Of a stretch of 64,000 nucleotides of DNA, positions 1-64,000 are shown piece after piece. The DNA is from an uncultured Helicobacter sp. (GTDB taxonomy: Bacteria > Campylobacterota > Campylobacteria > Campylobacterales > Helicobacteraceae). The stretch spans positions 15,061-79,060 of the forward strand of contig CAYXGY010000005.1 of the NCBI GenBank assembly GCA_964464895.1, read 5' to 3'. Under the pieces are notes generated by a model that was given only the letters and a program-made list of their open reading frames with translations, had not been told where the DNA came from and did no database searches. How positions within the stretch are numbered: the first letter of the stretch is position 1; every line of letters begins with the position of its first letter. Both the position numbers and the translations under genes were made by a program.

Positions 1-63
1 TTGGTCTAAAATTTCTGCTGCACTGACACTAAACCTCCCACCCCAAAGTTTTTTGTTTTCCAT
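1..63 (-). CDS. argH: argininosuccinate lyase, first 21 codons only (gene runs off the left edge)
   Basis: Minus-strand ATG at 63 reads MENKKLWGGRFSVSAAEILDQ. LWGGRF is the characteristic ArgH N-terminus. It is absent from the ORF track because there is no stop in the window. Confidence 0.5.
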   Translation of the reverse strand, partial: MENKKLWGGRFSVSAAEILDQ

Positions 64-72
64 TATTTGCCT

Positions 73-501
73 TTAGAAAGGTTTGAGAATTACTAAAATT
101 GAAATTGCGATAATTGCAAGGGTTGGCACTTCATTATAGGCGCGGAAAAATTTGCCACTTTTAAAGCAGCGATTTTCTCTAAAAGCAATCAAAAAATGAT
201 ACAAACTATAATGATAAGCTACCAAGAGCACGATAATAAGAATCTTAGCGTGTAGCCAACCTCCTGTAAGCCAAGAGGGTTCTAATGCGATGAGCCATAT
301 ACCAGAGATGAGAGTGCAAAGAATCGCAGGATAGCCAATGAATTTGAAGAGTTTTTCTTCTTGAATCTTGACAACTTCTACAAACCCAGCATTCTCTAAA
401 TGCTCTGCGTGATACACATACAAGCGCGGGAGATAAAATAGCATCGCCATCCACGATACAAACGCCACAATATGAAAAATCTTCACATATAAATAAGTCA
501 T
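73..501 (-). CDS. hemJ: protoporphyrinogen oxidase HemJ-family membrane protein (UPF0093/CopD-like)
   Basis: The 142-aa polytopic protein starts MTYLYVKIFHIVAFVSWMAMLFYLPRLYVYHAE, which matches the conserved HemJ N-terminus as I recall it. Confidence 0.7.
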   Translation of the reverse strand: MTYLYVKIFHIVAFVSWMAMLFYLPRLYVYHAEHLENAGFVEVVKIQEEKLFKFIGYPAILCTLISGIWLIALEPSWLTGGWLHAKILIIVLLVAYHYSLYHFLIAFRENRCFKSGKFFRAYNEVPTLAIIAISILVILKPF

Positions 502-638
502 AGATTGCCCTTTTTGAAGTTATAAAACTCAAAATTGTAGCAAAACAGACTTAAAGTTGTGCGAAAAATTAATTGTCTTTTTTGTATAATCCACACAAAA
601 CTCTAAAAAAGATTTCTATGGTTAAATGAGGATTTGGT

Positions 639-1310
639 TTGCACGCGTTGTTTTTGAATCTTGATTTTGTTTTTATTAAAAATGCGATTCCGACTTTTAT
701 CAAGGCTTTGTGGCTCACATTGCACTTGTCATTCTTTGGAATCGTATTTTCTGTGATTTTGGGATTCTTGATTGCTTTGGTGCAATACTATAAACTGCGC
801 TTTTTGACTACACTTACGCAAGGTTATATTGAGCTTTCGCGCAATACTCCCTTGCTCATTCAACTTTTCTTTTTGTATTATGGATTGACGCAAGTAGGAT
901 TGAGATTGGAGGGCTATACTTGTGCTCTTTTAGGGGTTGTATTCTTGGGTGGGAGTTATATGGCGGAATCTTTTCGTGCGGGATTGGAATCTGTTGGCAA
1001 GATTCAACTAGAATCGGGGCGGAGTTTGGGGCTTAATGAGCTACAACTCGTGCTTTTTGTCGTGTTGCCTCAAAGTCTAATGGTGAGCCTGCCCTACATT
1101 GGCGCAAATGCGATTTTTTTACTTAAAGAAACTTCGGTAGTGAGTGCGATTGCGCTTGCAGATGTGCTGTATGTAACCAAAGATTTAATCGGTAGTTATT
1201 ACAAAACCAATGAGACTTTATTGCTTCTTGTGCTTTGTTATTTGGTTGTGCTTTTGCCTCTGTCTGTGGCATTTTCGTTGCTAGAACGACATTATAAGCG
1301 GTTTGTTTAG
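639..1310 (+). CDS. amino-acid ABC transporter permease (His/Glu/Gln/Arg family), copy 1
   Basis: 223 aa and multi-TM, with an EAA-like loop (ESFRAGLESVGKIQLESGRSLGL). It is a paralogue of 3133-3786 and lies in an operon with the ATPase at 3801. Confidence 0.85.
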   Translation: MHALFLNLDFVFIKNAIPTFIKALWLTLHLSFFGIVFSVILGFLIALVQYYKLRFLTTLTQGYIELSRNTPLLIQLFFLYYGLTQVGLRLEGYTCALLGVVFLGGSYMAESFRAGLESVGKIQLESGRSLGLNELQLVLFVVLPQSLMVSLPYIGANAIFLLKETSVVSAIALADVLYVTKDLIGSYYKTNETLLLLVLCYLVVLLPLSVAFSLLERHYKRFV

Positions 1311-1318
1311 GGGAAGAT

Positions 1319-2500
1319 ATGGGAAGCGGGCAAAAACAATCTGCAAAAAGCAAAAATAGCATTATGCAATCGGGTCTCAAAAGAAATCTAGGGCAGTTTT
1401 TTAGTCCCAAGATTCTTGTAGAAAAATGTATTTCTTTGATACAAAACAAAAATGGGAGACTTTTAGAGCCAAGTTGTGGGAATTTAGCCTTTAAAGAATG
1501 TTTGAAAGAAAATGCAGTTTTTATTGAGATTGATAAAAGTTTGATAGAGGATAAAAGAGTTTCAAATATGGATTTTTTTGATTATTCTATGGAAGAGAAA
1601 TTTGACACAATTATAGGCAACCCTCCTTATGTGGATAATAAGTTTTTAAACATTACGCACCAAACAAATATCAATGTAGAAGCAAACTTATATCTTTATT
1701 TTATTGAGAAATGCTTTTATCATTTAAAAGAAGGTGGTGAGTTGATTTTTATTGTCCCACGAGATTTTATTAAGCTTACTTCTGCAAGACATACTAATCA
1801 GTTACTTTTGAATAATGGGACGATTACGCATTTCTTTGACTATGGTGATAAAAAACTATTCCGCGAATCTTGTCCCAATGTCTGTATTTTCCGATACGAA
1901 AAAGGTAATTTTTCTTACCAAACCCAAACTTTTAGTGGTAAGAAGCATTTGTTAATTCAAGATGGTATTATTTCCTTTAGCCAAAGTCTCAAGGTAAAAT
2001 CACTCGGGGAACTTTTTGATATAAAAGTAGGAGCAGTTAGTGGTAGAGATGAAGTTTTTATTAGTGAATGTGGAGAGGAGTTTGTCTGCTCACAAACAGC
2101 AAAAACGGGCAAGCTGAAAAAAATGATTTATGAAAGATATGATTTAGAACTTGAAAAATATAAAAAAATTTTGCTAAATCGTGGTATTAAAAAATTTAAT
2201 GAGAAGAATTGGTGGGCTTGGGGGCGTTCGGTAAACTTTAGAGAAAATGAGCCTAGAATTTATGTGAATTGCAAAACAAGAAATAAAAAACCATTTTTCA
2301 TTCACCAATGCAAAAAATGGGACGGCTCTGTTTTGGCACTTTTTCCAAAGATTCCTTTAAATTTGGAAAGAGCGGCAGAGCAATTAAATACATTGAATTG
2401 GGAGCAAATGGGGTTTGTAACAGGGGGTAGATATATTTTTGCTCAAAAATCCTTAAAAGAGGCAATGATAGATGACACAATATTTAGAAAACATTGTTGA
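1319..2500 (+). CDS. N6-adenine DNA methyltransferase, gamma class (Type II R-M, TaqI/Eco57I-like architecture)
   Basis: Motif X-like GQFFSPKILV, motif I LLEPSCGNLAF and motif IV IIGNPPYV occur in that order. Confidence 0.85.
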   Translation: MGSGQKQSAKSKNSIMQSGLKRNLGQFFSPKILVEKCISLIQNKNGRLLEPSCGNLAFKECLKENAVFIEIDKSLIEDKRVSNMDFFDYSMEEKFDTIIGNPPYVDNKFLNITHQTNINVEANLYLYFIEKCFYHLKEGGELIFIVPRDFIKLTSARHTNQLLLNNGTITHFFDYGDKKLFRESCPNVCIFRYEKGNFSYQTQTFSGKKHLLIQDGIISFSQSLKVKSLGELFDIKVGAVSGRDEVFISECGEEFVCSQTAKTGKLKKMIYERYDLELEKYKKILLNRGIKKFNEKNWWAWGRSVNFRENEPRIYVNCKTRNKKPFFIHQCKKWDGSVLALFPKIPLNLERAAEQLNTLNWEQMGFVTGGRYIFAQKSLKEAMIDDTIFRKHC

Positions 2501-3098
2501 TTTTTTGAAAAATCACCCACTTGTATTAAGTAACGAAAATGATGATGGTAGATTGAATTCTGCTACAAATGAAGAAATGATTTTAAAAAAATTGTTTGAA
2601 AAGTTCAAAGAAATCAAAATTCCAAGTATTAGAGAATGGTATGATTTTAGAATCTACGATAAAGAAGAGATTTTTGTTAATATTAAAATTTCAGATTTAA
2701 ACAATGGCTCGGCAGATAACTGCTCATCAAAATTAGGTATGGGTTATGCTTTAAGCGGGGTTAAAAATATGCCTTTGACGTGGGATAAGTTTCATAGTAT
2801 GCTAGTAGACGAATTAAAAATAGGCCATGATTACTACTTTTTAGTAATAAATAAAAATAACACACAAGATTGCTTTTATACATCGCTTAAAAGAATTCAA
2901 ACGCTCGTGCCAAATGGTAATAATTTACCTTTCCAATGTGATTGGTCTAAAAATAGGGAGTTTTCAAATAGGACTGAGATTGAGGCTATGCGGTATATTT
3001 TGGATATTTATATAAAAAGTTGGGATAAAAAGGTCAAGGGATACCCTTTTATGCTAAAAGAAATGCTAGTGAATCATAGAATTTTGGAGACTGAATAA
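2472..3098 (+). CDS. putative Type II restriction endonuclease partner of the 1319-2500 methyltransferase (family not recognised)
   Basis: The 208-aa ORF overlaps the methyltransferase stop by 29 nt on the same strand. I recognise no motif, so the call rests on context only. Confidence 0.4.
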   Translation: MTQYLENIVDFLKNHPLVLSNENDDGRLNSATNEEMILKKLFEKFKEIKIPSIREWYDFRIYDKEEIFVNIKISDLNNGSADNCSSKLGMGYALSGVKNMPLTWDKFHSMLVDELKIGHDYYFLVINKNNTQDCFYTSLKRIQTLVPNGNNLPFQCDWSKNREFSNRTEIEAMRYILDIYIKSWDKKVKGYPFMLKEMLVNHRILETE

Positions 3099-3132
3099 GG
3101 AAATATTAGGTATTTTAAATTAGGAAAAACAG

Positions 3133-3786
3133 ATGGAATTACTTTTTTTGCCTCAAAATATTTTAAGAATTGCGCAAGGGGTGCTAACAACGTTCCAGAT
3201 TGCGCTCATAGCGATTCTATTTTCTTGTCTTTTTGGTTTTATTTTGGGCTATGTGATGACTCTGCGCTCTAGGATTTTGCGTAGCATTTGCAGGCTTTAT
3301 TTGGAATCTATCCGTATTATTCCGATTCTTGCGTGGTTGTTTATCGTTTATTTTGGCTTCTCAAGTCTAATAAATTTAAGTGGAGTGAGTGCGTGTATCT
3401 TGGTTTTTAGCCTTTGGGGAATCGCAGAAATGGGAGATTTGGTGCGGGGAGCAATTTCAAGCTTGCCTCCACATCAAGCACAGAGTGCTAGGGCTTTGGG
3501 CTTGAGTGAATTTGCAGTGCAATATTACATCGTATTTCCGCAGAGCTTCAAACGTCTTTTGCCTAGTCTCGTGAATCTTTTTACAAGAATGATAAAAACA
3601 ACTTCTCTCGCGGCACTGATTGGGGTGAGTGATATGCTAAAAGTCGGGCAACAAATCATTGAAGTGAATCTCATTGCTTATCCGACAGCAAGTTTTTGGG
3701 TCTATGGAGGAATCTTTATGATATACTTTGCCTTGTGCTATCCTCTCTCACTTTGGAGTAGAAATTTAGAAAAGAAATTAACTTAA
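3133..3786 (+). CDS. amino-acid ABC transporter permease, copy 2
   Basis: 217 aa and multi-TM, with an EAA-like loop (GAISSLPPHQAQSARALGLS). Confidence 0.85.
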   Translation: MELLFLPQNILRIAQGVLTTFQIALIAILFSCLFGFILGYVMTLRSRILRSICRLYLESIRIIPILAWLFIVYFGFSSLINLSGVSACILVFSLWGIAEMGDLVRGAISSLPPHQAQSARALGLSEFAVQYYIVFPQSFKRLLPSLVNLFTRMIKTTSLAALIGVSDMLKVGQQIIEVNLIAYPTASFWVYGGIFMIYFALCYPLSLWSRNLEKKLT

Positions 3787-3800
3787 ATTTAAGGAAATAA

Positions 3801-4550
3801 ATGAGCCATCAACCGATTCTTTTGAGGTTAGAAAATATTACCAAAAAATATGGAGAAAATCTCGTCTTGGATTCTGTGAGTTTGAATGTTACAAAGGGTG
3901 AAGTTTGTGCGATTTTGGGACCTAGTGGTTGTGGGAAAAGCACATTTTTGCGATGCATTAATGGCTTAGAATCCATTCAAGGCGGCAAGATTTTTTTTAA
4001 AGATACGCAAATTGGTGGAGAAAATATAAAAGTGCAATGGACGAAGATTCGGCAAAAAATTGGTATGGTGTTTCAAAATTACGAGCTTTTCCCGCATTTA
4101 ACTGTATTAGAGAACATTATTTTAGCACCGATGAAAGTGGAGAATCGCAAGAAAGAAGAGGCGATTTCTCAAGCTCTTGGGTTGCTTAAACGCGTGGGTT
4201 TGGAGCAAAAAAAGAATGTCTATCCCAAAGAATTAAGTGGAGGACAAAAACAACGCGTTGCGATTGTACGTGCTCTTTGTATGAATCCAGAGATTATGCT
4301 TTTTGATGAGGTAACAGCTTCGTTAGACCCAGAAATGGTAAAAGAGGTGTTAGATGTGATTAAAGAGCTAGCAAGTGATGGAATGACAATGCTACTAGTA
4401 ACCCACGAGATGAAATTTGCTCAAAATGTTGCAGATAGAATCGTGTTTTTTGACCACGGTAGAATTGCTGAAATTGCAAGCCCACAAGAGTTTTTTAAGA
4501 ATCCAAGCAGTGAGAGAGCCAAAAAGTTTTTGAGCGTTTTTGAATTTTAG
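3801..4550 (+). CDS. amino-acid ABC transporter ATP-binding protein (GlnQ-like)
   Basis: Walker A GPSGCGKST, signature LSGGQKQRVAI, Walker B MLFDEVTSALD. Confidence 0.9.
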   Translation: MSHQPILLRLENITKKYGENLVLDSVSLNVTKGEVCAILGPSGCGKSTFLRCINGLESIQGGKIFFKDTQIGGENIKVQWTKIRQKIGMVFQNYELFPHLTVLENIILAPMKVENRKKEEAISQALGLLKRVGLEQKKNVYPKELSGGQKQRVAIVRALCMNPEIMLFDEVTASLDPEMVKEVLDVIKELASDGMTMLLVTHEMKFAQNVADRIVFFDHGRIAEIASPQEFFKNPSSERAKKFLSVFEF

Positions 4551-4872
4551 AGATGTGAATATTGCCAAAAACTGCTTCAAAATATTAGAGACAGCAGCAA
4601 GTAATATTTTGTGATTCATTCTCTCTTTTTATCTTTGTGATATGTCAATGGAGTAAATAAAACACGCATTGCTTTGTTTTTCTCGCATTTTTTATTGATT
4701 TGAGATTTAAATCTGCTACCAAATTTTTATATTATTATTGATAAGATAGGGGCAAAATTTATGGTTTTGCATAGTCTTTTTTAGGAAATAAAATGCGCCA
4801 TTTTAACATAATTTACAATGGACAATCCCTTAAAAAACTTGTATAATTGCGAAACTTTATTAAGGAGAGAAA

Positions 4873-4983
4873 ATGAAAAAGCTTTTAGTTTTATTGGGAA
4901 TTTTAGGTTTAATGTTTGCATTTAATGCGTGTAAAGGAAATGACTATCAACACCCTTCCCACCGCAGTGGTCAGACAAAATAA
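4873..4983 (+). CDS. 36-aa mini-lipoprotein candidate (not in ORF track)
   Basis: Reads MKKLLVLLGILGLMFAFNACKGNDYQHPSHRSGQTK: signal peptide plus lipobox (FNAC). AAGGAG sits 4-11 nt upstream of the ATG. An extended -10 (TGTATAAT) lies at 4840-4847. Confidence 0.4.
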   Translation: MKKLLVLLGILGLMFAFNACKGNDYQHPSHRSGQTK

Positions 4984-5084
4984 CTTCAAATAAGACTTTG
5001 GGATTCTGTTACGAGAATCCTTGAAGTTGCAAGACAAATCTTTATAATAATTCTAAAAAATACAAATTAATCATAAAGTAATTG

Positions 5085-5101
5085 TGGAATAAAATTTGCT
5101 T
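5085..5101 (+). promoter_or_regulatory. sigma54 (RpoN) -24/-12 promoter upstream of flgI
   Basis: TGGAATAAAATTTGCTT has GG (5086-87) and GC (5098-99) separated by exactly 10 nt and matches TGGAAC-N5-TTGCTT. The -12 element is 43 nt before the flgI ATG at 5142. Confidence 0.6.
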
Positions 5102-5141
5102 ATCTTTTGATAGTTTAAGCGAGAAAAAGGATATTCAAGCA

Positions 5142-6227
5142 ATGAAACAACTTCATAAGATTCCAATGATTTTGGGCGCATTAATACTCTTTGCCATTCC
5201 CTCTTTGGGCGCAAAAGTGGGTGATTTGGTGAATGTTGTGGGGGTACGTGATAATCAACTCATTGGTTATGGTTTGGTCGTAGGTCTCAATGGAACAGGA
5301 GATAAAACCACCTCTACTTTTACAATGCAATCCATTTCAAATATGTTAGAAAGTGTCAATGTTAAGGTTGATCCTAATGATATTAGCTCAAAAAATGCCG
5401 CGGCAGTAATGGTAACGGCAAAATTACCAGCTTTTGCAAGACAGGGTGATAAGATTGATATTGTTGTCTCTAGTATCGGAGATGCGAAATCTTTAGAAGG
5501 AGGTACTCTTTTGCTTACGCCTCTTAGTGGTTTAGATGGTAGAATCTATGCTGTGGCGCAAGGTGCTGTTGGAATCGGGGGCAAAAGTGAGAGAGGAGGG
5601 AGTGCAAACCATCCCCTAGCAGGTTTGTTACCTAATGGTGCTACGGTGGAGAGAGAAGTAAGCTATGACCTTTATAATAAAACGCACGCAACTTTAAGTT
5701 TGAAAGAATCTAATTTCCAAAATGCAGTGCGCATTCAAACGCGGATTAATGCGACTTTTCCTAATCCGCAAAATACAGAAGAATCCCAACAATCTCCTAT
5801 CGCAACCGCAGTAGATCCTCGCACAATCAAATTGCAACGCCCACAAGAGATGAGTATGGTAGAATTTTTAGCTCGTGTGCAAGAGATTGAAGTAGATACA
5901 ATCAAAGAAGATAGAATCATCATTAATGAGCGCACAGGAACGATTATTGCTGGTATGAGCGTAGAGGTTTCCCCTGTGGTGGTAACGCATAATAATATTA
6001 CAATCAAGGTCAGTAATGAGCCAAACAATGACCCAGAGGCTGTTGATATGGGTAATGGAGCGACCTTTAGTGCGCAAGGCGCAATGGTAACGAGTGAAAA
6101 TAACCCAACAATTTCAAGCGTAACGCGTGCGTTGCAACGTATGGGAGCGACGCCTAAAGATGTGATTGCGATTTTAGAAACAATGAAAAAAGCAGGCGCA
6201 TTTAATGCGGATTTAGAGATTATATAA
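5142..6227 (+). CDS. flgI: flagellar P-ring protein FlgI
   Basis: Signal peptide (MKQLHKIPMILGALILFAIPSLGA) followed by KVGDLVNVVGVRDNQLIGYGLVVGLNGTGD, the canonical FlgI start. I trimmed the start from 5082 because the sigma54 promoter lies inside the longer ORF. Confidence 0.9.
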   Translation: MKQLHKIPMILGALILFAIPSLGAKVGDLVNVVGVRDNQLIGYGLVVGLNGTGDKTTSTFTMQSISNMLESVNVKVDPNDISSKNAAAVMVTAKLPAFARQGDKIDIVVSSIGDAKSLEGGTLLLTPLSGLDGRIYAVAQGAVGIGGKSERGGSANHPLAGLLPNGATVEREVSYDLYNKTHATLSLKESNFQNAVRIQTRINATFPNPQNTEESQQSPIATAVDPRTIKLQRPQEMSMVEFLARVQEIEVDTIKEDRIIINERTGTIIAGMSVEVSPVVVTHNNITIKVSNEPNNDPEAVDMGNGATFSAQGAMVTSENNPTISSVTRALQRMGATPKDVIAILETMKKAGAFNADLEII

Positions 6228-6237
6228 GGAGTTTAAA

Positions 6238-6570
6238 ATGAATTTTGACTTTAATGGAATCGGTGGTGGATATTCTAAAGAGTTATTGGACGCAGCAAAA
6301 TCAATGCCAAATATCATTAAAACCGATGATGATTCAAGACTTAGGGAACAAACTGATGCTTTTGAAGCATTGATTATCAAAAATATGCTTGATACGGCTT
6401 TAAAAATGGACGAATCTCTTTTTCCTAAAGCCCCCGGACACGATATTTATGAGTCTATGTATCGTGATACTTTGGCAGATAGTCTAAGCGGAAGCTTTGG
6501 TTTTAGCGATTTGCTTTATGATTATCTCAAAGATTTACAAGGCAAACAAGGTTTTAAGGGCGAGATGTGA
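6238..6570 (+). CDS. rod-binding protein (FlgJ N-terminal-domain-like)
   Basis: 110 aa, with EQTDAFEALIIKNMLDTALK typical of the rod-binding domain. Position between flgI and flgS is as in Helicobacter. Confidence 0.65.
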   Translation: MNFDFNGIGGGYSKELLDAAKSMPNIIKTDDDSRLREQTDAFEALIIKNMLDTALKMDESLFPKAPGHDIYESMYRDTLADSLSGSFGFSDLLYDYLKDLQGKQGFKGEM

Positions 6571-7586
6571 TAGACCAAAACCTGCTAGAATCTCTAAGTA
6601 GTAGCGATAAGGAATCCTTTGCGAAAGGCTTAAAAGAACTTATCACCCAAACTTATGAGGTAGAAAAAGAGTTTGTGGAGTTAAAAGCTCTTTTTGAAGA
6701 AGTTTTAGATGTTTTGCCAACAGCCGTTTGGGTATTAGAGCAAGAGGGCGAGATTTTTTATCAAAACAGCCTTGCAAGTGAGATTCCAGAATTATTAGAA
6801 AAACTTGATTTATCGCAAAACAATCGGCAAGAAATTGAGTTAGAATCTTTCGGTGAATCCAAAGTTTATTTGGTACAATCCAATCAAAAATTAAACAAAC
6901 TGATTATTTCTGCCACAGATATTACAAGCGAAAAACGTCGTGAAAGGCTTGCTTCAATGGGGCAAATTTCTGCACATTTAGCTCACGAAATCAGGAATCC
7001 TGTAGGTTCTGTGGCTCTCCTTGCTTCTACGCTTGCCAATCGTGTGGAGTTAAAAAACAAGACTCTTGTGCTAGAGATTAAAAAATCTATTTGGAGAGTG
7101 GAACGCATTGTTAAGGCAACGCTGCTATTTTCTAAAGGCGTGCATTGCAATAAGGCAAAAATCAATACCCAAAATATTGAAGACGAATTGAACGAAGCAT
7201 TAGGGTATTATACTTATTCTAAAAATATTAATTTCCTCTTTAACTTTGAATGCGATTCCTTTGAGGCGGATTTTGACTTGCTTTGTATCGTGCTTCAAAA
7301 CTTCTTATTTAATGCAATTGACGCAATAGAAGAAAGCGAAGATGAAAAGGGAGCCATAGAGATTTGTTGCGTCAAAGATTCGCAAAATGCGATTTTTAAG
7401 ATTTATGATAGTGGCAAACCAATCGAGAATCCAGAGATTCTTTTTGAACCCTTTAAAAGCACAAAATTAAAAGGGAATGGTTTAGGGCTAGCATTATCCT
7501 TGCAAATCATTGAGGCACACGGGGGTAGAATCTCTTTAATGGAGGGGGATAGAAAAGGATTTGAAATCATTATCCCACAATCTTAA
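6567..7586 (+). CDS. flgS: cytoplasmic sensor histidine kinase FlgS (partner of FlgR, sigma54 flagellar cascade)
   Basis: H-box SAHLAHEIRNPVGS, N box (LFNAIDAI) and G boxes (DSGKPI, GNGLGLALS). No TM segments. The start overlaps the upstream stop. Confidence 0.75.
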   Translation: MIDQNLLESLSSSDKESFAKGLKELITQTYEVEKEFVELKALFEEVLDVLPTAVWVLEQEGEIFYQNSLASEIPELLEKLDLSQNNRQEIELESFGESKVYLVQSNQKLNKLIISATDITSEKRRERLASMGQISAHLAHEIRNPVGSVALLASTLANRVELKNKTLVLEIKKSIWRVERIVKATLLFSKGVHCNKAKINTQNIEDELNEALGYYTYSKNINFLFNFECDSFEADFDLLCIVLQNFLFNAIDAIEESEDEKGAIEICCVKDSQNAIFKIYDSGKPIENPEILFEPFKSTKLKGNGLGLALSLQIIEAHGGRISLMEGDRKGFEIIIPQS

Positions 7587-7718
7587 GAGAATTTAAACGC
7601 GTAAAATTTGCACACTTTATTGAAAAATTAAATTTTTGTTACATTTTCGCGCGGATATACAATAGGAATTAAGGCTTTTTGAGGTAAAATTCTCTACCAC
7701 ACCAACAAAAGGGCAAAG

Positions 7719-8930
7719 ATGGGCGATAATAATATTCAAAAAATGCAGAATGTAAAGAGTTTGCGTGAAGTCAATGTCAAAGACAAACGCGTTTTGATTC
7801 GTGTAGATTTTAATGTTCCAATGGATAGTGAGTTAAATATTAGCGATGATACAAGAATCCGTGAGGCAATCCCAACAATTAATTACTGCATTGATAATGG
7901 GGCAAAATCCATTATTTTAGTTAGTCACTTAGGGCGTCCAAAAGGCAGAAGCAATGAATTTTCGTTGAAGCATATTTTAAAAAGATTAGAAAGACTTTTG
8001 TCTAAAGATGTTGTTTTTGTGGATCATTTGGACAATGCACAAGTTACCCTAAATACATTAGTTGATGGCAGTATTGTTTTATTGGAAAATATCCGATTCT
8101 ATGAGGGAGAGGAAAAAAACGACCTAGAATTATCACAAAAGCTTGCTAATCTTTGTGATATTTATGTCAATGATGCCTTTGGAACAGCGCACCGCAAGCA
8201 TTCTTCTACTTATGGAATTGCTAATTATGCGAAAGAAAAAGTAGCAGGCTTATTGCTTAAAAAAGAAATTGATTCTTTCGCAATCGCACTCTCAAACCCT
8301 TTGCGCCCTTTATTGCTTATCGTTGGTGGCTCGAAAGTTTCTTCAAAACTCACACTTTTGAAATCTATTTTAGATGTAGTGGATAAAATTATTATTGGTG
8401 GAGCGATGAGCAATACTTTTCTAAAAGCAGTAGGCTATGATATGAAAAATTCCTTGATTGAAGAGAATTTATTAGAGGAAGCACGGAGTATTTTAAGAAA
8501 TGCCAAAGAGAAAGGTGTGAAAATTTATTTGCCTGTAGATGTGGTTTCAACCAATGATTTAAAAGAATCTAAGGAAATCAAAATTAGCCCCGCACAAGAT
8601 ATTCCCGATGGTTTAATGGCAGTAGATATTGGACCTGCAACAGTGAAACTCTTTAATGAGGTAATTCGGGATTGTGAAACGATTATTTGGAATGGACCAT
8701 TGGGTGTTTATGAGAATCAGAAATTTTCTCGGGGGACTTTCAGTATCTCTCATACAATTGCGGATACTTACTCGTATAGCGTGATTGGAGGAGGTGATAC
8801 GGCAGATGCAGTGGATAAAGCAGGGAATAAAGACGGAATGAGTTTCACCTCCACAGGTGGGGGCGCAAGCCTAGAATTGCTTGAAGGTGCAGTATTGCCT
8901 GCATTTGAAGTATTGGATAAGAGAGTGTAA
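7719..8930 (+). CDS. pgk: phosphoglycerate kinase
   Basis: VLIRVDFNVP, HLGRPKG and GGGDTA motifs over 403 aa. Confidence 0.95.
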   Translation: MGDNNIQKMQNVKSLREVNVKDKRVLIRVDFNVPMDSELNISDDTRIREAIPTINYCIDNGAKSIILVSHLGRPKGRSNEFSLKHILKRLERLLSKDVVFVDHLDNAQVTLNTLVDGSIVLLENIRFYEGEEKNDLELSQKLANLCDIYVNDAFGTAHRKHSSTYGIANYAKEKVAGLLLKKEIDSFAIALSNPLRPLLLIVGGSKVSSKLTLLKSILDVVDKIIIGGAMSNTFLKAVGYDMKNSLIEENLLEEARSILRNAKEKGVKIYLPVDVVSTNDLKESKEIKISPAQDIPDGLMAVDIGPATVKLFNEVIRDCETIIWNGPLGVYENQKFSRGTFSISHTIADTYSYSVIGGGDTADAVDKAGNKDGMSFTSTGGGASLELLEGAVLPAFEVLDKRV

Positions 8931-8960
8931 AATGGGAGAACCCCCTACGAAAAGAATGCG

Positions 8961-8987
8961 CTAAAGGAGATTCTAAATCTCCTTTAG
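8961..8987 (+). terminator. hairpin downstream of pgk (11-bp stem, 5-nt loop)
   Basis: CTAAAGGAGAT-tctaa-ATCTCCTTTAG followed by TTGTTG. Confidence 0.5.
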
Positions 8988-9009
8988 TTGTTGAAATTAG
9001 AGGTAGATT

Positions 9010-9963
9010 ATGAATCTTTTTATTAAACGTAATGGTATGGTGGTAAGGGAAAGCATACAAGCCGTTGAAGCGGTGCAAGTAGATGCGGATATACTTTGGA
9101 TTGATTTGCTACATCCAACAGCGCAAGAAATAGCTTATATTTCTAAAACATATTTGTTGGACATTCCAACTAAAGAAGAGCGGGAAGAGATTGAGGAATC
9201 CTCACGTTATTGGGAAAATAGTGAAACGGTAACGATTAACACTTACTTCCTGACGCGTCCAAGCGAGGGAAATATCTTACATAACGAAACAATTACCTTT
9301 TTGATAACGCATAATATTCTTTTTACCGTGCGGTATAGTGAGTTTAAGGTGTTTGATGAAATCCAACAACGTGTGCTCGCGAGTCCTAAAAACTTTGAAG
9401 ATGGATTTGACTTGATTTCTAAAATTTTTGAATTACGTGTAGAAAAAGATGCGGATATGCTAGAGAGTATCGCAAAGCAAACGCGTCTATTGCGTCGCTC
9501 TGTCGTGTTTGATAAGAAGTTAGGCGATGAAATTTTAGAGAATTTGTCCGTTTTGCAAGAAATGCACTTGAGCTTGCGTGATAGTTTGTTTGATAAAAGG
9601 CTTGCGATTGCTGCATTATTGCGTACGCGCAAGACAGATGTAGAGGTGAAAAAAGATTTAGGAATCGTGCTAAAGGACATTAATTCACTTGTAGATTTTG
9701 CCAATGTCAATATGAATATTTTAGACAATATCCAAACGCTTTTCTCAAACCAAATCAACATTGAACAAAACAAAATTATCAAGATTTTTACAATGGTAAC
9801 CGTGGGAATGATGCCACCGACATTGATTGCTACGATTTATGGAATGAACTTCAAATATATGCCAGAGTTAGAATGGACTTACGCATATCCTGTGGTTTTA
9901 GTCATAATGATTATTTCTACGATTATTCCTTTTGTTTATTTCAAAAAGAAAAAGTGGATGTAA
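9010..9963 (+). CDS. corA: magnesium/cobalt transporter CorA
   Basis: YGMNF (GMN) motif before the last TM, two C-terminal TMs, 317 aa. Confidence 0.9.
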
Positions 9964-10019
9964 GGGGGATTAGAGGGGCAGGGGGTTGGATATATGCTTA
10001 AGATTGCGAGATTTTAACC

Positions 10020-10607
10020 CTATACTCCTATTTGTTTCCAATAGATTTGCAATTCTTGCGCAATTGTTTTAGAATCTTTGTCTTGTAGTGTTGGATTGGT
10101 TAAAAATTCTAAAGTCGCTAAAAAACGATTCTTGGGCATAAAACCGGGATAGATAAACAATTCTTTGCCTTCCTTGCTCAAAAAAACGAGTGTGGGAGTA
10201 GGTTTAATATTGTATCTTAAAGCCAAATCTGTCGTGCTTAAAGTTTGATTGAGGAAATCAACCTGATGTGTTTTAGTATAACTAATGTTAATATAATAGG
10301 GAGCATAATTGGCTTTTAAAAATTCTTTAATTTCGTAATCCTCTTTAATGAGCTTTTTTAATCTGTCGCAATACACACAGCCATTTGCCGAAAAAACTAA
10401 GAAATAAGGGAGTTGTTGGCTTGTGATTTTGCTCGTTTCTAAAAATACATCAGAAACTTCTGCATAAGAGTTTCTATCTATGTTTTCCATTGCCAATAAT
10501 TGCTCTTTGGTATTGTTTGTGCCACTAGAGATAATTTCTTTGCCTACCTCTCCCTCGCACGCTCCAAAAGTCAATAAAATACAGATAAGAAAATATAATT
10601 TTTTCAT
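10020..10607 (-). CDS. thioredoxin-fold lipoprotein (thiol:disulfide oxidoreductase-like)
   Basis: Lipobox LTFGAC and a CVYC redox motif. I moved the start to the second ATG, which has AAGGA 7 nt upstream. Confidence 0.6.
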   Translation of the reverse strand: MKKLYFLICILLTFGACEGEVGKEIISSGTNNTKEQLLAMENIDRNSYAEVSDVFLETSKITSQQLPYFLVFSANGCVYCDRLKKLIKEDYEIKEFLKANYAPYYINISYTKTHQVDFLNQTLSTTDLALRYNIKPTPTLVFLSKEGKELFIYPGFMPKNRFLATLEFLTNPTLQDKDSKTIAQELQIYWKQIGV

Positions 10608-10652
10608 TTTAATTCCTTTGTTAATGTGCAATTATAGCTAAAAATGCCCATT

Positions 10653-11264
10653 TTACATTCCTTGCATTAAGAGATTCCATAGATTATCCACTTCTGTTTC
10701 TTCTAAAAACTCTCCTTGAAAAGCAAGCCATTGCGCAATATGTGTTTGACTAAATACTGCGCCTTGCATACATTCCTTATGTCCGCAGACTAATCCTCTA
10801 CCCAAGATTATTTCATTTTGCAAGGGACGTTCGCAAATCAAGCAGGTTTGTAGTGTGTTGTCCCTCCCCTCAAAGTGCAACAATTTAGAGTATAAATTAA
10901 GAATCGCACGTTTGGGATTCTCCCTCTCTAGTCGCTTTGCGCCTTCTTCTAAATGTTCAAAGTAGAAAGAATCCAAGTTTGAAATATCTCTTAAATGTGC
11001 ATTTAAAAGGTTTAAATATTGTTGCCAAAAATATCTTTTTTGTGCGTCTCTCTCCCAATTAAAGTTTAAATGGATTGGCTCTCTTAGGCGTCCAATTTCA
11101 CGCAAATCTTGTTCTATGGTAAAGTCAATTTTATGTCCTAAATGCACGACACTATGGCGCGCACCATAGAATCTATAAAGCGTATAAAGTTGGCTTTGTG
11201 TAAGGATTCTAACGAGCAAATCTTCCTCGCGCACGCGTAAGGTGTGTAGAATATAGCCTTGCAA
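10653..11264 (-). CDS. recO: DNA repair protein RecO
   Basis: 203 aa with an N-terminal OB-like segment (MQGYILHTLRVREEDLLVRILT) and a Cys-rich Zn motif (CLICERP...CGHKEC). Confidence 0.75.
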   Translation of the reverse strand: MQGYILHTLRVREEDLLVRILTQSQLYTLYRFYGARHSVVHLGHKIDFTIEQDLREIGRLREPIHLNFNWERDAQKRYFWQQYLNLLNAHLRDISNLDSFYFEHLEEGAKRLERENPKRAILNLYSKLLHFEGRDNTLQTCLICERPLQNEIILGRGLVCGHKECMQGAVFSQTHIAQWLAFQGEFLEETEVDNLWNLLMQGM

Positions 11265-11314
11265 AATCTACCTTTTTATCTTTAATTTTGGCAGAATCTT
11301 AGCATAAATTATTC

Positions 11315-11761
11315 TTATGGGCATTGATAAAGATTAGCAGTAACCTCCAAATAAACCAAAAAGGCTTCATCAGGATAGAGATTTTTAAGAGATTCGCAGT
11401 TTGATGTGGTTTTGTGGTCTAAAAACGTAAATACCCTTTGTATTTTGCAGATCTCTTTTTTCTCTTTTATGACTATTTTTACATTTTCTCCAAACTTCGC
11501 TGCTCTATTCCTTAATTGAATATCAACGTCTTGCTTGAATCTGCTTTCATTAACTGAATTAACATTAAAAGTTACAAGTTCTTGGATGCCACTTTTTGCG
11601 TGGATTTCTCCTAAAAATTTGCAATTATTTGGAGCTGTTTGTAAAAATGTTACTTTTTCAGCTTCTGGAGTTGCTTCTATGGTTCGTGGTGCTACGCAAC
11701 CCGCAAAAAGAATCCCAATTAAAATACAAAAGCTATAATTTAAAGATTTTATTATCTTCAT
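11315..11761 (-). CDS. lipoprotein of unknown function
   Basis: Signal peptide plus lipobox (ILFAGC), 148 aa. Confidence 0.5.
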   Translation of the reverse strand: MKIIKSLNYSFCILIGILFAGCVAPRTIEATPEAEKVTFLQTAPNNCKFLGEIHAKSGIQELVTFNVNSVNESRFKQDVDIQLRNRAAKFGENVKIVIKEKKEICKIQRVFTFLDHKTTSNCESLKNLYPDEAFLVYLEVTANLYQCP

Positions 11762-11804
11762 CGTAGTTCCCTATTGCTAAACGAGAATAATAACTCTCGT
11801 TTTT

Positions 11805-11915
11805 TTATTTTTTAGGTGGATTGTTTCCACGTCCTCCGCCTGATGGATTTCCAGTTGTGCTGGGACCATTAGGCGGTCTTGGATTAGAATGTTCTAATAT
11901 AATTCCAAAACACAT
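11805..11915 (-). CDS. 36-aa Pro/Gly/Asn-rich mini-ORF divergent from the XRE regulator (not in ORF track)
   Basis: Reads MCFGIILEHSNPRPPNGPSTTGNPSGGGRGNNPPKK, with AGGAG 6 nt upstream of the ATG (TGAAAGGAGATAGATATG). Confidence 0.3.
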   Translation of the reverse strand: MCFGIILEHSNPRPPNGPSTTGNPSGGGRGNNPPKK

Positions 11916-11936
11916 ATCTATCTCCTTTCATAAAAT

Positions 11937-11954
11937 ACTCTATCATAATAGAGT
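11937..11954. promoter_or_regulatory. operator-like palindrome 1 in the divergent promoter region
   Basis: ACTCTAT-cata-ATAGAGT is a perfect 7-bp inverted repeat. Confidence 0.45.
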
Positions 11955-11986
11955 GAAAAAGAATTATAAACAAACTAAACTTAAAT

Positions 11987-12004
11987 AATCTATTATAGTA
12001 GAGT
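11987..12004. promoter_or_regulatory. operator-like site 2 (15/18 identical to site 1, 50 bp away)
   Basis: AATCTATTATAGTAGAGT versus ACTCTATCATAATAGAGT. It abuts the GTG start of the XRE gene. Confidence 0.4.
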
Positions 12005-12010
12005 GTTTAG

Positions 12011-12265
12011 GTGAGTGCTAAGAATATATATGATTTCAAAGATGAGGAAATTAGACAATTTCATCAGAAAATCGCAAAAAATGTTGCGAAAATCCGCAAA
12101 GCAAAAAAGATTTCTCAACTTGAATTAAGCTTGTCTTTGGGCTATCAATCTGTTTCTTTGGTGGCAGGTGCTGAAGCAGGATATAAAAACATTCATTTTA
12201 ATTTGGAGCATTTGTATAAGATTTCTCAAATTTTAGAAGTAGAAATTATTGAATTCTTTAAATAA
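12011..12265 (+). CDS. XRE-family helix-turn-helix transcriptional regulator
   Basis: 84 aa with an HTH_3-like core (IRKAKKISQLELSLSLGYQSVSLV). Confidence 0.8.
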   Translation: MSAKNIYDFKDEEIRQFHQKIAKNVAKIRKAKKISQLELSLSLGYQSVSLVAGAEAGYKNIHFNLEHLYKISQILEVEIIEFFK

Positions 12266-12384
12266 CTTTGCAATGAGATTCAAACAGATTTTATTTTATT
12301 GTGAGCATCCACTACATCATTGATTGCAAGGTTTTAGCCGAAGCAATCCATAATCTAGCATATCAAAAGATTCAATTAATGATT

Positions 12385-12954
12385 TTAAGTGTATAAAGTA
12401 TGCTCTAAAAGCACTTTAAATCCAAGCAGAATCAAAATACATCCCGCACTCACTTCCAAAATGCGTGTGGGGAATGTCGCAAAAGTCTTGCTCAAGATAT
12501 AGGTGATAAAAACACAGATAAAGGTAACAACCCCAATCCAAGACGCACTATTCATTAAGGGAATATTTTGTGAAAATATCAGCACGCCCGCTGCGAGTGC
12601 GTCTATGCTTGTTGCGATTCCAATGATAAGCAAAACCAACGATGAAAGGCTTTTTCGTGTTTGTTCCTCTTCATTGGAGCTAGAATCCTTAATGATTTTT
12701 AGCCCTAAAGCCAAAAAGACGATAAAAGTAATCCAATGGTCAAATGTATCTGCAAAATGTGAGAAACTCTCATTGGCAAGCCATAGTCCAGCCCATCCAA
12801 GAATTGGCATTAGCGTTTGGAAGAATGCGGTAACGAGTGCAATTTTTAACCCATTTTGAATACGCCATTTTTCGTATAATCCATAGGAGAATGCAACAAC
12901 GCACGCATCTACTGCTAGTGTGAGCCCGAGTAAGAGAATCTCTAAAGAAACCAT
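12385..12954 (-). CDS. mntP: manganese efflux pump MntP family
   Basis: 189 aa, six TM segments. The N-terminus LTLAVDACVVAFSYG is typical of DUF204/MntP. Confidence 0.75.
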   Translation of the reverse strand: MVSLEILLLGLTLAVDACVVAFSYGLYEKWRIQNGLKIALVTAFFQTLMPILGWAGLWLANESFSHFADTFDHWITFIVFLALGLKIIKDSSSNEEEQTRKSLSSLVLLIIGIATSIDALAAGVLIFSQNIPLMNSASWIGVVTFICVFITYILSKTFATFPTRILEVSAGCILILLGFKVLLEHTLYT

Positions 12955-12957
12955 TGA

Positions 12958-13743
12958 TTAAGAAAGGTTTGCAAGTCCCTCTGTGGGAGAACTTGCAGTC
13001 GCATAAGGTTTTTTGGGGATTCTGCCCGCAAGATAGCTTGCGCGTCCTGCACGCACCGCATCACGCATAGCCTGTGCCATAAGAATCGGATTTCTTGCCT
13101 GTGCAATGGCAGTATTCGTAAGCACAGCATCTGCTCCAAGTTCCATTGCAACCGCGGCGTCTGATGCGCAGCCTACACCTGCATCTACAATCACAGGCAC
13201 TTGAATAGCTTCTTTAATGAAACCAATATTGTAGCGATTCTGTATGCCAAGCCCACTACCAATAGGGGCGGCAAGTGGCATTACTGCACTTGCTCCAGCA
13301 TTTTCCAAATGCTTTGCCATAATCGGGTCATCATTGCTATAAGCCAACACACAAAAGCCGTCTTTCGCAAGAATCTCACAAGCCTTGAGCGTTTCTAGCA
13401 CATCAGGATAGAGTGTTTTTTGTGTATCTCCAATGATTTCTAGCTTAATGAAATCAATGCCTGTGGCTTCACGCGTGAGGCGAAAGAGGGTAATAGCTTC
13501 TTGCGCATTCACACAGCCAGCGGAGTTTGGCAAAAATTGAATCTTGCTTCCTTTGAAATAATCTAATAAGTTTTCCTCTTTGGGATTCGTGATATTGACG
13601 CGTCTAATGGCAACGGTGATGATTTCTGCTTCCGAAGCTTTTGTGGCATCAAAAGTTGTTTGAAAGTCTTTGTATTTGCCACTACCCACGATAAGGCGAC
13701 TTTGAAAAGTTTGCTTTCCGATTCTTAAAGGATTGTCATTCAT
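12958..13743 (-). CDS. thiG: thiazole synthase ThiG
   Basis: [20 protein letters not shown] and VDAGVG motifs. Start trimmed to MNDNPLRIG. Confidence 0.9.
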
Positions 13744-13768
13744 AAAGGATTCCTTGTGGTATAAAATC

Positions 13769-15214
13769 CTAAATATAGCGGATTTGCTCAATTAAATCAA
13801 GGGGATTAAGCGAAAAGTCATTGCAATTTTTCTTAATCTCTTGTGCGCAAAAGCTATGTAACAAAACGCCCATAATTGCAGAATCTAGTAAAGAATACCT
13901 TTGCGCTAAAAATCCACCAATGATTCCTGCTAGCACATCGCCACTGCCACCTTTGGCTAAAATGTTTGAACCAAAGGGATTGACATAGACTTCTTTGTCT
14001 TTGCAAATAAGCGTATTTGCGCCTTTTAACACCAAAACGATATGAGGATAGGCTCGGCAGAATTCTAAGGCATAAGTGATTCTGTCTTGTTGCAAATCTT
14101 GCGTGGAGAGAGTGGCGATTTTTAATGTTTTTAGAATCTGTGTAAATTCTTTGGGGTGAGGCGTGAGAATGATTTGTTTGTGGTTTGAGAGAATCTCCAA
14201 AAAGGCAGAATGATAGAAAATATCCGCATCAAGCAATAAAGGAATATTTTGCGATAAATGTGAGAGGAAATGCGGTAATGGATTCTTAACCCCTAATCCC
14301 ATACCAAGCAAAATTGCGTTTGCATTGTCGGGAATCTCTCTTGGATTCATTAGGCTAAAGGGTAGATTGGGGATTTTCTCTTGAGAAATGACACTCACAA
14401 GCCCAGCTCCGCTCCTAAGTCCTGCTAGCGCACTTAGAATCCCTGCTCCCGTTTTCCCCCCCGCATAGACGCATAAATGTCCAAAATTTCCCTTGTTGGT
14501 GTTTTGTGTGTTTCTATGAGGTGCTTTGAAATCACTTTTTTCTAATAATTTCAAGGGAGAATTGGGAGCAAAAACCTCCGCACTCACTCCCAAATCTATC
14601 AAATGCACTTCGCCTACAAAGTCTTTTGCCAAATCGCAAAAAAGCGCGCATTTCAATGCCCCCATACTCAAAGTAAAGTCAGCCTTGAAGGCGGTTTTTC
14701 CACCAAGCGCACCAGATTGTGAAATTCCACTTGGAATATCACAGGCGATTTTGATTGCATCAAGTTCGTTTAAAGTCTGCAAAATTTTAGTGGTTTCTAA
14801 GTCTAGCTGTCCTTTAAAGCCTGCACCGAAGATTCCATCAATCACAATATCAAACATTTCTGTTGCCTTTAAGGATTTGAGGAATCTTAAATCTACTTTG
14901 GAATTTGACTTCAATGCCTCTAATCGTTTGAGCTGCATTGTGCATAAGGGACTTTTTGTGTTTTTGGGCAAAAAAAGAGAGACTTCACAGATTCCGCAGA
15001 GCATTCTCGCAAGAGCCAAGCAATCTGCGCCATTATCGCCACTCCCGCATACAAACAATATTTTTAGTTTTTTTGTGGAATCTGTCAAAAAGCGGCTTTT
15101 GATAAAATCACACATTCCGCTTGCGGCATTTTCCATAAGTAATTCTGGGGATAGATAGAAATGCTCTGTCGCATAGTGGTCTAATTCGCGTGTGTTGAAA
15201 AATAGATTTTTCAT
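13769..15214 (-). CDS. nnr: bifunctional NAD(P)H-hydrate repair enzyme Nnr (epimerase + ADP-dependent dehydratase)
   Basis: N-terminal YjeF-N ([10 protein letters not shown]) and C-terminal carbohydrate-kinase domain ([13 protein letters not shown]). Confidence 0.85.
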
Positions 15215-15273
15215 TTTGGATTCCTTACAAGTGTAAAACTTTTGGAATCTTAACAAAATATGCTATAAATTCA

Positions 15274-15756
15274 ATGTTAAAAAATATTTATAAAAGATTT
15301 TTTATGATTTTTAAGAGCGTTTTCTTAACTTTCTATATCGTCCTTTTTGCATTTTTTTGTTTCACAGGTTGCAAGGAAAACGAGAAGTCAAAAACAAACA
15401 AAGACAAAAATGCGACATTAGAAAATAATGCGACAAGTTTTTTAAATTCCAAAACAAAAGAGGAAGAGATTTCGCAAGAGTCTCCTTTGCAGCAGCAACT
15501 AAAAAAGAATCTCAAGAGCCATTTGAATGATTTGAGTAAAGAACTGCAAGATAAAAATTTAAATCATTTGCAATTGGAGCAAAACACAGGAATGCAAAAG
15601 CATATAGAGCATTTTGAGAGTTTGCACGGACGCAAAGATATTCCTAAAAATAATTCTTCGCAAGAGAGTTTAAATCAAAAAATACAAAAAGCCTATCATT
15701 TGCAGCAAGAGAGGATTGAAGAATTGCGTCAAAAAAATGATGAAATGAGCAAATAG
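15274..15756 (+). CDS. Lys/Glu/Gln-rich lipoprotein of unknown function
   Basis: Lipobox (FTGC) followed by a low-complexity coiled-coil-like sequence. Confidence 0.45.
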   Translation: MLKNIYKRFFMIFKSVFLTFYIVLFAFFCFTGCKENEKSKTNKDKNATLENNATSFLNSKTKEEEISQESPLQQQLKKNLKSHLNDLSKELQDKNLNHLQLEQNTGMQKHIEHFESLHGRKDIPKNNSSQESLNQKIQKAYHLQQERIEELRQKNDEMSK

Positions 15757-15827
15757 CACGAAATTTACTAGATTATTAAGTAAGTTTTGATTAAAATTAC
15801 AAATTTTGAAATTCAATTAAAGGCTAG

Positions 15828-16544
<717 letters not shown>

Positions 16545-16569
16545 TAACTAATTCAAATAAAGGAAAAAA

Positions 16570-16788
16570 ATGAGAATTGAAGAAATAGCTTCTAAAGCAC
16601 TAGAGCAAGTTAAGGGTGATAGATATTTATTGTCAAATATTTTATTTATGAGAATTGATGAATTAAGTCGTGGGGCAACGCCACTTGTAAATAAAGACAT
16701 CAAAATCGATAAACTTTCCGATATTGCATTGCTTGAAGTTGCAGAGGGTAAAATCAGCCTAGACAAAATTGAGGAATCACAAAATTAG
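16570..16788 (+). CDS. rpoZ: DNA-directed RNA polymerase subunit omega
   Basis: 72 aa, with the DRYLL-type motif (GDRYLLSNILFMRIDEL). Position is between pyrH and spoT. Confidence 0.7.
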   Translation: MRIEEIASKALEQVKGDRYLLSNILFMRIDELSRGATPLVNKDIKIDKLSDIALLEVAEGKISLDKIEESQN

Positions 16789-16841
16789 TCTTGCAATGGA
16801 ATGCAGTTAAAGATTTTAAGAGTCAGGCAAAAAGGTAAAAT

Positions 16842-18989
16842 TTGGAATTTTTAAAACAAGTTGCAGAAATCACTAGTCCTAAAGCAGCGTTAGAATTATT
16901 GTATTCTATGGTAGAGGAAACGTCAAATATCCAAAATGCAGTTGCTTTTGCCACGCAGGCACACGAGGACCAAAAGCGTAGAAGTGGAGAGCCTTATATC
17001 GTGCATCCTTTACTTGTTGCGTGCATTGTAGCGCATTTTGGTGGAGATGAGGTAATGGTGAGCGCAGCACTTTTGCACGATGTCGTAGAGGATACAGAAT
17101 GGACATTGGCAGATATTACGCGAGATTATGGTGAAGATATTGCCTCGCTTGTAGATGGTCTTACAAAGATTGTAGCGATTCGTGCGGAGGAATTGCCCGC
17201 CTCACATTCTAACGAAAAACTTGTTGTCGCAGCGTTGAGTTTCCGCAAAATGTTAATTACTTCAGTCAAAGATGTGCGCGTGCTTGTCGTGAAGCTGTGT
17301 GATAGGCTACACAATATGCTTACACTTGGTGCTTTGCCTCCCAACAAACAAAGAAGAATCTCGGAAGAAACTCTAGTTGTTTATGCACCAATTGCTCATC
17401 GCTTGGGGATTTCTTCTTTGAAAAACGAATTAGAAGACCGCAGTTTTTATTATATTTTCCCCCAAGAATACCGCAAGATAGATGACTATTTTTTAAGCCA
17501 TAAGCAAACGATTCAATTAAAGCTTAATGCCTTTATCCAAAAGGTTAGAAAAAGTCTTGTGCAAGAGGGAGTGCCAGAGGGTGATTTCACCATTGCAAGT
17601 CGGATTAAGCGGCATTATTCTATTTATCTAAAAATGCAACGCAAAGGGATTTCTATTGATGAAGTCTTGGATTTGTTGGCAATTCGTGTGATTGTGAAAA
17701 CCCCTTTAGATTGTTATAAGGTTTTAGGAATTTTGCATTTGAGATTCAAGCCCATTATGTCACGTTTCAAAGATTATATTGCCTTGCCTAAGGAAAATGG
17801 CTATCAAACAATTCATAGCACTTTGTTTGATGATTCGGCTATTTTTGAAGTGCAGATTCGCACAGAAGATATGCACAAAAGCGCAGAATATGGAATCGCA
17901 GCACATTGGAAATATAAAACCGGTGGCAATAGCGGTCCTAGCCTTGATTGGCTGAATAAATTGCAGTTTCAAAATAATTCCATTGAGGAATTTTATGAAC
18001 TAGTGAAAAACGATTTGTATCGTGAGGATATTGTTGTTTTTTCACCCGATGGAGATAATTATTCTCTGCCTATCGGTGCAGTGGTATTGGATTTTGCCTA
18101 TGCAGTGCATACAGAAGTAGGAAATCGTGCAAAAGAAGCGTATGTGAATAATCAAAAATCTTCCTTGCTAACAACATTAAAGAGCGGAGATATTGTCAAA
18201 ATCGTCACCGCAAAAGATACGATTTTACGATGTTCTTGGATTGATGCAGTTAAAACTTCGCGTGCAAAGAGCCAAATTAAAATGAATTGTGCAACTCGGA
18301 TCAAGGAGATTGAACGCAAAAGCGCAATTAATATTATTGCGACTATTTTTGGCAAGAGCGCAGAAGAGATTGAGCGGTTTATCCAACAGAATGATTTAGA
18401 AGACACGATTTATCGTGCAACGACAGACATCGGATTCTTAAAAGATGTCAAAAATCGTATCAAAAATTATTATAAGCGCAACGCAGGATTCTTAGAGCAA
18501 ATCAAATTTAGAATTTTAAAACTCAAGGAATTGCATTTTGATAATCTCGTGATTGAGACAAATCACACAATTAATCAAGCCGTGTTTGATTATTGTTGCC
18601 ACCCAAAGTTTGGTGATTCTGTTGTTGCGTTTAAGAGTGGTTCTAAGGCTTTTGTGCATCATAAGCTTTGTGAGCGGGCATATTTGGAGATTCAAAAGGG
18701 CGTCAAGATGCTTTATATAGATTGGCTAGAGGATAAGTTGCATACTTATAAGCTCATTATTGCATTAGAAAATCAAAAGGGTGTGTTAGCCAATTTCCTA
18801 ACTTTTCTAGCCAAGCAGGATATTAATGTCTTGGGTGTGGAGCTAGGCTCGCAAAAAAGCACTTATGCAACCCATTGTGAGTTGCGTTTTGAATCTAGTA
18901 TTGCGGATATTAAAGAACTCAAAAGTTTGTTTGGTAATAATTATAAAATCATAGAAGTACAGGCACTCAAAGATGCGTATGCAGATTAA
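16842..18989 (+). CDS. spoT: bifunctional (p)ppGpp synthetase/hydrolase SpoT/RelA
   Basis: HD domain (HDVVEDT), synthetase domain (YQTIHSTL), and TGS and ACT-like C-terminal regions over 715 aa. TTG start. Confidence 0.9.
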   Translation: MEFLKQVAEITSPKAALELLYSMVEETSNIQNAVAFATQAHEDQKRRSGEPYIVHPLLVACIVAHFGGDEVMVSAALLHDVVEDTEWTLADITRDYGEDIASLVDGLTKIVAIRAEELPASHSNEKLVVAALSFRKMLITSVKDVRVLVVKLCDRLHNMLTLGALPPNKQRRISEETLVVYAPIAHRLGISSLKNELEDRSFYYIFPQEYRKIDDYFLSHKQTIQLKLNAFIQKVRKSLVQEGVPEGDFTIASRIKRHYSIYLKMQRKGISIDEVLDLLAIRVIVKTPLDCYKVLGILHLRFKPIMSRFKDYIALPKENGYQTIHSTLFDDSAIFEVQIRTEDMHKSAEYGIAAHWKYKTGGNSGPSLDWLNKLQFQNNSIEEFYELVKNDLYREDIVVFSPDGDNYSLPIGAVVLDFAYAVHTEVGNRAKEAYVNNQKSSLLTTLKSGDIVKIVTAKDTILRCSWIDAVKTSRAKSQIKMNCATRIKEIERKSAINIIATIFGKSAEEIERFIQQNDLEDTIYRATTDIGFLKDVKNRIKNYYKRNAGFLEQIKFRILKLKELHFDNLVIETNHTINQAVFDYCCHPKFGDSVVAFKSGSKAFVHHKLCERAYLEIQKGVKMLYIDWLEDKLHTYKLIIALENQKGVLANFLTFLAKQDINVLGVELGSQKSTYATHCELRFESSIADIKELKSLFGNNYKIIEVQALKDAYAD

Positions 18990-19004
18990 TGGATAGGAGT
19001 ATGT

Positions 19005-20219
19005 ATGAACACAGAATCACAAATCAATCTTGCCTTAGAAGAAATTAAACGCGGTACGCAAGAGATTATCGGATTTGAATATATCAAGGATTTAGTCAGT
19101 GCATATTTCAAAGAGGGAAAGACTTTTAGTATCAAGGCAGGTTTTGACCCGACTGCACCAGATTTGCATTTGGGGCATACGGTGCTTTTGCAAAAGCTTG
19201 CAACTTTTCAAAAATATGGCGCAAAGGTTTATTTTCTCATTGGTGATTTTACAGGAATGATTGGCGACCCAAGTGGCAAGAGTGAAACACGTAAGCCTTT
19301 AAGCAAAGAGCAAGTGCTCGCTAATGCAAAAACTTATCAAGAGCAAGTTACCAAAGTACTAGATAAAGACAAAATGGAAATCGTTTTTAACTCTTCGTGG
19401 TTAGATAAGCTTGGCACACGTGGAATGATTGAGCTAGCGGCAAAATTTTCAGTTGCTAGAATGCTAGAACGTGATGATTTTGAAAAACGTTTCAAAAGTC
19501 AAAGCCCCATTAGTATTGTGGAATTTTTTTATCCCTTATTGCAGGGTTACGATTCTGTGGCACTAAATTGTGATATTGAATTTGGTGGAACAGACCAAAA
19601 GTTTAATTTGTTAATGGGAAGACAACTACAACGCGCGTATGGATTAGATAAAGAGCAGTCTGTCGTAATGGTACCATTGCTTGAAGGACTAGATGGGGTG
19701 CATAAAATGAGTAAAAGCTTGGGAAATTATATTGGAATCACTCAAGAGCCCAAAGAAATGTTTGGACGACTTTTGAGTATTTCCGATGCGTTAATGTGGC
19801 GATATTATGAATTACTTAGCGCAAAAAGCATACAAGAAATAGAATCTTTAAAGCAAGGTGTAGCAAATGGCGGCTTGCATCCAAAGGCGGTTAAAGAAGA
19901 TTTAGCAGTGGAGATTATTACACGTTATTATGATGAAGAGCGTGCATTAAATGCTAAAGAGGAATTTACGAGAATCTTCGCCAAAGAAGAATTACCAAGC
20001 ACTATGCCACAATTTAATAAGCCCGACGGAATCTGGATTGCTCAGCTTTTAAGTGAATGCGAACTTTGTGCGTCAAATTCGGAAGCCTTGCGATTAATCA
20101 AGCAAGGTGGCGTGAAGTTGGATAGCAAGAGAATTGAGGATTCTAAGTTAAATTTAAGCAAAGGTGAATATATTTTGCAAGTTGGCAAACGTAAATTCGC
20201 TAAAATTATTATTCAATAA
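19005..20219 (+). CDS. tyrS: tyrosine--tRNA ligase
   Basis: HIGH variant (DLHLGH) and KMSKS motifs, with a C-terminal S4 domain. Confidence 0.95.
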
Positions 20220-20236
20220 ATTTTAAAAGGAAAAAT

Positions 20237-21325
20237 ATGCCACGCACATTAAAAGCACTTAAAATTGGAAAATACACTATTCCTTTACCTATCATTCAAG
20301 GAGGAATGGGAGTAGGAATCAGCTGGGATAATCTAGCGGGCAGTGTATCTAAATGCGGTGCTCTTGGCATTGTTTCGTGTGTAGGCACAGGATATTACAA
20401 AAAGAGCGCATTTGTGCAAAAAGTAGTTAAGCATAGACCTTTTGATACATTGAATTTTTATTCCAAAGAATCTTTGATGGAGATTTTTAAAAATGCGCGT
20501 AAGATTTGTGGCGAGAATCCTTTGGGAGCAAATATTCTTTATGCGATTAATGAATATGGGCGCGTAGTCCGAGACGCTTGTGAAGCAGGTGCAAATATGA
20601 TTATTACAGGTGCTGGATTACCCACAAATATGCCAGAATTTACAAGTAACTTCCCTAATGTTGCCTTGATTCCTATTGTTTCTTCAGCCAAAGCCCTCAA
20701 GATTCTTTGTAAGCGATGGGAGGGACGTTATAAACGTATTCCTGATGCAGTTATTGTAGAAGGACCGCTTAGCGGTGGGCATCAAGGGGTTAGTTATGAG
20801 GATTGTTTTAAGCCCGAATATCAGTTGGAAGTTATTGTTCCTGAAGTGCTTGAGGAGAGTAAAAAATGGGGAGAGATTCCTGTGATTGCCGCAGGTGGGA
20901 TTTGGGATAGAAATGATATTGATAAAATGCTAGATTTAGGGGCAAGTGGAGTGCAAATGGGGACACGGTTTTTGGGGGCTAAGGAATGTGATGCTAGATA
21001 TTATAATGAACTAATGTTAAGAGTCAAAAAAGAAGATATTGAGCTGATAAAATCTCCTGTTGGTTATCCCGCACGTGCCGTGATTACAGGTATCATTAAA
21101 GAATTGCGTGAGGGACGTCTCCCAAAAATAGCTTGTATAAGTAACTGCGTAGCTCCTTGTAAAAGAGGTGTAGAAGCCAAAAAGGTAGGATATTGTATTG
21201 CTGATGGTTTGGGAGATGGTTATTTGGGGGATTGCGTGAATGGATTATATTTCACAGGCTCTAATGGCTATCGGATTGAAAAAATCCAAAGCGTTCAAGA
21301 AATCTTAGACGAATTAAGCCAATGA
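20237..21325 (+). CDS. nitronate monooxygenase / FabK-like FMN oxidoreductase
   Basis: IIQGGMGVGIS and a TIM-barrel FMN-binding pattern (AAGGIWD, VQMGTRF). Confidence 0.75.
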   Translation: MPRTLKALKIGKYTIPLPIIQGGMGVGISWDNLAGSVSKCGALGIVSCVGTGYYKKSAFVQKVVKHRPFDTLNFYSKESLMEIFKNARKICGENPLGANILYAINEYGRVVRDACEAGANMIITGAGLPTNMPEFTSNFPNVALIPIVSSAKALKILCKRWEGRYKRIPDAVIVEGPLSGGHQGVSYEDCFKPEYQLEVIVPEVLEESKKWGEIPVIAAGGIWDRNDIDKMLDLGASGVQMGTRFLGAKECDARYYNELMLRVKKEDIELIKSPVGYPARAVITGIIKELREGRLPKIACISNCVAPCKRGVEAKKVGYCIADGLGDGYLGDCVNGLYFTGSNGYRIEKIQSVQEILDELSQ

Positions 21326-22536
21326 TTAGAGTTTTTATTATTTTTTGCTTATTTTGTGGCGGATTATTCGCAGAGGTTAAAATTCTCTCGGTTCAACAAC
21401 TGCAAAATGGTATTGCATTGAATTTTGATAAAAATATTAAGAAAACAGATTTTAAGTACTTTTTGTTGCAAAACAAAGAAAAATTGCGCTATGTTTATGA
21501 TATAGAATCACAACTACAAGGGAGTGCTAGGGTTTTTGAATTTCAAGGAGATGTGCAGATTAAGGTTGCACAAAATTCTCAAGAAAAAGTGCGTTTAGTC
21601 ATCACGAGTTCCAAGAAATTAAGCATTGATTTAAAGACGAATAAAAAACAAGCAGTCTTTACGATTCCTAATGCAAAGTTGCCTCAAAGTGATTTTTCTA
21701 TTGCTTCACTTTTTGAACCGCGAGTTTCTGATAAAAAACTTTCATTAGAATCGCAAAATAAATCAAGTCCCAAGCCCATAGAATCCCAAAAAACAAATAC
21801 TAAAAAAGAAGAAAAGAAACCACAACCAATCAAAGTCACTTCCAATCAAAATAAAAATAATCAAAGCAAAATGATAGTGATTGACCCCGGACATGGAGGT
21901 AAGGATTGTGGAGCAATGGGCGTCGATAAAGTGTGCGAAAAAAAGATAGTGCTTAATATCGGAAAGCATTTGCGTGACGAATTAAAAAAGCGCGGTTATA
22001 GGACTTATATGACACGCGATAAAGATGTGTTTATTGGATTGAGACAAAGGACAAATTTAGCCAACAATAAAAATGCCGATTTATTTATTTCAATTCACGC
22101 AAATGCGATTCCAGAAAATAGAGCAAAATTTGAGGGTGTGGAGAGTTATTTTTTATCCACTGCTAGAAGTGAGCGAGCCAAAAAGGTTGCCGCATTAGAA
22201 AACAAAGACGATACGGAGGGAATGAACTATTTTTCCAAACAATCTTTTTTGAATACCCTCAATACACAACGAATCGTAGCTTCTAATCGTTTGGCAATTG
22301 ACATTCAGTATGGTATGTTGCAATCCTTGCGTTCTAAATATAAAATTGTAGATGGGGGTGTGCGTGAGGGTCCCTTTTGGGTGCTTGTGGGGGCTGTTAT
22401 GCCTTCAGTTTTGCTTGAAGTGGGCTATATTACACACCCAAATGAAGGAAAGCGACTGAATCAAACGACTTTTCAGAAAACTATTGCCAAAGGTATTGCC
22501 GATGGCGTAGATGGCTATTTTCAAAAAAATCCTTAA
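21322..22536 (+). CDS. amiA: N-acetylmuramoyl-L-alanine amidase (Amidase_3)
   Basis: VIDPGHGGKDCGA and SIHANA motifs. The start overlaps the upstream stop in an ATGA junction. Confidence 0.85.
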   Translation: MIRVFIIFCLFCGGLFAEVKILSVQQLQNGIALNFDKNIKKTDFKYFLLQNKEKLRYVYDIESQLQGSARVFEFQGDVQIKVAQNSQEKVRLVITSSKKLSIDLKTNKKQAVFTIPNAKLPQSDFSIASLFEPRVSDKKLSLESQNKSSPKPIESQKTNTKKEEKKPQPIKVTSNQNKNNQSKMIVIDPGHGGKDCGAMGVDKVCEKKIVLNIGKHLRDELKKRGYRTYMTRDKDVFIGLRQRTNLANNKNADLFISIHANAIPENRAKFEGVESYFLSTARSERAKKVAALENKDDTEGMNYFSKQSFLNTLNTQRIVASNRLAIDIQYGMLQSLRSKYKIVDGGVREGPFWVLVGAVMPSVLLEVGYITHPNEGKRLNQTTFQKTIAKGIADGVDGYFQKNP

Positions 22537-22539
22537 AGG

Positions 22540-23379
22540 TTGATAATGCGAAAAATCACGATTCCTCATTTAGTATTTTCCTCTCTCTATTTCATCTTGG
22601 CACTTTTTACTATTTTAATGTTGGCATTGACGAGTTTTGCTCCAGACTTTAAGCATATGTTTCGGCTAACCACGCAACCCTTTGGCGTATATTTTGGAAT
22701 CAGTGCAATCTTACTCACTTGTGGCGTCATTGTGAGCCTTTTTAATATTGTGCGCATTTATTATAGTCATTTACCAAAATTATACAGCTTGATGATTGGT
22801 TTGGCATTATTGGTGTTCGTATTTTTGCTCTATTACGAGCTTTTTGTAATGCGCAGGACTTATTTTGAACCTTTTTCGTTTGAGGATTCTTTGAAACTCG
22901 TGCAAGAAGATACCTTTTCTAAAAGCTTGTATCAAATGTTTGTGGATTATACTTGCTATATTCTTTTTGTGATTTGTCCCGCAGCAACTTATTTATTGAA
23001 TCTTTCTTTTGATAAAAGTATCAAGCTTGGCAAAATCTTGCAACTCACGCAACCAAGCTTTAATGTAATGGTAAGCGTTTTATTTGGTTTTGCTGTTTCA
23101 CCCTTTTTTAAAAGTGGCGTAATGGGATATTTTGATTTAGTCTTATTGATTTTGGGAATTGGATTAATATTATATTGCTGTGTCAAGAGAAATAGATATG
23201 TTGATTCTTATGAGTTGTTTAACTTATTTTTGCTTTTGGTCTGTGTAATTATTATTATGTTTTCTTCTCATAGTTTTGTTGATGGCGAATCGTATTTTGA
23301 GGTGCGCAAGGCATTTTATGCGTTAGTTTTATTTGGTTGGTGTAGCGTGTGGATGATGAAGCTTACGATTCGGCGTTAA
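22540..23379 (+). CDS. polytopic membrane protein of unknown function
   Basis: 279 aa with at least 7 hydrophobic segments. Confidence 0.5.
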   Translation: MIMRKITIPHLVFSSLYFILALFTILMLALTSFAPDFKHMFRLTTQPFGVYFGISAILLTCGVIVSLFNIVRIYYSHLPKLYSLMIGLALLVFVFLLYYELFVMRRTYFEPFSFEDSLKLVQEDTFSKSLYQMFVDYTCYILFVICPAATYLLNLSFDKSIKLGKILQLTQPSFNVMVSVLFGFAVSPFFKSGVMGYFDLVLLILGIGLILYCCVKRNRYVDSYELFNLFLLLVCVIIIMFSSHSFVDGESYFEVRKAFYALVLFGWCSVWMMKLTIRR

Positions 23380-23432
23380 GTTTGATTTTAAAATTTCTTT
23401 GTTAGAATAAATTAATTTAAAAAGGAGGATAA

Positions 23433-23498
23433 ATGCAATCAAGTTGTAAATTTATTCTCTCTTTTATCTTCGCTATTTGGTGGGGCAATCGCCCCTAA
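23433..23498 (+). CDS. candidate trp leader peptide with tandem Trp codons (not in ORF track)
   Basis: AGGAGG, 4 nt, then ATG. Reads [21 protein letters not shown], with TGG TGG at 23478-23483. It ends 50 nt before trpB. Confidence 0.4.
23482..23495 (+). terminator. attenuator/terminator-like GC hairpin overlapping the end of the leader ORF
   Basis: GGGGC-aatc-GCCCC followed by TAATTTTTATTCTTCTTTC. The 5' arm overlaps the second Trp codon. Confidence 0.35.
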
Positions 23499-23548
23499 TT
23501 TTTATTCTTCTTTCTCATCTTTCGCATTTTTATTTTAAAGGATATTTA

Positions 23549-24751
23549 ATGAACAAGCCTTATTTAAAGCAATTTCCAGACGAAAATGGGTTCTTTGGAA
23601 AATTTGGAGGAAGTTTTGTGCCAGATTCTATTAAGCAGGCAATGGACGAAATCAATGTAGCTTATAATTTGATTGCACAAAATAGTGATTTTATTGTAGA
23701 GCTTCGTAAGATTCGGGAAACTTTCCAAGGACGTCCAACGCCAATTTACTTTGCACATAATTTGACAAAAAAATATGGTGGTGCAGGAATTTATTTGAAA
23801 AGAGAAGATTTAAATCACACCGGTGCGCACAAATTAAATCATTGTATGGGGGAGGCACTGCTTGCGAAGTTTATGGGTAAAAAGAAACTGATTGCAGAAA
23901 CGGGAGCAGGGCAGCACGGAGTGGCTTTGGCGACAGCAGCAGCATATTTTGGATTGGAGTGTGAAATCCATATGGGAGAAGTGGATATTAAAAAAGAACA
24001 CCCTAATGTAGTGCGTATGAAGGTCTTAGGTGCAAAAGTGATTCCGGTTACCTTTGGTGCAAAAACACTTAAGGAAGCGGTGGATTCCGCCTTTGAATCT
24101 TATTTAAAAGACCCTAAAAATACGATGTATGCGATAGGTTCTGTCGTAGGTCCTCACCCTTTTCCTAAAATGGTGCGAGATTTTCAGGCAATTGTAGGTG
24201 TGGAATCGCGTGAGCAGTTTTTAAAAATGACGGGGGAACTTCCTGACATTGTGTGTGCTTGTGTGGGAGGTGGAAGCAATGCGATGGGAATCTTTAGCGG
24301 CTTTATTGAAGATGCAGTAGAACTTGTGGGTGTTGAGCCTCTGGGTAAGGGAAGTGGGTTAGGAGAACACGCGGCATCTTTAAGCTATGGAAGTGAGGGC
24401 ATTATGCACGGATTTAAATCTATAATGTTAAAGGATAAAGGTGAAGAACCAGCTCCTGTGTATAGTGTCGCAAGTGGTTTGGATTATCCAAGCGTGGGAC
24501 CAGAACACGCGTATTTGTATAGCATTGGACGCACAAAAGTCGCAACAATTAGTGATAAAGAAGCCATTGATGCGTTTTTTATGCTTAGCAAAAATGAAGG
24601 GATTATTCCCGCCATTGAATCTAGCCACGCATTAGCTTATGCTCTCAAAATTGCTCCAGATTTGAAAGGGAAAAAGATTCTAGTGAATTTAAGCGGTCGC
24701 GGAGACAAAGATATAGACTTTGTCGTAGAAAATTTTGGTTATGGGGAGTGA
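23549..24751 (+). CDS. trpB: tryptophan synthase beta chain, stand-alone
   Basis: [18 protein letters not shown] (PLP lysine) and GGGSNAMG motifs. Start trimmed to MNKPYLKQF, with AAGGA upstream. Confidence 0.9.
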
Positions 24752-24813
24752 TGAGGAATCGCTATTTTTGCGATTCCCTACAACCACACAAATAAGCTCT
24801 TTGGTTTTGCATT

Positions 24814-24919
24814 ATCGTGAGTGTTAGCGAAGCAATCTATAATACAGAATCGCGTCAGTAACTTTTAAGATTCTATTGTTATGGATTGCTACGACTTCTA
24901 ACGAAATCTCGCAATGACG
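24814..24919. repeat. REP/MITE-like imperfect palindromic intergenic element
   Basis: Left arm ..CGTGAGTGTTAGCGAAGCAATC pairs with right arm GGATTGCTACGACTTCTAACGAAATCTCGCAATGACG. The half-site TTAGCGAAGCAATCTATAAT recurs as TTAGCCGAAGCAATCCATAAT at 12335-12354. Confidence 0.5.
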
Positions 24920-25096
24920 CAGTGGAATACTTTCGTGAGATTTTAGGCTAAACACACATTGTAAAGCAATTTCTATACTTGCGAACCGCTTGGGGCTTTA
25001 GGCAGATACTGCGAAGCGGTTTGCGGGGGAGTTGCCTATGCACACCGCACTTATAAAATAAAACTTAGAATCTTACCCTTGTAATATTGGGATTTA

Positions 25097-25957
25097 CTAC
25101 TTGAGTGTATTATCTCTTAATGTTTTAGAAAACTCTAAAAGATTCTCACTCCAAGGGATTTGCAGTGGCGAAAAGAATCCAAGTTGCGCACCGCTTTCTT
25201 TTGCGATAAATTCTGCGGCTTTGGTAGAAAACTCTGGTTGGGCAAAAATTATCTTAAGTTTATTTTTTTTGATTGTTTCAATCACAGATACCATTTCCTG
25301 TATTTTCGGGCTTTTCCCCTCAATCTCAATTGCAATTTCTTCTAAATGATAATCTCTAGCAAAATATCCGAGCATTGGGTGGAAAACTACAAACTTTTGG
25401 TGTTCTTCCAAGGAACTTAAAATCTGCTTGAGTTGTGTATCGGTTTGGTTGATTTCTGTGATTAAATCTTGATAGCCCTTTGCATAGTCTGCCTTTGGGT
25501 CTAATGTTTGTAAAGCTTTATAAATATTGCTCGCAATTTGTTTGGCATTTTGCGTGGAGAGCCAAATATGCGTGTCCCCCTCCGCATCAAAATCCTTATC
25601 ATTTTTTGTGTGCGAATGAGAGGAGTGAATCTTTGGGATTCCTAAACTATTATCATAAATTTCCATTGTTTTGTTTTGTGCTTTAAATCGTGGAAGCCAG
25701 ATATTTTCAAATTCAATTCCAATACCAAAATAGGCTAGCGCAGAATTAAGGCTTGCAATATCTGAAAATTTTGGCTCAAAATCGTGAGGATTAATACCAG
25801 ATTGAATCAAGGAAAGCACTTCATATTGATTCCCTGCAATTTTTTGCACAAATTCTTGCTGCATAGGAATACTTACGACAATAATTTGTCCCGGTTCTTT
25901 GCAAAATGCAATTTGACTTAAGAGTAGCAGAATCCAAAATACATTTTTCACTATCAA
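25097..25957 (-). CDS. metal (Zn/Mn) ABC transporter substrate-binding protein, ZnuA/TroA family
   Basis: 286 aa with a signal peptide and a His/Asp-rich loop (HSSHSHTKNDKDFDAEGDTHIW). Confidence 0.8.
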   Translation of the reverse strand: MIVKNVFWILLLLSQIAFCKEPGQIIVVSIPMQQEFVQKIAGNQYEVLSLIQSGINPHDFEPKFSDIASLNSALAYFGIGIEFENIWLPRFKAQNKTMEIYDNSLGIPKIHSSHSHTKNDKDFDAEGDTHIWLSTQNAKQIASNIYKALQTLDPKADYAKGYQDLITEINQTDTQLKQILSSLEEHQKFVVFHPMLGYFARDYHLEEIAIEIEGKSPKIQEMVSVIETIKKNKLKIIFAQPEFSTKAAEFIAKESGAQLGFFSPLQIPWSENLLEFSKTLRDNTLK

Positions 25958-26024
25958 TCCTTTTAGTAATTATTAAATTTTTTTGGGATATTATTATATA
26001 TTAATTATTTTTTTTTGCAAATGC

Positions 26025-26101
26025 GCGTTCATAGCTCAATTGGATAGAGCATCAGACTTCGGATCTGAGGGTTGGGGGTTCGACTCCCTCTGAGCGTACC
26101 A
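26025..26101 (+). tRNA. tRNA-Arg (anticodon TCG)
   Basis: Hand-folded cloverleaf: GCGTTCA/TGAGCGT acceptor, D arm GCTC..GAGC, anticodon loop CTTCGGA, T loop TTCGACT, encoded ACCA. Confidence 0.85.
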
Positions 26102-26149
26102 CTACAACTTCTTAACATTTATCAATCTAACAATATAAAAGGCTAAATT

Positions 26150-26836
26150 ATGGATTTAGGCGCATTAGAAATAGAAATCAAAGAGGGCTTAAAAACTTTA
26201 GAAAATTTAGAAAATATCATTACAATTTTTGGTGGAGCGCGTATTAGCAAAGCGAGCAAGGATTATCAGTCGGTTGTGAAGTTGGCACGAAAACTTGCAG
26301 CGGAGGGTTACTCTATTATGACAGGTGGCGGACCCGGGATTATGGAGGCAGCGAATCGTGGGCTTGTAGAGTATAAAAAAGACTTAGAATGTGGTAAGTT
26401 TGGCAAAAGTCAGCCTTGCAATTCTGAAGATTCAAAGACGAATCCTCCAAGCAATTCTATCGTCTCTATTGGCTTAAATATCAGACTGCCTTTTGAGCAG
26501 CAGATGAATCCTTATGTGGAAGTGCCACTAGAATTTCAAAATTTCTTTAGCAGAAAATTAGTTTTCAATTATAATTCTACTGCATTTATTGTGGCAGTTG
26601 GAGGGTTTGGAACTTTAGATGAACTAAGCGAAGTTTTGGTGCAGATTGCCACAGGCAAGCACAAAAAGATTCCGATAATTCTCTATGGTAAAGATTATTG
26701 GAGAGGATTTATCCAATGGTTAAAAAATGCAATGTTGAAAGTCGGTGCAATCTCTAAAGAAGAATTAAAATTAATCCAAGTTGCAAATAAACCCAAACAG
26801 GTTTTACAGATTTTAAGAAATTATCAAAAGAAATAA
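26150..26836 (+). CDS. LOG-family (TIGR00730) nucleotide phosphoribohydrolase
   Basis: GGGPGIMEAANRG and VGGFGTLDELSE motifs. Confidence 0.8.
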   Translation: MDLGALEIEIKEGLKTLENLENIITIFGGARISKASKDYQSVVKLARKLAAEGYSIMTGGGPGIMEAANRGLVEYKKDLECGKFGKSQPCNSEDSKTNPPSNSIVSIGLNIRLPFEQQMNPYVEVPLEFQNFFSRKLVFNYNSTAFIVAVGGFGTLDELSEVLVQIATGKHKKIPIILYGKDYWRGFIQWLKNAMLKVGAISKEELKLIQVANKPKQVLQILRNYQKK

Positions 26837-26843
26837 TTCTGTA

Positions 26844-26933
26844 TTAAAACACAGGGTTATTTAAGCCATACATCATAAAAAGCACCATAAATGCAGCAAA
26901 AATTCCAAGCAATAAAGGGATGAACTTTGACAT
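26844..26933 (-). CDS. 29-aa hydrophobic mini-ORF (not in ORF track)
   Basis: Reads MSKFIPLLLGIFAAFMVLFMMYGLNNPVF: a single TM, with AAGGA 6 nt upstream of the ATG. Confidence 0.3.
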   Translation of the reverse strand: MSKFIPLLLGIFAAFMVLFMMYGLNNPVF

Positions 26934-26949
26934 ATTTTTCCTTAAAAGA

Positions 26950-28146
26950 ATGAAAATGAAAGATTTAGCATACAATAAAAGACCTAAAAGTTTTCAAGAC
27001 TTTATTGGGCAATCACATCTTTTTGGAGAAAATGCACCTTTTATGCGTCTTATTTTGACACATAAGATTCCGCATAGCTTTTTTTTCGGACCTCCCGGAA
27101 GTGGCAAGACAAGTGCGGCAATTCTGATTGCTAAAACAATGGATTCTCCCTTTTATTCTTTGAATGCTACGAGTTTTAAGGCAGAGGATTTGCGTGGAAT
27201 TTTGAAAAACTATCAAAATACCCTACAAAAACCCCTAATTTTCATTGATGAAGTGCATCGCTTAAATAAAACACAACAAGAAATGCTTTTGCCCATTATG
27301 GAAAATCATCAGGCTTTATTTTTAGGTGCTTCCACAGAGAATCCCTATTTTGCACTCACTCAAGCGATTCGTTCGCGCTCTATGGTATTTGAATTTTATC
27401 CTTTAAGCAAAGAAGATTTAGAGAAAATTTTAGAATCCTATTCACTCAATGCGGAGGTGAAAGACTTCCTGATTCAAACGAGTGGCGGAGACGCTAGGGC
27501 AATGTTGAATTTGTTAGATTGTGCATTAGCCACAAAGCTACCTTTAAATGTGGAATTATTAGAGTCTTTTCGCAAAACTTCATTGAGCGGCACGAGTGAA
27601 TTAGATACGCATTATAACCTTATTTCCGCGATGATTAAGAGTATTCGGGGAAGTGATGAAAATGCAGCCATTTATTATCTTGCGCGTTTGATTGCAGGAG
27701 GAGAGAATCCAGAGTTTATTGCGCGCCGCCTCGTAATTTTAGCGAGTGAAGATATTGGTAATGCTAACCCCAATGCGCTCAATTTGGCTAATTCTACAAT
27801 GCAAAGCGTGGCAAAAATTGGCTATCCTGAGGCGAGAATTATTTTAGCACAATGTGTCATTTATCTTAGTTGCTCTCCTAAATCCAATAGTGCCTATCAA
27901 GCAATTGATAATGCAATATCTTATGTAAAGAAGCACCCAAATGAGCCGATTCCACCGCATATTTTACAATTTCATAAAAACTACCTTTATCCTCATAATT
28001 TTGGGGGTTGGGTGGAGCAAAAATATTTGGATAAAGATTTAGAATTTGTGCAATGGCTTCCTAAGGGTTTTGAGAAAACCTTGAAAGAATGGCTAGACAA
28101 AATCAAGGGAAAAGCAAATAACCCTAAGGTAGAATCGGAAGAGTAA
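26950..28146 (+). CDS. rarA: replication-associated recombination protein A (AAA+ ATPase RarA/MgsA)
   Basis: Walker A GPPGSGKTS, Walker B IFIDEVHR and a MgsA C-terminal domain (AIYYLARLIAGGE). Start trimmed to MKMKDL. Confidence 0.85.
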   Translation: MKMKDLAYNKRPKSFQDFIGQSHLFGENAPFMRLILTHKIPHSFFFGPPGSGKTSAAILIAKTMDSPFYSLNATSFKAEDLRGILKNYQNTLQKPLIFIDEVHRLNKTQQEMLLPIMENHQALFLGASTENPYFALTQAIRSRSMVFEFYPLSKEDLEKILESYSLNAEVKDFLIQTSGGDARAMLNLLDCALATKLPLNVELLESFRKTSLSGTSELDTHYNLISAMIKSIRGSDENAAIYYLARLIAGGENPEFIARRLVILASEDIGNANPNALNLANSTMQSVAKIGYPEARIILAQCVIYLSCSPKSNSAYQAIDNAISYVKKHPNEPIPPHILQFHKNYLYPHNFGGWVEQKYLDKDLEFVQWLPKGFEKTLKEWLDKIKGKANNPKVESEE

Positions 28147-28820
28147 TGAGAATCACGAATAGTTATGAATTGTTAGAGTATCTTAAGTCCCAAAATTTAT
28201 TACCAAACATAGACAAAAACATTTCCACAGCAAAGCTAGAATCTCTCAAAGAGATTTGGTGGTGGCCCAATGCTTTGAGCTTCGAAGTAATTGTTGGGGC
28301 GATTTTGGTGCAAAATACGCGTTGGGAGCAAGTTTTTGTCGCACTTGAGGGATTAAAAGTCAAAGGTTTGTTGGATTTGGAATCTCTGAGTGAAGTTTCA
28401 TTGGTTCTTTTGCAAGATTCAATCCAAAACATTGGATTTTATCGTCAAAAAGCAGTGAGAATCCAGAGGATTTGTCAGAATATTTTAAAGGATTTTGGGG
28501 ATTATGCAAGCTTTTGTGTGCAAGTTTCAAGACAATGGCTCTTAAGTCAAAAAGGGATTGGCTTAGAAACTTGCGATGCGATTTTGTGCTATGCTTTGGG
28601 AAGAGAAGTGATGGTCGCAGACCGTTATGCTTATAAATTACTCCAAACTTATGGCTACACTTTAGAATCTTATGAGGATTTGCAGGATTGGTTGCAGGGT
28701 GGAGTGATACAAAATTATGATAAAGTTTGCGCACTTTATGGCTTTGAAATCCCTGTAAATCTACTATTTGCAAGATTTCACGGAAAGATTGTAGAATATT
28801 GTAAAAATCATAAAATTTAA
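28146..28820 (+). CDS. HhH-GPD superfamily DNA glycosylase (endonuclease III-like, MagIII-type)
   Basis: 224 aa with a helix-hairpin-helix (LLSQKGIGLETCDAILCYAL) and no C-terminal Fe-S Cys cluster. Confidence 0.65.
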   Translation: MRITNSYELLEYLKSQNLLPNIDKNISTAKLESLKEIWWWPNALSFEVIVGAILVQNTRWEQVFVALEGLKVKGLLDLESLSEVSLVLLQDSIQNIGFYRQKAVRIQRICQNILKDFGDYASFCVQVSRQWLLSQKGIGLETCDAILCYALGREVMVADRYAYKLLQTYGYTLESYEDLQDWLQGGVIQNYDKVCALYGFEIPVNLLFARFHGKIVEYCKNHKI

Positions 28821-28829
28821 GGAAAGATT

Positions 28830-30221
28830 GTGCAAAAATATGAAAATTTTGAACCTCTAAAGGTATTTTTGGAAATTTGTGCGATTCCGCACGCAAGCTT
28901 TAAAACAGAGTTGCTCAAAGAATGGATTATCCAAGAAGCGCAAAAATTTGGGGCAAATGTGCAGTGTGATAATGCGGGTAATGTGCTTTGCACGAAAGGT
29001 TCTCCTAAACTATGCTTACAAGGGCATTACGATATGGTTTATGTAGGAGAATCTGCGAAGTTTCAAGTCAAACCAAAGTTTATCAAACGCAAGGGCAAAG
29101 AGTTTTTGTGTGCTAAGGATTCTAGTTTGGGAGCGGATAATGGAGCGGCTTTAGCCTGTATGTTGCTTGCTTTGAGAGATTGTCAGCATATAGAATGTTT
29201 ATTTACGATTGATGAGGAAGTGGGAATGCTAGGTGCAAGAGAGATTGCATTGACTCTCAAGTCTCCTTATATGCTAAATTGCGATAGTGAGGAGATTAGT
29301 GAAGTAGTGTATTCGTGTGCGGGAGGATATGATTTAGAATGTAGAGCAAACTTTAAAACTCTTCCAATCCCACAGAATTGTGAATTGATAGAAATTCATA
29401 CACAGGGATTTATTGGCGGACATAGCGGGATTGAAATCCACAAAGGGATTCCTAATGCGGTAATAGAATTAGCCCAAGTGGCTCAAGCCCTAGTAGAATG
29501 TGGCGCACTCGTCATAGAATTTTTGGGAGGCGAGAAAAGAAACTCTATTCCTGTCAATGCGACTTTATTAATTGCGATTCCACAGAGTCAAATCATACAA
29601 TGTAAAGAAGTGATAGAGAGAATCCAGAAAGAAAAGCGAAAAGATTCCGCATATTTTAAAATAACGTCAATCAATCTAACGCAACTCAATGCAGCAAAAC
29701 AACGATATTTTGATATTTGTCCGTTGCTAGAGGCACTTTTGAGCATACAAAATGGCGTCATCGTTGCGGATAAAGGCGAGCCGATTCTTTCAAGCAGTCT
29801 TGGAATCCTGCGACAAACACCCAAAGGCGAAGAAACACAAGTGCATTTTATCGCAATGGGACGCGGCAATCAAGAATCTTTAATGCAAGAAAACATCGCA
29901 AAAGAAAAAACAAAATTGCAAACGTTGGGCTTTGATGTGGAATTGTTAGATTATTATGCGCCTTGGGAGAGAGAAGAAAGTGAGTTATTGAAAGTGGTTT
30001 GGGAGATTGTTTGTGCGCATAATCCTCAAGCGGAGCTAAAAAGCATTCACGCAGGGCTTGAATGTGGAATCTTAAAGCAAAAATATCCCGCAATCAGTTT
30101 TGTTTCCATTGGTCCTACGATTTCGCATCCGCATTCTGTTAAAGAAGAAATGGATTTAGAAAGTTTTGTGCAATTTGATAGGATTTTAAAAGAGGTCTTA
30201 AAAAGATTCCAAGCATTTTAG
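28830..30221 (+). CDS. pepD: aminoacyl-histidine dipeptidase PepD (M20 family)
   Basis: LQGHYDMV, GADNGAA and DEEVGMLGA motifs. GTG start with AAGGAAAG upstream. Confidence 0.85.
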   Translation: MQKYENFEPLKVFLEICAIPHASFKTELLKEWIIQEAQKFGANVQCDNAGNVLCTKGSPKLCLQGHYDMVYVGESAKFQVKPKFIKRKGKEFLCAKDSSLGADNGAALACMLLALRDCQHIECLFTIDEEVGMLGAREIALTLKSPYMLNCDSEEISEVVYSCAGGYDLECRANFKTLPIPQNCELIEIHTQGFIGGHSGIEIHKGIPNAVIELAQVAQALVECGALVIEFLGGEKRNSIPVNATLLIAIPQSQIIQCKEVIERIQKEKRKDSAYFKITSINLTQLNAAKQRYFDICPLLEALLSIQNGVIVADKGEPILSSSLGILRQTPKGEETQVHFIAMGRGNQESLMQENIAKEKTKLQTLGFDVELLDYYAPWEREESELLKVVWEIVCAHNPQAELKSIHAGLECGILKQKYPAISFVSIGPTISHPHSVKEEMDLESFVQFDRILKEVLKRFQAF

Positions 30222-30263
30222 TGAAATCCTAAAGAGATTCTGCTAAAATTATGCGAAATTTAG

Positions 30264-31154
30264 ATGATTAGGAAATCCTCAATGATAAAAAATCAATGGA
30301 ATTTAAAACTTCTCTGTCCGCTTATTTGCTTTAGTATCTTGTCGTTTAATTCTAGTTTATTTGCTGCTCCCTCTCTTGTCAATGGGATTGCATTTTTTGT
30401 GAATGATTATCCTGTTACTTTAATGGAAATGTATAAGATACAGCAACGCGATAAAGTTTCACAACAGGTTGCAATGGATTTGTTGATTAATGACCGCTTG
30501 CATAAAGAAGAGATTGACAAGAGAAAAATCGTCATTAGTGAGATTGAGATTCAAGATGAGATTGCACGAATCGCAAGGCAAAACAAAGCGACATTAGAGC
30601 AAGTCAAAAGCTATATTATAGGCAATGGCGGGAGTTGGGAGCATTATAAGGAAGAAATCAAACACAATTTACAAAAAAGAAAACTTTACCAGTCTATTAC
30701 ACAAGAGGGTTTAAGAATGGTAGATGAAAAAGAGCTAGAAAATTACTATTCTACCCATAGGCAAGAATTTTCTATCCCTCAAAGCATTGAAGTGGTAAAG
30801 TATTTTAGCAACAATGCACAAGCACTTGAAAAAGTCGTTCAAAGCAATGGCAAAGTGATTCCAAGTGGTGTGAAAAAAACAAATGAAGTATTGCAGACGA
30901 TAGAATTGCATCCCCAAATTGTCCAAGCTTTCACACAAGGGGCAGTGGGTAGATTTACGCCAATTTTTCCGATTGCTGATGAATTTGTCGTGTTTGTGAT
31001 TAAAGCTAAAAATAATCCCGCTCTTTTGCCTTATGAGAACGTGCGTAATGTTGTAATGCAAAAAATTATGGAGCAAAAAGAGGATTATTTGATTTATGAG
31101 TATTTTGAGAAATTGCGCTCTAATGCGAGAGTAGATATTGTGCGTTTAAATTAA
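30264..31154 (+). CDS. SurA-N-like periplasmic chaperone / PPIase-related protein
   Basis: Signal peptide with a SurA N-terminal-domain-like helical region. I see no clear parvulin motif. Confidence 0.5.
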   Translation: MIRKSSMIKNQWNLKLLCPLICFSILSFNSSLFAAPSLVNGIAFFVNDYPVTLMEMYKIQQRDKVSQQVAMDLLINDRLHKEEIDKRKIVISEIEIQDEIARIARQNKATLEQVKSYIIGNGGSWEHYKEEIKHNLQKRKLYQSITQEGLRMVDEKELENYYSTHRQEFSIPQSIEVVKYFSNNAQALEKVVQSNGKVIPSGVKKTNEVLQTIELHPQIVQAFTQGAVGRFTPIFPIADEFVVFVIKAKNNPALLPYENVRNVVMQKIMEQKEDYLIYEYFEKLRSNARVDIVRLN

Positions 31155-31173
31155 AGGGGCAAGGTTGCTAAAG

Positions 31174-31701
31174 ATGAAAAGGGTTTTTCAAATAGGGAGT
31201 TTTTGTATGGTGATGAGTACGGTTGCAGGTGTGTTCGTAGGTTGTGCTGCAGGAGATTCTATCACGCCTAATGAGCCGAAGTTTTCCCAATGCTATAATC
31301 AAGAAACCAACACGGCTAAAAATTGTGAAGCAATGGACTTTAAGAATCTTTTAGAATCTAAAAAAGAATGGAAAATCCATTCCTATCATTTTAAAGGCAA
31401 TACGATTATTTTAGAAAAACAGATAGAGAACCCCCCGATTTTGCGATTTCATAATCAAGAAATCAATGGCACATTGGGTTGCAATCAGTTTTTTGGAGGC
31501 TATTTAATAGAGGGTAATCATTTCAATCCTGTTAATATTGGAATGACGCGCAAAATGTGCGAACCAAAAACAATGGAACACGAAGACATTATGGTACGTA
31601 ATTTTTTAAATACCCCTACGAAAATTCTTATTGTAGAAGAAGTTGAGGGAATGAGTAAAATTTTCTTTATAGGAAAAGATTTTTATATGGTCTTAAATTA
31701 A
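31174..31701 (+). CDS. META-domain lipoprotein (HslJ-like)
   Basis: Lipobox (FVGC) and the META signature (GTLGCNQFFGGY). Confidence 0.65.
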   Translation: MKRVFQIGSFCMVMSTVAGVFVGCAAGDSITPNEPKFSQCYNQETNTAKNCEAMDFKNLLESKKEWKIHSYHFKGNTIILEKQIENPPILRFHNQEINGTLGCNQFFGGYLIEGNHFNPVNIGMTRKMCEPKTMEHEDIMVRNFLNTPTKILIVEEVEGMSKIFFIGKDFYMVLN

Positions 31702-31776
31702 AGGCATAAGTTTAAAGATATTTTTACCAAAATTACAATAGGCTTTAGATTTTAAGATTAATGAAAAAGGCAAAGT

Positions 31777-32580
31777 ATGTGGGTTACGAAATCCTATAAT
31801 GATAAATTCCAACAAGAATATAAAATAGAGCGCAAATTACACGAAATCAAGGGCGAAAGGCATACCTTAGAGCTTTTTAATTCTGAAGCATTTGGTGAGA
31901 TTGCTTTATTAGATGAGGGAATGTTGCTTCAGAATATGCTTTGTGTGCAAAGTGAGTTTTTGGCTCATCTTCTAGCTTGTTCGCATAAATCCCCCAAACG
32001 CGTGCTAATTGCTGGGAGTTTCAACCTAGAAATTGCATTTGAATTTTTGCGTCATAAAGATTTATATGTGGATTTTTTGCAATTTGATTTGAAAGTATTA
32101 GAATCATTGGTTAGCTTTTTGCCGCATTATAAAGAAGTAATGGAATCCCCATATTTCACACTGATTCCACAACAAAGCAAAGAATTTTTGGAGCAAAACT
32201 CAAAGGAGAGTAGGGCAAGTTATGATATTGTCTTGCTTTTGGATTCTAAGCAAAATGCTCAAGACTACCAAATGCTCTTAGATGAAAAAGGAATTTTGAT
32301 GATGAAATCCCCACAGATTTTATTAGAAACTTTAGAAGTTAAAAAATTATTAGAATCCTTAGGAGACTTTAGGGTGAAAATGCCGTGCTTCGCGCCTTTG
32401 TCTCTTTTGCAGGATTGTTATATTTTTGCCTCTAAAGTCTATCACCCCACAGCAGATATTCAGTTACAACGCGCAGATATGCTAGAGGATTTGCAGTATT
32501 ATCACGCAAATTTGCATTTGAGTGCATTTACCTTGCCAAAATCTGTTAAAGTGGCACTCTTGGGAGTGGCTAAAAATTGA
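31777..32580 (+). CDS. speE: spermidine synthase-like protein
   Basis: 267 aa with a methyltransferase-fold-like core (VLIAGSFNLE). Position directly upstream of coaE is as I recall for Helicobacter speE. Confidence 0.55.
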   Translation: MWVTKSYNDKFQQEYKIERKLHEIKGERHTLELFNSEAFGEIALLDEGMLLQNMLCVQSEFLAHLLACSHKSPKRVLIAGSFNLEIAFEFLRHKDLYVDFLQFDLKVLESLVSFLPHYKEVMESPYFTLIPQQSKEFLEQNSKESRASYDIVLLLDSKQNAQDYQMLLDEKGILMMKSPQILLETLEVKKLLESLGDFRVKMPCFAPLSLLQDCYIFASKVYHPTADIQLQRADMLEDLQYYHANLHLSAFTLPKSVKVALLGVAKN

Positions 32581-33185
32581 GTTTTACGCACGCTATTGCC
32601 CTAAGTGGTGGAATCGCAAGCGGTAAAAGCACGGTGGCTTCCCTGCTTAAACTCTACGGATATTGCGTGATTTGTGCAGACCAAATTGCGCATAAAGTAT
32701 TAGAGGCTAGCGCGGAAGAAGTGCTCGAAGTGTTTGGTGATGGAATCTTAAATTCTAATCCAAAGGATTTTGTTAAAATTGACCGCAAAAAGTTAGGGGC
32801 GATTGTCTTTGCAGATAAGCAAGAAAGAGCGAAATTAGAATCCATTTTGCACCCAAAAATCAAAGAAGAAATCACATTGCAAGCACATAAACAAGAGAAT
32901 AAAGGGATTCCATATTTTATTGACATTCCCTTATTCTTTGAAACAAAACATTATCCAATTTCTCATTCTTTGCTGATTTATGCAACAAAGGAATTGCAGA
33001 TTGAACGTCTTAAGGTGCGCAATGGTTTAAACACACAAGAAGCACTAAGCCGCATAGAATCGCAAATGCCACTAGAGGATAAACGCGTAATGGCAAGTTA
33101 TGTGATTGATAATTGTGGCACTTTAGAGGAATTGCAAAGCGCAGTAGAAATGTATCTGCACTCTTTGCAGAAGCTTAAAACTTAA
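32577..33185 (+). CDS. coaE: dephospho-CoA kinase
   Basis: P-loop ALSGGIASGKST near the N-terminus, 202 aa, TTG start overlapping the speE stop. Confidence 0.9.
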   Translation: MSFTHAIALSGGIASGKSTVASLLKLYGYCVICADQIAHKVLEASAEEVLEVFGDGILNSNPKDFVKIDRKKLGAIVFADKQERAKLESILHPKIKEEITLQAHKQENKGIPYFIDIPLFFETKHYPISHSLLIYATKELQIERLKVRNGLNTQEALSRIESQMPLEDKRVMASYVIDNCGTLEELQSAVEMYLHSLQKLKT

Positions 33186-33229
33186 TTTAAGCTTTGTTTG
33201 TTATAATTGCGCCCTTTAAGTCAAGTGTA

Positions 33230-33305
33230 GGGGTGTTAGCTCAGCTGGGAGAGCGCAACGCTGGCAGCGTTGAGGTCAGGAGTTCGAACCTCCTACACTC
33301 CACCA
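33230..33305 (+). tRNA. tRNA-Ala (anticodon GGC)
   Basis: Cloverleaf folds by hand. The G3:U70 Ala identity pair is present, the anticodon loop is CTGGCAG, and CCA is encoded. Confidence 0.9.
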
Positions 33306-33309
33306 TTGT

Positions 33310-33386
33310 GCGTCCGTAGCTCAGCTGGATAGAGCAACAGGTTGCGGTCCTGTAGGTCGGGGATTCGAATTCCTCCGGGCGTACCA
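33310..33386 (+). tRNA. tRNA-Arg (anticodon GCG as read)
   Basis: Arm by arm: GCGTCCG-TA-GCTC-AGCTGGATA-GAGC-A-ACAGG-TTGCGGT-CCTGT-AGGTC-GGGGA-TTCGAAT-TCCTC-CGGGCGT-ACCA. Confidence 0.8.
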
Positions 33387-33884
33387 CTCTCTTTTCTTGC
33401 CTATAATTTTTTAAGCTTATTAATATAAAGTCAAATAGCGAAAATAAAATATTTGAATTTGAGCAAACCGAGATAGAATTTCTGTTTGTAATTCCCATTA
33501 AAATAACAATGAGCTACAATGGAGACATTTCTGTGGCAAGGCTTTTTAGAGAAAAGCCTAACGCACGATTCAAAACTCATAAAATCTACGATTCTATTCT
33601 TTTGATGAAAACAAATTTTTGCATATAAGAGTTTTTATTACATAAGTTCTTTCTTGAATCGTTTATGAACACACCGACTTAAAAGAAAATAAACAGGTGA
33701 AAGTAAGTAGAAAAGCTAGCGGAAAAACACTCTGGTTTTTTTATTATTTTTTAAGTTTTTTTGATTAGAATTGCCATCTCAATAATTGTGTAATACTCAT
33801 TACATATTTCAGAAATAGTCATCAAATAAAGCAAAGCGTAGAGTAAAATTCTATGGCTTTGGAGTCAAGTTTAAGTGAGAGAAA

Positions 33885-34970
33885 ATGAGAAATTATCTAA
33901 AAATACTTTTCAAGTTGTCTTTTGGTATGTTTTGTGCGGTTGTGTTGCTAGCAGGTTGCTCTAAAGAAAACAATAATAATGCACAGCCTCAAAATATGGC
34001 AATGCCTGTCAATACATATAGTGTAAAAAAGCAAGATGTGCCTATTAACTTTGAATATCCCGCAAAGCTAACAAGCTTGCAAAGTGTCGGAATCTATGCG
34101 CGCGTGGAGGGAGTTTTATTAGAGCAGCATTTTGTTGAAGGTGGATTGGTTCAAAAGGGTGATAAACTCTTTAAGATTGAACCTGACAAATATCAAGCAG
34201 CAGTTAATATGGCGCAAGCAGCTTTTAAAGCTGCACAACGTGATTGGATTAGGGCGCAAAAGCTTTTTAAAAACAAAGCACTTAGTCCAAAAGAATATGA
34301 TTCTGCGCAATCTGCGTATGAAAATGCGCGTGCGAGCCTAGATACTGCCATCATTGATTTAAATTATACTGATGTTGTCGCAACTGCAAGTGGTAAAATC
34401 AGTATGAAACGTTATGACATTGGGGATTTGGTGGGCAAAGCGGGTGCGGATAATTTGCTCACAACGATTACACAACTAGACCCAATTCATGCAGAATTTT
34501 CTATTCCGAGCAACGATTATTATTTCTTGCGCACTTTGGATTATGAAAATGTCAAGGTGATTTATCTGCTTCCCGATGGAACGCCCTTTGATAATCTTGG
34601 CAAAATGGATTTCATTGATAGCGTCTTAGAGGCAAGCACAGCGACAATCAAAGCGCGTGCGATTGTAGAGAATCCCGAGCATTTGTTAGTGCCCGGAGAA
34701 TTTTCGCGCATTCGTTTAGACGGAATCATCGCAAAAGATTGCATTGTGATTCCACAAGTTGCTTTGATGCAAGAAGCCAAAGGGAGCTTTGTGTTTAAAG
34801 TTGTTGATGGTAAAGCCCAGCCAACTCCTGTGGTTTTGGGTAATAATGTTGGTAATGATGTTGTTATTAAAAGTGGTTTAAATGACGGGGATATAATCAT
34901 TACAAGCAATTTGATTAAGCTGCGTCCAGGTGCTCCTGTAACTCCAATGAATCAAGCACCAAAGCCTTAA
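33885..34970 (+). CDS. RND efflux periplasmic adaptor (membrane fusion protein, AcrA/CmeA-like)
   Basis: Lipobox (LLAGC) with HlyD/biotinyl-lipoyl-like hairpin architecture. It is the first gene of an MFP-RND-OMF operon. Confidence 0.9.
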   Translation: MRNYLKILFKLSFGMFCAVVLLAGCSKENNNNAQPQNMAMPVNTYSVKKQDVPINFEYPAKLTSLQSVGIYARVEGVLLEQHFVEGGLVQKGDKLFKIEPDKYQAAVNMAQAAFKAAQRDWIRAQKLFKNKALSPKEYDSAQSAYENARASLDTAIIDLNYTDVVATASGKISMKRYDIGDLVGKAGADNLLTTITQLDPIHAEFSIPSNDYYFLRTLDYENVKVIYLLPDGTPFDNLGKMDFIDSVLEASTATIKARAIVENPEHLLVPGEFSRIRLDGIIAKDCIVIPQVALMQEAKGSFVFKVVDGKAQPTPVVLGNNVGNDVVIKSGLNDGDIIITSNLIKLRPGAPVTPMNQAPKP

Positions 34971-34986
34971 AAGAAAGGGTTTTGTA

Positions 34987-37900
34987 ATGTTTTCTAAATT
35001 TTTTATTGAGCGTCCTGTTTTGGCAATGGTAATGTCTATTATCATTGTGATTTCTGGGGCTTTATCCGCTTTTTCTTTGGCAGTAGAAGAATATCCTCAA
35101 GTAACTTCTCCACAAGTCGTTGTGCAGGCTACTTATCCCGGTGCAAGTGCGGAGGTTATTTCTAGCAGTGTTGCAAGTGTGCTTGAAAATAGCATCAATG
35201 GGGTAGAAAATATGATTTATATGCAGAGTTCTTCTACTTCTAGTGGCTCTTTGAGTATTAATGTATATTTTACTAATGAGACAGACCCAGACCAAGCTAC
35301 AATCAATGTCAATAACCGCGTCCAAGCAGTGTTGAGCAAATTGCCTCAAGAGGTGCAAAGATATGGTGTAACCGTAGATAAAAGAAGTTCCACGATTCTA
35401 GCGGTGTATGCTTTGTTTTCTGATATGCCTAATCAAGATGAAGTCTATATTGCAAACTATGCTTCTATCAATATCTTAGATGAATTGAAACGCGTACCTG
35501 GTGTAGGGGACGCGACTTTGTTTGGTTTGCAAGAATATTCTATGCGCATTTGGCTTGCGCCTGATAAATTGCTTAAATACAATCTTACGCCATCAGAGGT
35601 AATTGGATTAATCCAAGAGCAAAACTCGCAATTTGCCGCAGGGTATTTTGGGCGAGAGCCAATGCAAAATAATTTGGAATTTACTTATAGTGTAACGACA
35701 AAGGGACGTTTTAGTGATGCAAAAGAGTTTGAAGAGATTTTGATTAAGACAAACGAAGATGGTTCTGCCTTGCGTCTTAAAGATATTGCGCGGATTGAGT
35801 TAGGAGCAGAGGATTATAGCTTAAGTGAATATTATAAAGGTAAGCCTGCTATTGCGTTTGGTGTCTTTTTGCAACCCGGAGCAAACGCACTCAATGTTGC
35901 AGATGGTGTTTCAAAAAGATTAGAGGAGCTATCAAAAGATTTTCCCGATGGTTTGCAATATGCGATTTCATATGATACAACCCAATTCGTGAAAGTATCT
36001 ATTGGTGAGGTGATTAAAACTTTCGTAGAAGCAATTCTTCTTGTTGTGATTGTAATTTACTTCTTTTTGCAAAACTTTAGAGCCACGATTATTCCTGTGA
36101 TTGCAGTGCCTGTTTCTATTATCGGTTCTTTTGCAGGAATGTATTTGTTAGGATTCTCTATCAATTTGCTTACGCTTTTTGGGCTTATTCTTGCGATTGG
36201 AATCGTAGTAGATGATGCGATTATCGTAATTGAGAATGTGGAGCGATTGATTCATACAGAGAAACTTCCCGTAAAACAAGCTACGATTAAGGCAATGGAG
36301 GAGATTCAAAGTCCGGTGGTTGCGATTGTATTGGTGCTCTCTGCCGTGTTTATCCCTGTGGCATTTATCGGGGGGTTCTCGGGAGAAATTTATAAACAAT
36401 TTGCTGTAACGATTGTTATTTCTGTAGTTATTTCCGGATTCGTTGCTTTGACTTTGACGCCTGCACTTTGTGTTTCGATTCTTAAAACTAAAGAACCCAA
36501 GCCTTTTTATATTGTCAAACGATTCAATGATTTCTTTGATTGGCTAACACATAAATTCACAGATAAAGTCGCACACACGATTCGGCGAGGAAGCTTATAT
36601 GTGATTCTTTTTATGGGACTTCTTGCTATCACTGTTGGACTTTTTACGCGTGTGCCAAGCGGGCTTGTGCCATCAGAGGATAAAGGAACGTTGTTAGTTT
36701 CTATGCAGCTTCCGCCAGCAACAGCTTTAAACAAAACGGCACAAATGGCAGATTTCGTAGGTAAAACCGCAATGGATAATCCAAACATAGAGGGGATTAT
36801 GACACTAGCGGGTTATGATATTCTCTCTAGTGCGGTAAAAAGCAATGCGGGGACAGCTTTTATCAAACTAAAGGATTGGAGAGAAAGGAAAAAAGCCGAG
36901 CAGCATTCCCAAGTCTTAGCAGGTTCAATGACAGGGCAATTAATGCAATATCCAAGTGCGATTATTTTTGCGCTCAATCCCCCTCCCATTATGGGATTGA
37001 GTTTGACGGACGGGTTTGAAATGTATATTCAGAATCGTACAGGTGCTTCGGTAGAAGAATTACAAAAAAATACACAACTTGTGCTAGAAGCTGCTGCAAA
37101 GCGTCCAGAACTCACAAGTGTGCGCACGACTTTGAGTGTGAATGTGCCACAATATCATGTGAATTTAGACAGAGAAAAAGCTAAAGCAATGGGTATCAAT
37201 ATCAACGATGTCTTTACGACACTGCAAGCAACTTTTGGTTCGTATTATGTCAATGATTTTAATCTCTTTGGGCGCACTTATAAGGTAAATGTGCAGTCAG
37301 AAAGCCCCTTTAGAGAAAAGCCAGAGGATTTGCGCAATGTCTTTGTGCGCTCTAACAGTGGAGAGTTAGTGCCTATTAGTGCGCTTGTGCGATACGAACG
37401 CGTGATTGGTCCTGATATTTTAGAGAGATTCAATCTTTTTCCAGCAGCGAAACTTATGGGAGATGCGACACAGGGTTATTCTTCAGGTGATGCGTTAGCT
37501 GCAATTGAACAAGTCGCAGAGGAAGTTTTGCCGGAGGGGTATTCTGTGGCATTTTCAGGGAGTTCTTATCAAGAGAAAGCGACAAGTGGTACAGGAACGA
37601 TTGCCTTTATTTTTGGACTTGTTTTCGTTTTCTTGATTCTAGCTGCGCAGTATGAACGATGGTTGATGCCATTAGCAGTAGTTACTGCTGTTCCTTTTGC
37701 GGTATTTGGTGCAATTTTTGCAACTTGGCTTAGAGGGTTAAATAACGATATTTATTTCCAAGTTGGATTAATTACTCTAATTGCCTTAGCAGCAAAAAAT
37801 GCAATTTTGATTATTGAGTTTGCAATGCAGGCAAGAGAACACGAGGAAAAAGATATTTACGATTCTGCTGTGGAAGCGGCTAGACTTAGATTCCGCCCGA

Positions 37901-38112
37901 TTGTAATGACTTCACTTGCCTTTACGATAGGGGTTTTTCCTCTCGTGATTAGTAGCGGTGCGGGGGCAGCAAGTCGCCACGCAATTGGAACAGGGGTTGT
38001 AGGTGGAATGCTTGCGGCGACTTTCATTGCGACTTTCTTTATTCCGCTATTTTATACTTATTTTGCGAGGCTTAGCGAATTTATCGCAACTTTTAGGAGC
38101 AAACATGACTAG
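34987..38112 (+). CDS. RND multidrug efflux pump inner-membrane transporter (AcrB/CmeB-like)
   Basis: 1041 aa with 12-TM/2-loop architecture. N-terminus is MFSKFFIERPVLAMV, and the VVDDAIVVIEN-type motif is present as VVDDAIIVIENV. Confidence 0.95.
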   Translation: MFSKFFIERPVLAMVMSIIIVISGALSAFSLAVEEYPQVTSPQVVVQATYPGASAEVISSSVASVLENSINGVENMIYMQSSSTSSGSLSINVYFTNETDPDQATINVNNRVQAVLSKLPQEVQRYGVTVDKRSSTILAVYALFSDMPNQDEVYIANYASINILDELKRVPGVGDATLFGLQEYSMRIWLAPDKLLKYNLTPSEVIGLIQEQNSQFAAGYFGREPMQNNLEFTYSVTTKGRFSDAKEFEEILIKTNEDGSALRLKDIARIELGAEDYSLSEYYKGKPAIAFGVFLQPGANALNVADGVSKRLEELSKDFPDGLQYAISYDTTQFVKVSIGEVIKTFVEAILLVVIVIYFFLQNFRATIIPVIAVPVSIIGSFAGMYLLGFSINLLTLFGLILAIGIVVDDAIIVIENVERLIHTEKLPVKQATIKAMEEIQSPVVAIVLVLSAVFIPVAFIGGFSGEIYKQFAVTIVISVVISGFVALTLTPALCVSILKTKEPKPFYIVKRFNDFFDWLTHKFTDKVAHTIRRGSLYVILFMGLLAITVGLFTRVPSGLVPSEDKGTLLVSMQLPPATALNKTAQMADFVGKTAMDNPNIEGIMTLAGYDILSSAVKSNAGTAFIKLKDWRERKKAEQHSQVLAGSMTGQLMQYPSAIIFALNPPPIMGLSLTDGFEMYIQNRTGASVEELQKNTQLVLEAAAKRPELTSVRTTLSVNVPQYHVNLDREKAKAMGININDVFTTLQATFGSYYVNDFNLFGRTYKVNVQSESPFREKPEDLRNVFVRSNSGELVPISALVRYERVIGPDILERFNLFPAAKLMGDATQGYSSGDALAAIEQVAEEVLPEGYSVAFSGSSYQEKATSGTGTIAFIFGLVFVFLILAAQYERWLMPLAVVTAVPFAVFGAIFATWLRGLNNDIYFQVGLITLIALAAKNAILIIEFAMQAREHEEKDIYDSAVEAARLRFRPIVMTSLAFTIGVFPLVISSGAGAASRHAIGTGVVGGMLAATFIATFFIPLFYTYFARLSEFIATFRSKHD

Positions 38113-39529
38113 GGTTTCTAAAATTTGTTTTTATTTTATCGTGCTTGGTATTTTAGGGAGTGGGTGTTCGCTTTCACCTGCTTATGTGCAGCCACAGACA
38201 AACTTACCAGATTCCAAAGAAGTAATAGAATCTGCGGAAGAAATAAGAATTTCACAGAAATGGTGGGAAGAATTTGGAGATGATACTCTCAATCGTTTTG
38301 TGGAAGAAGCATTAAGAAACAATTATGATTTGCTTGTCGCTATGCAAAGAGTAGAACAAGCGCGTAGTCAATGGAGCTATGCAAGGAGCGACCGTTATCC
38401 TAGCATTGGTGTGCAGGGTCAAGGATTAAAGAATCGTAAAAACCCAGCGCAGGGGCAATTAGAAAATTATAATAACTTTTCTTTGAGTGCGATTCTTAAT
38501 TATGAAATTGATTTGTGGGGCAGGGCAAGGGATGCCGATAGAAGAGCCCTAGCGCAATTGTTCGCAATCAAAGCAAATCGTGATATGGTGCGTTTAAGCC
38601 TTGTAGCCAATGTCGCAGAAAGTTATTTTGGAATCCTGACACTTAATAATCAAGTACAAATTTCCAAAAATACTTTGAAAAGCCGAGAGGAAAATTACGA
38701 ATATCGTAAAAAAGAGTTTGATGTAGGTAAAATTTCAGAGATTGATATGCAGCAAGCCAAGTCTGAAATGGCAAGTGTGCGTGCGCAGTTGCAAAGTCTT
38801 TTAATGGAGCAAAATTCCGCGCAGAGTGCATTTTTGATTCTACTTGGACGCGATGGCGCAGATGTGTTTGCTAATGAGATTCCAACAGAACCACGCCCTT
38901 TACCTAATTCCCCTAGTGTGGAGGCGGGCTTGCCCTCTACTATTTTGGAAAAACGACCAGATATTGAAGCGGCAGAACAGAATCTCAAGGCAGCCAACTT
39001 TAATATTGGGATTGCTAGAAGTGCTTATTTTCCAACGATTTCATTAACGGGATTGTTTGGCTATGCTAGTCCGCAGTTGAATGAGTTGATAAGAACTTCT
39101 AATTCTACTTGGAATTTTGGGGGAAATTTCGTTGGGAATTTGCTTGATTTTGGACGCACAAGCGCAAATGTAGATTTAGCCAAATCACAATATGAAGAAA
39201 TGATTTTGAATTATGGACAGACTTTGCGCATAGCGTTTGGTGAGGTAAGAGAAAGCTTGTTTAACTATCAAATGACAGGCGAAAAATTAGTGAGTTTGGA
39301 CGAACAGGTTTTGGCATTAAAACGCACATTAGAGCTTGCAAATTTGCGCTATGAGGAGGGATATACGAATTATCTTGAGGTGCTTAATACACAAAGCTCA
39401 CTTTTTGGTGCAGAGTTAAGCCAACAAAGTGCAAAGTTAGAGACTTTAAGTGCTGCTATCAATCTCTATAAATCCTTTGGTGGTGGTTGGGACAAAGAAA
39501 CCTATCAAGAAGAACAAGCAGGAGAGTAG
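38105..39529 (+). CDS. RND efflux outer-membrane factor lipoprotein (NodT/CmeC-like)
   Basis: Start trimmed to MTRVSK... with lipobox (GSGCS). Its ATG overlaps the RND gene stop (ATGACTAG). Confidence 0.9.
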   Translation: MTRVSKICFYFIVLGILGSGCSLSPAYVQPQTNLPDSKEVIESAEEIRISQKWWEEFGDDTLNRFVEEALRNNYDLLVAMQRVEQARSQWSYARSDRYPSIGVQGQGLKNRKNPAQGQLENYNNFSLSAILNYEIDLWGRARDADRRALAQLFAIKANRDMVRLSLVANVAESYFGILTLNNQVQISKNTLKSREENYEYRKKEFDVGKISEIDMQQAKSEMASVRAQLQSLLMEQNSAQSAFLILLGRDGADVFANEIPTEPRPLPNSPSVEAGLPSTILEKRPDIEAAEQNLKAANFNIGIARSAYFPTISLTGLFGYASPQLNELIRTSNSTWNFGGNFVGNLLDFGRTSANVDLAKSQYEEMILNYGQTLRIAFGEVRESLFNYQMTGEKLVSLDEQVLALKRTLELANLRYEEGYTNYLEVLNTQSSLFGAELSQQSAKLETLSAAINLYKSFGGGWDKETYQEEQAGE

Positions 39530-39538
39530 CTTTATATG

Positions 39539-39568
39539 CTCTAAGATTCCAAAGAAAGAATCTTAGAG
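39539..39568 (+). terminator. perfect 11-bp hairpin after the efflux operon
   Basis: CTCTAAGATTC-caaagaaa-GAATCTTAGAG lies 10 nt after the OMF stop. There is no clear U-tract. Confidence 0.5.
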
Positions 39569-39670
39569 TGAGATTCTGCAAGATTGGATTGCCTTGTCAT
39601 TTTTTTAAGCAAGATTTTGTTATGCTATTTACCCAAAAAGGCAATTTGTTTGAATATTTAGGAGTTTATA

Positions 39671-40591
39671 ATGAATGAAGCAAAATCAATTTGGATGGAT
39701 GGAAAATTAGTTCCTTGGAAAGAAGCAAATGTCCATATTTTAACCCATACATTGCATTATGGAAATGGTGTATTTGAGGGCACTAGAGCTTATAAAACCG
39801 ATAAAGGTATGGCAGTTTTTCGTTTGCGTGATCATACGAAGCGACTTTTCAACTCTGCTAAAATTGTCGCAATTAGTGATATTCCTTATAGTCAAGAAGA
39901 GCTTGAGAAAGCACAAATTGAGCTGATAAAAGATAATCATTTCACAAGCAATGCTTATATTCGTCCTTTGATTTATTTAGGCTATGGTGTGATGGGAGTT
40001 TATCACAAAAAAGCCCCTGTAAAAGTAGCGATTGCCGCGTGGGAATGGGGTGCATATCTTGGAGATGATGGCTTAGAAAAAGGGATTCGCGTCAAAACCT
40101 CATCAATAGTGAGAAATCCTGCCAAATCACTTTTTGGTAAGGCAAAAGCGTGTGGAAACTATCTTAATTCCCAAATGGCAAAATTTGAAGCCATTGAGTG
40201 TGGCTATGAGGAGGCTTTGTTGCTTGATGATAATGGAATGATTGCGGAGGGAAGTGGCGAATGCTTTTTCATCGTGCGCAATGGGCGTTTGATTACTCCT
40301 CCAAGTGATAGCGTCCTAGAATCTATCACACAAGATTCTGTAATACAAATTGCAAAAGATTTAGGAATTGAAGTAGAAAGACGCAATATTACGCGTGATG
40401 AAGTCTATATTGCGGAGGAGGCGTTCTTTACAGGAACGGCTGCAGAAGTTACACCAATTTGTGAATTAGACGCACGCGTGATTGGAAGTGGCAGACGAGG
40501 AGAAATTACACATAAGCTTCAAGATGCGTTTTTTGATGTGGTTTATGGGCGCAATGAAAAATACGCTCATTGGCTAACTTATATTCACTAA
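39671..40591 (+). CDS. ilvE: branched-chain amino acid aminotransferase
   Basis: Class IV aminotransferase pattern (HYGNGVFEGTRAY, GNYLNSQ, FFTGTAAEV). Confidence 0.9.
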   Translation: MNEAKSIWMDGKLVPWKEANVHILTHTLHYGNGVFEGTRAYKTDKGMAVFRLRDHTKRLFNSAKIVAISDIPYSQEELEKAQIELIKDNHFTSNAYIRPLIYLGYGVMGVYHKKAPVKVAIAAWEWGAYLGDDGLEKGIRVKTSSIVRNPAKSLFGKAKACGNYLNSQMAKFEAIECGYEEALLLDDNGMIAEGSGECFFIVRNGRLITPPSDSVLESITQDSVIQIAKDLGIEVERRNITRDEVYIAEEAFFTGTAAEVTPICELDARVIGSGRRGEITHKLQDAFFDVVYGRNEKYAHWLTYIH

Positions 40592-40600
40592 AGGTTGTAT

Positions 40601-41689
40601 ATGCCAATTGATTTAAATGAACATCTAAGACAAAAAAATAGAAATTATAATAATTCAAATAATGAAAATAACCTAAATAATGATGGGGGAGACAATAGAA
40701 AAAATAGGAATCGTGGATTCCAAACCCCTAAAATGCCAAACTTCAGTATGCCGAATGATAAGAAAATGGCAGGATTATATGTATTGGTTATTTTTGTAGT
40801 TTTACTCTTTTTGCTTAAGCCCTTTACGATTATCAATAGTGGTGAAGTGGGTGTAAAAATCACCACAGGGGAGTTCGACCCAACTCCATTACAGCCGGGC
40901 ATTCATTTTTATATTCCGGGTATTCAAAGAATTATTGCTGTCAATACAAAAGTAAGAATTGCAGAATTTACAAGTGTAGAGACCTCAAACTATCGTAGCC
41001 GTGATGAGGGGAGCTTAAGGAATCAAGCCATTAGCGTGTTGGATTCTAGGGGTTTATCTGTGTCCGTAGAACTTGCGGTGCAGTATCGCTTAGACCCTTT
41101 GAGTGTGCCTCAAACCATTGCCACTTGGGGACAAAATTGGGAAGAGCGAATCATTACACCTGTGATTCGTGAAATCGTGCGCAATGTTGTAGGAAGTTTC
41201 CCAGCAGAGGAATTACCTACAAAACGAAATGAAATTGCGACACTCATTGACCAAAAATTCCGTGAAAATATCAATGGACTTGAAAATCGCCCCGTAGAGT
41301 TAGTCTCTATCCAATTAACCGAAATCGTGTTGCCTGTTGCGATTAAAGAACAGATTGAACGCGTGCAAGTTGCGCGTCAAGAAGCAGAACGCGCGAGATA
41401 TGAAGTTGAGAGAGCGAAACAAGAAGCAGAGAAAAAAGCTGCTCTTGCCAAAGGGGTTGCCGATGCGACGATTATTGAAGCAGATGCACAAGCCAAAGCG
41501 AATCGCTTGATTAGTCAAAGTCTCAATTCCCCACTTTTACAATTGCGCCAGATTGAAGTGCAAGGAAAATTTAACGAAGCCTTGCAAAACAATCGCGATG
41601 CGAAGATTTTTTTAACACCAGGTGGAGCAACACCAAATATTTGGTTAGATTCTAAAGATACACAACGCGCAACTTCTGTGAGCAACTAA
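40601..41689 (+). CDS. SPFH/band-7 (prohibitin-like) membrane protein with an Asn-rich N-terminus
   Basis: One TM followed by an SPFH domain (INSGEVGVKITTGEF...) and a C-terminal coiled coil rich in A/E/R/K. Confidence 0.8.
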   Translation: MPIDLNEHLRQKNRNYNNSNNENNLNNDGGDNRKNRNRGFQTPKMPNFSMPNDKKMAGLYVLVIFVVLLFLLKPFTIINSGEVGVKITTGEFDPTPLQPGIHFYIPGIQRIIAVNTKVRIAEFTSVETSNYRSRDEGSLRNQAISVLDSRGLSVSVELAVQYRLDPLSVPQTIATWGQNWEERIITPVIREIVRNVVGSFPAEELPTKRNEIATLIDQKFRENINGLENRPVELVSIQLTEIVLPVAIKEQIERVQVARQEAERARYEVERAKQEAEKKAALAKGVADATIIEADAQAKANRLISQSLNSPLLQLRQIEVQGKFNEALQNNRDAKIFLTPGGATPNIWLDSKDTQRATSVSN

Positions 41690-41699
41690 GGAATCTTAA

Positions 41700-42413
41700 G
41701 TGCAAGCAATTCTTAAGCAAATTGCGTGGAAAAAACTCAATGGTTTGATTCCTGTGATTGCGCAAGATTACAAAACACAAGAAGTTTTAATGCTTGCCTT
41801 TATGAATCAAGAAGCTTTAAATTTGAGTTTGCAAAGTGGATTTGCTCATTACTTTTCACGTTCTAAACAACGTATTTGGAAAAAGGGTGAGCAAAGCGGA
41901 CACACACAAAAGATTCATAAAATTTTGTTAGATTGTGATAAAGATAGTTTGCTTTTAAAGGTTGAGCAAAAGGGTATAGCGTGCCATACAGGTGCAAAAA
42001 GTTGCTTTTTTAATTGTATCGAACAAGAAAGCATTGTGGAGGATTCCGCTTCATCTCCCAAAACAGATATGAGTGCAGTTTATGGAGTAGTAGATACACT
42101 CTATCATACCTTACAAATGCGCAAAAATGCTGATTCCAAGACTTCTTACACCGCCTCACTTTATGCTAAGGGAGAAAATACGATTGCTAAAAAAATCGTT
42201 GAAGAGGCTGCAGAACTTGGGTTTGCTATCAAAGATAAAGATTCCAAAGAAATTATTTATGAGGCGGCAGATTTGCTTTATCACGCGCTTGTAGGGCTTA
42301 GCTTTAGAGAGATTTCCCCTGATTTAGTCAAACAAGAGATTGCACGTCGCTTCGGTTTGAGTGGAATTGAGGAAAAAAATTCACGCAAGGAAAATAAAAA
42401 GGTTTCAAATTAG
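41700..42413 (+). CDS. hisIE: bifunctional phosphoribosyl-AMP cyclohydrolase / phosphoribosyl-ATP pyrophosphatase
   Basis: HisI part (IPVIAQD..., RIWKKGEQSGH, CHTGAKSCFF) followed by the HisE part (AKKIVEEAAEL, EAADLLYH). Confidence 0.9.
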   Translation: MQAILKQIAWKKLNGLIPVIAQDYKTQEVLMLAFMNQEALNLSLQSGFAHYFSRSKQRIWKKGEQSGHTQKIHKILLDCDKDSLLLKVEQKGIACHTGAKSCFFNCIEQESIVEDSASSPKTDMSAVYGVVDTLYHTLQMRKNADSKTSYTASLYAKGENTIAKKIVEEAAELGFAIKDKDSKEIIYEAADLLYHALVGLSFREISPDLVKQEIARRFGLSGIEEKNSRKENKKVSN

Positions 42414-42416
42414 GTT

Positions 42417-42950
42417 ATGAATGAAATGAGAAATTATTTGATGGCATTATTGGATACTGCAAATTATTTTTCTCTGCCTGATTATTTAGTGCTTAGCTGT
42501 ATTTTTCTTGCAATTTTATTATTCTTTCTCTTAAGTGTTGCGTTTCGGTTTAATGCGTTGGTTGCAAGCTTGACTTTTGTGATTAGTGGAATCTTGCTTT
42601 TTGGCTCTCCCTTCTTGTATCAAACGATGATGGAATCTTATCTCAAACAAATAGACCTCACGCTTTTTCATAATGAGAAATTGCAATACGATGATGTATA
42701 TTTTATTGAGGGACAATTTACTAATGTGGGTTTATTAGACTTCAGAGGTTGTGTATTGAGTGTGAATTTTATCCCCGCAGGACTTAAGAAAGCAAAACTT
42801 CTCAAATATAAAATCAAGCCCAAATTCCTTCATATAGAAAATTATAAAACCCCACTAAAAAAGTTAGAATCTATGGAGTTTAAATTGATTATTCCCTCGC
42901 CACAAGCCAATGCGAATTTTACTTTAGAAACCAAAGGGGCGTGTTATTAG
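42417..42950 (+). CDS. membrane protein of unknown function
   Basis: 177 aa with two N-terminal TM segments. Confidence 0.45.
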   Translation: MNEMRNYLMALLDTANYFSLPDYLVLSCIFLAILLFFLLSVAFRFNALVASLTFVISGILLFGSPFLYQTMMESYLKQIDLTLFHNEKLQYDDVYFIEGQFTNVGLLDFRGCVLSVNFIPAGLKKAKLLKYKIKPKFLHIENYKTPLKKLESMEFKLIIPSPQANANFTLETKGACY

Positions 42951-42952
42951 AG

Positions 42953-43882
42953 ATGAAAATTGCAATCAGTGTCGGAGATTGTAACGGGATAGGATTAGAG
43001 ATTCTACTAAAAAACCACAAGACAATTTCTAAAGTTTGCACTCCTCTTTATTGTGTGGATAAACCTTTATTGCAAGAAGTTGCCAAAAAACTCAAGAGGA
43101 AGTTACCTAAACACTTAAGGTGTATTCCGCCAAATGCGAAGATTCCGCTCATCGCTCCTGCAAAAATTACCCAAGAAAGCGGAACTTACTCTTATGCTAG
43201 TTTTTTGAGTGCTTTGAATCTAACGCTTCAAAAAAAGACAAAAGCACTTGTTACTCTGCCAATCCACAAAAAAGCTTGGCAATTAGCAGGGATTCCTTAT
43301 GCGGGGCATACAGAAGCTTTCCGTGATTTATTAAAATCAAAAGACAAGCCACAGGAAGCCATAATGATGTTAGGTTCGCCTAAACTTTATGTCGCGCTTT
43401 TTACTGACCATATTCCACTGAAATGTGTTCCGCAATCTATTGAGGTAGAATCGCTAAAGAAATTTTTGCTTCAACTCGCCCCCCATATCACTAAATCCCC
43501 CTGTGGCGTGCTTGGACTAAACCCCCACGCAGGAGATTTTGGCGTATTAGGTGATGAAGAAGAGCAGATTACACAAGCCATTAAAGAAGCCAATGCCACG
43601 CTCAATCAAACACTTTTTGTAGGACCGCTTGTGCCTGATACTGTATTTGTCGGCAGACATTTGCGTTATTATGTCGCAATGTATCACGACCAAGGCTTGA
43701 TTCCACTTAAAACATTGTATTTTAAAGAAAGCATTAATTTAACACTCAATTTACCCATTATTCGCACCTCCGTTGATCACGGTACTGCCTTTGATATTGC
43801 CTACCAAAACAAAGCGGATTCTACAAGTTATCTTAACGCAGTAAAAGAAGCGATTTTTCGTGTTAAAGTGCGCAATCAGTAG
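42953..43882 (+). CDS. pdxA: 4-hydroxythreonine-4-phosphate dehydrogenase
   Basis: MKIAISVGDCNGIG start, with GHTE, NPHAGD and TSVDHGTAFD motifs. Confidence 0.9.
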   Translation: MKIAISVGDCNGIGLEILLKNHKTISKVCTPLYCVDKPLLQEVAKKLKRKLPKHLRCIPPNAKIPLIAPAKITQESGTYSYASFLSALNLTLQKKTKALVTLPIHKKAWQLAGIPYAGHTEAFRDLLKSKDKPQEAIMMLGSPKLYVALFTDHIPLKCVPQSIEVESLKKFLLQLAPHITKSPCGVLGLNPHAGDFGVLGDEEEQITQAIKEANATLNQTLFVGPLVPDTVFVGRHLRYYVAMYHDQGLIPLKTLYFKESINLTLNLPIIRTSVDHGTAFDIAYQNKADSTSYLNAVKEAIFRVKVRNQ

Positions 43883-43991
43883 AGATTCTACAAAGTTAAA
43901 TGTTTTTGCTAGGACTTTAAATTTAACCACTTTTCAACAAAACTTCCCTATAATTCCAAAATTTTTATAATCCATTGTGCGGGAGGTTTGA

Positions 43992-46800
<2,809 letters not shown>

Positions 46801-46810
46801 AGAAAAAGTA

Positions 46811-47146
46811 ATGGCAAAGTTGCTTTTTGGTTATAGTTTGTATCACGCAAGCACGCAAGATTATGAGGCAATCTTGACGAAGTTGCGGGCAGAGTTTGCT
46901 GTAAATAAGCCAGAACTCTATTTGAATAATCCAGAATATTTACTCTTTACCCCGACAAGTGCGGAGTGGCAAAAAGAAATTGTAACGTTGATTGCAAAAT
47001 TAAAGGCATTTATGAATGCAGAAATAGAATGTTTGCGCAATAATGGAAGTAATGCACATATCGTCTATCGCTTCGGAATCCTAGAAATGGAAAGTGCGTT
47101 TTTTCAATTCCCGCCAGATTTAGACGATGATGAGGAAGAATCTTGA
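46811..47146 (+). CDS. hypothetical protein with an acidic C-terminus
   Basis: 111-aa ORF close behind guaB. I recognise no motif. Confidence 0.45.
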   Translation: MAKLLFGYSLYHASTQDYEAILTKLRAEFAVNKPELYLNNPEYLLFTPTSAEWQKEIVTLIAKLKAFMNAEIECLRNNGSNAHIVYRFGILEMESAFFQFPPDLDDDEEES

Positions 47147-47866
47147 ATTTTTCTGTATGATTCTTTATGGAGTAAATAATCTAAAATTTGCAAGCAATCA
47201 TATTGGTGTGTTTTGCTCAAAAGTCCAAAGATTCTAAATATTTGTATGAAAATTATAATATTTTCTTTGGTTATTTCTAAGTAACCACATTCATTGCTTT
47301 GAATATTTCTGCCAATAAAGCTTTGGTTGTTAGCATCTTTTAGACTGCTTAATGCAATACAGAAATATAGCATTGGCATTGTGCCCACTGCAAATTGCTT
47401 CTCACGCACAATAATTTCACAAAGTAAATCATTATTTTGAAATCTGTGTATCAGTAAAGGATAGCTTACATTTGCTTTTAAAAATTCTATGCCGTTGAGA
47501 TTATCATTCACAAAGTTAGTCCTTGTTATTTTTTCTTTTTGCTCTATAAAATCTTGATAATTTGCTATGCTAGTTTGTAATTCCGCAATATTCTTATGAG
47601 TTATCCATTTTTCATATAATGCAAAATCTAAAAACTCACTCAATTCATAAATTTGTTTTGTTTTTCCATTTGCGCCGATAAAATGATAAATTTCATTTGC
47701 TTACAACCTTGTCATAGCCTATTTGCCATTCAATGTAGTGCTTGGGCGTCATAATGGTTTGTGTCGGTGCGACAGGGATACCATAATCACTAAAGGCAAA
47801 TCTCTCTTTAATCCGAATTTTGCCCATAGCTTTGCTAAGGGGGAAGGAGTATCTTAGGCTATTCAT
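47104..47866 (-). pseudogene. frameshifted ORF translationally coupled to the 47863-48906 methyltransferase; probable inactivated restriction endonuclease
   Basis: The ATG at 47866 overlaps the methyltransferase TGA in an ATGA junction. A 57-aa frame (MNSLRYSF...YDKVVSK) stops at 47693. The 179-aa frame is already open from 47700 (ANEIYHFIGANGKTKQIYE-LSEFLDF...), so a 1-nt shift in 47693-47700 would fuse them into about 250 aa. Confidence 0.35.
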
Positions 47867-48906
47867 ACATATTCCTTAAACAAGGTTTCAAAATATTTTT
47901 GCACGTGCGTATTGGGTGTGGAATCCATAAAGGCATCTGAAATTTTTAGAAATTCCTCGTGATTAATAAAAACATCTAAATTACCAAAGTAATAAGGAAG
48001 CTTGTCGGCGAATTTCTTAAAGTGATGAATGTAATAGTAGTATTGTATGTTATCTTGAAATACGCGAATAGAATTTGCGCTACATTTTGTCATAAAGGTT
48101 TGATTGCGTTTGAGCGCATTAATATCTCGTAAGGTGTGGAAATAAGCGATTTCTTTACGCTCATCTTTCGGGTTTGGATACTTGGCAACATAATTACCAA
48201 TAAAATCAAAATCGTTTAATCGTAGCTTTTGCCCGCTATCTGTGCTAAATTGGTAATTTTTAATAAAATCATAATCCATTCCCTGAGGATTCCTTGCATA
48301 GAGAGCGATAATAATAGGGAAAAAGGTTTTAGAATGGGGCGTAAAAACCTCCGAACTAATGATAAGGCTATCAAGCAGAGCATATTGCTCTTTAAAAAAT
48401 CTTAATGCTTTGAAATTACTCTCCTTAATCAAATATGAGAGTGGGTGAAGCACACAGATAAAATCTGGTTTTAAAAGGGCATAGGAACGCAAAAATGAGA
48501 TTCCTAAATCCCTGTGAGCAAGATTTTCATCTACGTTAAAGAGTTGCTGTTTAATGTTGTTGTTAATAATAGAGGTTTTGTCGTTATAGGGAGGGTTTCC
48601 AATGATAATGAGGTTTTCATTTTCGGGGATTCTAAATTTACGCCGAGAAACACTTAAAAGAGAATTTGTTGCAATTGTGCGGATTTTAGAATTGACTTTT
48701 TGTAAGGCAATCTCATCTATATCTGCACCTAAATAGTGATAATCACCAATGAAAAAATCTCCATAGCCACAAGCATTATCAAAGAGTAAAAAGTCCTTAA
48801 GATTTACTCTTTTTTGTAACAACTCATAGGCTTTTTGGACAATTTTTTTGGGCGTATAAAATGAACCAAGATTAACAGCTTGTTCTTTGGTTAGGTGTTT
48901 TTGCAT
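47863..48906 (-). CDS. N6-adenine DNA methyltransferase, gamma class
   Basis: GSFYTPKKIV (motif X), DNACGYGDFF (motif I) and IIGNPPYN (motif IV). Confidence 0.85.
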   Translation of the reverse strand: MQKHLTKEQAVNLGSFYTPKKIVQKAYELLQKRVNLKDFLLFDNACGYGDFFIGDYHYLGADIDEIALQKVNSKIRTIATNSLLSVSRRKFRIPENENLIIIGNPPYNDKTSIINNNIKQQLFNVDENLAHRDLGISFLRSYALLKPDFICVLHPLSYLIKESNFKALRFFKEQYALLDSLIISSEVFTPHSKTFFPIIIALYARNPQGMDYDFIKNYQFSTDSGQKLRLNDFDFIGNYVAKYPNPKDERKEIAYFHTLRDINALKRNQTFMTKCSANSIRVFQDNIQYYYYIHHFKKFADKLPYYFGNLDVFINHEEFLKISDAFMDSTPNTHVQKYFETLFKEYV

Positions 48907-48925
48907 TCTTCTAATTTCCTAAATT

Positions 48926-49975
48926 TTACAAACTCTCAAAGTCATCTTTTAGATTTTCATAATGTCTATTTTTAATAATGTCTGGTAGTTCCTTTACAGA
49001 GGGAAATTCCTCTGTAATCTCCAAACAAAGTGTTTCAAGTAGCTTATTCCCAAGTAAATTAGCATATTTACCGCGCATTGCTTTTTCATACCAAGCAATC
49101 AAATCAGATTCTGTAATGATGCTTTGAATTTTATTTTTCCAACCTATTTGTGTAAGCAAGGATAAAATGACAGACTTTTCTGCTTCTTTGCACATTATTA
49201 CGATTCTATCGCTATTAAGGTTGGTTACGATATTTTCTGCTAATTCTATGTCTAAACTTAAATGTTTAATCTGTATTGCAATTCCCCAATTTGCATACAT
49301 ATCAAGTCCTCTATCTGCGGCATTGGTTACCCCAACCCTATAAATACGAGCCCTTTGAGTGTGATAAAGATGATTAGTATCAAGGCGCATTATAGACTTA
49401 GTAAAGTCCTCAAATTCTTGTAAAAGCTCTAATTTATCTTGATTGATTGAAAGAGTAACGCTTAATTCTAGACTTTGTGCTAATGTATCAAAAAGAGAAT
49501 GTGTAATAATCTCATAGATTTTATCCAAGCTACGTTTTAATCCAGTTTCACGCCAAAATAGGTTAATAAAATGGGAGATTTCAAAATTTTCTTTATCTAT
49601 ATTCAAGCAATAATTGAGTGCATTATTAAGTTGTGTGTATTTTCTAATAAATTTATTATAGACATAACTTTCAACTGTTCCATTGGATTTTTTATTAAAT
49701 CTGCCTAATTCCGCTATGAATTTAGGCGGAATCGCATTAAATAAATCATCTTGGAATTTTGCTGAACTTGTAGAGATTCTACCAAGTAGCGCAATACAAA
49801 CTTCATCTCTCCAAGATTTACTTTTGGTTCTGTATGTTTCAAGGTCATCTAAATCTATATCGCCAAAAATTCTATCGCGATAAAGAATTTCTGCTATTTG
49901 AATGGGTTTATATAAATGAATTCTTGATTTTGTAATCACTTTGTCTAAAGCATTTTTTGCTTCTCTAATTAACAT
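48926..49975 (-). CDS. Type II restriction endonuclease candidate, partner of the C5 methyltransferase (possibly HaeII-family)
   Basis: 349 aa, overlapping the methyltransferase gene by 11 nt on the same strand. The N-terminal SRIHLYKPIQIAEILY resembles what I recall of HaeII-family enzymes; this is unverified recall. Confidence 0.5.
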   Translation of the reverse strand: MLIREAKNALDKVITKSRIHLYKPIQIAEILYRDRIFGDIDLDDLETYRTKSKSWRDEVCIALLGRISTSSAKFQDDLFNAIPPKFIAELGRFNKKSNGTVESYVYNKFIRKYTQLNNALNYCLNIDKENFEISHFINLFWRETGLKRSLDKIYEIITHSLFDTLAQSLELSVTLSINQDKLELLQEFEDFTKSIMRLDTNHLYHTQRARIYRVGVTNAADRGLDMYANWGIAIQIKHLSLDIELAENIVTNLNSDRIVIMCKEAEKSVILSLLTQIGWKNKIQSIITESDLIAWYEKAMRGKYANLLGNKLLETLCLEITEEFPSVKELPDIIKNRHYENLKDDFESL

Positions 49976-50918
49976 ACTTTTCCTTAAGGCGGTTTTGTAA
50001 TGCTTTTAGCATTTCTCTTGCTACCGCTTCTATTACAGGTATGGCTACACTATTACCTGCTTGTTGTTTGATTTGTGTATAAGAGCTTATAATTTTGTAG
50101 CTTTCTGGAAATCCTTGCAAGCGTAGCATTTCTCGTTCTGTTAGCCTTCTCTCGTTATTTACTAAAAGATAATTTGCTGAAGCACCAGCTCTAAGAGCAC
50201 AAGAAAAATGATGAGGAGTAATAGAACCACCTACATTTTCGTGAGTAATATAAGGTTTAGCAATAGTTTTTTTCATTCGTTTTTGCCTTGATTGCTTAAT
50301 GGAATCTTTCACATAATATTTTTTATCTACATTGGATTCTAAAACATATTCAAGTGTCCTTTTGTGATTTATTGGGAAGGGAAAGACAAAATCAACTTGT
50401 TCTTTAAAGCCACAAATAATAATTCTTTCTCGTTTTTGTGGGAGTCCAAAATCAAGCGCATTTAATACTTTACTATAAACAGAATAGCCTAAAGACTGTA
50501 AATGTGCCAGGATAGTTTTAAAAGTATGTCCTTGATTATGAGCTGTGAGGTTACGTACGTTTTCTAACATAAAAGCTTTGGGTTGTTTATCTTTTAAGAT
50601 TCTTTCAATTTCAAAAAATAGTGTTCCCTGCGTTTCGTGTTTAAAACCCTCTTTGTCTCCTATAATACTAAAAGGTTGGCAAGGAAAACCTGCCAAAAGT
50701 ATGTCAAAGTTTGGAATTTCATTAGAATTAATTTTAGTAATATCTCCTTTGGGGTATTCGCCAAAATTTGCAAAGTAGGTTTTAGCTGCTTCTTTATTCC
50801 ATTCTGATGAAAATACGCAAATTCCACCCACCTTTTCAAATCCTAGCCGAATCCCACCAATTCCAGCAAACAAATCGACAAAGGTAAAATGGTTTTGATT
50901 CTCGTAAATATCTTTCAA
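49965..50918 (-). CDS. DNA (cytosine-5)-methyltransferase
   Basis: Motif I FVDLFAGIGGIRLGF, IV GFPCQPFS, VI MLENVRNL, VIII QKRERIIICG, X AGNSVAIPV. Confidence 0.95.
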   Translation of the reverse strand: MKDIYENQNHFTFVDLFAGIGGIRLGFEKVGGICVFSSEWNKEAAKTYFANFGEYPKGDITKINSNEIPNFDILLAGFPCQPFSIIGDKEGFKHETQGTLFFEIERILKDKQPKAFMLENVRNLTAHNQGHTFKTILAHLQSLGYSVYSKVLNALDFGLPQKRERIIICGFKEQVDFVFPFPINHKRTLEYVLESNVDKKYYVKDSIKQSRQKRMKKTIAKPYITHENVGGSITPHHFSCALRAGASANYLLVNNERRLTEREMLRLQGFPESYKIISSYTQIKQQAGNSVAIPVIEAVAREMLKALQNRLKEKYVN

Positions 50919-50953
50919 TATTTTGCCTTTTTAGTATAATAGCAATTCTATTT

Positions 50954-51817
50954 TTATAATTCCGTTTTCAACACCGCGCCATTTGCCGCGTTGCTTTTAT
51001 CATTTTCGTTCAATATTCCAAATAAGTTATTTTGTTCGATATTAGATTTTTGAAAACTTAATAATTTAAATTCCTCTCTAATTTTCCCTTGATTCTTCAA
51101 TCTATCGAGTATCATTTCATAATAGGGCTTATGCAGCTCGCAGCTAATCCATTGCCGTTTGAGTTGTTCGCATAATATGATTTCGCCCCCGCTGCCACCA
51201 AAAAGAACAAATACAGAATCTCCTTCATTCGTGCAAGATTTAATAAGCATTTCGACAAGTTTAAGCGGAATTTGGCATGAATGAAAAGTCTTATCCTTGC
51301 TCACATTTTTGACCAAATCAAAATAAAACCATGAATAAGGCATTCTACCCTTATGTCCTTCTGCTAATCTTTGCATGATTCTCTTGTCGGTTGGATTTTG
51401 ATAGGGCATTGCGATATTGTCTTTATAGAAATGATTCTCCTTGCTTTTAGTTGCATGCAAAATGCTTCTGTGTGCCGTTGTCAGTCGCCTTTTGCTATGT
51501 CCAACATTTGTATTATAGACCCAAACATAATCTTGCACATCATAGCTTATAGAATCCAAACATTTTACGCGCAAATAGGCATTTTGTTTGGGATAATTCA
51601 TCATAAAAAGGTTTCCGCTAGGCTTGAGCACACGCATTGATTCTGTTGCCAATTCGCAATACCAATCAATATAATCTTCCCATTTTTGCGTGTATTTTGA
51701 GCCATTATAGTCTATGCCAACATTATAATCGGGGTCGCCATAAACCATATCAATGCTAGAATCGGGTAAGCTTTTAAGCACCTTTAAAACATCATCATTG
51801 TAGAGTTTAAATTCCAT
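50954..51817 (-). CDS. beta-class N6-adenine/N4-cytosine DNA methyltransferase (N6_N4_Mtase type)
   Basis: An N-terminal DPPY-variant (VYGDPDYN) precedes the C-terminal SAM motif (VFVLFGGSGGE), giving the IV-then-I order. The last 13 codons lie in the duplicated ilvD tail. Confidence 0.85.
   Translation of the reverse strand: MEFKLYNDDVLKVLKSLPDSSIDMVYGDPDYNVGIDYNGSKYTQKWEDYIDWYCELATESMRVLKPSGNLFMMNYPKQNAYLRVKCLDSISYDVQDYVWVYNTNVGHSKRRLTTAHRSILHATKSKENHFYKDNIAMPYQNPTDKRIMQRLAEGHKGRMPYSWFYFDLVKNVSKDKTFHSCQIPLKLVEMLIKSCTNEGDSVFVLFGGSGGEIILCEQLKRQWISCELHKPYYEMILDRLKNQGKIREEFKLLSFQKSNIEQNNLFGILNENDKSNAANGAVLKTEL
50961..50995. repeat. 35-bp direct repeat, copy A (duplicate of the ilvD 3' end)
   Basis: TCCGTTTTCAACACCGCGCCATTTGCCGCGTTGCT is 34/35 identical to 52621-52655, exactly 1660 bp away. 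Confidence 0.95.
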
Positions 51818-51822
51818 ATTGA

Positions 51823-52599
51823 CTACCTTATCAAGATATATTCACAAGATTTTAAAAATTTTATAGAATCTAAACACAGAGGCTCATTAAAAGTATATGA
51901 CCAAAGCTTTAGGCTATTCCTATTTCTCACAAGATACACACAAATAATTTGCTTAAAATCTAAGCCCGAATTATAATAATAAAGATAAGGGTGGTAAATT
52001 TGATAGATATTAAAGTCTTTTGGTTCTCCATTTTTTGCCTCAAAGATTCCAATAAGCCCTTTATATTCTATTGTCAAATCAATTTCTATTTGTTGATTTT
52101 CGGCATTAATTAAAATGTCTCCAAATTCATACTTTAGAGTTGTTTTTGTGCGATGAGGAAAATAGGTTTTAGGACGATTTTCAATTCCTACATTCTCAAA
52201 CTCTAAATCTTCTCCAAACAAAAAATGGTGTAGGATTCTTTGATTATTTGCAACACTCAAAATATTACTCTCGCTATCATTATATTCATTGAGCAGACTC
52301 TTTTTATATTGCCACCTTATAGAATTTTGCATTTCTTCAAGAGGGTGATAAAGCAATTTTATGCCCTTAATAAATTGATGATAGCCTCCACCCAAATGAA
52401 GCAAACAAATGTCTTGTTCTTTAAAAGAATAGGGTAATTTATCGCTTGAATCTAGCTTTGTTGCATCAAATGGATTTCCAAAGCTATGTTTTTTAGACAA
52501 TTCCTTAACTAAATCATTATGAAATCTAAGCTCATTCTTAGTCCTACAATGATTCCATAAAGCTTCTAATACTAAATGCTTTTTATTGATTTTTGCCAT
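51823..52599 (-). CDS. Type II restriction endonuclease candidate (PD-(D/E)xK-like), partner of the beta-class methyltransferase
   Basis: 258 aa, ending 5 nt upstream of the methyltransferase gene. It has the motif-like string IEIDLTIEYKGLIGIFEAKNG (D...E-A-K). Confidence 0.5.
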   Translation of the reverse strand: MAKINKKHLVLEALWNHCRTKNELRFHNDLVKELSKKHSFGNPFDATKLDSSDKLPYSFKEQDICLLHLGGGYHQFIKGIKLLYHPLEEMQNSIRWQYKKSLLNEYNDSESNILSVANNQRILHHFLFGEDLEFENVGIENRPKTYFPHRTKTTLKYEFGDILINAENQQIEIDLTIEYKGLIGIFEAKNGEPKDFNIYQIYHPYLYYYNSGLDFKQIICVYLVRNRNSLKLWSYTFNEPLCLDSIKFLKSCEYILIR

Positions 52600-52613
52600 T
52601 CCTCACATTCCCC

Positions 52614-54902
52614 TCACACCTCCGTCTTCAACACCGCGCCATTTGCCGCGTTGCTCACAAGCAGCGCATAGCGGCGTAGCCATTTGCTTGGAATCTCCTT
52701 CTTAATCGGCTTCCATTTCGCCCGCCGCGTCTCTAAAACATCGGAATCCACGAGTAGCTCGAGCGTCCCCTTGCTGACTGAAATCGCGATTCTATCGCCG
52801 TCCTCAATCAGCGCAATCAGCCCGCCCTCTGCCGCTTCGGGGCTGACATGCCCAATGCAGCCGCCCCTTGTCGCGCCGCTAAAGCGCCCGTCTGTAATCA
52901 GCGCGACCGACTCGCCAAGCCCCATTCCCATAATCATGCTCGTAGGGCTCAACATTTCCTGCATTCCCGGTCCGCCCTTTGGTCCCTCGTAGCGAATCAC
53001 AACAACATTCCCCGCCTTGACCTTGCCGCCCGCAATGCCCGCAATCGCCTCGTCTTGCGAGTTGAAGCACACCGCGCTGCCCTCAAATTCTTTCATCGAT
53101 TCCGCCACAGCGGCGACCTTGAGCACAGCGCCCTCACGTGCGAGGTTGCCATAGAGAATCTTGAGCCCGCCCACCTGTGAATACGCATTCTCATTATGCC
53201 GAATGATGTTCGTATCCACAATCTCCGCGCTAGCAATGCGTTCGCCCAACGTCTCGCCCGTAATCGTGAGCGCGTCGAGGTAAAGCGTGTGGGGAGTAGA
53301 ATGAAGTTGCAGCACAAAAAAATCGCTAATTTCTTTCGGATAGAGCGACTCATAGCGAATAGGCAGCTGTTCAAAGGCGACTTGTCGGAATCCATGCTCC
53401 GCAAAAAACAAGCGGGTTTGTTCGGTAACCTCAAACATATCAAAAATGAGCTCGCTAAAACCCTCTGTATAGGTTTGAATATAACCTTTGTTTGGACTAT
53501 CTGTAACCAGCATAGTATATTCTGATTCTTTAAGAAATTCAAGCAGTGTTGCATAAAGTCTTTCTTCGAGATGATGAGGAGCAGAGAGATATTGATTTAA
53601 GACAAAGAAACAATTAAGAATCCCAATGCCTTTTTGCGTTTCACAAACACCAATACAACCAACAACTTTATCATTATCAAGCGCAATCCAATATGCTTCT
53701 TTAGAAACATCATGGCTTGCAAGCCTTTGCAGATATGACTCAAAAAAAGGTTTGCGCCACGACTTTTCTTTGCCTACAAATAGCGCAATCGCATCGTCTT
53801 GATAGTGCTGCATTTCTTCTGTAAAACGTACAATGCTTGGCGCATTTTTAGGCAAATCTTGCCATTTTGGCGATTTTGTTTGGGGCATGGTGCGCTTCGC
53901 GACCTCGTTCATCACCGCCGAGACGCCACCTGCGCGGTGAATGTCTTCCATGTGAATGCTACTTAAAGCGGGCGCAATCTTGGCGATATGCGCGACTTGC
54001 GAGGCGATGGCATTAATCGAATCTAGGTTGAAATCCACACCCGCTTCTTTGGCGACTGCGAGCATGTGCAAAATCGTGTTCGTGCTACCGCCCATTGCCA
54101 TATCCACGACAAACGCGTTATGCACGGCTTTGGCGTTGAGGATATTGCGGAATCGGAATTTTTCGCTCAAGGCAGAATCGAGCGCAATTTCCACGATTCT
54201 GCGCGCGGCTTTGCGCAAGAGCTCCTCGCGCTCGGGCGTGAGTGCGAGAATCGTGCCGTTTCCGGGCAGCGCGACACCCATTGCCTCGCAGAGCGTGTTC
54301 ATCGAGTTTGCGGTAAACATTCCGCTACAACTCCCGCCGCTTGGGCAAGATTTGCATTCGATTTCGTGTAGTCTTTTTTCGTCAATCTTGCCATCGCCAA
54401 ACGCGCCGACAGCCTCAAAGGTGGAGTTGAGGTCGAGAATCGTCCCGTCATCGAGCCGCCCCGCGCGCATCGGTCCGCCGCTGACAAAGATTGTCGGCAC
54501 ATTCACACGTAGTGCGCCCATCAGCATTCCCGGCACGATTTTGTCGCAATTGGGCAGGCAAATCATCGCGTCTAGCGCGTGCGCGTTCATCATCGTTTCG
54601 ATACTATCGGCAATCAGCTCGCGGCTTGGCAGCGAATAGAGCATGCCGCTGTGCCCCATCGCGATGCCGTCATCGACGCCAATCGTGTTAAACTCAAACG
54701 GCACGCCGCCCGCCTTGCGAATCTCGTCCTTGACGATTTGCGCGTATTTGTTCAAGAAAAAATGCCCGGGAATGATGTCAATGTAGCTATTTGCCACGCC
54801 GATAAAGGGCTTTTCAAAGTCGCTATCTTGCAACCCTGTAGCGCGCAAGAGGCTTCTATGGGGGGCTTTTTGGTAACCTTTTTTGATGATGTCGCTTCGC
54901 AT
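52614..54902 (-). CDS. ilvD: dihydroxy-acid dehydratase with a large internal in-frame insertion
   Basis: Carries the IlvD/Edd motifs [46 protein letters not shown]. It is 762 aa, against roughly 550-620 for IlvD enzymes I know. The DNA is GC-rich. Confidence 0.9.
52621..52655. repeat. 35-bp direct repeat, copy B (native ilvD 3' end)
   Basis: TCCGTCTTCAACACCGCGCCATTTGCCGCGTTGCT encodes [12 protein letters not shown] of IlvD. Confidence 0.95.
53286..53891 (-). other. AT-rich in-frame insertion module inside ilvD (codons 338-539), GNAT-like
   Basis: The segment [10 protein letters not shown]...LQLHSTPHT interrupts ...VMNEVAKR / [15 protein letters not shown]. It contains [16 protein letters not shown]...GILNCFFV...FAEHGF. 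GC falls from 58-68% to about 33% in hand-counted lines. Confidence 0.7.
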
Positions 54903-54963
54903 AATTTCTCCTTTGTATTAAAGCTGAAATTTTAGCAAATTTTGCGACAAAAATCTTATGAAA

Positions 54964-55514
54964 TTAAGTTTTTGGGCAGGTTAAGTCTAACTCAATCTTG
55001 TGAGAATATTTGATAGAATCGTTGGAAATTGGCTTATAGCTTAAAATTTTTTTAAGGAGTAATGGATCTGCGGCATGTCTTTTTGAGAGTCTTTGAATCC
55101 TCACTTGTTCATCACAAGTAGTATGTATCCAAATATCTGTTTCTTGCAAGTATTTTAGATTTCCAGCAATCAAAATGATAATTTTTACATAGGGAGGGAG
55201 GAATTTAAAGATAAGGCTGTAATTGTTTCTTACAAAATGAGGTGAAAGTCTTATTTTGGGGCGTGCAATAAAAATATTAAGAGAAAGAGTGTTGTCATCA
55301 AGTGTTACGATTTGATAAGGTTTAAAATCGCCAAAACCTTCTTTACGAAGTCTTTTACCTAAAAAACTTTTGCCATTTCCACATCTTCCATCAATTGCGA
55401 TAAGTATATAGTCTCTTTTACTATATTCAGCTTGTTTTAAGAATCTGCTATTCTCTCTCTCTCTCTCTGTATTTCTTCGCAGAGAAATGCTAGATTATTT
55501 TTAAATTCTATCAT
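54964..55514 (-). pseudogene. P-loop nucleoside/nucleotide-kinase-like gene, out of frame at a (CT)8 repeat (phase-variation candidate, OFF as sequenced)
   Basis: The ATG at 55514 (AAGG upstream) reads MIEFKNNLAFLCEEIQRERER then stops at 55437-39. A second frame is open from 55494 to 54964 and encodes ...ILIAIDGRCGNGKSFLGKRL (Walker A) ...DIWIHTTCDEQVRIQRLSKRH. Confidence 0.6.
55453..55468. repeat. (CT)8 dinucleotide simple-sequence repeat, (AG)8 on the coding strand
   Basis: Reads directly as T(CT)8G. It sits 15 codons after the ATG of the kinase-like gene. Confidence 0.95.
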
Positions 55515-55536
55515 TAAACTTACCTTTCTTTTAGAT

Positions 55537-58032
55537 TTAATCTTTGATTCGCATACTATTGCCTACGACAAGCAAGGAGCTAAGCGACATAGAGAGTGCA
55601 GCAATGAGCGGAATCACAAATCCAGCCATTGCAAGCGGAATTGTTAGGGTATTATAGAGCAAAGAAAGAATGAGATTTTGTAAGATGAAACGATAGGTTT
55701 TGCGTCCCAAGCGGAAAGATTCCGAGATTCCTTGTACGTTATCATCAAGCACAACCACATCACTTACGCTAATGGCTAAATCAATTCCTCCACCCATTGC
55801 AATTGCAATGTCGCTTTTACCTAGCGCGATAGAATCGTTAATCCCGTCTCCCGCCATTACGACTACTTTGCCTTGTTGGTGTAGTTTATCAATGAAGTCC
55901 GCTTTATCAACTGGGCTTTGTGCCGCATAATATTCTGTGATTCCAACTGCTTCTGCTACATTGCGACAGACGTGCTCATTATCACCACTCAAGAGAATGC
56001 AGGTAATGCCTTGTGATTGGAGTGTTTGGATTGCCTCTTTTGCATCTTGCTTCAATGTGTCTTGTAGGGTGAATTTTGCGAGAATCTTAGAATCTTTGGC
56101 AAAATAAAATACACTTGCTTGCGTGTCTATTAAGGCAGACGGAATCGTAACTTGGTGTTCTCTTAAAAGGGCTAGATTACCCCCTAAATAGGTATTTTCT
56201 TGCATTTTTGCTACGATTCCACGTGCGTTTATCTGCGTCATTGAATCTAGTGCGATTTCTCTGCCTTTACCGATAAACTCTAGCACGGCTTTGCTTACAG
56301 GGTGAGTGTTTTGTGTGAGCATTGCGCGTAAGATTTCAGATTCCGCAGTTTCTAGTGCGTTTGTAGGTGTGAAATATTGCACTTCAAGCACCTTTAGCTT
56401 ACCCTCTGTTAATGTGCCTGTTTTGTCTAATACTAGGACATTCGCTTTGGCAATGGTCTCTAAAAAACGCGCTTCTTTGAAAAGAATCTTGTGTTTTAAG
56501 GATTCACTAAGCCCAATGAGGGAGGCGATAGGCGTCGCAAGGGCAAGCGCGCAAGGGCAAGCAATGATTATCACAGAAATCATTACCATTAAAGAACGTT
56601 CAAAGGGTGCATTGAGCACATATTCCCAGACTAAAAAGGTGCTAAAGGCTAGGGAGAGAATGACGAACGAGAAATAGCGCGAAATATGATTGGCTGCTTC
56701 TTGAATCTTGGGACGCGCATTGAGGGAATTTTCTACTAATCCTACGATTTTCATCATCAAAGAATCTTTGAAGTCCTTGCTCACTTGATAATTGAAAGGG
56801 TAATTAAGAGCCAAAGAACCAGAATAAATGGAATCTCCTGTTTTTTTGATTCGTGGCAAGGATTCCCCACTCATCGCACTTTCATTGCAGAGTGCTTCTG
56901 TACTCAACAAAATGCCATCTAGCGCAACGCGCTCCCCGGGTCTTACTTGCACAATATCCCCCACGCGCACAGATTCTATTGCGATTTCTTGGAAAGATTC
57001 TTGCGCCTGCGAAGAATAGGCGTCTAAATCATTTTTCGCTTGTGTAGATTGTTGTGTTTGATTGTTTGCTTCTGTCTTTTGTGGAATCTGCAATACGCGT
57101 ACGCTTAGAGGCATTTGCGCATTGAGTTTGTCTAGGCTATCCACTGCGCTTTTTTTGCCGCGCACTTCCAAAAACTTTCCAATCAGCACAAAGGTAATAA
57201 TCATCGCTACCGATTCAAAGTAGGTTTCACCTCCATTAAAACTTGCGTAAATAGAATAAAGATAAGCTAAACTCGCTCCACTAATCACAAGCAAATCCAT
57301 ATTAGGGGTTTTGTATTTGAGTGCAATCCACGCGCCACGCCAAAAAATGATTCCGCTAAAGAACATTACAGGGGTGGAGAGTGCAAACCCTGCGAAGTTT
57401 AAGATATTGCGCATTTCATTTGAGATTCCGCTGAAATATCCTGCATATTGTGCGACAGCAATCCACATAATATTCATCACACAAAAGATTCCAACTACCA
57501 TTTTGATATAATAATCACGTTTTTCTTTTTGGGCATAAGCTTCCTGTAAGCGAGGGTCATAAGCGTGTGCGTTATAGCCAATTTGTCGAATCGTTTGAAT
57601 GATTTGAGAGATTTTTATTTGCTTGGGGTCATAAAGAATCGTGGCTTTGTTGTTGGTATAATTAATATTGACTTTTGTGATTCCGTCGGTCTGGGCGAGG
57701 ATTTTTTCATTTAGCCATACACAGGCAATGCAATGGATTCTTTCTAAAATAAGGGAAATTTCGCACAGGTTGTCTTTAGTATGAACATAACGTTCAAAAA
57801 ATGGCAGAGAATCAAAAGATTCTAAGCTTTCATTTTGCAATGCTTCATTGGCTGGTTCTAATGTATTGTTGCCTAGTTTGCTATAAAAATCCTCTAATCC
57901 TGTGCTATTTAAAAGACTATAAACCCCCTCGCAACCTTTACAGCAAAAATACCTCTCCACCCCTTTTATCGTCGTTTTGATGAGCACCGCTTCATCAAAT
58001 TCTAAATGGCAATGGTCGCAAATATGTTTCAT
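55537..58032 (-). CDS. heavy-metal (copper) translocating P1B-type ATPase, FixI/CcoI-like
   Basis: N-terminal Cys-rich domain (CDHCHLEF...FCCKGCEGVY), HMA-like domain, the CPC motif (ACPCALALATP), DKTGTLT and GDGINDS. A Gln/Asn-rich segment (QKTEANNQTQQSTQAKND) is inserted. Confidence 0.9.
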   Translation of the reverse strand: MKHICDHCHLEFDEAVLIKTTIKGVERYFCCKGCEGVYSLLNSTGLEDFYSKLGNNTLEPANEALQNESLESFDSLPFFERYVHTKDNLCEISLILERIHCIACVWLNEKILAQTDGITKVNINYTNNKATILYDPKQIKISQIIQTIRQIGYNAHAYDPRLQEAYAQKEKRDYYIKMVVGIFCVMNIMWIAVAQYAGYFSGISNEMRNILNFAGFALSTPVMFFSGIIFWRGAWIALKYKTPNMDLLVISGASLAYLYSIYASFNGGETYFESVAMIITFVLIGKFLEVRGKKSAVDSLDKLNAQMPLSVRVLQIPQKTEANNQTQQSTQAKNDLDAYSSQAQESFQEIAIESVRVGDIVQVRPGERVALDGILLSTEALCNESAMSGESLPRIKKTGDSIYSGSLALNYPFNYQVSKDFKDSLMMKIVGLVENSLNARPKIQEAANHISRYFSFVILSLAFSTFLVWEYVLNAPFERSLMVMISVIIIACPCALALATPIASLIGLSESLKHKILFKEARFLETIAKANVLVLDKTGTLTEGKLKVLEVQYFTPTNALETAESEILRAMLTQNTHPVSKAVLEFIGKGREIALDSMTQINARGIVAKMQENTYLGGNLALLREHQVTIPSALIDTQASVFYFAKDSKILAKFTLQDTLKQDAKEAIQTLQSQGITCILLSGDNEHVCRNVAEAVGITEYYAAQSPVDKADFIDKLHQQGKVVVMAGDGINDSIALGKSDIAIAMGGGIDLAISVSDVVVLDDNVQGISESFRLGRKTYRFILQNLILSLLYNTLTIPLAMAGFVIPLIAALSMSLSSLLVVGNSMRIKD

Positions 58033-58043
58033 AGAGGTGATAA

Positions 58044-59255
58044 TTATGCTTCAAATTGCTTTAAGAATTTTTTGAGATTCCTTGCGGCTTGACGAATTCT
58101 ATTTTCATTTTCTATTAGAGCAATACGCACATAATTGTCTCCGTGATTGCCAAATCCAATGCCGGGACTTACTGCGATTTTTGCTTCTTGTAGTAGACGT
58201 TTAGAGAACTCCATACTGCCTAAATGTTTGGTGCATTCTGGAATCTCTGCCCAAATAAACATACTTGCTTTAGGTTTGGTCATTTTCCAGCCCGCCACGC
58301 TAAAGCTTTCAATCAGCACTTCCATACGATGTTCATATTTATGGACGATTTCTTGGACACAAGTTTGGTCTCCATTGAGAGCAATCGTAGAGGCGATTTG
58401 AATCGGAGTATAGAGCCCATAATCTAGCCAACTTTTGATTTTCTGTAATGCGCCGATAAGTTTTTCGTTACCCACCATACAGCCAACCCTCCAACCCGCC
58501 ATATTATAGCTTTTAGAAAGTGTATAGCTTTCCACTGCGACATCTACTGCACCTTCTACTTCAAAAATAGAGGGCGCGACATAGCCTCCAAAGCTTAAAT
58601 CTGCATAGGCAATGTCGTTTAAAATATAAAATCGCTCTTGTTTGGCGAGTTTGACAAGTCTTTCGTAGAATCTCTTATAAACTACTACTGTGGTAGGATT
58701 GTGGGGGAAATTGGTTACAACAAATTTTGGTTTAGGCATTGTGTTTTTGAGAGCTTTTTGCAAGGATTCAAAATAAGCCTCTTCGTCCAATTCGTAGTTT
58801 TCATTCCATTTTAGCCCAAAGGTTGCCACATTTGCGCCTGCTAACATAAAAGCATAATAATGAATCGGATAGGCAGGTTCTGCGACCACTGCAGTATCGC
58901 CCGGATTTGTGATTGCTTGAACTAAATGCACATAGCCCTCTTTAGAACCCATAGAAACGCAAACTTGCGTGTCTGGATTGAGAGAGATTCCGTATTTGCG
59001 CTGATAAGTATCCGCAATCGCAAGACGCAGTTTATAGATTCCTTTACTCGCGGAATAGCCGTGATTTTTGGGTTTATGTGCCGCTTCGCAGAGTTTATCA
59101 ATGATATGGTCTGGGGTTGCGCCATCAGGATTTCCCATACTAAAATCAATCACATCTTCGCCCTCTTGGCGCATTTTTAATTTGATTTCATTAATGGCGG
59201 CGAAAACATACTTTGGTAATCTTTTGATTTTTTCAAATTCAATTTCTTCAAACAT
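58044..59255 (-). CDS. PLP-dependent class I/II aminotransferase (AspB/AlaC-like)
   Basis: FSMGNPDG, NFPHNPT and the PLP-lysine region (SKSYNMAGWRVG). Confidence 0.85.
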   Translation of the reverse strand: MFEEIEFEKIKRLPKYVFAAINEIKLKMRQEGEDVIDFSMGNPDGATPDHIIDKLCEAAHKPKNHGYSASKGIYKLRLAIADTYQRKYGISLNPDTQVCVSMGSKEGYVHLVQAITNPGDTAVVAEPAYPIHYYAFMLAGANVATFGLKWNENYELDEEAYFESLQKALKNTMPKPKFVVTNFPHNPTTVVVYKRFYERLVKLAKQERFYILNDIAYADLSFGGYVAPSIFEVEGAVDVAVESYTLSKSYNMAGWRVGCMVGNEKLIGALQKIKSWLDYGLYTPIQIASTIALNGDQTCVQEIVHKYEHRMEVLIESFSVAGWKMTKPKASMFIWAEIPECTKHLGSMEFSKRLLQEAKIAVSPGIGFGNHGDNYVRIALIENENRIRQAARNLKKFLKQFEA

Positions 59256-59274
59256 TTTTTCTCCTCGTTTGGAT

Positions 59275-60126
59275 TTATTTTAGCATAACATCTAAGCCAT
59301 TTTTGGTTGTAATGGGTAAATAAGTGTCGGTGATTTTCACAAACATTGCTCCCTTTGGAATCTCTTTTTGAATGGTTTGTGAAGATTTTTGACTGCTTAT
59401 GATTTCTAAAATATTTAGATTTTTATCAAAAAATATCAATTTGGGATACCATAAGATTCCATTGCTTGACTTGACTTCTAGGCGACTACCTTGCTCAATT
59501 TGATACCAATACTCGCCCTTTAAATTTGCTTTGTGATTCGTTTCGTTAGCTGTCAATTTGGTGGCTTTTGGATATTGAAATGTGCTATTGGTAATCGTGT
59601 AATTCCATTGATGAATACTGCTTCGTTCAATGCTCTGCACTCTATAACCATAGTTGTATAATTTTTCTTGTAGAAGCGTTGGGTCAATTGCATATTCCGT
59701 ATTCATAGAAAGAATAAATTTAAATTTTTGCTCCTCTAGCAAACTTTCTTTGAGCAAAAAATAATAATATCCCATTTCATTTAATATATGATAAAGCACG
59801 CTCGTAAAAGTTGCTGGATTTTCGCTTATACTGAAAGATACTTCAAGCTCCATTGGTTGCTTGAAAGTTAGTTTTAAAAGCCCATTTTGTTTGAGAGTAT
59901 TAGAGATTTTATATAAATCTGGTTGTCCCGCATCATCTAAAAAATATCCTTGATTGTTAAAAAGCCGTTGGATAAACTTTTGATTCGTCTTGTATTCTTG
60001 CACGCCCAAGAGTTGCATTACCTTGTAATCAATCGGATTTTGCATTGCAGGAGTTTGCGCATAAAGCTGAATTGCAAGTAAATCAAAAAGAATCGCAAGG
60101 AGAAACCATTGGGGAATTTTTACCAC
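59275..60126 (-). CDS. secreted/periplasmic protein of unknown function
   Basis: 283 aa with an N-terminal signal-like segment (WFLLAILFDLLAIQLYAQ). Confidence 0.45.
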   Translation of the reverse strand: MVKIPQWFLLAILFDLLAIQLYAQTPAMQNPIDYKVMQLLGVQEYKTNQKFIQRLFNNQGYFLDDAGQPDLYKISNTLKQNGLLKLTFKQPMELEVSFSISENPATFTSVLYHILNEMGYYYFLLKESLLEEQKFKFILSMNTEYAIDPTLLQEKLYNYGYRVQSIERSSIHQWNYTITNSTFQYPKATKLTANETNHKANLKGEYWYQIEQGSRLEVKSSNGILWYPKLIFFDKNLNILEIISSQKSSQTIQKEIPKGAMFVKITDTYLPITTKNGLDVMLK

Positions 60127-61052
60127 CCTAATCCCCTCGTGTATTGGTTGTATTGGGCGAGTGTGATTTCGCTAAAATTTCCCGCTTCATCTACCATAAA
60201 AAGCATTTTTTCTGCTTTATTATAGTTGGTAAGTTCGCCATCTAGATTTAAATCTAGCATTCCGTGTCCTGTAACAATGGTTTGCGGACGCGTTAAATCA
60301 ATCTCGACAGAAGTATTTGTAAGGAGCGAATTTTTTTTCCGTGTATCCAAATAAACGATTCCAATCCAAACATTGGAACGTGGGATAATTTCTAGCTTGC
60401 GCACTGCGGTGGCTTTGATTGGTTCTGCTGGTGTGGTTTGCTCAGGACTTTGTTCTGTATTGGTTGTCTGTGGCAATTCATTAATAGGAGCAGAAGCAGA
60501 TGCGTCTAAAGAATGATTCATTGGTAATGGTTCGGTATGGGCAGGCGTGTCGTTTATCGTATTGGTTGTCGCGTTATTTTCTGCCTCGCTTGTGTTTTCA
60601 ATCTGGCTTTCTGTTGCGTTTTGAGCGACTAGGGATTCTGTTTGCGCTGATTTTTGAGCAGTGGAATCTTTGGCTGGAGTAAGGTTGGTGAAATTGGTAT
60701 AAACATAGAATCCAACCCCCAATAAAATAATTGCAATTGCACCCAAAATAGTATATTGTTTGGAATTATTTTGTTTCGTCATTTCGTGTGTAATCTTGTA
60801 ATTAATGACGGCTTCTAAGTCTTCTGTTTTTTGTTTGTGGTTGTTACAAAATTCATTGTATTCTTCTTGCCACTTTTGCAAATCTACATTATACTCTCGC
60901 TCTAAAATTTTGATTAGCCCGATTGTAGTTGTGCGGTCGTGTAATTCTTCAAAGTTAGAATCCAAGATGAATTGGATTTTGTTTAATGCCATATGTGTAT
61001 GCTTGGAGATTTCTTTCGCCCCAATTTTTTTTAATTTTTCAATATCTTCCAT
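60120..61052 (-). CDS. RodZ-like protein (N-terminal HTH, one TM, low-complexity linker, C-terminal beta domain)
   Basis: Architecture only: an HTH-like N-terminus, a TM (TILGAIAIILLGVGFYVY) and a Thr/Asn/Glu/Gln-rich linker. Confidence 0.45.
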   Translation of the reverse strand: MEDIEKLKKIGAKEISKHTHMALNKIQFILDSNFEELHDRTTTIGLIKILEREYNVDLQKWQEEYNEFCNNHKQKTEDLEAVINYKITHEMTKQNNSKQYTILGAIAIILLGVGFYVYTNFTNLTPAKDSTAQKSAQTESLVAQNATESQIENTSEAENNATTNTINDTPAHTEPLPMNHSLDASASAPINELPQTTNTEQSPEQTTPAEPIKATAVRKLEIIPRSNVWIGIVYLDTRKKNSLLTNTSVEIDLTRPQTIVTGHGMLDLNLDGELTNYNKAEKMLFMVDEAGNFSEITLAQYNQYTRGLGW

Positions 61053-61725
61053 TGATTATCCTATCTATTAAAATTGCCCCCGCTGTGCTCACATTGAGAG
61101 AATCAAATTCTCTTTTTTGTGGAATGGTTAAATTTGTGTCCATTTTTTTTAAGATTTTATGACTTAAACCCTCCATTTCGTTGCCCAAAAATAACGCTTT
61201 TCTACCCTTTGGTATTTGCGTTAGATTCACACCCTTTGGACTTGTTCCATAAAGAGTAAAATGAGCCAATTTAAGCTCATTGGCAACATCTAGCGCATTA
61301 TGTACCACCGCAAAGGGCATATCTAGCATTGCGCCTGCGCTTGTGCGCAACGCCCCTTCTTGCTTCAATTCCTTTAAGCCGCAAATGACGATTCCATCTA
61401 CCCCAAGCACATAACTACTGCGAAAGAGTGCCCCAAGATTCCCTACATCATTAATGCCACACAGCACAAGCACAAAAGACATCGTTTTAATTGCGTTAAA
61501 CTCCAATGGCTCAAGAGGGGAAATCTCCAGCAAATAGCCCTGATGATTGCCTCCTTTTGCTAAGGCTTGTGCCTTTTTGGAATCTATACGCAATAGAGGA
61601 ACATTAAGCTTTGCAAAAGCATTAAATTGCTTTTTATCAATCTCTTTTGCAAGGTAAATGGTTTGTATTTTTTCGCGATGTTTTAAAAGAACAAGTTCAG
61701 CAATGCGCTTCCCATAAACAATCAT
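61039..61725 (-). CDS. TrmH/SpoU-family RNA 2'-O-methyltransferase (RlmB-like)
   Basis: SpoU motifs: NDVGNLGALFRS, LFLGNEMEGLS, SLNVSTAGAI. Confidence 0.8.
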   Translation of the reverse strand: MIVYGKRIAELVLLKHREKIQTIYLAKEIDKKQFNAFAKLNVPLLRIDSKKAQALAKGGNHQGYLLEISPLEPLEFNAIKTMSFVLVLCGINDVGNLGALFRSSYVLGVDGIVICGLKELKQEGALRTSAGAMLDMPFAVVHNALDVANELKLAHFTLYGTSPKGVNLTQIPKGRKALFLGNEMEGLSHKILKKMDTNLTIPQKREFDSLNVSTAGAILIDRIINGRY

Positions 61726-61758
61726 TGATTTTATCCTATTTTTTCTTAAAATTTTTGT

Positions 61759-62592
61759 TTATTTTGTCAATTGTGCATAATATTCACTTGCATTTCCGCC
61801 TTTTAATTTTGCCAAAATTTTTGCTTTAATTTTGGGCGGAATCTCTAAGTTGAGTAGCATTTCTTGTGTTAGCACTTTTTCTTCTAGATTTTGGGGTGTT
61901 TTTTCAAGGACAATCACCCATTCACCCTTGAGAAACGCAGAATCTCGGGCGTAATTTTGCAAAAAGGATTCTTTGATTTGCATTAGTGTGCCCTTGAAAG
62001 TTTGTTGGTATTTTTTGGTGAGCTCTTTTGCCAAAAATACTTCACGTTTGGAATCAATTTGTGTCATTAATTCTAAAGTCTCTAATAATCTATGTGGAGA
62101 TTCGTAAAAAACAATAGGATAAAGACTTTTAAAGGCTTGTTGCAAAGATTGCAAACGCTCTTTTACCTTGTGTGGTAAGAATCCCAAGAAACTAAACTCT
62201 TTCTCTATGATTCCACTAAAGGCAACTGCTAGAGTTACCGCACTGATTCCTCCTAAAACTTCATAAGGCAGGTGATGAGATTGCAAAAATCTCACAAGTT
62301 CTACTCCGGGGTCGCTAATGCAAGGCATTCCTGCATCACTTAGAAAACCAATGTTTTGGTTAAAGAAATCTAATGTCATCTGACTTAAAAACTGGGATTG
62401 GTTATGCGTATGAAAAGCGAAATATTGATAGTCTTTAGCAGGTAAAAGTCCGCGTTCCATTAGTAGTGTAATGAGCTTTTTGCTTATTCTTGTGTCCTCG
62501 CACAAAAGCACTTCGCATTGCTTCAAAGCCTCTAATGTACGTAATGTAATGTCTTGTAGGTTACCAATTGGAGTTGGTAGGAAAGTAACCAT
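61759..62592 (-). CDS. rsmI: 16S rRNA (cytidine1402-2'-O)-methyltransferase
   Basis: TPIGNLQDITLRTLEAL and CEDTR at the N-terminus, and SDAGMPCISDPG. Confidence 0.9.
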   Translation of the reverse strand: MVTFLPTPIGNLQDITLRTLEALKQCEVLLCEDTRISKKLITLLMERGLLPAKDYQYFAFHTHNQSQFLSQMTLDFFNQNIGFLSDAGMPCISDPGVELVRFLQSHHLPYEVLGGISAVTLAVAFSGIIEKEFSFLGFLPHKVKERLQSLQQAFKSLYPIVFYESPHRLLETLELMTQIDSKREVFLAKELTKKYQQTFKGTLMQIKESFLQNYARDSAFLKGEWVIVLEKTPQNLEEKVLTQEMLLNLEIPPKIKAKILAKLKGGNASEYYAQLTK

Positions 62593-62610
62593 ATTCCAAT
62601 CAATAAAGGA

Positions 62611-62814
62611 TTATTTGAGATTGTATCTTTGTTTGAATTTTTCAACTCTTCCCGCAGTATCTACAACCTTATCAGACCCTGTGTAGAAAGGGTGGCAGAA
62701 AGAGGAAATATCAATTCTTAATTCTGGTTTGACACTCATCACTTCAATTTGTTTTCCGCTTGTAACACAAGTTACTTTGCAGGGGACATATTCGGGGTGG
62801 ATTCCTTTTTTCAT
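62611..62814 (-). CDS. rpmE: 50S ribosomal protein L31
   Basis: MKKGIHPEY start and CHPFYTG motif. Trimmed to the internal ATG. Confidence 0.9.
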
Positions 62815-62953
62815 AAAACAAGCCTTTAAAATAATCAAAATAAAATGCGAATCATATCTAAAAAATACTAAGATTTAACATAAATTTTAAAAATTTTTAG
62901 CATATTTTTGTTAAACTTTTTGCTTTAGTTTGAGATATAAAATCGGAGCAAAA

Positions 62954-64000
62954 ATGATTACCCCACGCACTCTAAGCGGTTTTAAAGACAGGCTTCCTAA
63001 GGAATCTTATGCGAAGTCAAAAATGTTAAGAAGCATTGTAGAATCCTTTGAAAAATTTGGCTTCTCTCCTATTGAAACGCCACATTTAGAATATGCAGAG
63101 ATTCTCAAAAAACAAGGCAGTGAGGAAATCCAAAAAGAAATGTATCATTTCTTAGACCACGGAGGACGCGAAGTGGCGTTGCGGTTTGATTTGACCGTTC
63201 CGCTAGCGCGTTTTATTGCGCAATACAAAAATGAATTGGGCTTGCCTTTTAAGCGGTATTGTATCGGCAATGTGTTTCGTGGTGAAAGGGCGCAAAAGGG
63301 AAGATATAGAGAATTTACGCAATGTGATTTTGACTTTATCGGCACGCGAAGTATAGGAGCAGACGCGGAGATTGTCCAAGTGATTTATCAGACTTTGCGT
63401 CATTTGGGTGTGGAGCATTTCACGATTCATCTCAATAACCGCAAAATCTTTAATGGTTTAATGGAATCTTTAGGTGCAGAGGCACAAACGATTGAAGTGC
63501 TAAGAATCATTGATAAGATTGACAAAATCGGGCGGGAGAGTGTGTGTGAGGAACTGCAAGCCAAAACTTCCCTAAGCAGTGAAAATATCGTAATGCTTTT
63601 GGATTTTATTGCACAAAGACAACAAGGAAGCGCATTAGAATTTTTGCATAAGTTAGAATCCTATAAGAAATTGAATGCCACTTTAACGGAGGGTGTCAAT
63701 GAACTTGTTGCACTTTGTGAGCTATTAGAACCTCTGATTCCTCAAGAATTTTATCAAATCAATCTTTCTATTGCGCGTGGGCTTGGATATTATACAGGAA
63801 TCATTTATGAGACGACATTGGACGATTTGCCAAGCTTGGGCTCTGTTTGCTCGGGCGGACGCTACGATAATCTGACGCAAAATTTTTCCAACGATTCTTT
63901 AAGCGGCGTGGGCGCGAGTATCGGGCTAGATAGAATGCTAGCAGGATTGGAAGAGTTAGGCTTGATGCGCAGTAGTGCAAATGTCGCGAATGCCTTGTTG
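62954..64000 (+). CDS. hisS: histidine--tRNA ligase, 5' 349 codons (runs off the right edge)
   Basis: ATG at 62954 reads MITPRTLSGFKDRLPKE..., with LRFDLTVPLARF, FRGERAQKGRYREFTQCD and GGRYDNL. It is absent from the ORF track because there is no stop in the window. Confidence 0.9.
   Translation, partial: MITPRTLSGFKDRLPKESYAKSKMLRSIVESFEKFGFSPIETPHLEYAEILKKQGSEEIQKEMYHFLDHGGREVALRFDLTVPLARFIAQYKNELGLPFKRYCIGNVFRGERAQKGRYREFTQCDFDFIGTRSIGADAEIVQVIYQTLRHLGVEHFTIHLNNRKIFNGLMESLGAEAQTIEVLRIIDKIDKIGRESVCEELQAKTSLSSENIVMLLDFIAQRQQGSALEFLHKLESYKKLNATLTEGVNELVALCELLEPLIPQEFYQINLSIARGLGYYTGIIYETTLDDLPSLGSVCSGGRYDNLTQNFSNDSLSGVGASIGLDRMLAGLEELGLMRSSANVANALL

Follow-up and report, generated by a model that had tools for sequence, protein, structure and literature searches.

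The insertion of a restriction-modification (RM) unit with a long target duplication was defined as a class by Furuta, Abe and Kobayashi (2010; PMC2853133), in which both the restriction (R) and the modification (M) gene lie inside an insert shorter than 20 kb, the flanking repeat exceeds 30 bp and no mobility gene is present. The repeats given in the tables of that paper measure 45–423 bp, and its Fig. 9d provides a precedent for an insertion of this kind that fuses genes. The same source deals with allelic substitution of RM sets at a fixed locus, for which E. coli hsd is another case (PMC2853133).

Three further kinds of arrangement can be compared. Integrase islands duplicate an att site at the 3' end of a gene or tRNA, and transposon-like RM units are bounded by inverted repeats and a short target duplication. 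Natural transformation can also proceed by homology-facilitated illegitimate recombination, reportedly described in 2002 both by de Vries and Wackernagel and by Prudhomme and colleagues, in events that are said usually to delete recipient DNA. Helicobacter is a naturally competent genus.

Here, we describe a locus that is a real new example of RM entry with long target duplication. In the window, by which we mean the whole 64-kb stretch of enterohepatic Helicobacter DNA that was analysed, an R and an M gene stand alone in a 1625-nt insert between direct repeats of 35 nt that derive from the target, with no mobility gene and no further copy of the repeat in the 64 kb. As in the published class, the host is a Helicobacter, the insert is richer in AT than its surroundings, integrase and transposase are lacking, and the repeat occupies the terminus of a gene that is left intact. 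The locus differs from this class in that no empty-site genome is available, in that its repeat of 35 nt (29 of them perfect) stands at the short end of the 45–423 bp tabulated in PMC2853133, and in that the two copies carry different alleles of the gene terminus. It also differs in that the same gene end is duplicated around unrelated cassettes in two other lineages, and in that the fusion adds just 14 residues to a methyltransferase tail that is variable anyway.

The cassette, its direct repeats and its neighbours

The target gene is ilvD, encoding a 762-aa dihydroxy-acid dehydratase (52614–54902, minus strand, like the other genes of this region). It is intact and retains the usual single residue after the conserved …KTE. 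Mosaicism of ilvD itself was considered and rejected, its identity to the homologs in the sister genome L110 and in contig L108 being uniform, alike in the 5' and 3' parts, so that no imported block is evident.

Downstream of ilvD, the restriction gene (51823–52599) encodes a 258-aa protein with DUF6996 and DUF6997 domains that matches the PADLOC model REase_II (E = 5e-12); its homologs bear the name "type II restriction enzyme", and the closest named relative is a protein of Helicobacter sp. MIT 11-5569 (86%). A PDB sequence search with this protein returned a single match, to an unrelated homeobox protein (E = 0.0011), and was uninformative. The next gene (50954–51817) encodes a 287-aa beta-class N6/N4 DNA methyltransferase, with PF01555 over residues 22–236 (E = 6e-34) and a match to PADLOC MTase_II (E = 8e-114). 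Adjacent, co-oriented and kept as a pair across genomes, the two genes are, as predicted from these matches, a type II RM unit, in agreement with the sequence-only reading, which had taken the repeats to bracket a true RM pair. No terminator-like site separates ilvD from the restriction gene, the two cassette genes from each other, or the methyltransferase gene from its downstream neighbour, and the pair is probably co-transcribed with ilvD.

Both genes fit exactly between the two repeat copies, which enclose the segment 50996–52620 (1625 nt), and DNA homology to the cassette in other Helicobacter genomes extends from 52600 to about 51015. The GC contrast that had been noted from the letters holds, with ~31–38% in the cassette against 52–61% in the 3' part of ilvD. 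No integrase, recombinase or transposase domain was detected in any ORF of the 8-kb RM region, which sets the locus apart from integrase islands despite a repeat that likewise derives from the target 3' end and is regenerated on insertion; repeat lengths and end points also vary between lineages, unlike a fixed att core. Around 50996 and 52620 there are no terminal inverted repeats pairing the cassette ends, in contrast to transposon-like RM units.

The direct repeat, TCCGT(T/C)TTCAACACCGCGCCATTTGCCGCGTTGCT, occurs at 52621–52655 (copy B, minus strand), where it forms the 3'-terminal codons of the functional ilvD through E, and at 50961–50995 (copy A, minus strand), where the same 35 nt form the 3' end of the methyltransferase ORF. 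The copies share 34/35 positions, the sole mismatch being G/A, and are spaced 1660 nt apart, as had been reported from the letters. When up to 3 mismatches were allowed, the 35-mer matched only these two places in the 64-kb window, with none expected (100 shuffles). An assembly artefact was ruled out as the cause of the repeat, since contigs assembled from at least 10 independent sequencing runs show the identical arrangement, G/A mismatch included. The repeat aligns with the ilvD terminus (…[LMIV]*), which is conserved in more than 100 Helicobacter IlvD proteins. Thus ilvD is the origin of both copies, as first proposed, and a general dispersed element, which would have spoken against that proposal, was ruled out by the presence of only two copies in the window, both aligning with this terminus.

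The identity of the copies is not uniform. The first 29 nt are perfectly identical and divergence sets in sharply from position 30 on, with 0/29 mismatches followed by 8/16 (Fisher p = 6e-5); when the diverged ilvD-type tails are included, the repeat is ~44 nt long. Tail B and the junction with the cassette (52600–52620, minus strand) read G GTG TGA GGGG, an ilvD E-V-stop, then AATGTGAGGA, and hold a Shine-Dalgarno-like GAGGA immediately 5' of the restriction gene ATG. Tail A (50952–50960, minus strand) reads A TTA TAA AA, a second ilvD-type terminus (E-L-stop) from which the methyltransferase takes its final codon and its stop. Both tails thus end in E-(V or L)-stop at the conserved ilvD length. 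Tail B differs at 1/16 positions from MIT 11-5569, the non-coding GGGG after the stop included, while tail A is nearest to Helicobacter saguini (3/16 mismatches). Judged by these letters, the repeat is a mosaic whose A and B tails both appear to encode genuine but different ilvD termini.

All ORFs with a family match from 47104 to 54902 are RM genes or ilvD. Directly downstream of the cassette lies a second RM pair (48926–50918, minus strand), made of a C5 cytosine methyltransferase (49965–50918) and a HaeII-family endonuclease (48926–49975); this pair is not present in L110. It is followed by a third (47104–48906, minus strand), composed of an N6 methyltransferase (47863–48906) and an R.PabI-family endonuclease (47104–47643). 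A 5-nt TAAAA duplication flanks the C5/HaeII pair and is too short to carry weight in AT-rich DNA.

The cassette and the ilvD 3' end in other genomes

The cassette is mobile. It was found in at least seven contexts, namely after purB, Mua, asd and a gene encoding 1380 aa, behind a D12 methyltransferase, and twice after ilvD, and the restriction gene is followed directly by the methyltransferase gene in 7/7 contexts examined. No flanking repeat longer than 12 nt surrounds the cassette in the six other Helicobacter contexts examined, one of which, in Helicobacter sp. MIT 11-5569, also adjoins ilvD. Hence the duplication is not intrinsic to this cassette, and flanking repeats as its general property were ruled out. 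The sequence-only reading had held that related genomes with the cassette and no distal repeat would count against it; such genomes exist, yet they do not refute it, because they represent independent insertions in other species. In MIT 11-5569, a short ORF after the methyltransferase gene was considered as a remnant of the C5 methyltransferase of the window and dropped, as there was no significant similarity.

RM units recur at the ilvD gene end. Five different RM gene sets stand directly after ilvD in relatives, and the conspecific contigs L108 and L113, with flanks 97% identical, carry different cassettes there, their ilvD terminus also differing according to the cassette that follows. In L110 and L112, a pair made of an N6_N4 methyltransferase and an HNH gene is followed by a copy of ilvD positions −101 to −4 (to about −125 to +3) with 89.8% identity; in L108 and L109, ilvD −180 to −43 recurs after an MmeI-like unit, with 92.9% identity. 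The duplications in the three lineages therefore measure 35, about 100–125 and 140 nt, so that one gene end has undergone three independent events with three unrelated cassettes and three duplication lengths. The different RM sets 3' of ilvD with conserved flanks resemble allelic substitution at a fixed locus as treated in PMC2853133; flanking homology by itself, however, leaves no duplicated target, whereas ilvD fragments remain here, in L110 and in L108.

An empty site holding one copy of the 35-mer, which the sequence-only reading had proposed as a check, was not found. The cassette is present in 11/11 contigs with this ilvD, none of which shows the ilvD end joined to tail A with no cassette between them, and no other arrangement came back when the exact proteins of the methyltransferase, ilvD and the C5 methyltransferase were looked up. 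The 35-mer had no match in the metagenome contigs scanned, the scan of a genome collection gave no conspecific genome among the matches listed, and the 90% protein cluster of this ilvD has one member only. The single-copy ilvD ends of the relatives H. saguini and L113 are the only evidence of empty-site type, the syntenic sister L110 having another cassette at this site, accompanied by a duplication of its own. An empty or excised junction is predicted to read CTGCTTGTGAGCAACGCGGCAAATGGCGCGGTGTTGAA[A/G]ACGGAATTATAAAAATAGAATTGC.

Origin of the two copies

We give a probability of roughly 60% to a reading in which the cassette came with a donor ilvD terminus and was joined homologously on the left and illegitimately on the right, in preference to simple duplication in situ. 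A type II RM unit of ~1.6 kb with no mobility gene would have been inserted in the last 41 nt of ilvD, leaving this gene intact and a second ilvD terminus distal to the cassette. In the source, the cassette would already have stood beside an ilvD terminus, as it does today in MIT 11-5569, and recombination with the conserved 3' end of ilvD as its anchor would have brought it in. The junction on the left would be a homologous crossover in the last ~12–40 nt of ilvD, importing the donor terminus GAG GTG TGA GGGG, and the right one an illegitimate join of the methyltransferase gene end (…AAT GAT AAA) to ilvD position −41 (AGC AAC…), a joint at which no microhomology is evident. With such junctions, the recipient's last 41 nt and stop (…GAA TTA TAA) would persist downstream. 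We infer from only ~16 nt of tail sequence which copy is the donor's and which the recipient's, and we also infer how each junction was formed. Assignment to the class with long target duplication, made by the sequence-only reading, was apt in that the class exists and the four features given for it at the outset are found here; the copies nevertheless look like two ilvD alleles, which fits a homology-anchored import better than simple duplication of one template.

This import would resemble homology-facilitated illegitimate recombination in having one homologous anchor (the ilvD 3' end), one illegitimate far junction, no mobility genes and a competent host genus. It would differ in producing a duplication instead of the usual deletion. 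Two further points weigh against the favoured route. First, an AAC state is common to the first 29 nt of both copies and absent in the other sampled clade members (L110, L108 and L113), which requires a very close donor, crossing over within the repeat, or conversion. Second, a linear fragment cannot place the right junction upstream of the left one on a single duplex, and a staggered break, a sister copy or a circular intermediate would thus be required. With three events at this gene end, and a recognisable putative donor ilvD terminus at the proximal border of the cassette, the homology-anchored hypothesis can be put to the test by transformation. More tentatively, the conserved GC-rich ilvD 3' end may be a recurrent homology-anchored landing pad by which enterohepatic Helicobacter species exchange unrelated RM cassettes, the long duplications being the overlap that remains when a donor fragment with an ilvD terminus of its own recombines homologously on the left and is joined illegitimately, upstream of the recipient ilvD end, on the right, and not the product of a transposition-like staggered cut; we regard this extension as possible and rather doubtful.

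The shared AAC state and the 29 identical nucleotides would be accounted for directly by a classical target duplication in situ, in which a staggered break of ~35–45 nt in the ilvD 3' end, possibly due to restriction attack, was filled in around an RM fragment. Published cases have been read as duplications of this kind; their repeats often lie across a stop codon (PMC2853133), and they vary in length, as do those of the three lineages described above. With one template, though, tail B would have to be the cassette's own end or a later import, and it is a correct ilvD terminus matching MIT 11-5569 through four non-coding nucleotides, which is improbable for the end of an unrelated cassette. 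Moreover, uniform divergence cannot account for the split between 0/29 and 8/16 mismatches (p = 6e-5). We consider this explanation unlikely; a donor-like genome with GGTGTGAGGGG as part of ilvD before the cassette, and no signature of a staggered break, would speak against it. Duplication in situ followed by a short recombinational import, or by partial gene conversion, that swapped one tail is an alternative.

The mosaic could also arise by a Campbell-type integration, in which a circle with one ilvD repeat, excised in a related strain, regenerated both copies through a single crossover in the ilvD 3' end: one crossover in the 29-nt stretch would leave the donor tail at B and the recipient tail at A, and no mobility gene would be necessary. 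The hypothesis has been stated by the Kobayashi group as a "virus-like life cycle" (PMC2853133). Its circle junction is predicted to be AATGATAAA-35mer-GGTGTGAGGGGAATGTGAGGAATGGC, that is, methyltransferase end, repeat, tail B and restriction gene. Contigs from at least 10 sequencing runs contain no circular or excised junction, 29–35 nt is a very short substrate, and a prior event is still required for the joint between the methyltransferase and ilvD(−41), all of which makes this route improbable.

Least credible, and in our view very improbable, is a reading of the distal copy as an older scar, an ancestral downstream ilvD fragment trimmed to 44 nt when the cassette replaced an earlier one by allelic substitution, with gene conversion homogenising the first 29–35 nt: L110 does have a distal ilvD fragment at the equivalent position, immediately upstream of the third RM pair (N6 methyltransferase/PabI-like) that it shares with the window, the distal tails of both read …TA TAA AA, and L108 and L113 differ by a cassette substitution here, but copy A is nearer to copy B (0/29) than to the distal copy of L110 (3/29), which calls for an extra conversion event, and the C5/HaeII pair separates copy A from the N6 methyltransferase gene, which calls for at least one more. 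Beyond the points raised here, the locus represents ordinary RM turnover in Helicobacter.

The C-terminus of the methyltransferase

Residues 274–287 of the methyltransferase, 14 codons in all, are derived from ilvD. The borrowing of host codons proposed by the sequence-only reading thus stands, with 14 codons in place of 13 and with the stop not in the 35-mer, as then stated, but 4 nt past it, in the additional ilvD-like tail (GA|A TTA TAA). At 287 aa, the protein exceeds its 13 aligned homologs (262–275 aa) by 12–25 residues; their tails end 0–5 residues past a shared "LF", after which the protein of the window continues with GILNENDK and the 14 ilvD-type residues.

Between genomes, homology of the cassette stops at the methyltransferase stop codon. 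Lacking an in-frame stop of its own, the gene runs on for 14 ilvD codons and ends at the former ilvD stop. In-frame read-through into the ilvD codons has a 1-in-3 chance of occurring and falls in a tail that varies among homologs, and the extension is probably neutral and not an adaptation. The homologous TGATAA is out of frame in the window, as compared with TGATAAA in Helicobacter ganmani, and a possible origin of the stop loss is a 1-nt frameshift relative to the latter, which the excessive variability of the C-terminal tails keeps from being established. The locus illustrates that inserted genes can lose their own stop and gain host-derived codons with no obvious cost.

Two copies of the ilvD end around a restriction-modification cassette

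The ilvD gene of the window (52614-54902, minus strand, 762 aa) is followed on the same strand by a restriction gene encoding a DUF6996/DUF6997 protein (51823-52599, minus strand, 258 aa) and a gene encoding an N6_N4 DNA methyltransferase (50954-51817, minus strand, 287 aa). The latter belongs to the beta class of N6/N4 enzymes, with a PF01555 match over residues 22-236 (E=6e-34) and a match to the PADLOC MTase_II model (E=8e-114); solved methyltransferases similar to it include M.RsrI and M.MboIIA. The DUF6996/DUF6997 protein is recognized by a PADLOC model of type II endonucleases (E=5e-12), and several of its homologues are labelled 'type II restriction enzyme' in NCBI or UniRef. The two genes directly adjoin, the restriction gene first, and this pair is kept in all contexts examined. 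Since the successive gaps between ilvD, the two cassette genes and the gene after them measure 14, 5 and 35 nt, and no terminator-like site was found there, both genes are likely to be co-transcribed from ilvD.

The sequence-only reading had described this cassette as bracketed by a duplicated ilvD end. The observation was confirmed and its interpretation is supported in substance: a 35-nt direct repeat lies at 52621-52655, the 3' end of ilvD (copy B), and at 50961-50995, the 3' end of the methyltransferase gene (copy A), with the identity (34/35) and start-to-start spacing (1660 nt) initially reported. Allowing up to three mismatches, it occurs only twice in the window, where none would be expected by chance. 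An assembly artefact was rejected because the identical repeat-cassette structure, single mismatch included, recurs in contigs assembled independently from ten or more sequencing runs.

The cassette had also been likened to the R-M insertions with long target duplication. That class is recognized by R and M genes that are both within the insert, an insert length below 20 kb, a repeat length above 30 bp, the absence of any further mobile element and an empty site in another genome; the repeats frequently cover a start or stop codon and the target gene stays intact, one methyltransferase fusion generated by insertion is reported, and the authors state the mechanism as unknown (PMC2853133). The window cassette has the first four features, but no empty site was found: all contigs with the window ilvD carry the cassette, the 90% protein cluster of this ilvD has a single member, and a metagenome scan gave no match. 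The genes of the region include no recognizable integrase or transposase, and no inverted repeats were found at the cassette ends. Excision mediated by the repeat is plausible, and the available assemblies gave no evidence of it. We regard the cassette as a new example, from a Helicobacter other than H. pylori, of a known mode of RM mobility, with added interest in the recurrence at one gene end and in the two-allele structure of the repeat.

Two ilvD termini and an ilvD-derived methyltransferase end

Copies A and B form a mosaic: they are identical over the first 29 positions and then differ at 8 of 16 (Fisher p=6e-5), this latter comparison reaching 4 nt past the stop codon. Both tails, the bases beyond the identical stretch, encode a proper ilvD terminus of conserved length, with copy B ending in E-V-stop and copy A in E-L-stop; among 120 proteins listed by homology search, the last IlvD residue is L, M, I or V. 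Tail B (GAG GTG TGA GGGG) shows 1/16 differences with Helicobacter sp. MIT 11-5569, the match extending to the four non-coding G past the stop. The 10 nt ahead of the ATG of the window restriction gene resemble the sequence ahead of the MIT 11-5569 restriction gene, whose product is the closest named relative of the window protein (86%). For tail A (GAA TTA TAA AA), the nearest sequence is that of H. saguini. In two conspecific relatives (contigs L108 and L113), the ilvD terminus likewise varies with the cassette downstream of it, which agrees with a joint transfer of cassette and neighbouring ilvD terminus.

The simplest reading of these sequences is the import of a donor terminus. The cassette would have arrived from an ilvD-adjacent site together with the donor ilvD terminus; the left junction would be a homologous crossover within the ilvD 3' end, and at the right junction the methyltransferase end would have been joined illegitimately to position -41 from the end of the recipient ilvD, leaving the recipient's own terminus preserved downstream. 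It is also possible that the ilvD end was duplicated in situ at a staggered break, that a circle integrated in the Campbell manner, or that an older ilvD scar was homogenized by gene conversion.

The methyltransferase was compared with 13 aligned members of its 90% identity cluster (H. aurati, H. bilis, H. ganmani, MIT 11-5569 and others). These are 262-275 aa long and terminate 0-5 residues past a common 'LF', and the cassette DNA homology between genomes stops at the methyltransferase stop codon. The window protein continues past 'LF' with GILNENDK and then 14 ilvD-type residues; the methyltransferase thus takes its end from ilvD-derived DNA, as had been correctly claimed. H. ganmani closes the gene with TGATAAA, and the window has this sequence too, but in another frame. 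Read-through in the other two frames would end after 8 or about 20 codons, so that the use of the ilvD frame is a one-in-three accident. The read-through affects a tail that varies among homologues and lies beyond the PF01555 match, which ends at residue 236; it is expected to be neutral.

Recurrent insertion and duplication at the ilvD 3' flank

The restriction-methyltransferase cassette is mobile. The pair occurs in at least seven genomic contexts: after purB and after Mua in H. bilis-type contigs, after asd in pig-gut contigs, after a 1380-aa gene in H. ganmani, behind a D12 methyltransferase in H. aurati, and after ilvD in MIT 11-5569 and in the window. No flanking repeat longer than 12 nt was found in the six contexts other than the window. 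Cassettes without the distal repeat had been proposed as an argument against the sequence-only reading, but they represent independent insertions and the reading still stands.

The 3' flank of ilvD is a hot spot for RM genes, and close relatives have different sets there. Directly after ilvD, the syntenic sister genome (Helicobacter sp. GCA_014799995.1, contigs L110/L111, DNA about 90% identical to the window and syntenic on either side) carries an N6_N4 methyltransferase and an HNH nuclease, L108/L109 an MmeI-like enzyme, L113 two D12 methyltransferases around a 200-aa gene, and MIT 11-5569 a DpnII remnant, the R-M pair and McrBC. In H. saguini, RM genes are absent from this place. As the flanks of L108 and L113 are 97% identical yet their cassettes differ, this difference is an allelic substitution. 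The remnant in MIT 11-5569 (L095, 1895-2068) corresponds to 57 aa of a DpnII-family endonuclease between ilvD and the R-M pair, and suggests that an earlier RM system once occupied this site.

Duplication of the ilvD end is found in three lineages, with three unrelated cassettes and three repeat lengths. L110/L112 has a copy of ilvD -101..-4 (89.8% identity; about -125..+3 by alignment) downstream of an unrelated cassette and directly before the N6 methyltransferase gene common to the window, and L108/L109 a copy of ilvD -180..-43 (92.9% identity) after the MmeI-like unit. Both fragments contain frameshifting indels and are therefore decaying scars. In L108, the TAG stop (12346-12348) of the last gene of the MmeI-like cassette (274 aa) lies within the first bases of the duplicate, a second case of a stop codon taken from duplicated ilvD. 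The right end of this fragment (12346-12485, ilvD -43) and the left end of the window repeat (50995/50996, -41) are at most 2 nt apart in independent lineages; this may be chance or may point to CTTGTG|AGC as a favoured site of breakage.

The ilvD gene and its surroundings

Downstream, the minus strand carries two further RM pairs: one combines a C5 methyltransferase and a HaeII-family enzyme, the other an N6 methyltransferase and a PabI-family enzyme. The former (48926-50951), bordered by TAAAA on either side, is missing from L110, where only 19 nt separate the distal ilvD fragment from the shared N6 methyltransferase gene.

The window ilvD contains an in-frame, AT-rich insert (53287-53890, minus strand, 35-40% GC) of about 200 aa (about aa 338-538), which separates the N-terminal from the C-terminal domain and weakly matches GNAT acetyltransferases (PF00583, E=0.004). 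The closest relatives (95-97% identical, 564 aa) are without it, and a similar insert is present in four proteins of 766-768 aa (about 80% identity), three with a recorded GNAT match. Outside the insert (52614-53286, 53891-54902), GC is about 50-61%, mostly 52-61%, against about 40-45% in neighbouring core genes and 31-36% in the RM genes. This enrichment affects a single housekeeping gene, whose product nevertheless shares about 90% identity with IlvD of other Helicobacter.

Comparison of window 46811-62000 with L110, L108 and H. saguini (L012) revealed different ilvD neighbourhoods: in the window and L110, the gene is flanked by copA and an RM pair; in H. saguini and L108/L113/L114, it comes after a 183-aa gene, for which L108 and L114 show a YceI Pfam match. 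We conclude that ilvD moved to a new place in the lineage of the window and L110, possibly along with its RM flank. The copA-ilvD spacer holds a 69-aa ORF in the window (54964-55173, minus strand) and, in L111, one of 166 aa that faintly matches AAA_18; conservation of the spacer between the window and L110 is limited to one stretch of 53 nt and the ~43 nt immediately ahead of the ilvD start. In H. saguini, a 16-nt palindrome, TAGAATCTAGATTCTA, starts at the ilvD stop codon and has at least three more copies within 3 kb (L012 11741-11756, 13277-13292, 14802-14817 and 14872-14887).

Follow-up and report, generated by a model that had tools for sequence, protein, structure and literature searches.

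New multidomain and allosteric proteins are known to arise by domain insertion, and most natural cases are ancient and fixed. In IMPDH, a complete domain, the CBS (Bateman) pair, interrupts the catalytic barrel at a surface loop and leaves two halves that can be aligned to uninterrupted relatives; this insert acts as a nucleotide sensor and is not needed for catalysis. Pseudo-acetyltransferase domains are known from the C-terminus of human O-GlcNAcase and from the N-terminal GNAT of the mycothiol synthase MshD. These kept the fold within a larger enzyme and lost acetyl-CoA or catalytic residues, and they are terminal or tandem in position. Inteins are in-frame, sporadic and compositionally distinct blocks in conserved housekeeping enzymes, and they splice out of their host proteins. 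In the IlvD/Edd dehydratases, motif 1 (C-D-K) comprises the Fe-S Cys, the Mg Asp and the carbamylated Lys, and motif 2 (T-D-G-R-x-S-G) holds the catalytic Ser (PMC5770437).

Here, we analyzed a window of 64,000 nucleotides (the whole stretch of DNA under study) from an uncultured Helicobacter sp., in which a dihydroxy-acid dehydratase (IlvD) is interrupted by a domain with the fold of a GCN5-type acetyltransferase (GNAT). We favor, with moderate confidence, the interpretation that a functional dehydratase has nested in it an accessory domain that derives from a GNAT and is probably without catalytic activity. The first-pass annotation of this DNA knew of no described IlvD with an internal acyltransferase-like domain, and a full-text literature search likewise found no report of an IlvD that contains an inserted GNAT or any other inserted domain. 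The locus is thus an apparently undescribed, clean natural case of one domain nested within another. While the CBS insertion of IMPDH is ancient and nearly universal, the GNAT insertion is restricted to a few Helicobacter lineages and is polymorphic. As in O-GlcNAcase and MshD, the fold appears to have been kept in a larger enzyme while residues for acetyl-CoA binding or catalysis were lost, judging from the sequence; the domain described here is nested, however, and neither terminal nor tandem.

The ilvD open reading frame (52614..54902, minus strand) is complete with 762 codons plus stop. Residues 1-337 (53892..54902, minus strand) constitute the N-terminal cofactor-binding part and end in a helix, while residues 540-762 and the stop codon (52614..53285, minus strand) comprise the last stretch of the N-domain, then the connecting loop, and then the C-terminal beta-barrel domain with the catalytic Ser. 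The Pfam domain ILVD_EDD_N spans residues 31-338 (profile positions 1-299 of 316, E=2e-124) and ILV_EDD_C spans residues 565-756 (E=8e-76). The NCBIfam IlvD equivalog model TIGR00110 was matched in two stretches with 746.5 bits (cut-off 618), and PRK00911 with a score of 784.6 (cut-off 644); the alignment to PRK12448, a model of a 616-aa IlvD, ran into the insert region. With both Pfam domains and the equivalog models passed, the enzyme is indeed split into two normal halves, as had been proposed from the sequence. The C119-D120-K121 (CDK) and TDGRFSG (T670-G676, including Ser675) motifs were invariant across 21 aligned Helicobacter IlvDs, and so were D77/D78, C192 and E649. The two motifs that border the insert had been described as only a few residues apart in canonical enzymes. 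The distance is 6-7 residues in solved enzymes (residues 332 and 540 of the query aligned to 329 and 337 of 6nte and to 374 and 381 of 6ovt) and 3-12 residues in 81 of the 103 related IlvDs of Helicobacter.

The insert comprises residues 338-539 (53286-53891, with T338 at 53891-53889 and T539 at 53288-53286), which amounts to 606 nt or 202 codons in frame and exactly reproduces the coordinates of the ~200-codon block that the first-pass annotation had placed in a 762-aa ORF. It starts with an N-terminal linker (residues 338-355; 53838..53891, minus strand) that is missing from free-standing GNATs, whose alignment begins at residue 358, and that is unconserved among the insert-bearing alleles. 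This linker was predicted to be mostly coil, and the pLDDT of the model was ~60 in its initial 10 residues. The GNAT-derived domain itself (residues 356-535; 53298..53837, minus strand) is an end-to-end match to a free-standing GNAT of ~160 aa. It is followed by a short C-terminal linker (residues 534-539, HSTPHT; 53286..53303, minus strand), of which the final H-T is present in all insert-bearing alleles. The base composition of the insert differs from that of the enzyme, with a GC of 0.396 vs 0.55-0.58 in the flanks and a GC3 of 0.322 vs 0.68-0.70 (0.677 for residues 1-337). The 31 other genes of the window have a GC3 of 0.323 +/- 0.041 with a maximum of 0.388. The count of 20 G+C in the 60 nt of line 53581-53640 given in the first-pass annotation was confirmed, but its flank values of 35-41/60 were slightly high, the 60-nt lines adjoining the junctions having 29-38/60.

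The ilvD DNA of the window was identical (0 SNPs in 2289 nt) on independently assembled contigs from six SRA runs, and these contigs showed two variants of the upstream sequence. The module was present in four diverged, rodent-gut Helicobacter lineages with an insert length of 202-208 aa, and among 185,579 species genomes it was found in only two loci, both of them ilvD of Helicobacter. Besides the four lineages that carry the insert, there are insert-less alleles with flanks that are 97-98% identical. The insert-less allele L001, with a nucleotide identity of 92.5% over residues 1-337 and 90.5% over residues 540-762, has four residues (KESV) where the window ilvD has 202. The halves of the parent enzyme are therefore contiguous without the insert, and the insert is a complete domain, as in a nested-domain arrangement. 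Comparison of alleles also showed that the inserts of P2 and P5 are 85-92% identical at the nucleotide level and their flanks 73-87%, while P2 and P3 show the reverse; this mismatch indicates homologous recombination, which is frequent in ilvD. Among the insert-bearing alleles the synonymous sites of the insert are near saturation. The dN/dS of the insert is 0.13-0.33 and that of the flanks 0.03-0.08 (0.04-0.08 in the C-terminal part, residues 540-762). This purifying selection on both the insert and the C-terminal domain downstream of it is consistent with the earlier proposal that the module is translated with the enzyme, in which case the product would be one polypeptide of ~84 kDa. The low flank values would also point, indirectly, to dehydratase activity of the insert-bearing protein. 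Values of ~0.2-0.3 could come from purifying selection on a folded passenger in an essential enzyme alone.

To the insert, a profile search assigned 2q7b (E=1.1e-16) and 3d8p (E=3.9e-6) as relatives of known structure. The Pfam domain Acetyltransf_1 was matched by 4/4 embedded copies, with the best E-value (9e-8) among the sister copies. An exhaustive profile search against 1.84 billion representatives retrieved 160 GNATs, of which the Anaerostipes protein P0121 was the best (E=3e-20); no match of this search was better than 1e-30, and there was no IlvD-length protein among the 150 matches listed. The free-standing GNATs could be aligned over their entire length onto residues 358-535. The window copy is only ~30% identical to the closest member. 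The AlphaFold model of the insert had a pLDDT of 82.5 and a pTM of 0.79, and its predicted order of elements, beta1-alpha1-alpha2-beta2-4-alpha3-beta5-alpha4-beta6-7, is that of the GNATs. In the model, the window copy has a mixed beta-sheet with alpha1-alpha2 after beta1, alpha3 after beta4 and alpha4 after beta5, and the prediction was confident for the GNAT core as well as for its V-shaped beta4/beta5 region. When the model was submitted to Foldseek, the top match was again 2q7b (TM 0.82); there were 396 PDB matches at E<=1e-3, and 50/50 of those listed were GNATs. The GNAT-like fold noted in the first-pass annotation was therefore recovered by profile and structure comparison, including the structure prediction of the insert alone that had been recommended as a check. 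The homology is firm, but by the Pfam model the window copy is a borderline case. A full-length AlphaFold model, for which 30 Helicobacter IlvDs were combined with 55 GNATs in one input alignment, had a pLDDT of 51.9 and a pTM of 0.38 and was too poor to place the insert with respect to the active site, the lid or the dimer interface; the IlvD rows were too alike.

The closest known proteins are the 2q7b-type GNATs (S. agalactiae NP_689019/2q7b, S. aureus 3d8p and Anaerostipes rhamnosivorans WP_137329691). They are full-length homologues with the same fold and share the FW(I/V)A...VVG.IG, KKFFV-like, F(Y/F)..GF and LP..Y..YP motifs with the window copy. They differ from it in being free-standing, while the window copy is embedded through linkers of 18 and 6 residues, has an extra segment of 20-22 residues at beta5 and has lost the invariant Q, R, H and R of the family. 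No NCBIfam model was passed by this free-standing family. The named close free-standing relatives are exclusively Gram-positive, mostly Firmicutes with one Eggerthella, and Campylobacterota are absent among them. The remark that the insert looks native therefore applies to its composition and not to its origin. A free-standing homologue of the module, for which a search of the same genome had been suggested, was found neither in the window nor in the related loci.

Conserved positions of the family were derived from 78 free-standing members in an alignment of 82 sequences. Directly before motif A, an Arg is present in 78/78 of these members, the motif Gly in 65/78, and A, S or G at the last motif position in 60/78. 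In the four embedded copies the Arg is replaced by L/Y/A/Y and the Gly by H/S/S/S, and the last position is E/A/A/V. In the window copy, the Arg position and the motif A loop (residues 439-446, LSAPHHLE; 53565..53588, minus strand) are thus both degenerate, and in place of Q/R-x-x-G-x-G/A the window copy has A-P-H-H-L-E and the sister copies S-(I/D)-S-L-(A/V). The string SAPHHL is common to the window copy and the Anaerostipes protein P0121 (YRSAPHHLG). The acetyl-CoA loop is accordingly degenerate, as had been noted, in that Arg and Gly are replaced in all embedded copies, but SAPHH stems from the donor family and is not the outcome of decay in place, although Arg and the residue at the last motif position were lost. 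The motif Gly position is His also in the closest free-standing relative. A change of the motif A Gly to Glu, which a small alignment had suggested, was rejected, as in the window copy it is His that aligns with the Gly, while the Glu occupies the last position. In every embedded copy, Q, R, H and R at positions with 99-100% conservation in the family are replaced, and of 53 family-conserved positions 23 are kept in the window copy and 30-34 in the sister copies. The Tyr of alpha4, the usual position of the general acid in GNATs, is 94% conserved in the family and is Phe in the window copy, which also has M-F for T-P in a D-T-P motif that the three sister copies kept. These three sister copies retain the Tyr as well, which speaks against the non-catalytic reading.

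The extra segment (residues 466-485; 53448..53507, minus strand) has 20 aa in the window copy and 22 aa in the sister alleles, and corresponds to a gap in every free-standing relative. It seems to have arisen by tandem duplication of the unit 'h-h-h-D-S/T-P' at beta5, and residues 128-141 of 2q7b align to both putative copies of this unit. Its pLDDT was lower (58-68) than that of the insert model as a whole. In the region of the two 'D-x-P' units and the hairpin (insert residues 131-151), 12/21 positions are invariant in the embedded copies vs 39% overall. The embedded copies also have in common a set of replacements at family-invariant positions (Y to E, T to C, S to E, H to R and D-R to K-E), and the K-E swap, located in YPKEISDFF, is a derived conserved feature of these copies.

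The insertion site is a loop that follows the final helix of the N-domain and precedes the segment leading to the inter-domain connecting loop. Within the genus, among enterohepatic Helicobacter, this loop is hypervariable with a length of 3-208 residues, including low-complexity versions of 46-62 aa, and in one lineage a second, unrelated insert of 160 aa, which is putatively EVE/PUA-like, occupies the same loop. The connecting region just downstream is variable in the family, and the S. oneidensis 6-phosphogluconate dehydratase has an extra beta-hairpin (383-396) in it (PMC5770437). Other length variation in IlvD/EDD proteins, including the longer E. coli-type IlvD, is located in the same general region of the fold when sites are equated by sequence alignment (query 334 aligned to 2gp4 380), but these additions are secondary structure of 14 to ~50 residues and not a recognisable foreign domain. 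It is conceivable, though doubtful, that the loop is a landing pad at which whole ORFs were repeatedly captured in frame, the GNAT once and the EVE-like domain once; if so, the origin of nested domains could be studied here in a natural system.

The sharp switch in composition at both junctions could in principle stem from an assembly chimera or from an ilvD pseudogene that is open by chance. The chimera is contradicted by the finding of the same junctions in four diverged lineages as well as in six independent assemblies. By our own calculation from base composition, a run of 202 sense codons would occur by chance with a probability of ~2e-6, in line with the earlier judgement that such a stop-free run is unlikely, and both insert and flanks have a dN/dS well below 1, so that we regard an artefact of either kind as practically excluded. 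A selfish in-frame mobile module, intein-like or MITE/RPE-like, would fit a block that is in frame, compositionally distinct and sporadic among close relatives, and an imperfect 8-nt direct repeat at the junctions (GTGTGGGG at 53287-53294 and GTTTGGGG at 53878-53885) had been pointed out in the first-pass annotation. As a signal this repeat did not hold up. An 8-mer pair with <=1 mismatch was obtained in 23% of composition-preserving shuffles of both junction windows, and the repeat is missing from the other insert-bearing alleles, of which the N-terminal junction sequences differ. At this chance level it gives no support to a mobile module, and its interpretation as a target-site duplication was discarded. 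No terminal inverted or direct repeats beyond short chance matches were present in and around the insert, no second copy of the module was found within the window or related loci, and both loci in the species genomes are ilvD, which speaks against a transposon or MITE-like element such as the Rickettsia palindromic element. A Pfam search of the whole protein revealed no Hint, endonuclease, transposase or LAGLIDADG domain. The insert does start with Thr, but it ends in ...P-H-T with Leu540 at the +1 position and lacks the His-Asn followed by Cys/Ser/Thr of inteins, and its fold is that of a GNAT. In contrast to inteins, with neither a Hint fold nor splicing residues nor a homing endonuclease, the GNAT must stay in the protein. 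An intron was dismissed as well, since Rfam gave no match at E<=0.1 in 50500-56000. Taken together, we consider a mobile module extremely improbable.

Two further explanations accept the domain as a lasting part of the enzyme. The embedded GNAT could still be an acyl-CoA-dependent acyltransferase with altered specificity that is coupled to the dehydratase, and the confidently predicted GNAT core with its V-shaped beta4/beta5 region, the alpha4 Tyr and D-T-P motif in 3/4 copies and the atypical motif A of the closest free-standing relative are compatible with this. CoA contacts in GNATs are mostly made by the backbone, and as CoA is bound largely via backbone amides, the loss of motif residues does not prove a loss of binding. 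We nevertheless consider such a bifunctional enzyme improbable. The Arg found in 78/78 free-standing members and three more residues that are 99-100% conserved are replaced in every copy, and the window copy has Glu at the last position of motif A, Phe for Tyr and M-F for T-P. The segment of 20-22 residues is inserted at beta5, which forms one wall of the acyl-CoA cleft, and to Acetyltransf_1 the window insert scored 21.3 bits alone and 17.9 bits in its full-length context (cut-off 20.7). The other explanation is that of a functionless passenger in a tolerant loop, which is kept open and folded only since a frameshift, a stop codon or a partial deletion that causes misfolding would destroy an essential dehydratase, and which is rarely removed precisely. 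A loop that accepts 3-208 residues and even low-complexity stretches, functional alleles without the insert and with 97-98% identical flanks, and a dN/dS that is 3-6x that of the flanks would all be expected of a passenger. So would the decay of the ancestral functional residues, which is strongest in the window copy (23/53), and the finding that no residue of the IlvD body was tied to the presence of the insert when insert-bearing and insert-less alleles were compared. However, with frequent recombination in ilvD and common insert-less alleles, a useless block of 600 bp should be easily lost, yet the module has persisted without change in length in at least four lineages in which the synonymous sites of the insert are near saturation. 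In addition, the derived polar residues and the extra segment are conserved over the deepest split (12/21 invariant vs 39%), which is more than maintenance of the fold alone would demand. We therefore regard a passenger as rather unlikely.

The accessory-domain interpretation starts from the capture of a whole small GNAT gene, in frame, in a surface loop of IlvD. The family of this gene occurs today among Gram-positive bacteria of the gut or otherwise associated with animals, and the Anaerostipes protein and 2q7b are its closest members. The capture took place once, before at least four sampled lineages split, because the site, the extra segment, the replacements and the terminal H-T are common to all alleles. 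The allele was later inherited vertically and was also exchanged by homologous recombination in the conserved flanks of ilvD. The two IlvD halves should still come together as a functional dehydratase, on whose loop the GNAT domain would sit as a bead that folds by itself. The GNAT core was kept while the polar residues that are invariant in the donor family, including the Arg before motif A and the motif Gly, were lost. The lost Arg and Gly (and Tyr in the window copy), together with the gained hairpin-like segment and the K-E, suggest that the ancestral acetyl transfer is most likely gone. With less certainty, the domain may have taken on an accessory role as a ligand-binding or regulatory module or as an interaction surface, rather than as a second enzyme. 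That no IlvD residue is associated with the insert argues against a tightly co-evolved interface and weakens the regulatory reading.

The product of the dehydratase, 2-ketoisovalerate, is the compound from which valine, leucine and pantothenate/CoA are all made. It is conceivable, although we think it doubtful, that the domain senses a metabolite such as CoA or an acyl-CoA and, being located beside the connecting region, modulates the mobile lid or the oligomeric state of the enzyme. If true, this would be the first allosterically regulated DHAD, with a regulatory module from a captured foreign gene; should the module turn out to be a passenger, the case would be a curiosity. The steps of the insertion can be seen side by side, from the uninterrupted allele through loop expansions, the end-to-end capture of an ORF and its remodelling by internal duplication and loss of cofactor-site residues to a second, unrelated domain. 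This makes the locus a tractable natural system for in-frame gene capture, for tolerance by the host protein and for the conversion of an enzyme domain into a sensor. The loop naturally accepts insertions of ~200 residues in DHAD, an Fe-S enzyme that is relevant to herbicide, antibiotic and biofuel work. In NCBI naming, a sister insert-bearing copy is a plain 'dihydroxy-acid dehydratase'. An IMPDH with a CBS insert is also encoded in this window, at 45346-46800.

The ilvD ORF (52614-54902, minus strand) encodes 762 aa, and the insert, with coordinates taken straight from the sequence, occupies 53286-53891 on the same strand, corresponding to residues 338-539. Pfam assigned residues 31-338 to the IlvD/Edd N-terminal domain and residues 565-756 to the C-terminal domain, and the protein passed the NCBIfam IlvD equivalog model in two stretches. 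The placement of a module between two IlvD halves by the first-pass annotation was thus borne out. In solved dehydratases the motifs bordering the insert are only 6-7 residues apart (6nte 329/337; 6ovt 374/381). The identical 2289-nt ilvD was present on contigs from six sequencing runs, each assembled independently, which rules out an assembly chimera. Just upstream of ilvD (~54903-55502), three of the six assemblies (L004, L005 and L006) showed 20 differences from the window in 600 positions, and they were identical to it in ilvD itself and the 600 nt downstream. This upstream difference may reflect strain variation or a shift by a small indel; the two upstream variants beside an identical ilvD point to more than one strain. 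At least three more lineages have related insert-bearing copies, 766-768 aa long: P0002; P0003 with P0004, both from the metagenome of a yellow-necked field mouse; and P0005. The P0002 group includes NCBI WP_297681517, annotated merely as 'dihydroxy-acid dehydratase'; public annotation takes no account of the insert, and no description of an IlvD with a GNAT or other insertion was found in the literature. Among 185,579 species-representative genomes the module occurred at only two loci, both in ilvD of Helicobacter MAGs.

The GNAT-like fold suggested from sequence was confirmed by profile and structure comparisons. A profile built from four inserts matched the free-standing GNAT structures 2q7b (E=1.1e-16) and 3d8p (E=3.9e-6), and Pfam GNAT models matched all four embedded copies, the window copy being the weakest (21.3 bits vs. 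a cut-off of 20.7). The AlphaFold model of the insert alone (82-sequence alignment; pLDDT 82.5, pTM 0.79) had GNAT topology, and Foldseek returned 2q7b as the top match (E=1.9e-10, TM 0.82), with hundreds of GNATs ranked after it. When 1.84 billion cluster representatives were searched exhaustively by HMM, 160 relatives came out, none better than 1e-30; among the 150 listed, nearly all were GNATs of ~100-250 aa and none was of IlvD length. The best relative, P0121 (E=3e-20), clusters with an Anaerostipes rhamnosivorans protein. Named free-standing relatives belonged to Lacrimispora, Clostridium, Paenibacillus, Streptococcus, Eubacterium and Eggerthella, and none to Campylobacterota. Since free-standing GNATs aligned from first to last residue onto IlvD residues 358-535, a whole ORF was captured, framed by linkers of 18 residues (N-terminal) and 6 residues (C-terminal). 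In P0128/P0410 (303 aa, Eggerthella sinensis), P0306, P0318 and P0329, members of the same family were joined to helix-turn-helix transcription-regulator domains; the family thus serves elsewhere as part of a regulator.

All embedded copies share an extra segment of 20-22 residues that is missing from every free-standing relative. As 2q7b residues 128-141 align in HMMER to both 'h-h-h-D-S/T-P' units flanking it, the segment appears to have arisen by tandem duplication of beta5. This region is among the best conserved across the deepest split, with 12 of 21 positions invariant (insert residues 131-151). The window copy retained 23, and the sister copies 30-34, of the 53 positions that show 85% conservation or more among 78 free-standing members. 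Four residues that are 99-100% conserved in the family (Gln66, Arg133, His193 and Arg220) were replaced in every embedded copy. The acetyl-CoA loop, previously described as degenerate, proved so: Arg133, directly before motif A, is replaced, the motif A Gly (65/78 free-standing members) is His in the window copy and Ser in its sisters, and the last motif A position of the window copy is Glu. 'SAPHHL' is also found in the Anaerostipes protein, and this part of the loop is inherited, with no decay in place. The alpha4 Tyr is Phe in the window copy.

Between NEVAKR and the following motif beginning with L, enterohepatic Helicobacter IlvDs mostly have 3, 4, 7 or 12 residues. S/N/T-rich low-complexity stretches of 46-62 residues, in several unrelated versions, were observed in the same loop in many of these IlvDs, among them those of H. 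japonicus, H. rodentium and MIT 05-5294 (P0019, P0034, P0050, P0067, P0073, P0077 and P0112; alignment A1 columns ~360-575). The GNAT insertion point corresponds to position 299/316 of the N-domain model, which places it between the last N-domain helix and the segment entering the long inter-domain connecting loop known for the IlvD/Edd family; an additional beta-hairpin is present in this connecting region of S. oneidensis Edd (PMC5770437). The insertion loop is probably solvent-exposed, because proteins that share at least 84% identity elsewhere tolerate such length variation; the full-length AlphaFold model (pLDDT 51.9) was too poor to display loop exposure. In another Helicobacter lineage, the IlvD P0032 (720 aa; L010 808-2970) carries a very AT-rich (GC 0.30), 160-residue insert in the same loop, nested in a low-complexity linker of the H. 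japonicus/rodentium type. This insert is unrelated to the GNAT module, showed weak EVE/PUA-like similarity (Pfam EVE E=0.006, below threshold; PH1033, PDB 1wmm, E=0.7), and would be a second independent domain capture at this loop.

The reported flip in composition held: GC3 was 0.322 in the insert and 0.68-0.70 in the IlvD flanks, compared with 0.323 ± 0.041 (maximum not over 0.39) in 31 other window genes. It is therefore the enzyme that is the outlier, the insert having the composition of the host. In both composition and homology, ilvD was observed to be a single-gene island (52614-54913); homology to other Helicobacter lineages ends at most 11 nt upstream of the start codon and approximately at the stop codon, and the adjoining genes differ in each lineage. 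Flank GC3 ranged from 0.36 to 0.72 among lineages. That the insert predates the lineage splits and is at host composition while the flanks are not suggests either repeated replacement of the flanks through recombination with a GC-rich source or GC-biased conversion. Insert and flank histories were discordant (nucleotide identity of P0002 and P0005, 85-92% in the insert and 73-87% in the flanks; of P0002 and P0003, 74-81% and 88-100%), and ilvD is thus a recombination mosaic. The insert-bearing sister loci L009 and L011 differed by 19-26% (nt) in the insert and were 99-100% identical over the last ~70 ilvD codons (~692-762), which indicates a very recent recombination tract. The nearest flank relatives of the window allele, P0006-P0014, are 96-98% identical (aa) and lack the insert, with KESV instead; the P0006 locus (L001) is ~91-92% identical (nt) to the window allele.

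The nested architecture arose when a whole foreign GNAT gene was captured in frame within a hypervariable loop, and the module is a presence/absence polymorphism shuffled through homologous recombination. Its single origin is supported by the site, the extra segment, the derived substitutions and a terminal H-T, all common to the carriers. It has been kept under purifying selection (dN/dS 0.13-0.33 in the insert, 0.03-0.08 in the flanks), which rules out a pseudogene; synonymous sites of the insert are close to saturation when the window is compared with the sister clade, and insert length is constant at 202-208 aa. Readings as an intein, a transposon-like element or an intron were rejected. 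The 8-nt direct repeat noted at the junctions exists, but 23% of shuffles gave an equal match and it is missing from the sister insert-bearing alleles.

The insert-bearing protein would be made as one chain and still be an active dehydratase, because the catalytic motifs are invariant in the Helicobacter IlvD alignment and the C-terminal domain is translatable solely through the insert. Less certainly, the ancestral acetyltransferase activity has probably been lost, leaving the domain in a non-catalytic accessory role; an embedded GNAT still working as a second enzyme is less probable. The main rival to an accessory role is a passenger that is constrained by its fold and has no function, and no IlvD-body residues specific to insert carriers were found. 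Nested domains are a known phenomenon, with IMPDH-CBS as the classic case, and an IMPDH-CBS protein is encoded within the same window. The main value of IlvD-GNAT is as an example that is polymorphic, open to dissection and unusually 'young'.

Immediately downstream of ilvD, three restriction-modification (R-M) systems were observed in a row (47104-52599): an R.Pab1-like endonuclease with an N6 MTase, a HaeII-like endonuclease with a C5 MTase, and a DUF6996/DUF6997 protein with an N4/N6 MTase. All other lineages examined had different genes downstream of ilvD, and the window, L001 and L009 had different R-M genes. The last 35 nt of ilvD (52621-52655; AGCAACGCGGCAAATGGCGCGGTGTTGAAGACGGA) are repeated with 34/35 matches 1.6 kb downstream, at 50961-50995, where the N4/N6 DNA methyltransferase ORF has its 3' end, and this ORF consequently terminates in the IlvD C-terminal peptide (12 residues). 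In the sister lineage L009, the ilvD 3' end occurs twice more (105 nt and 85 nt) among the downstream R-M genes (9905-10009 and 12481-12555). These copies look as though R-M cassettes had entered repeatedly by 'insertion with long target duplication', a process described in H. pylori (PMC2853133), with recurrent targeting of the ilvD 3' end.
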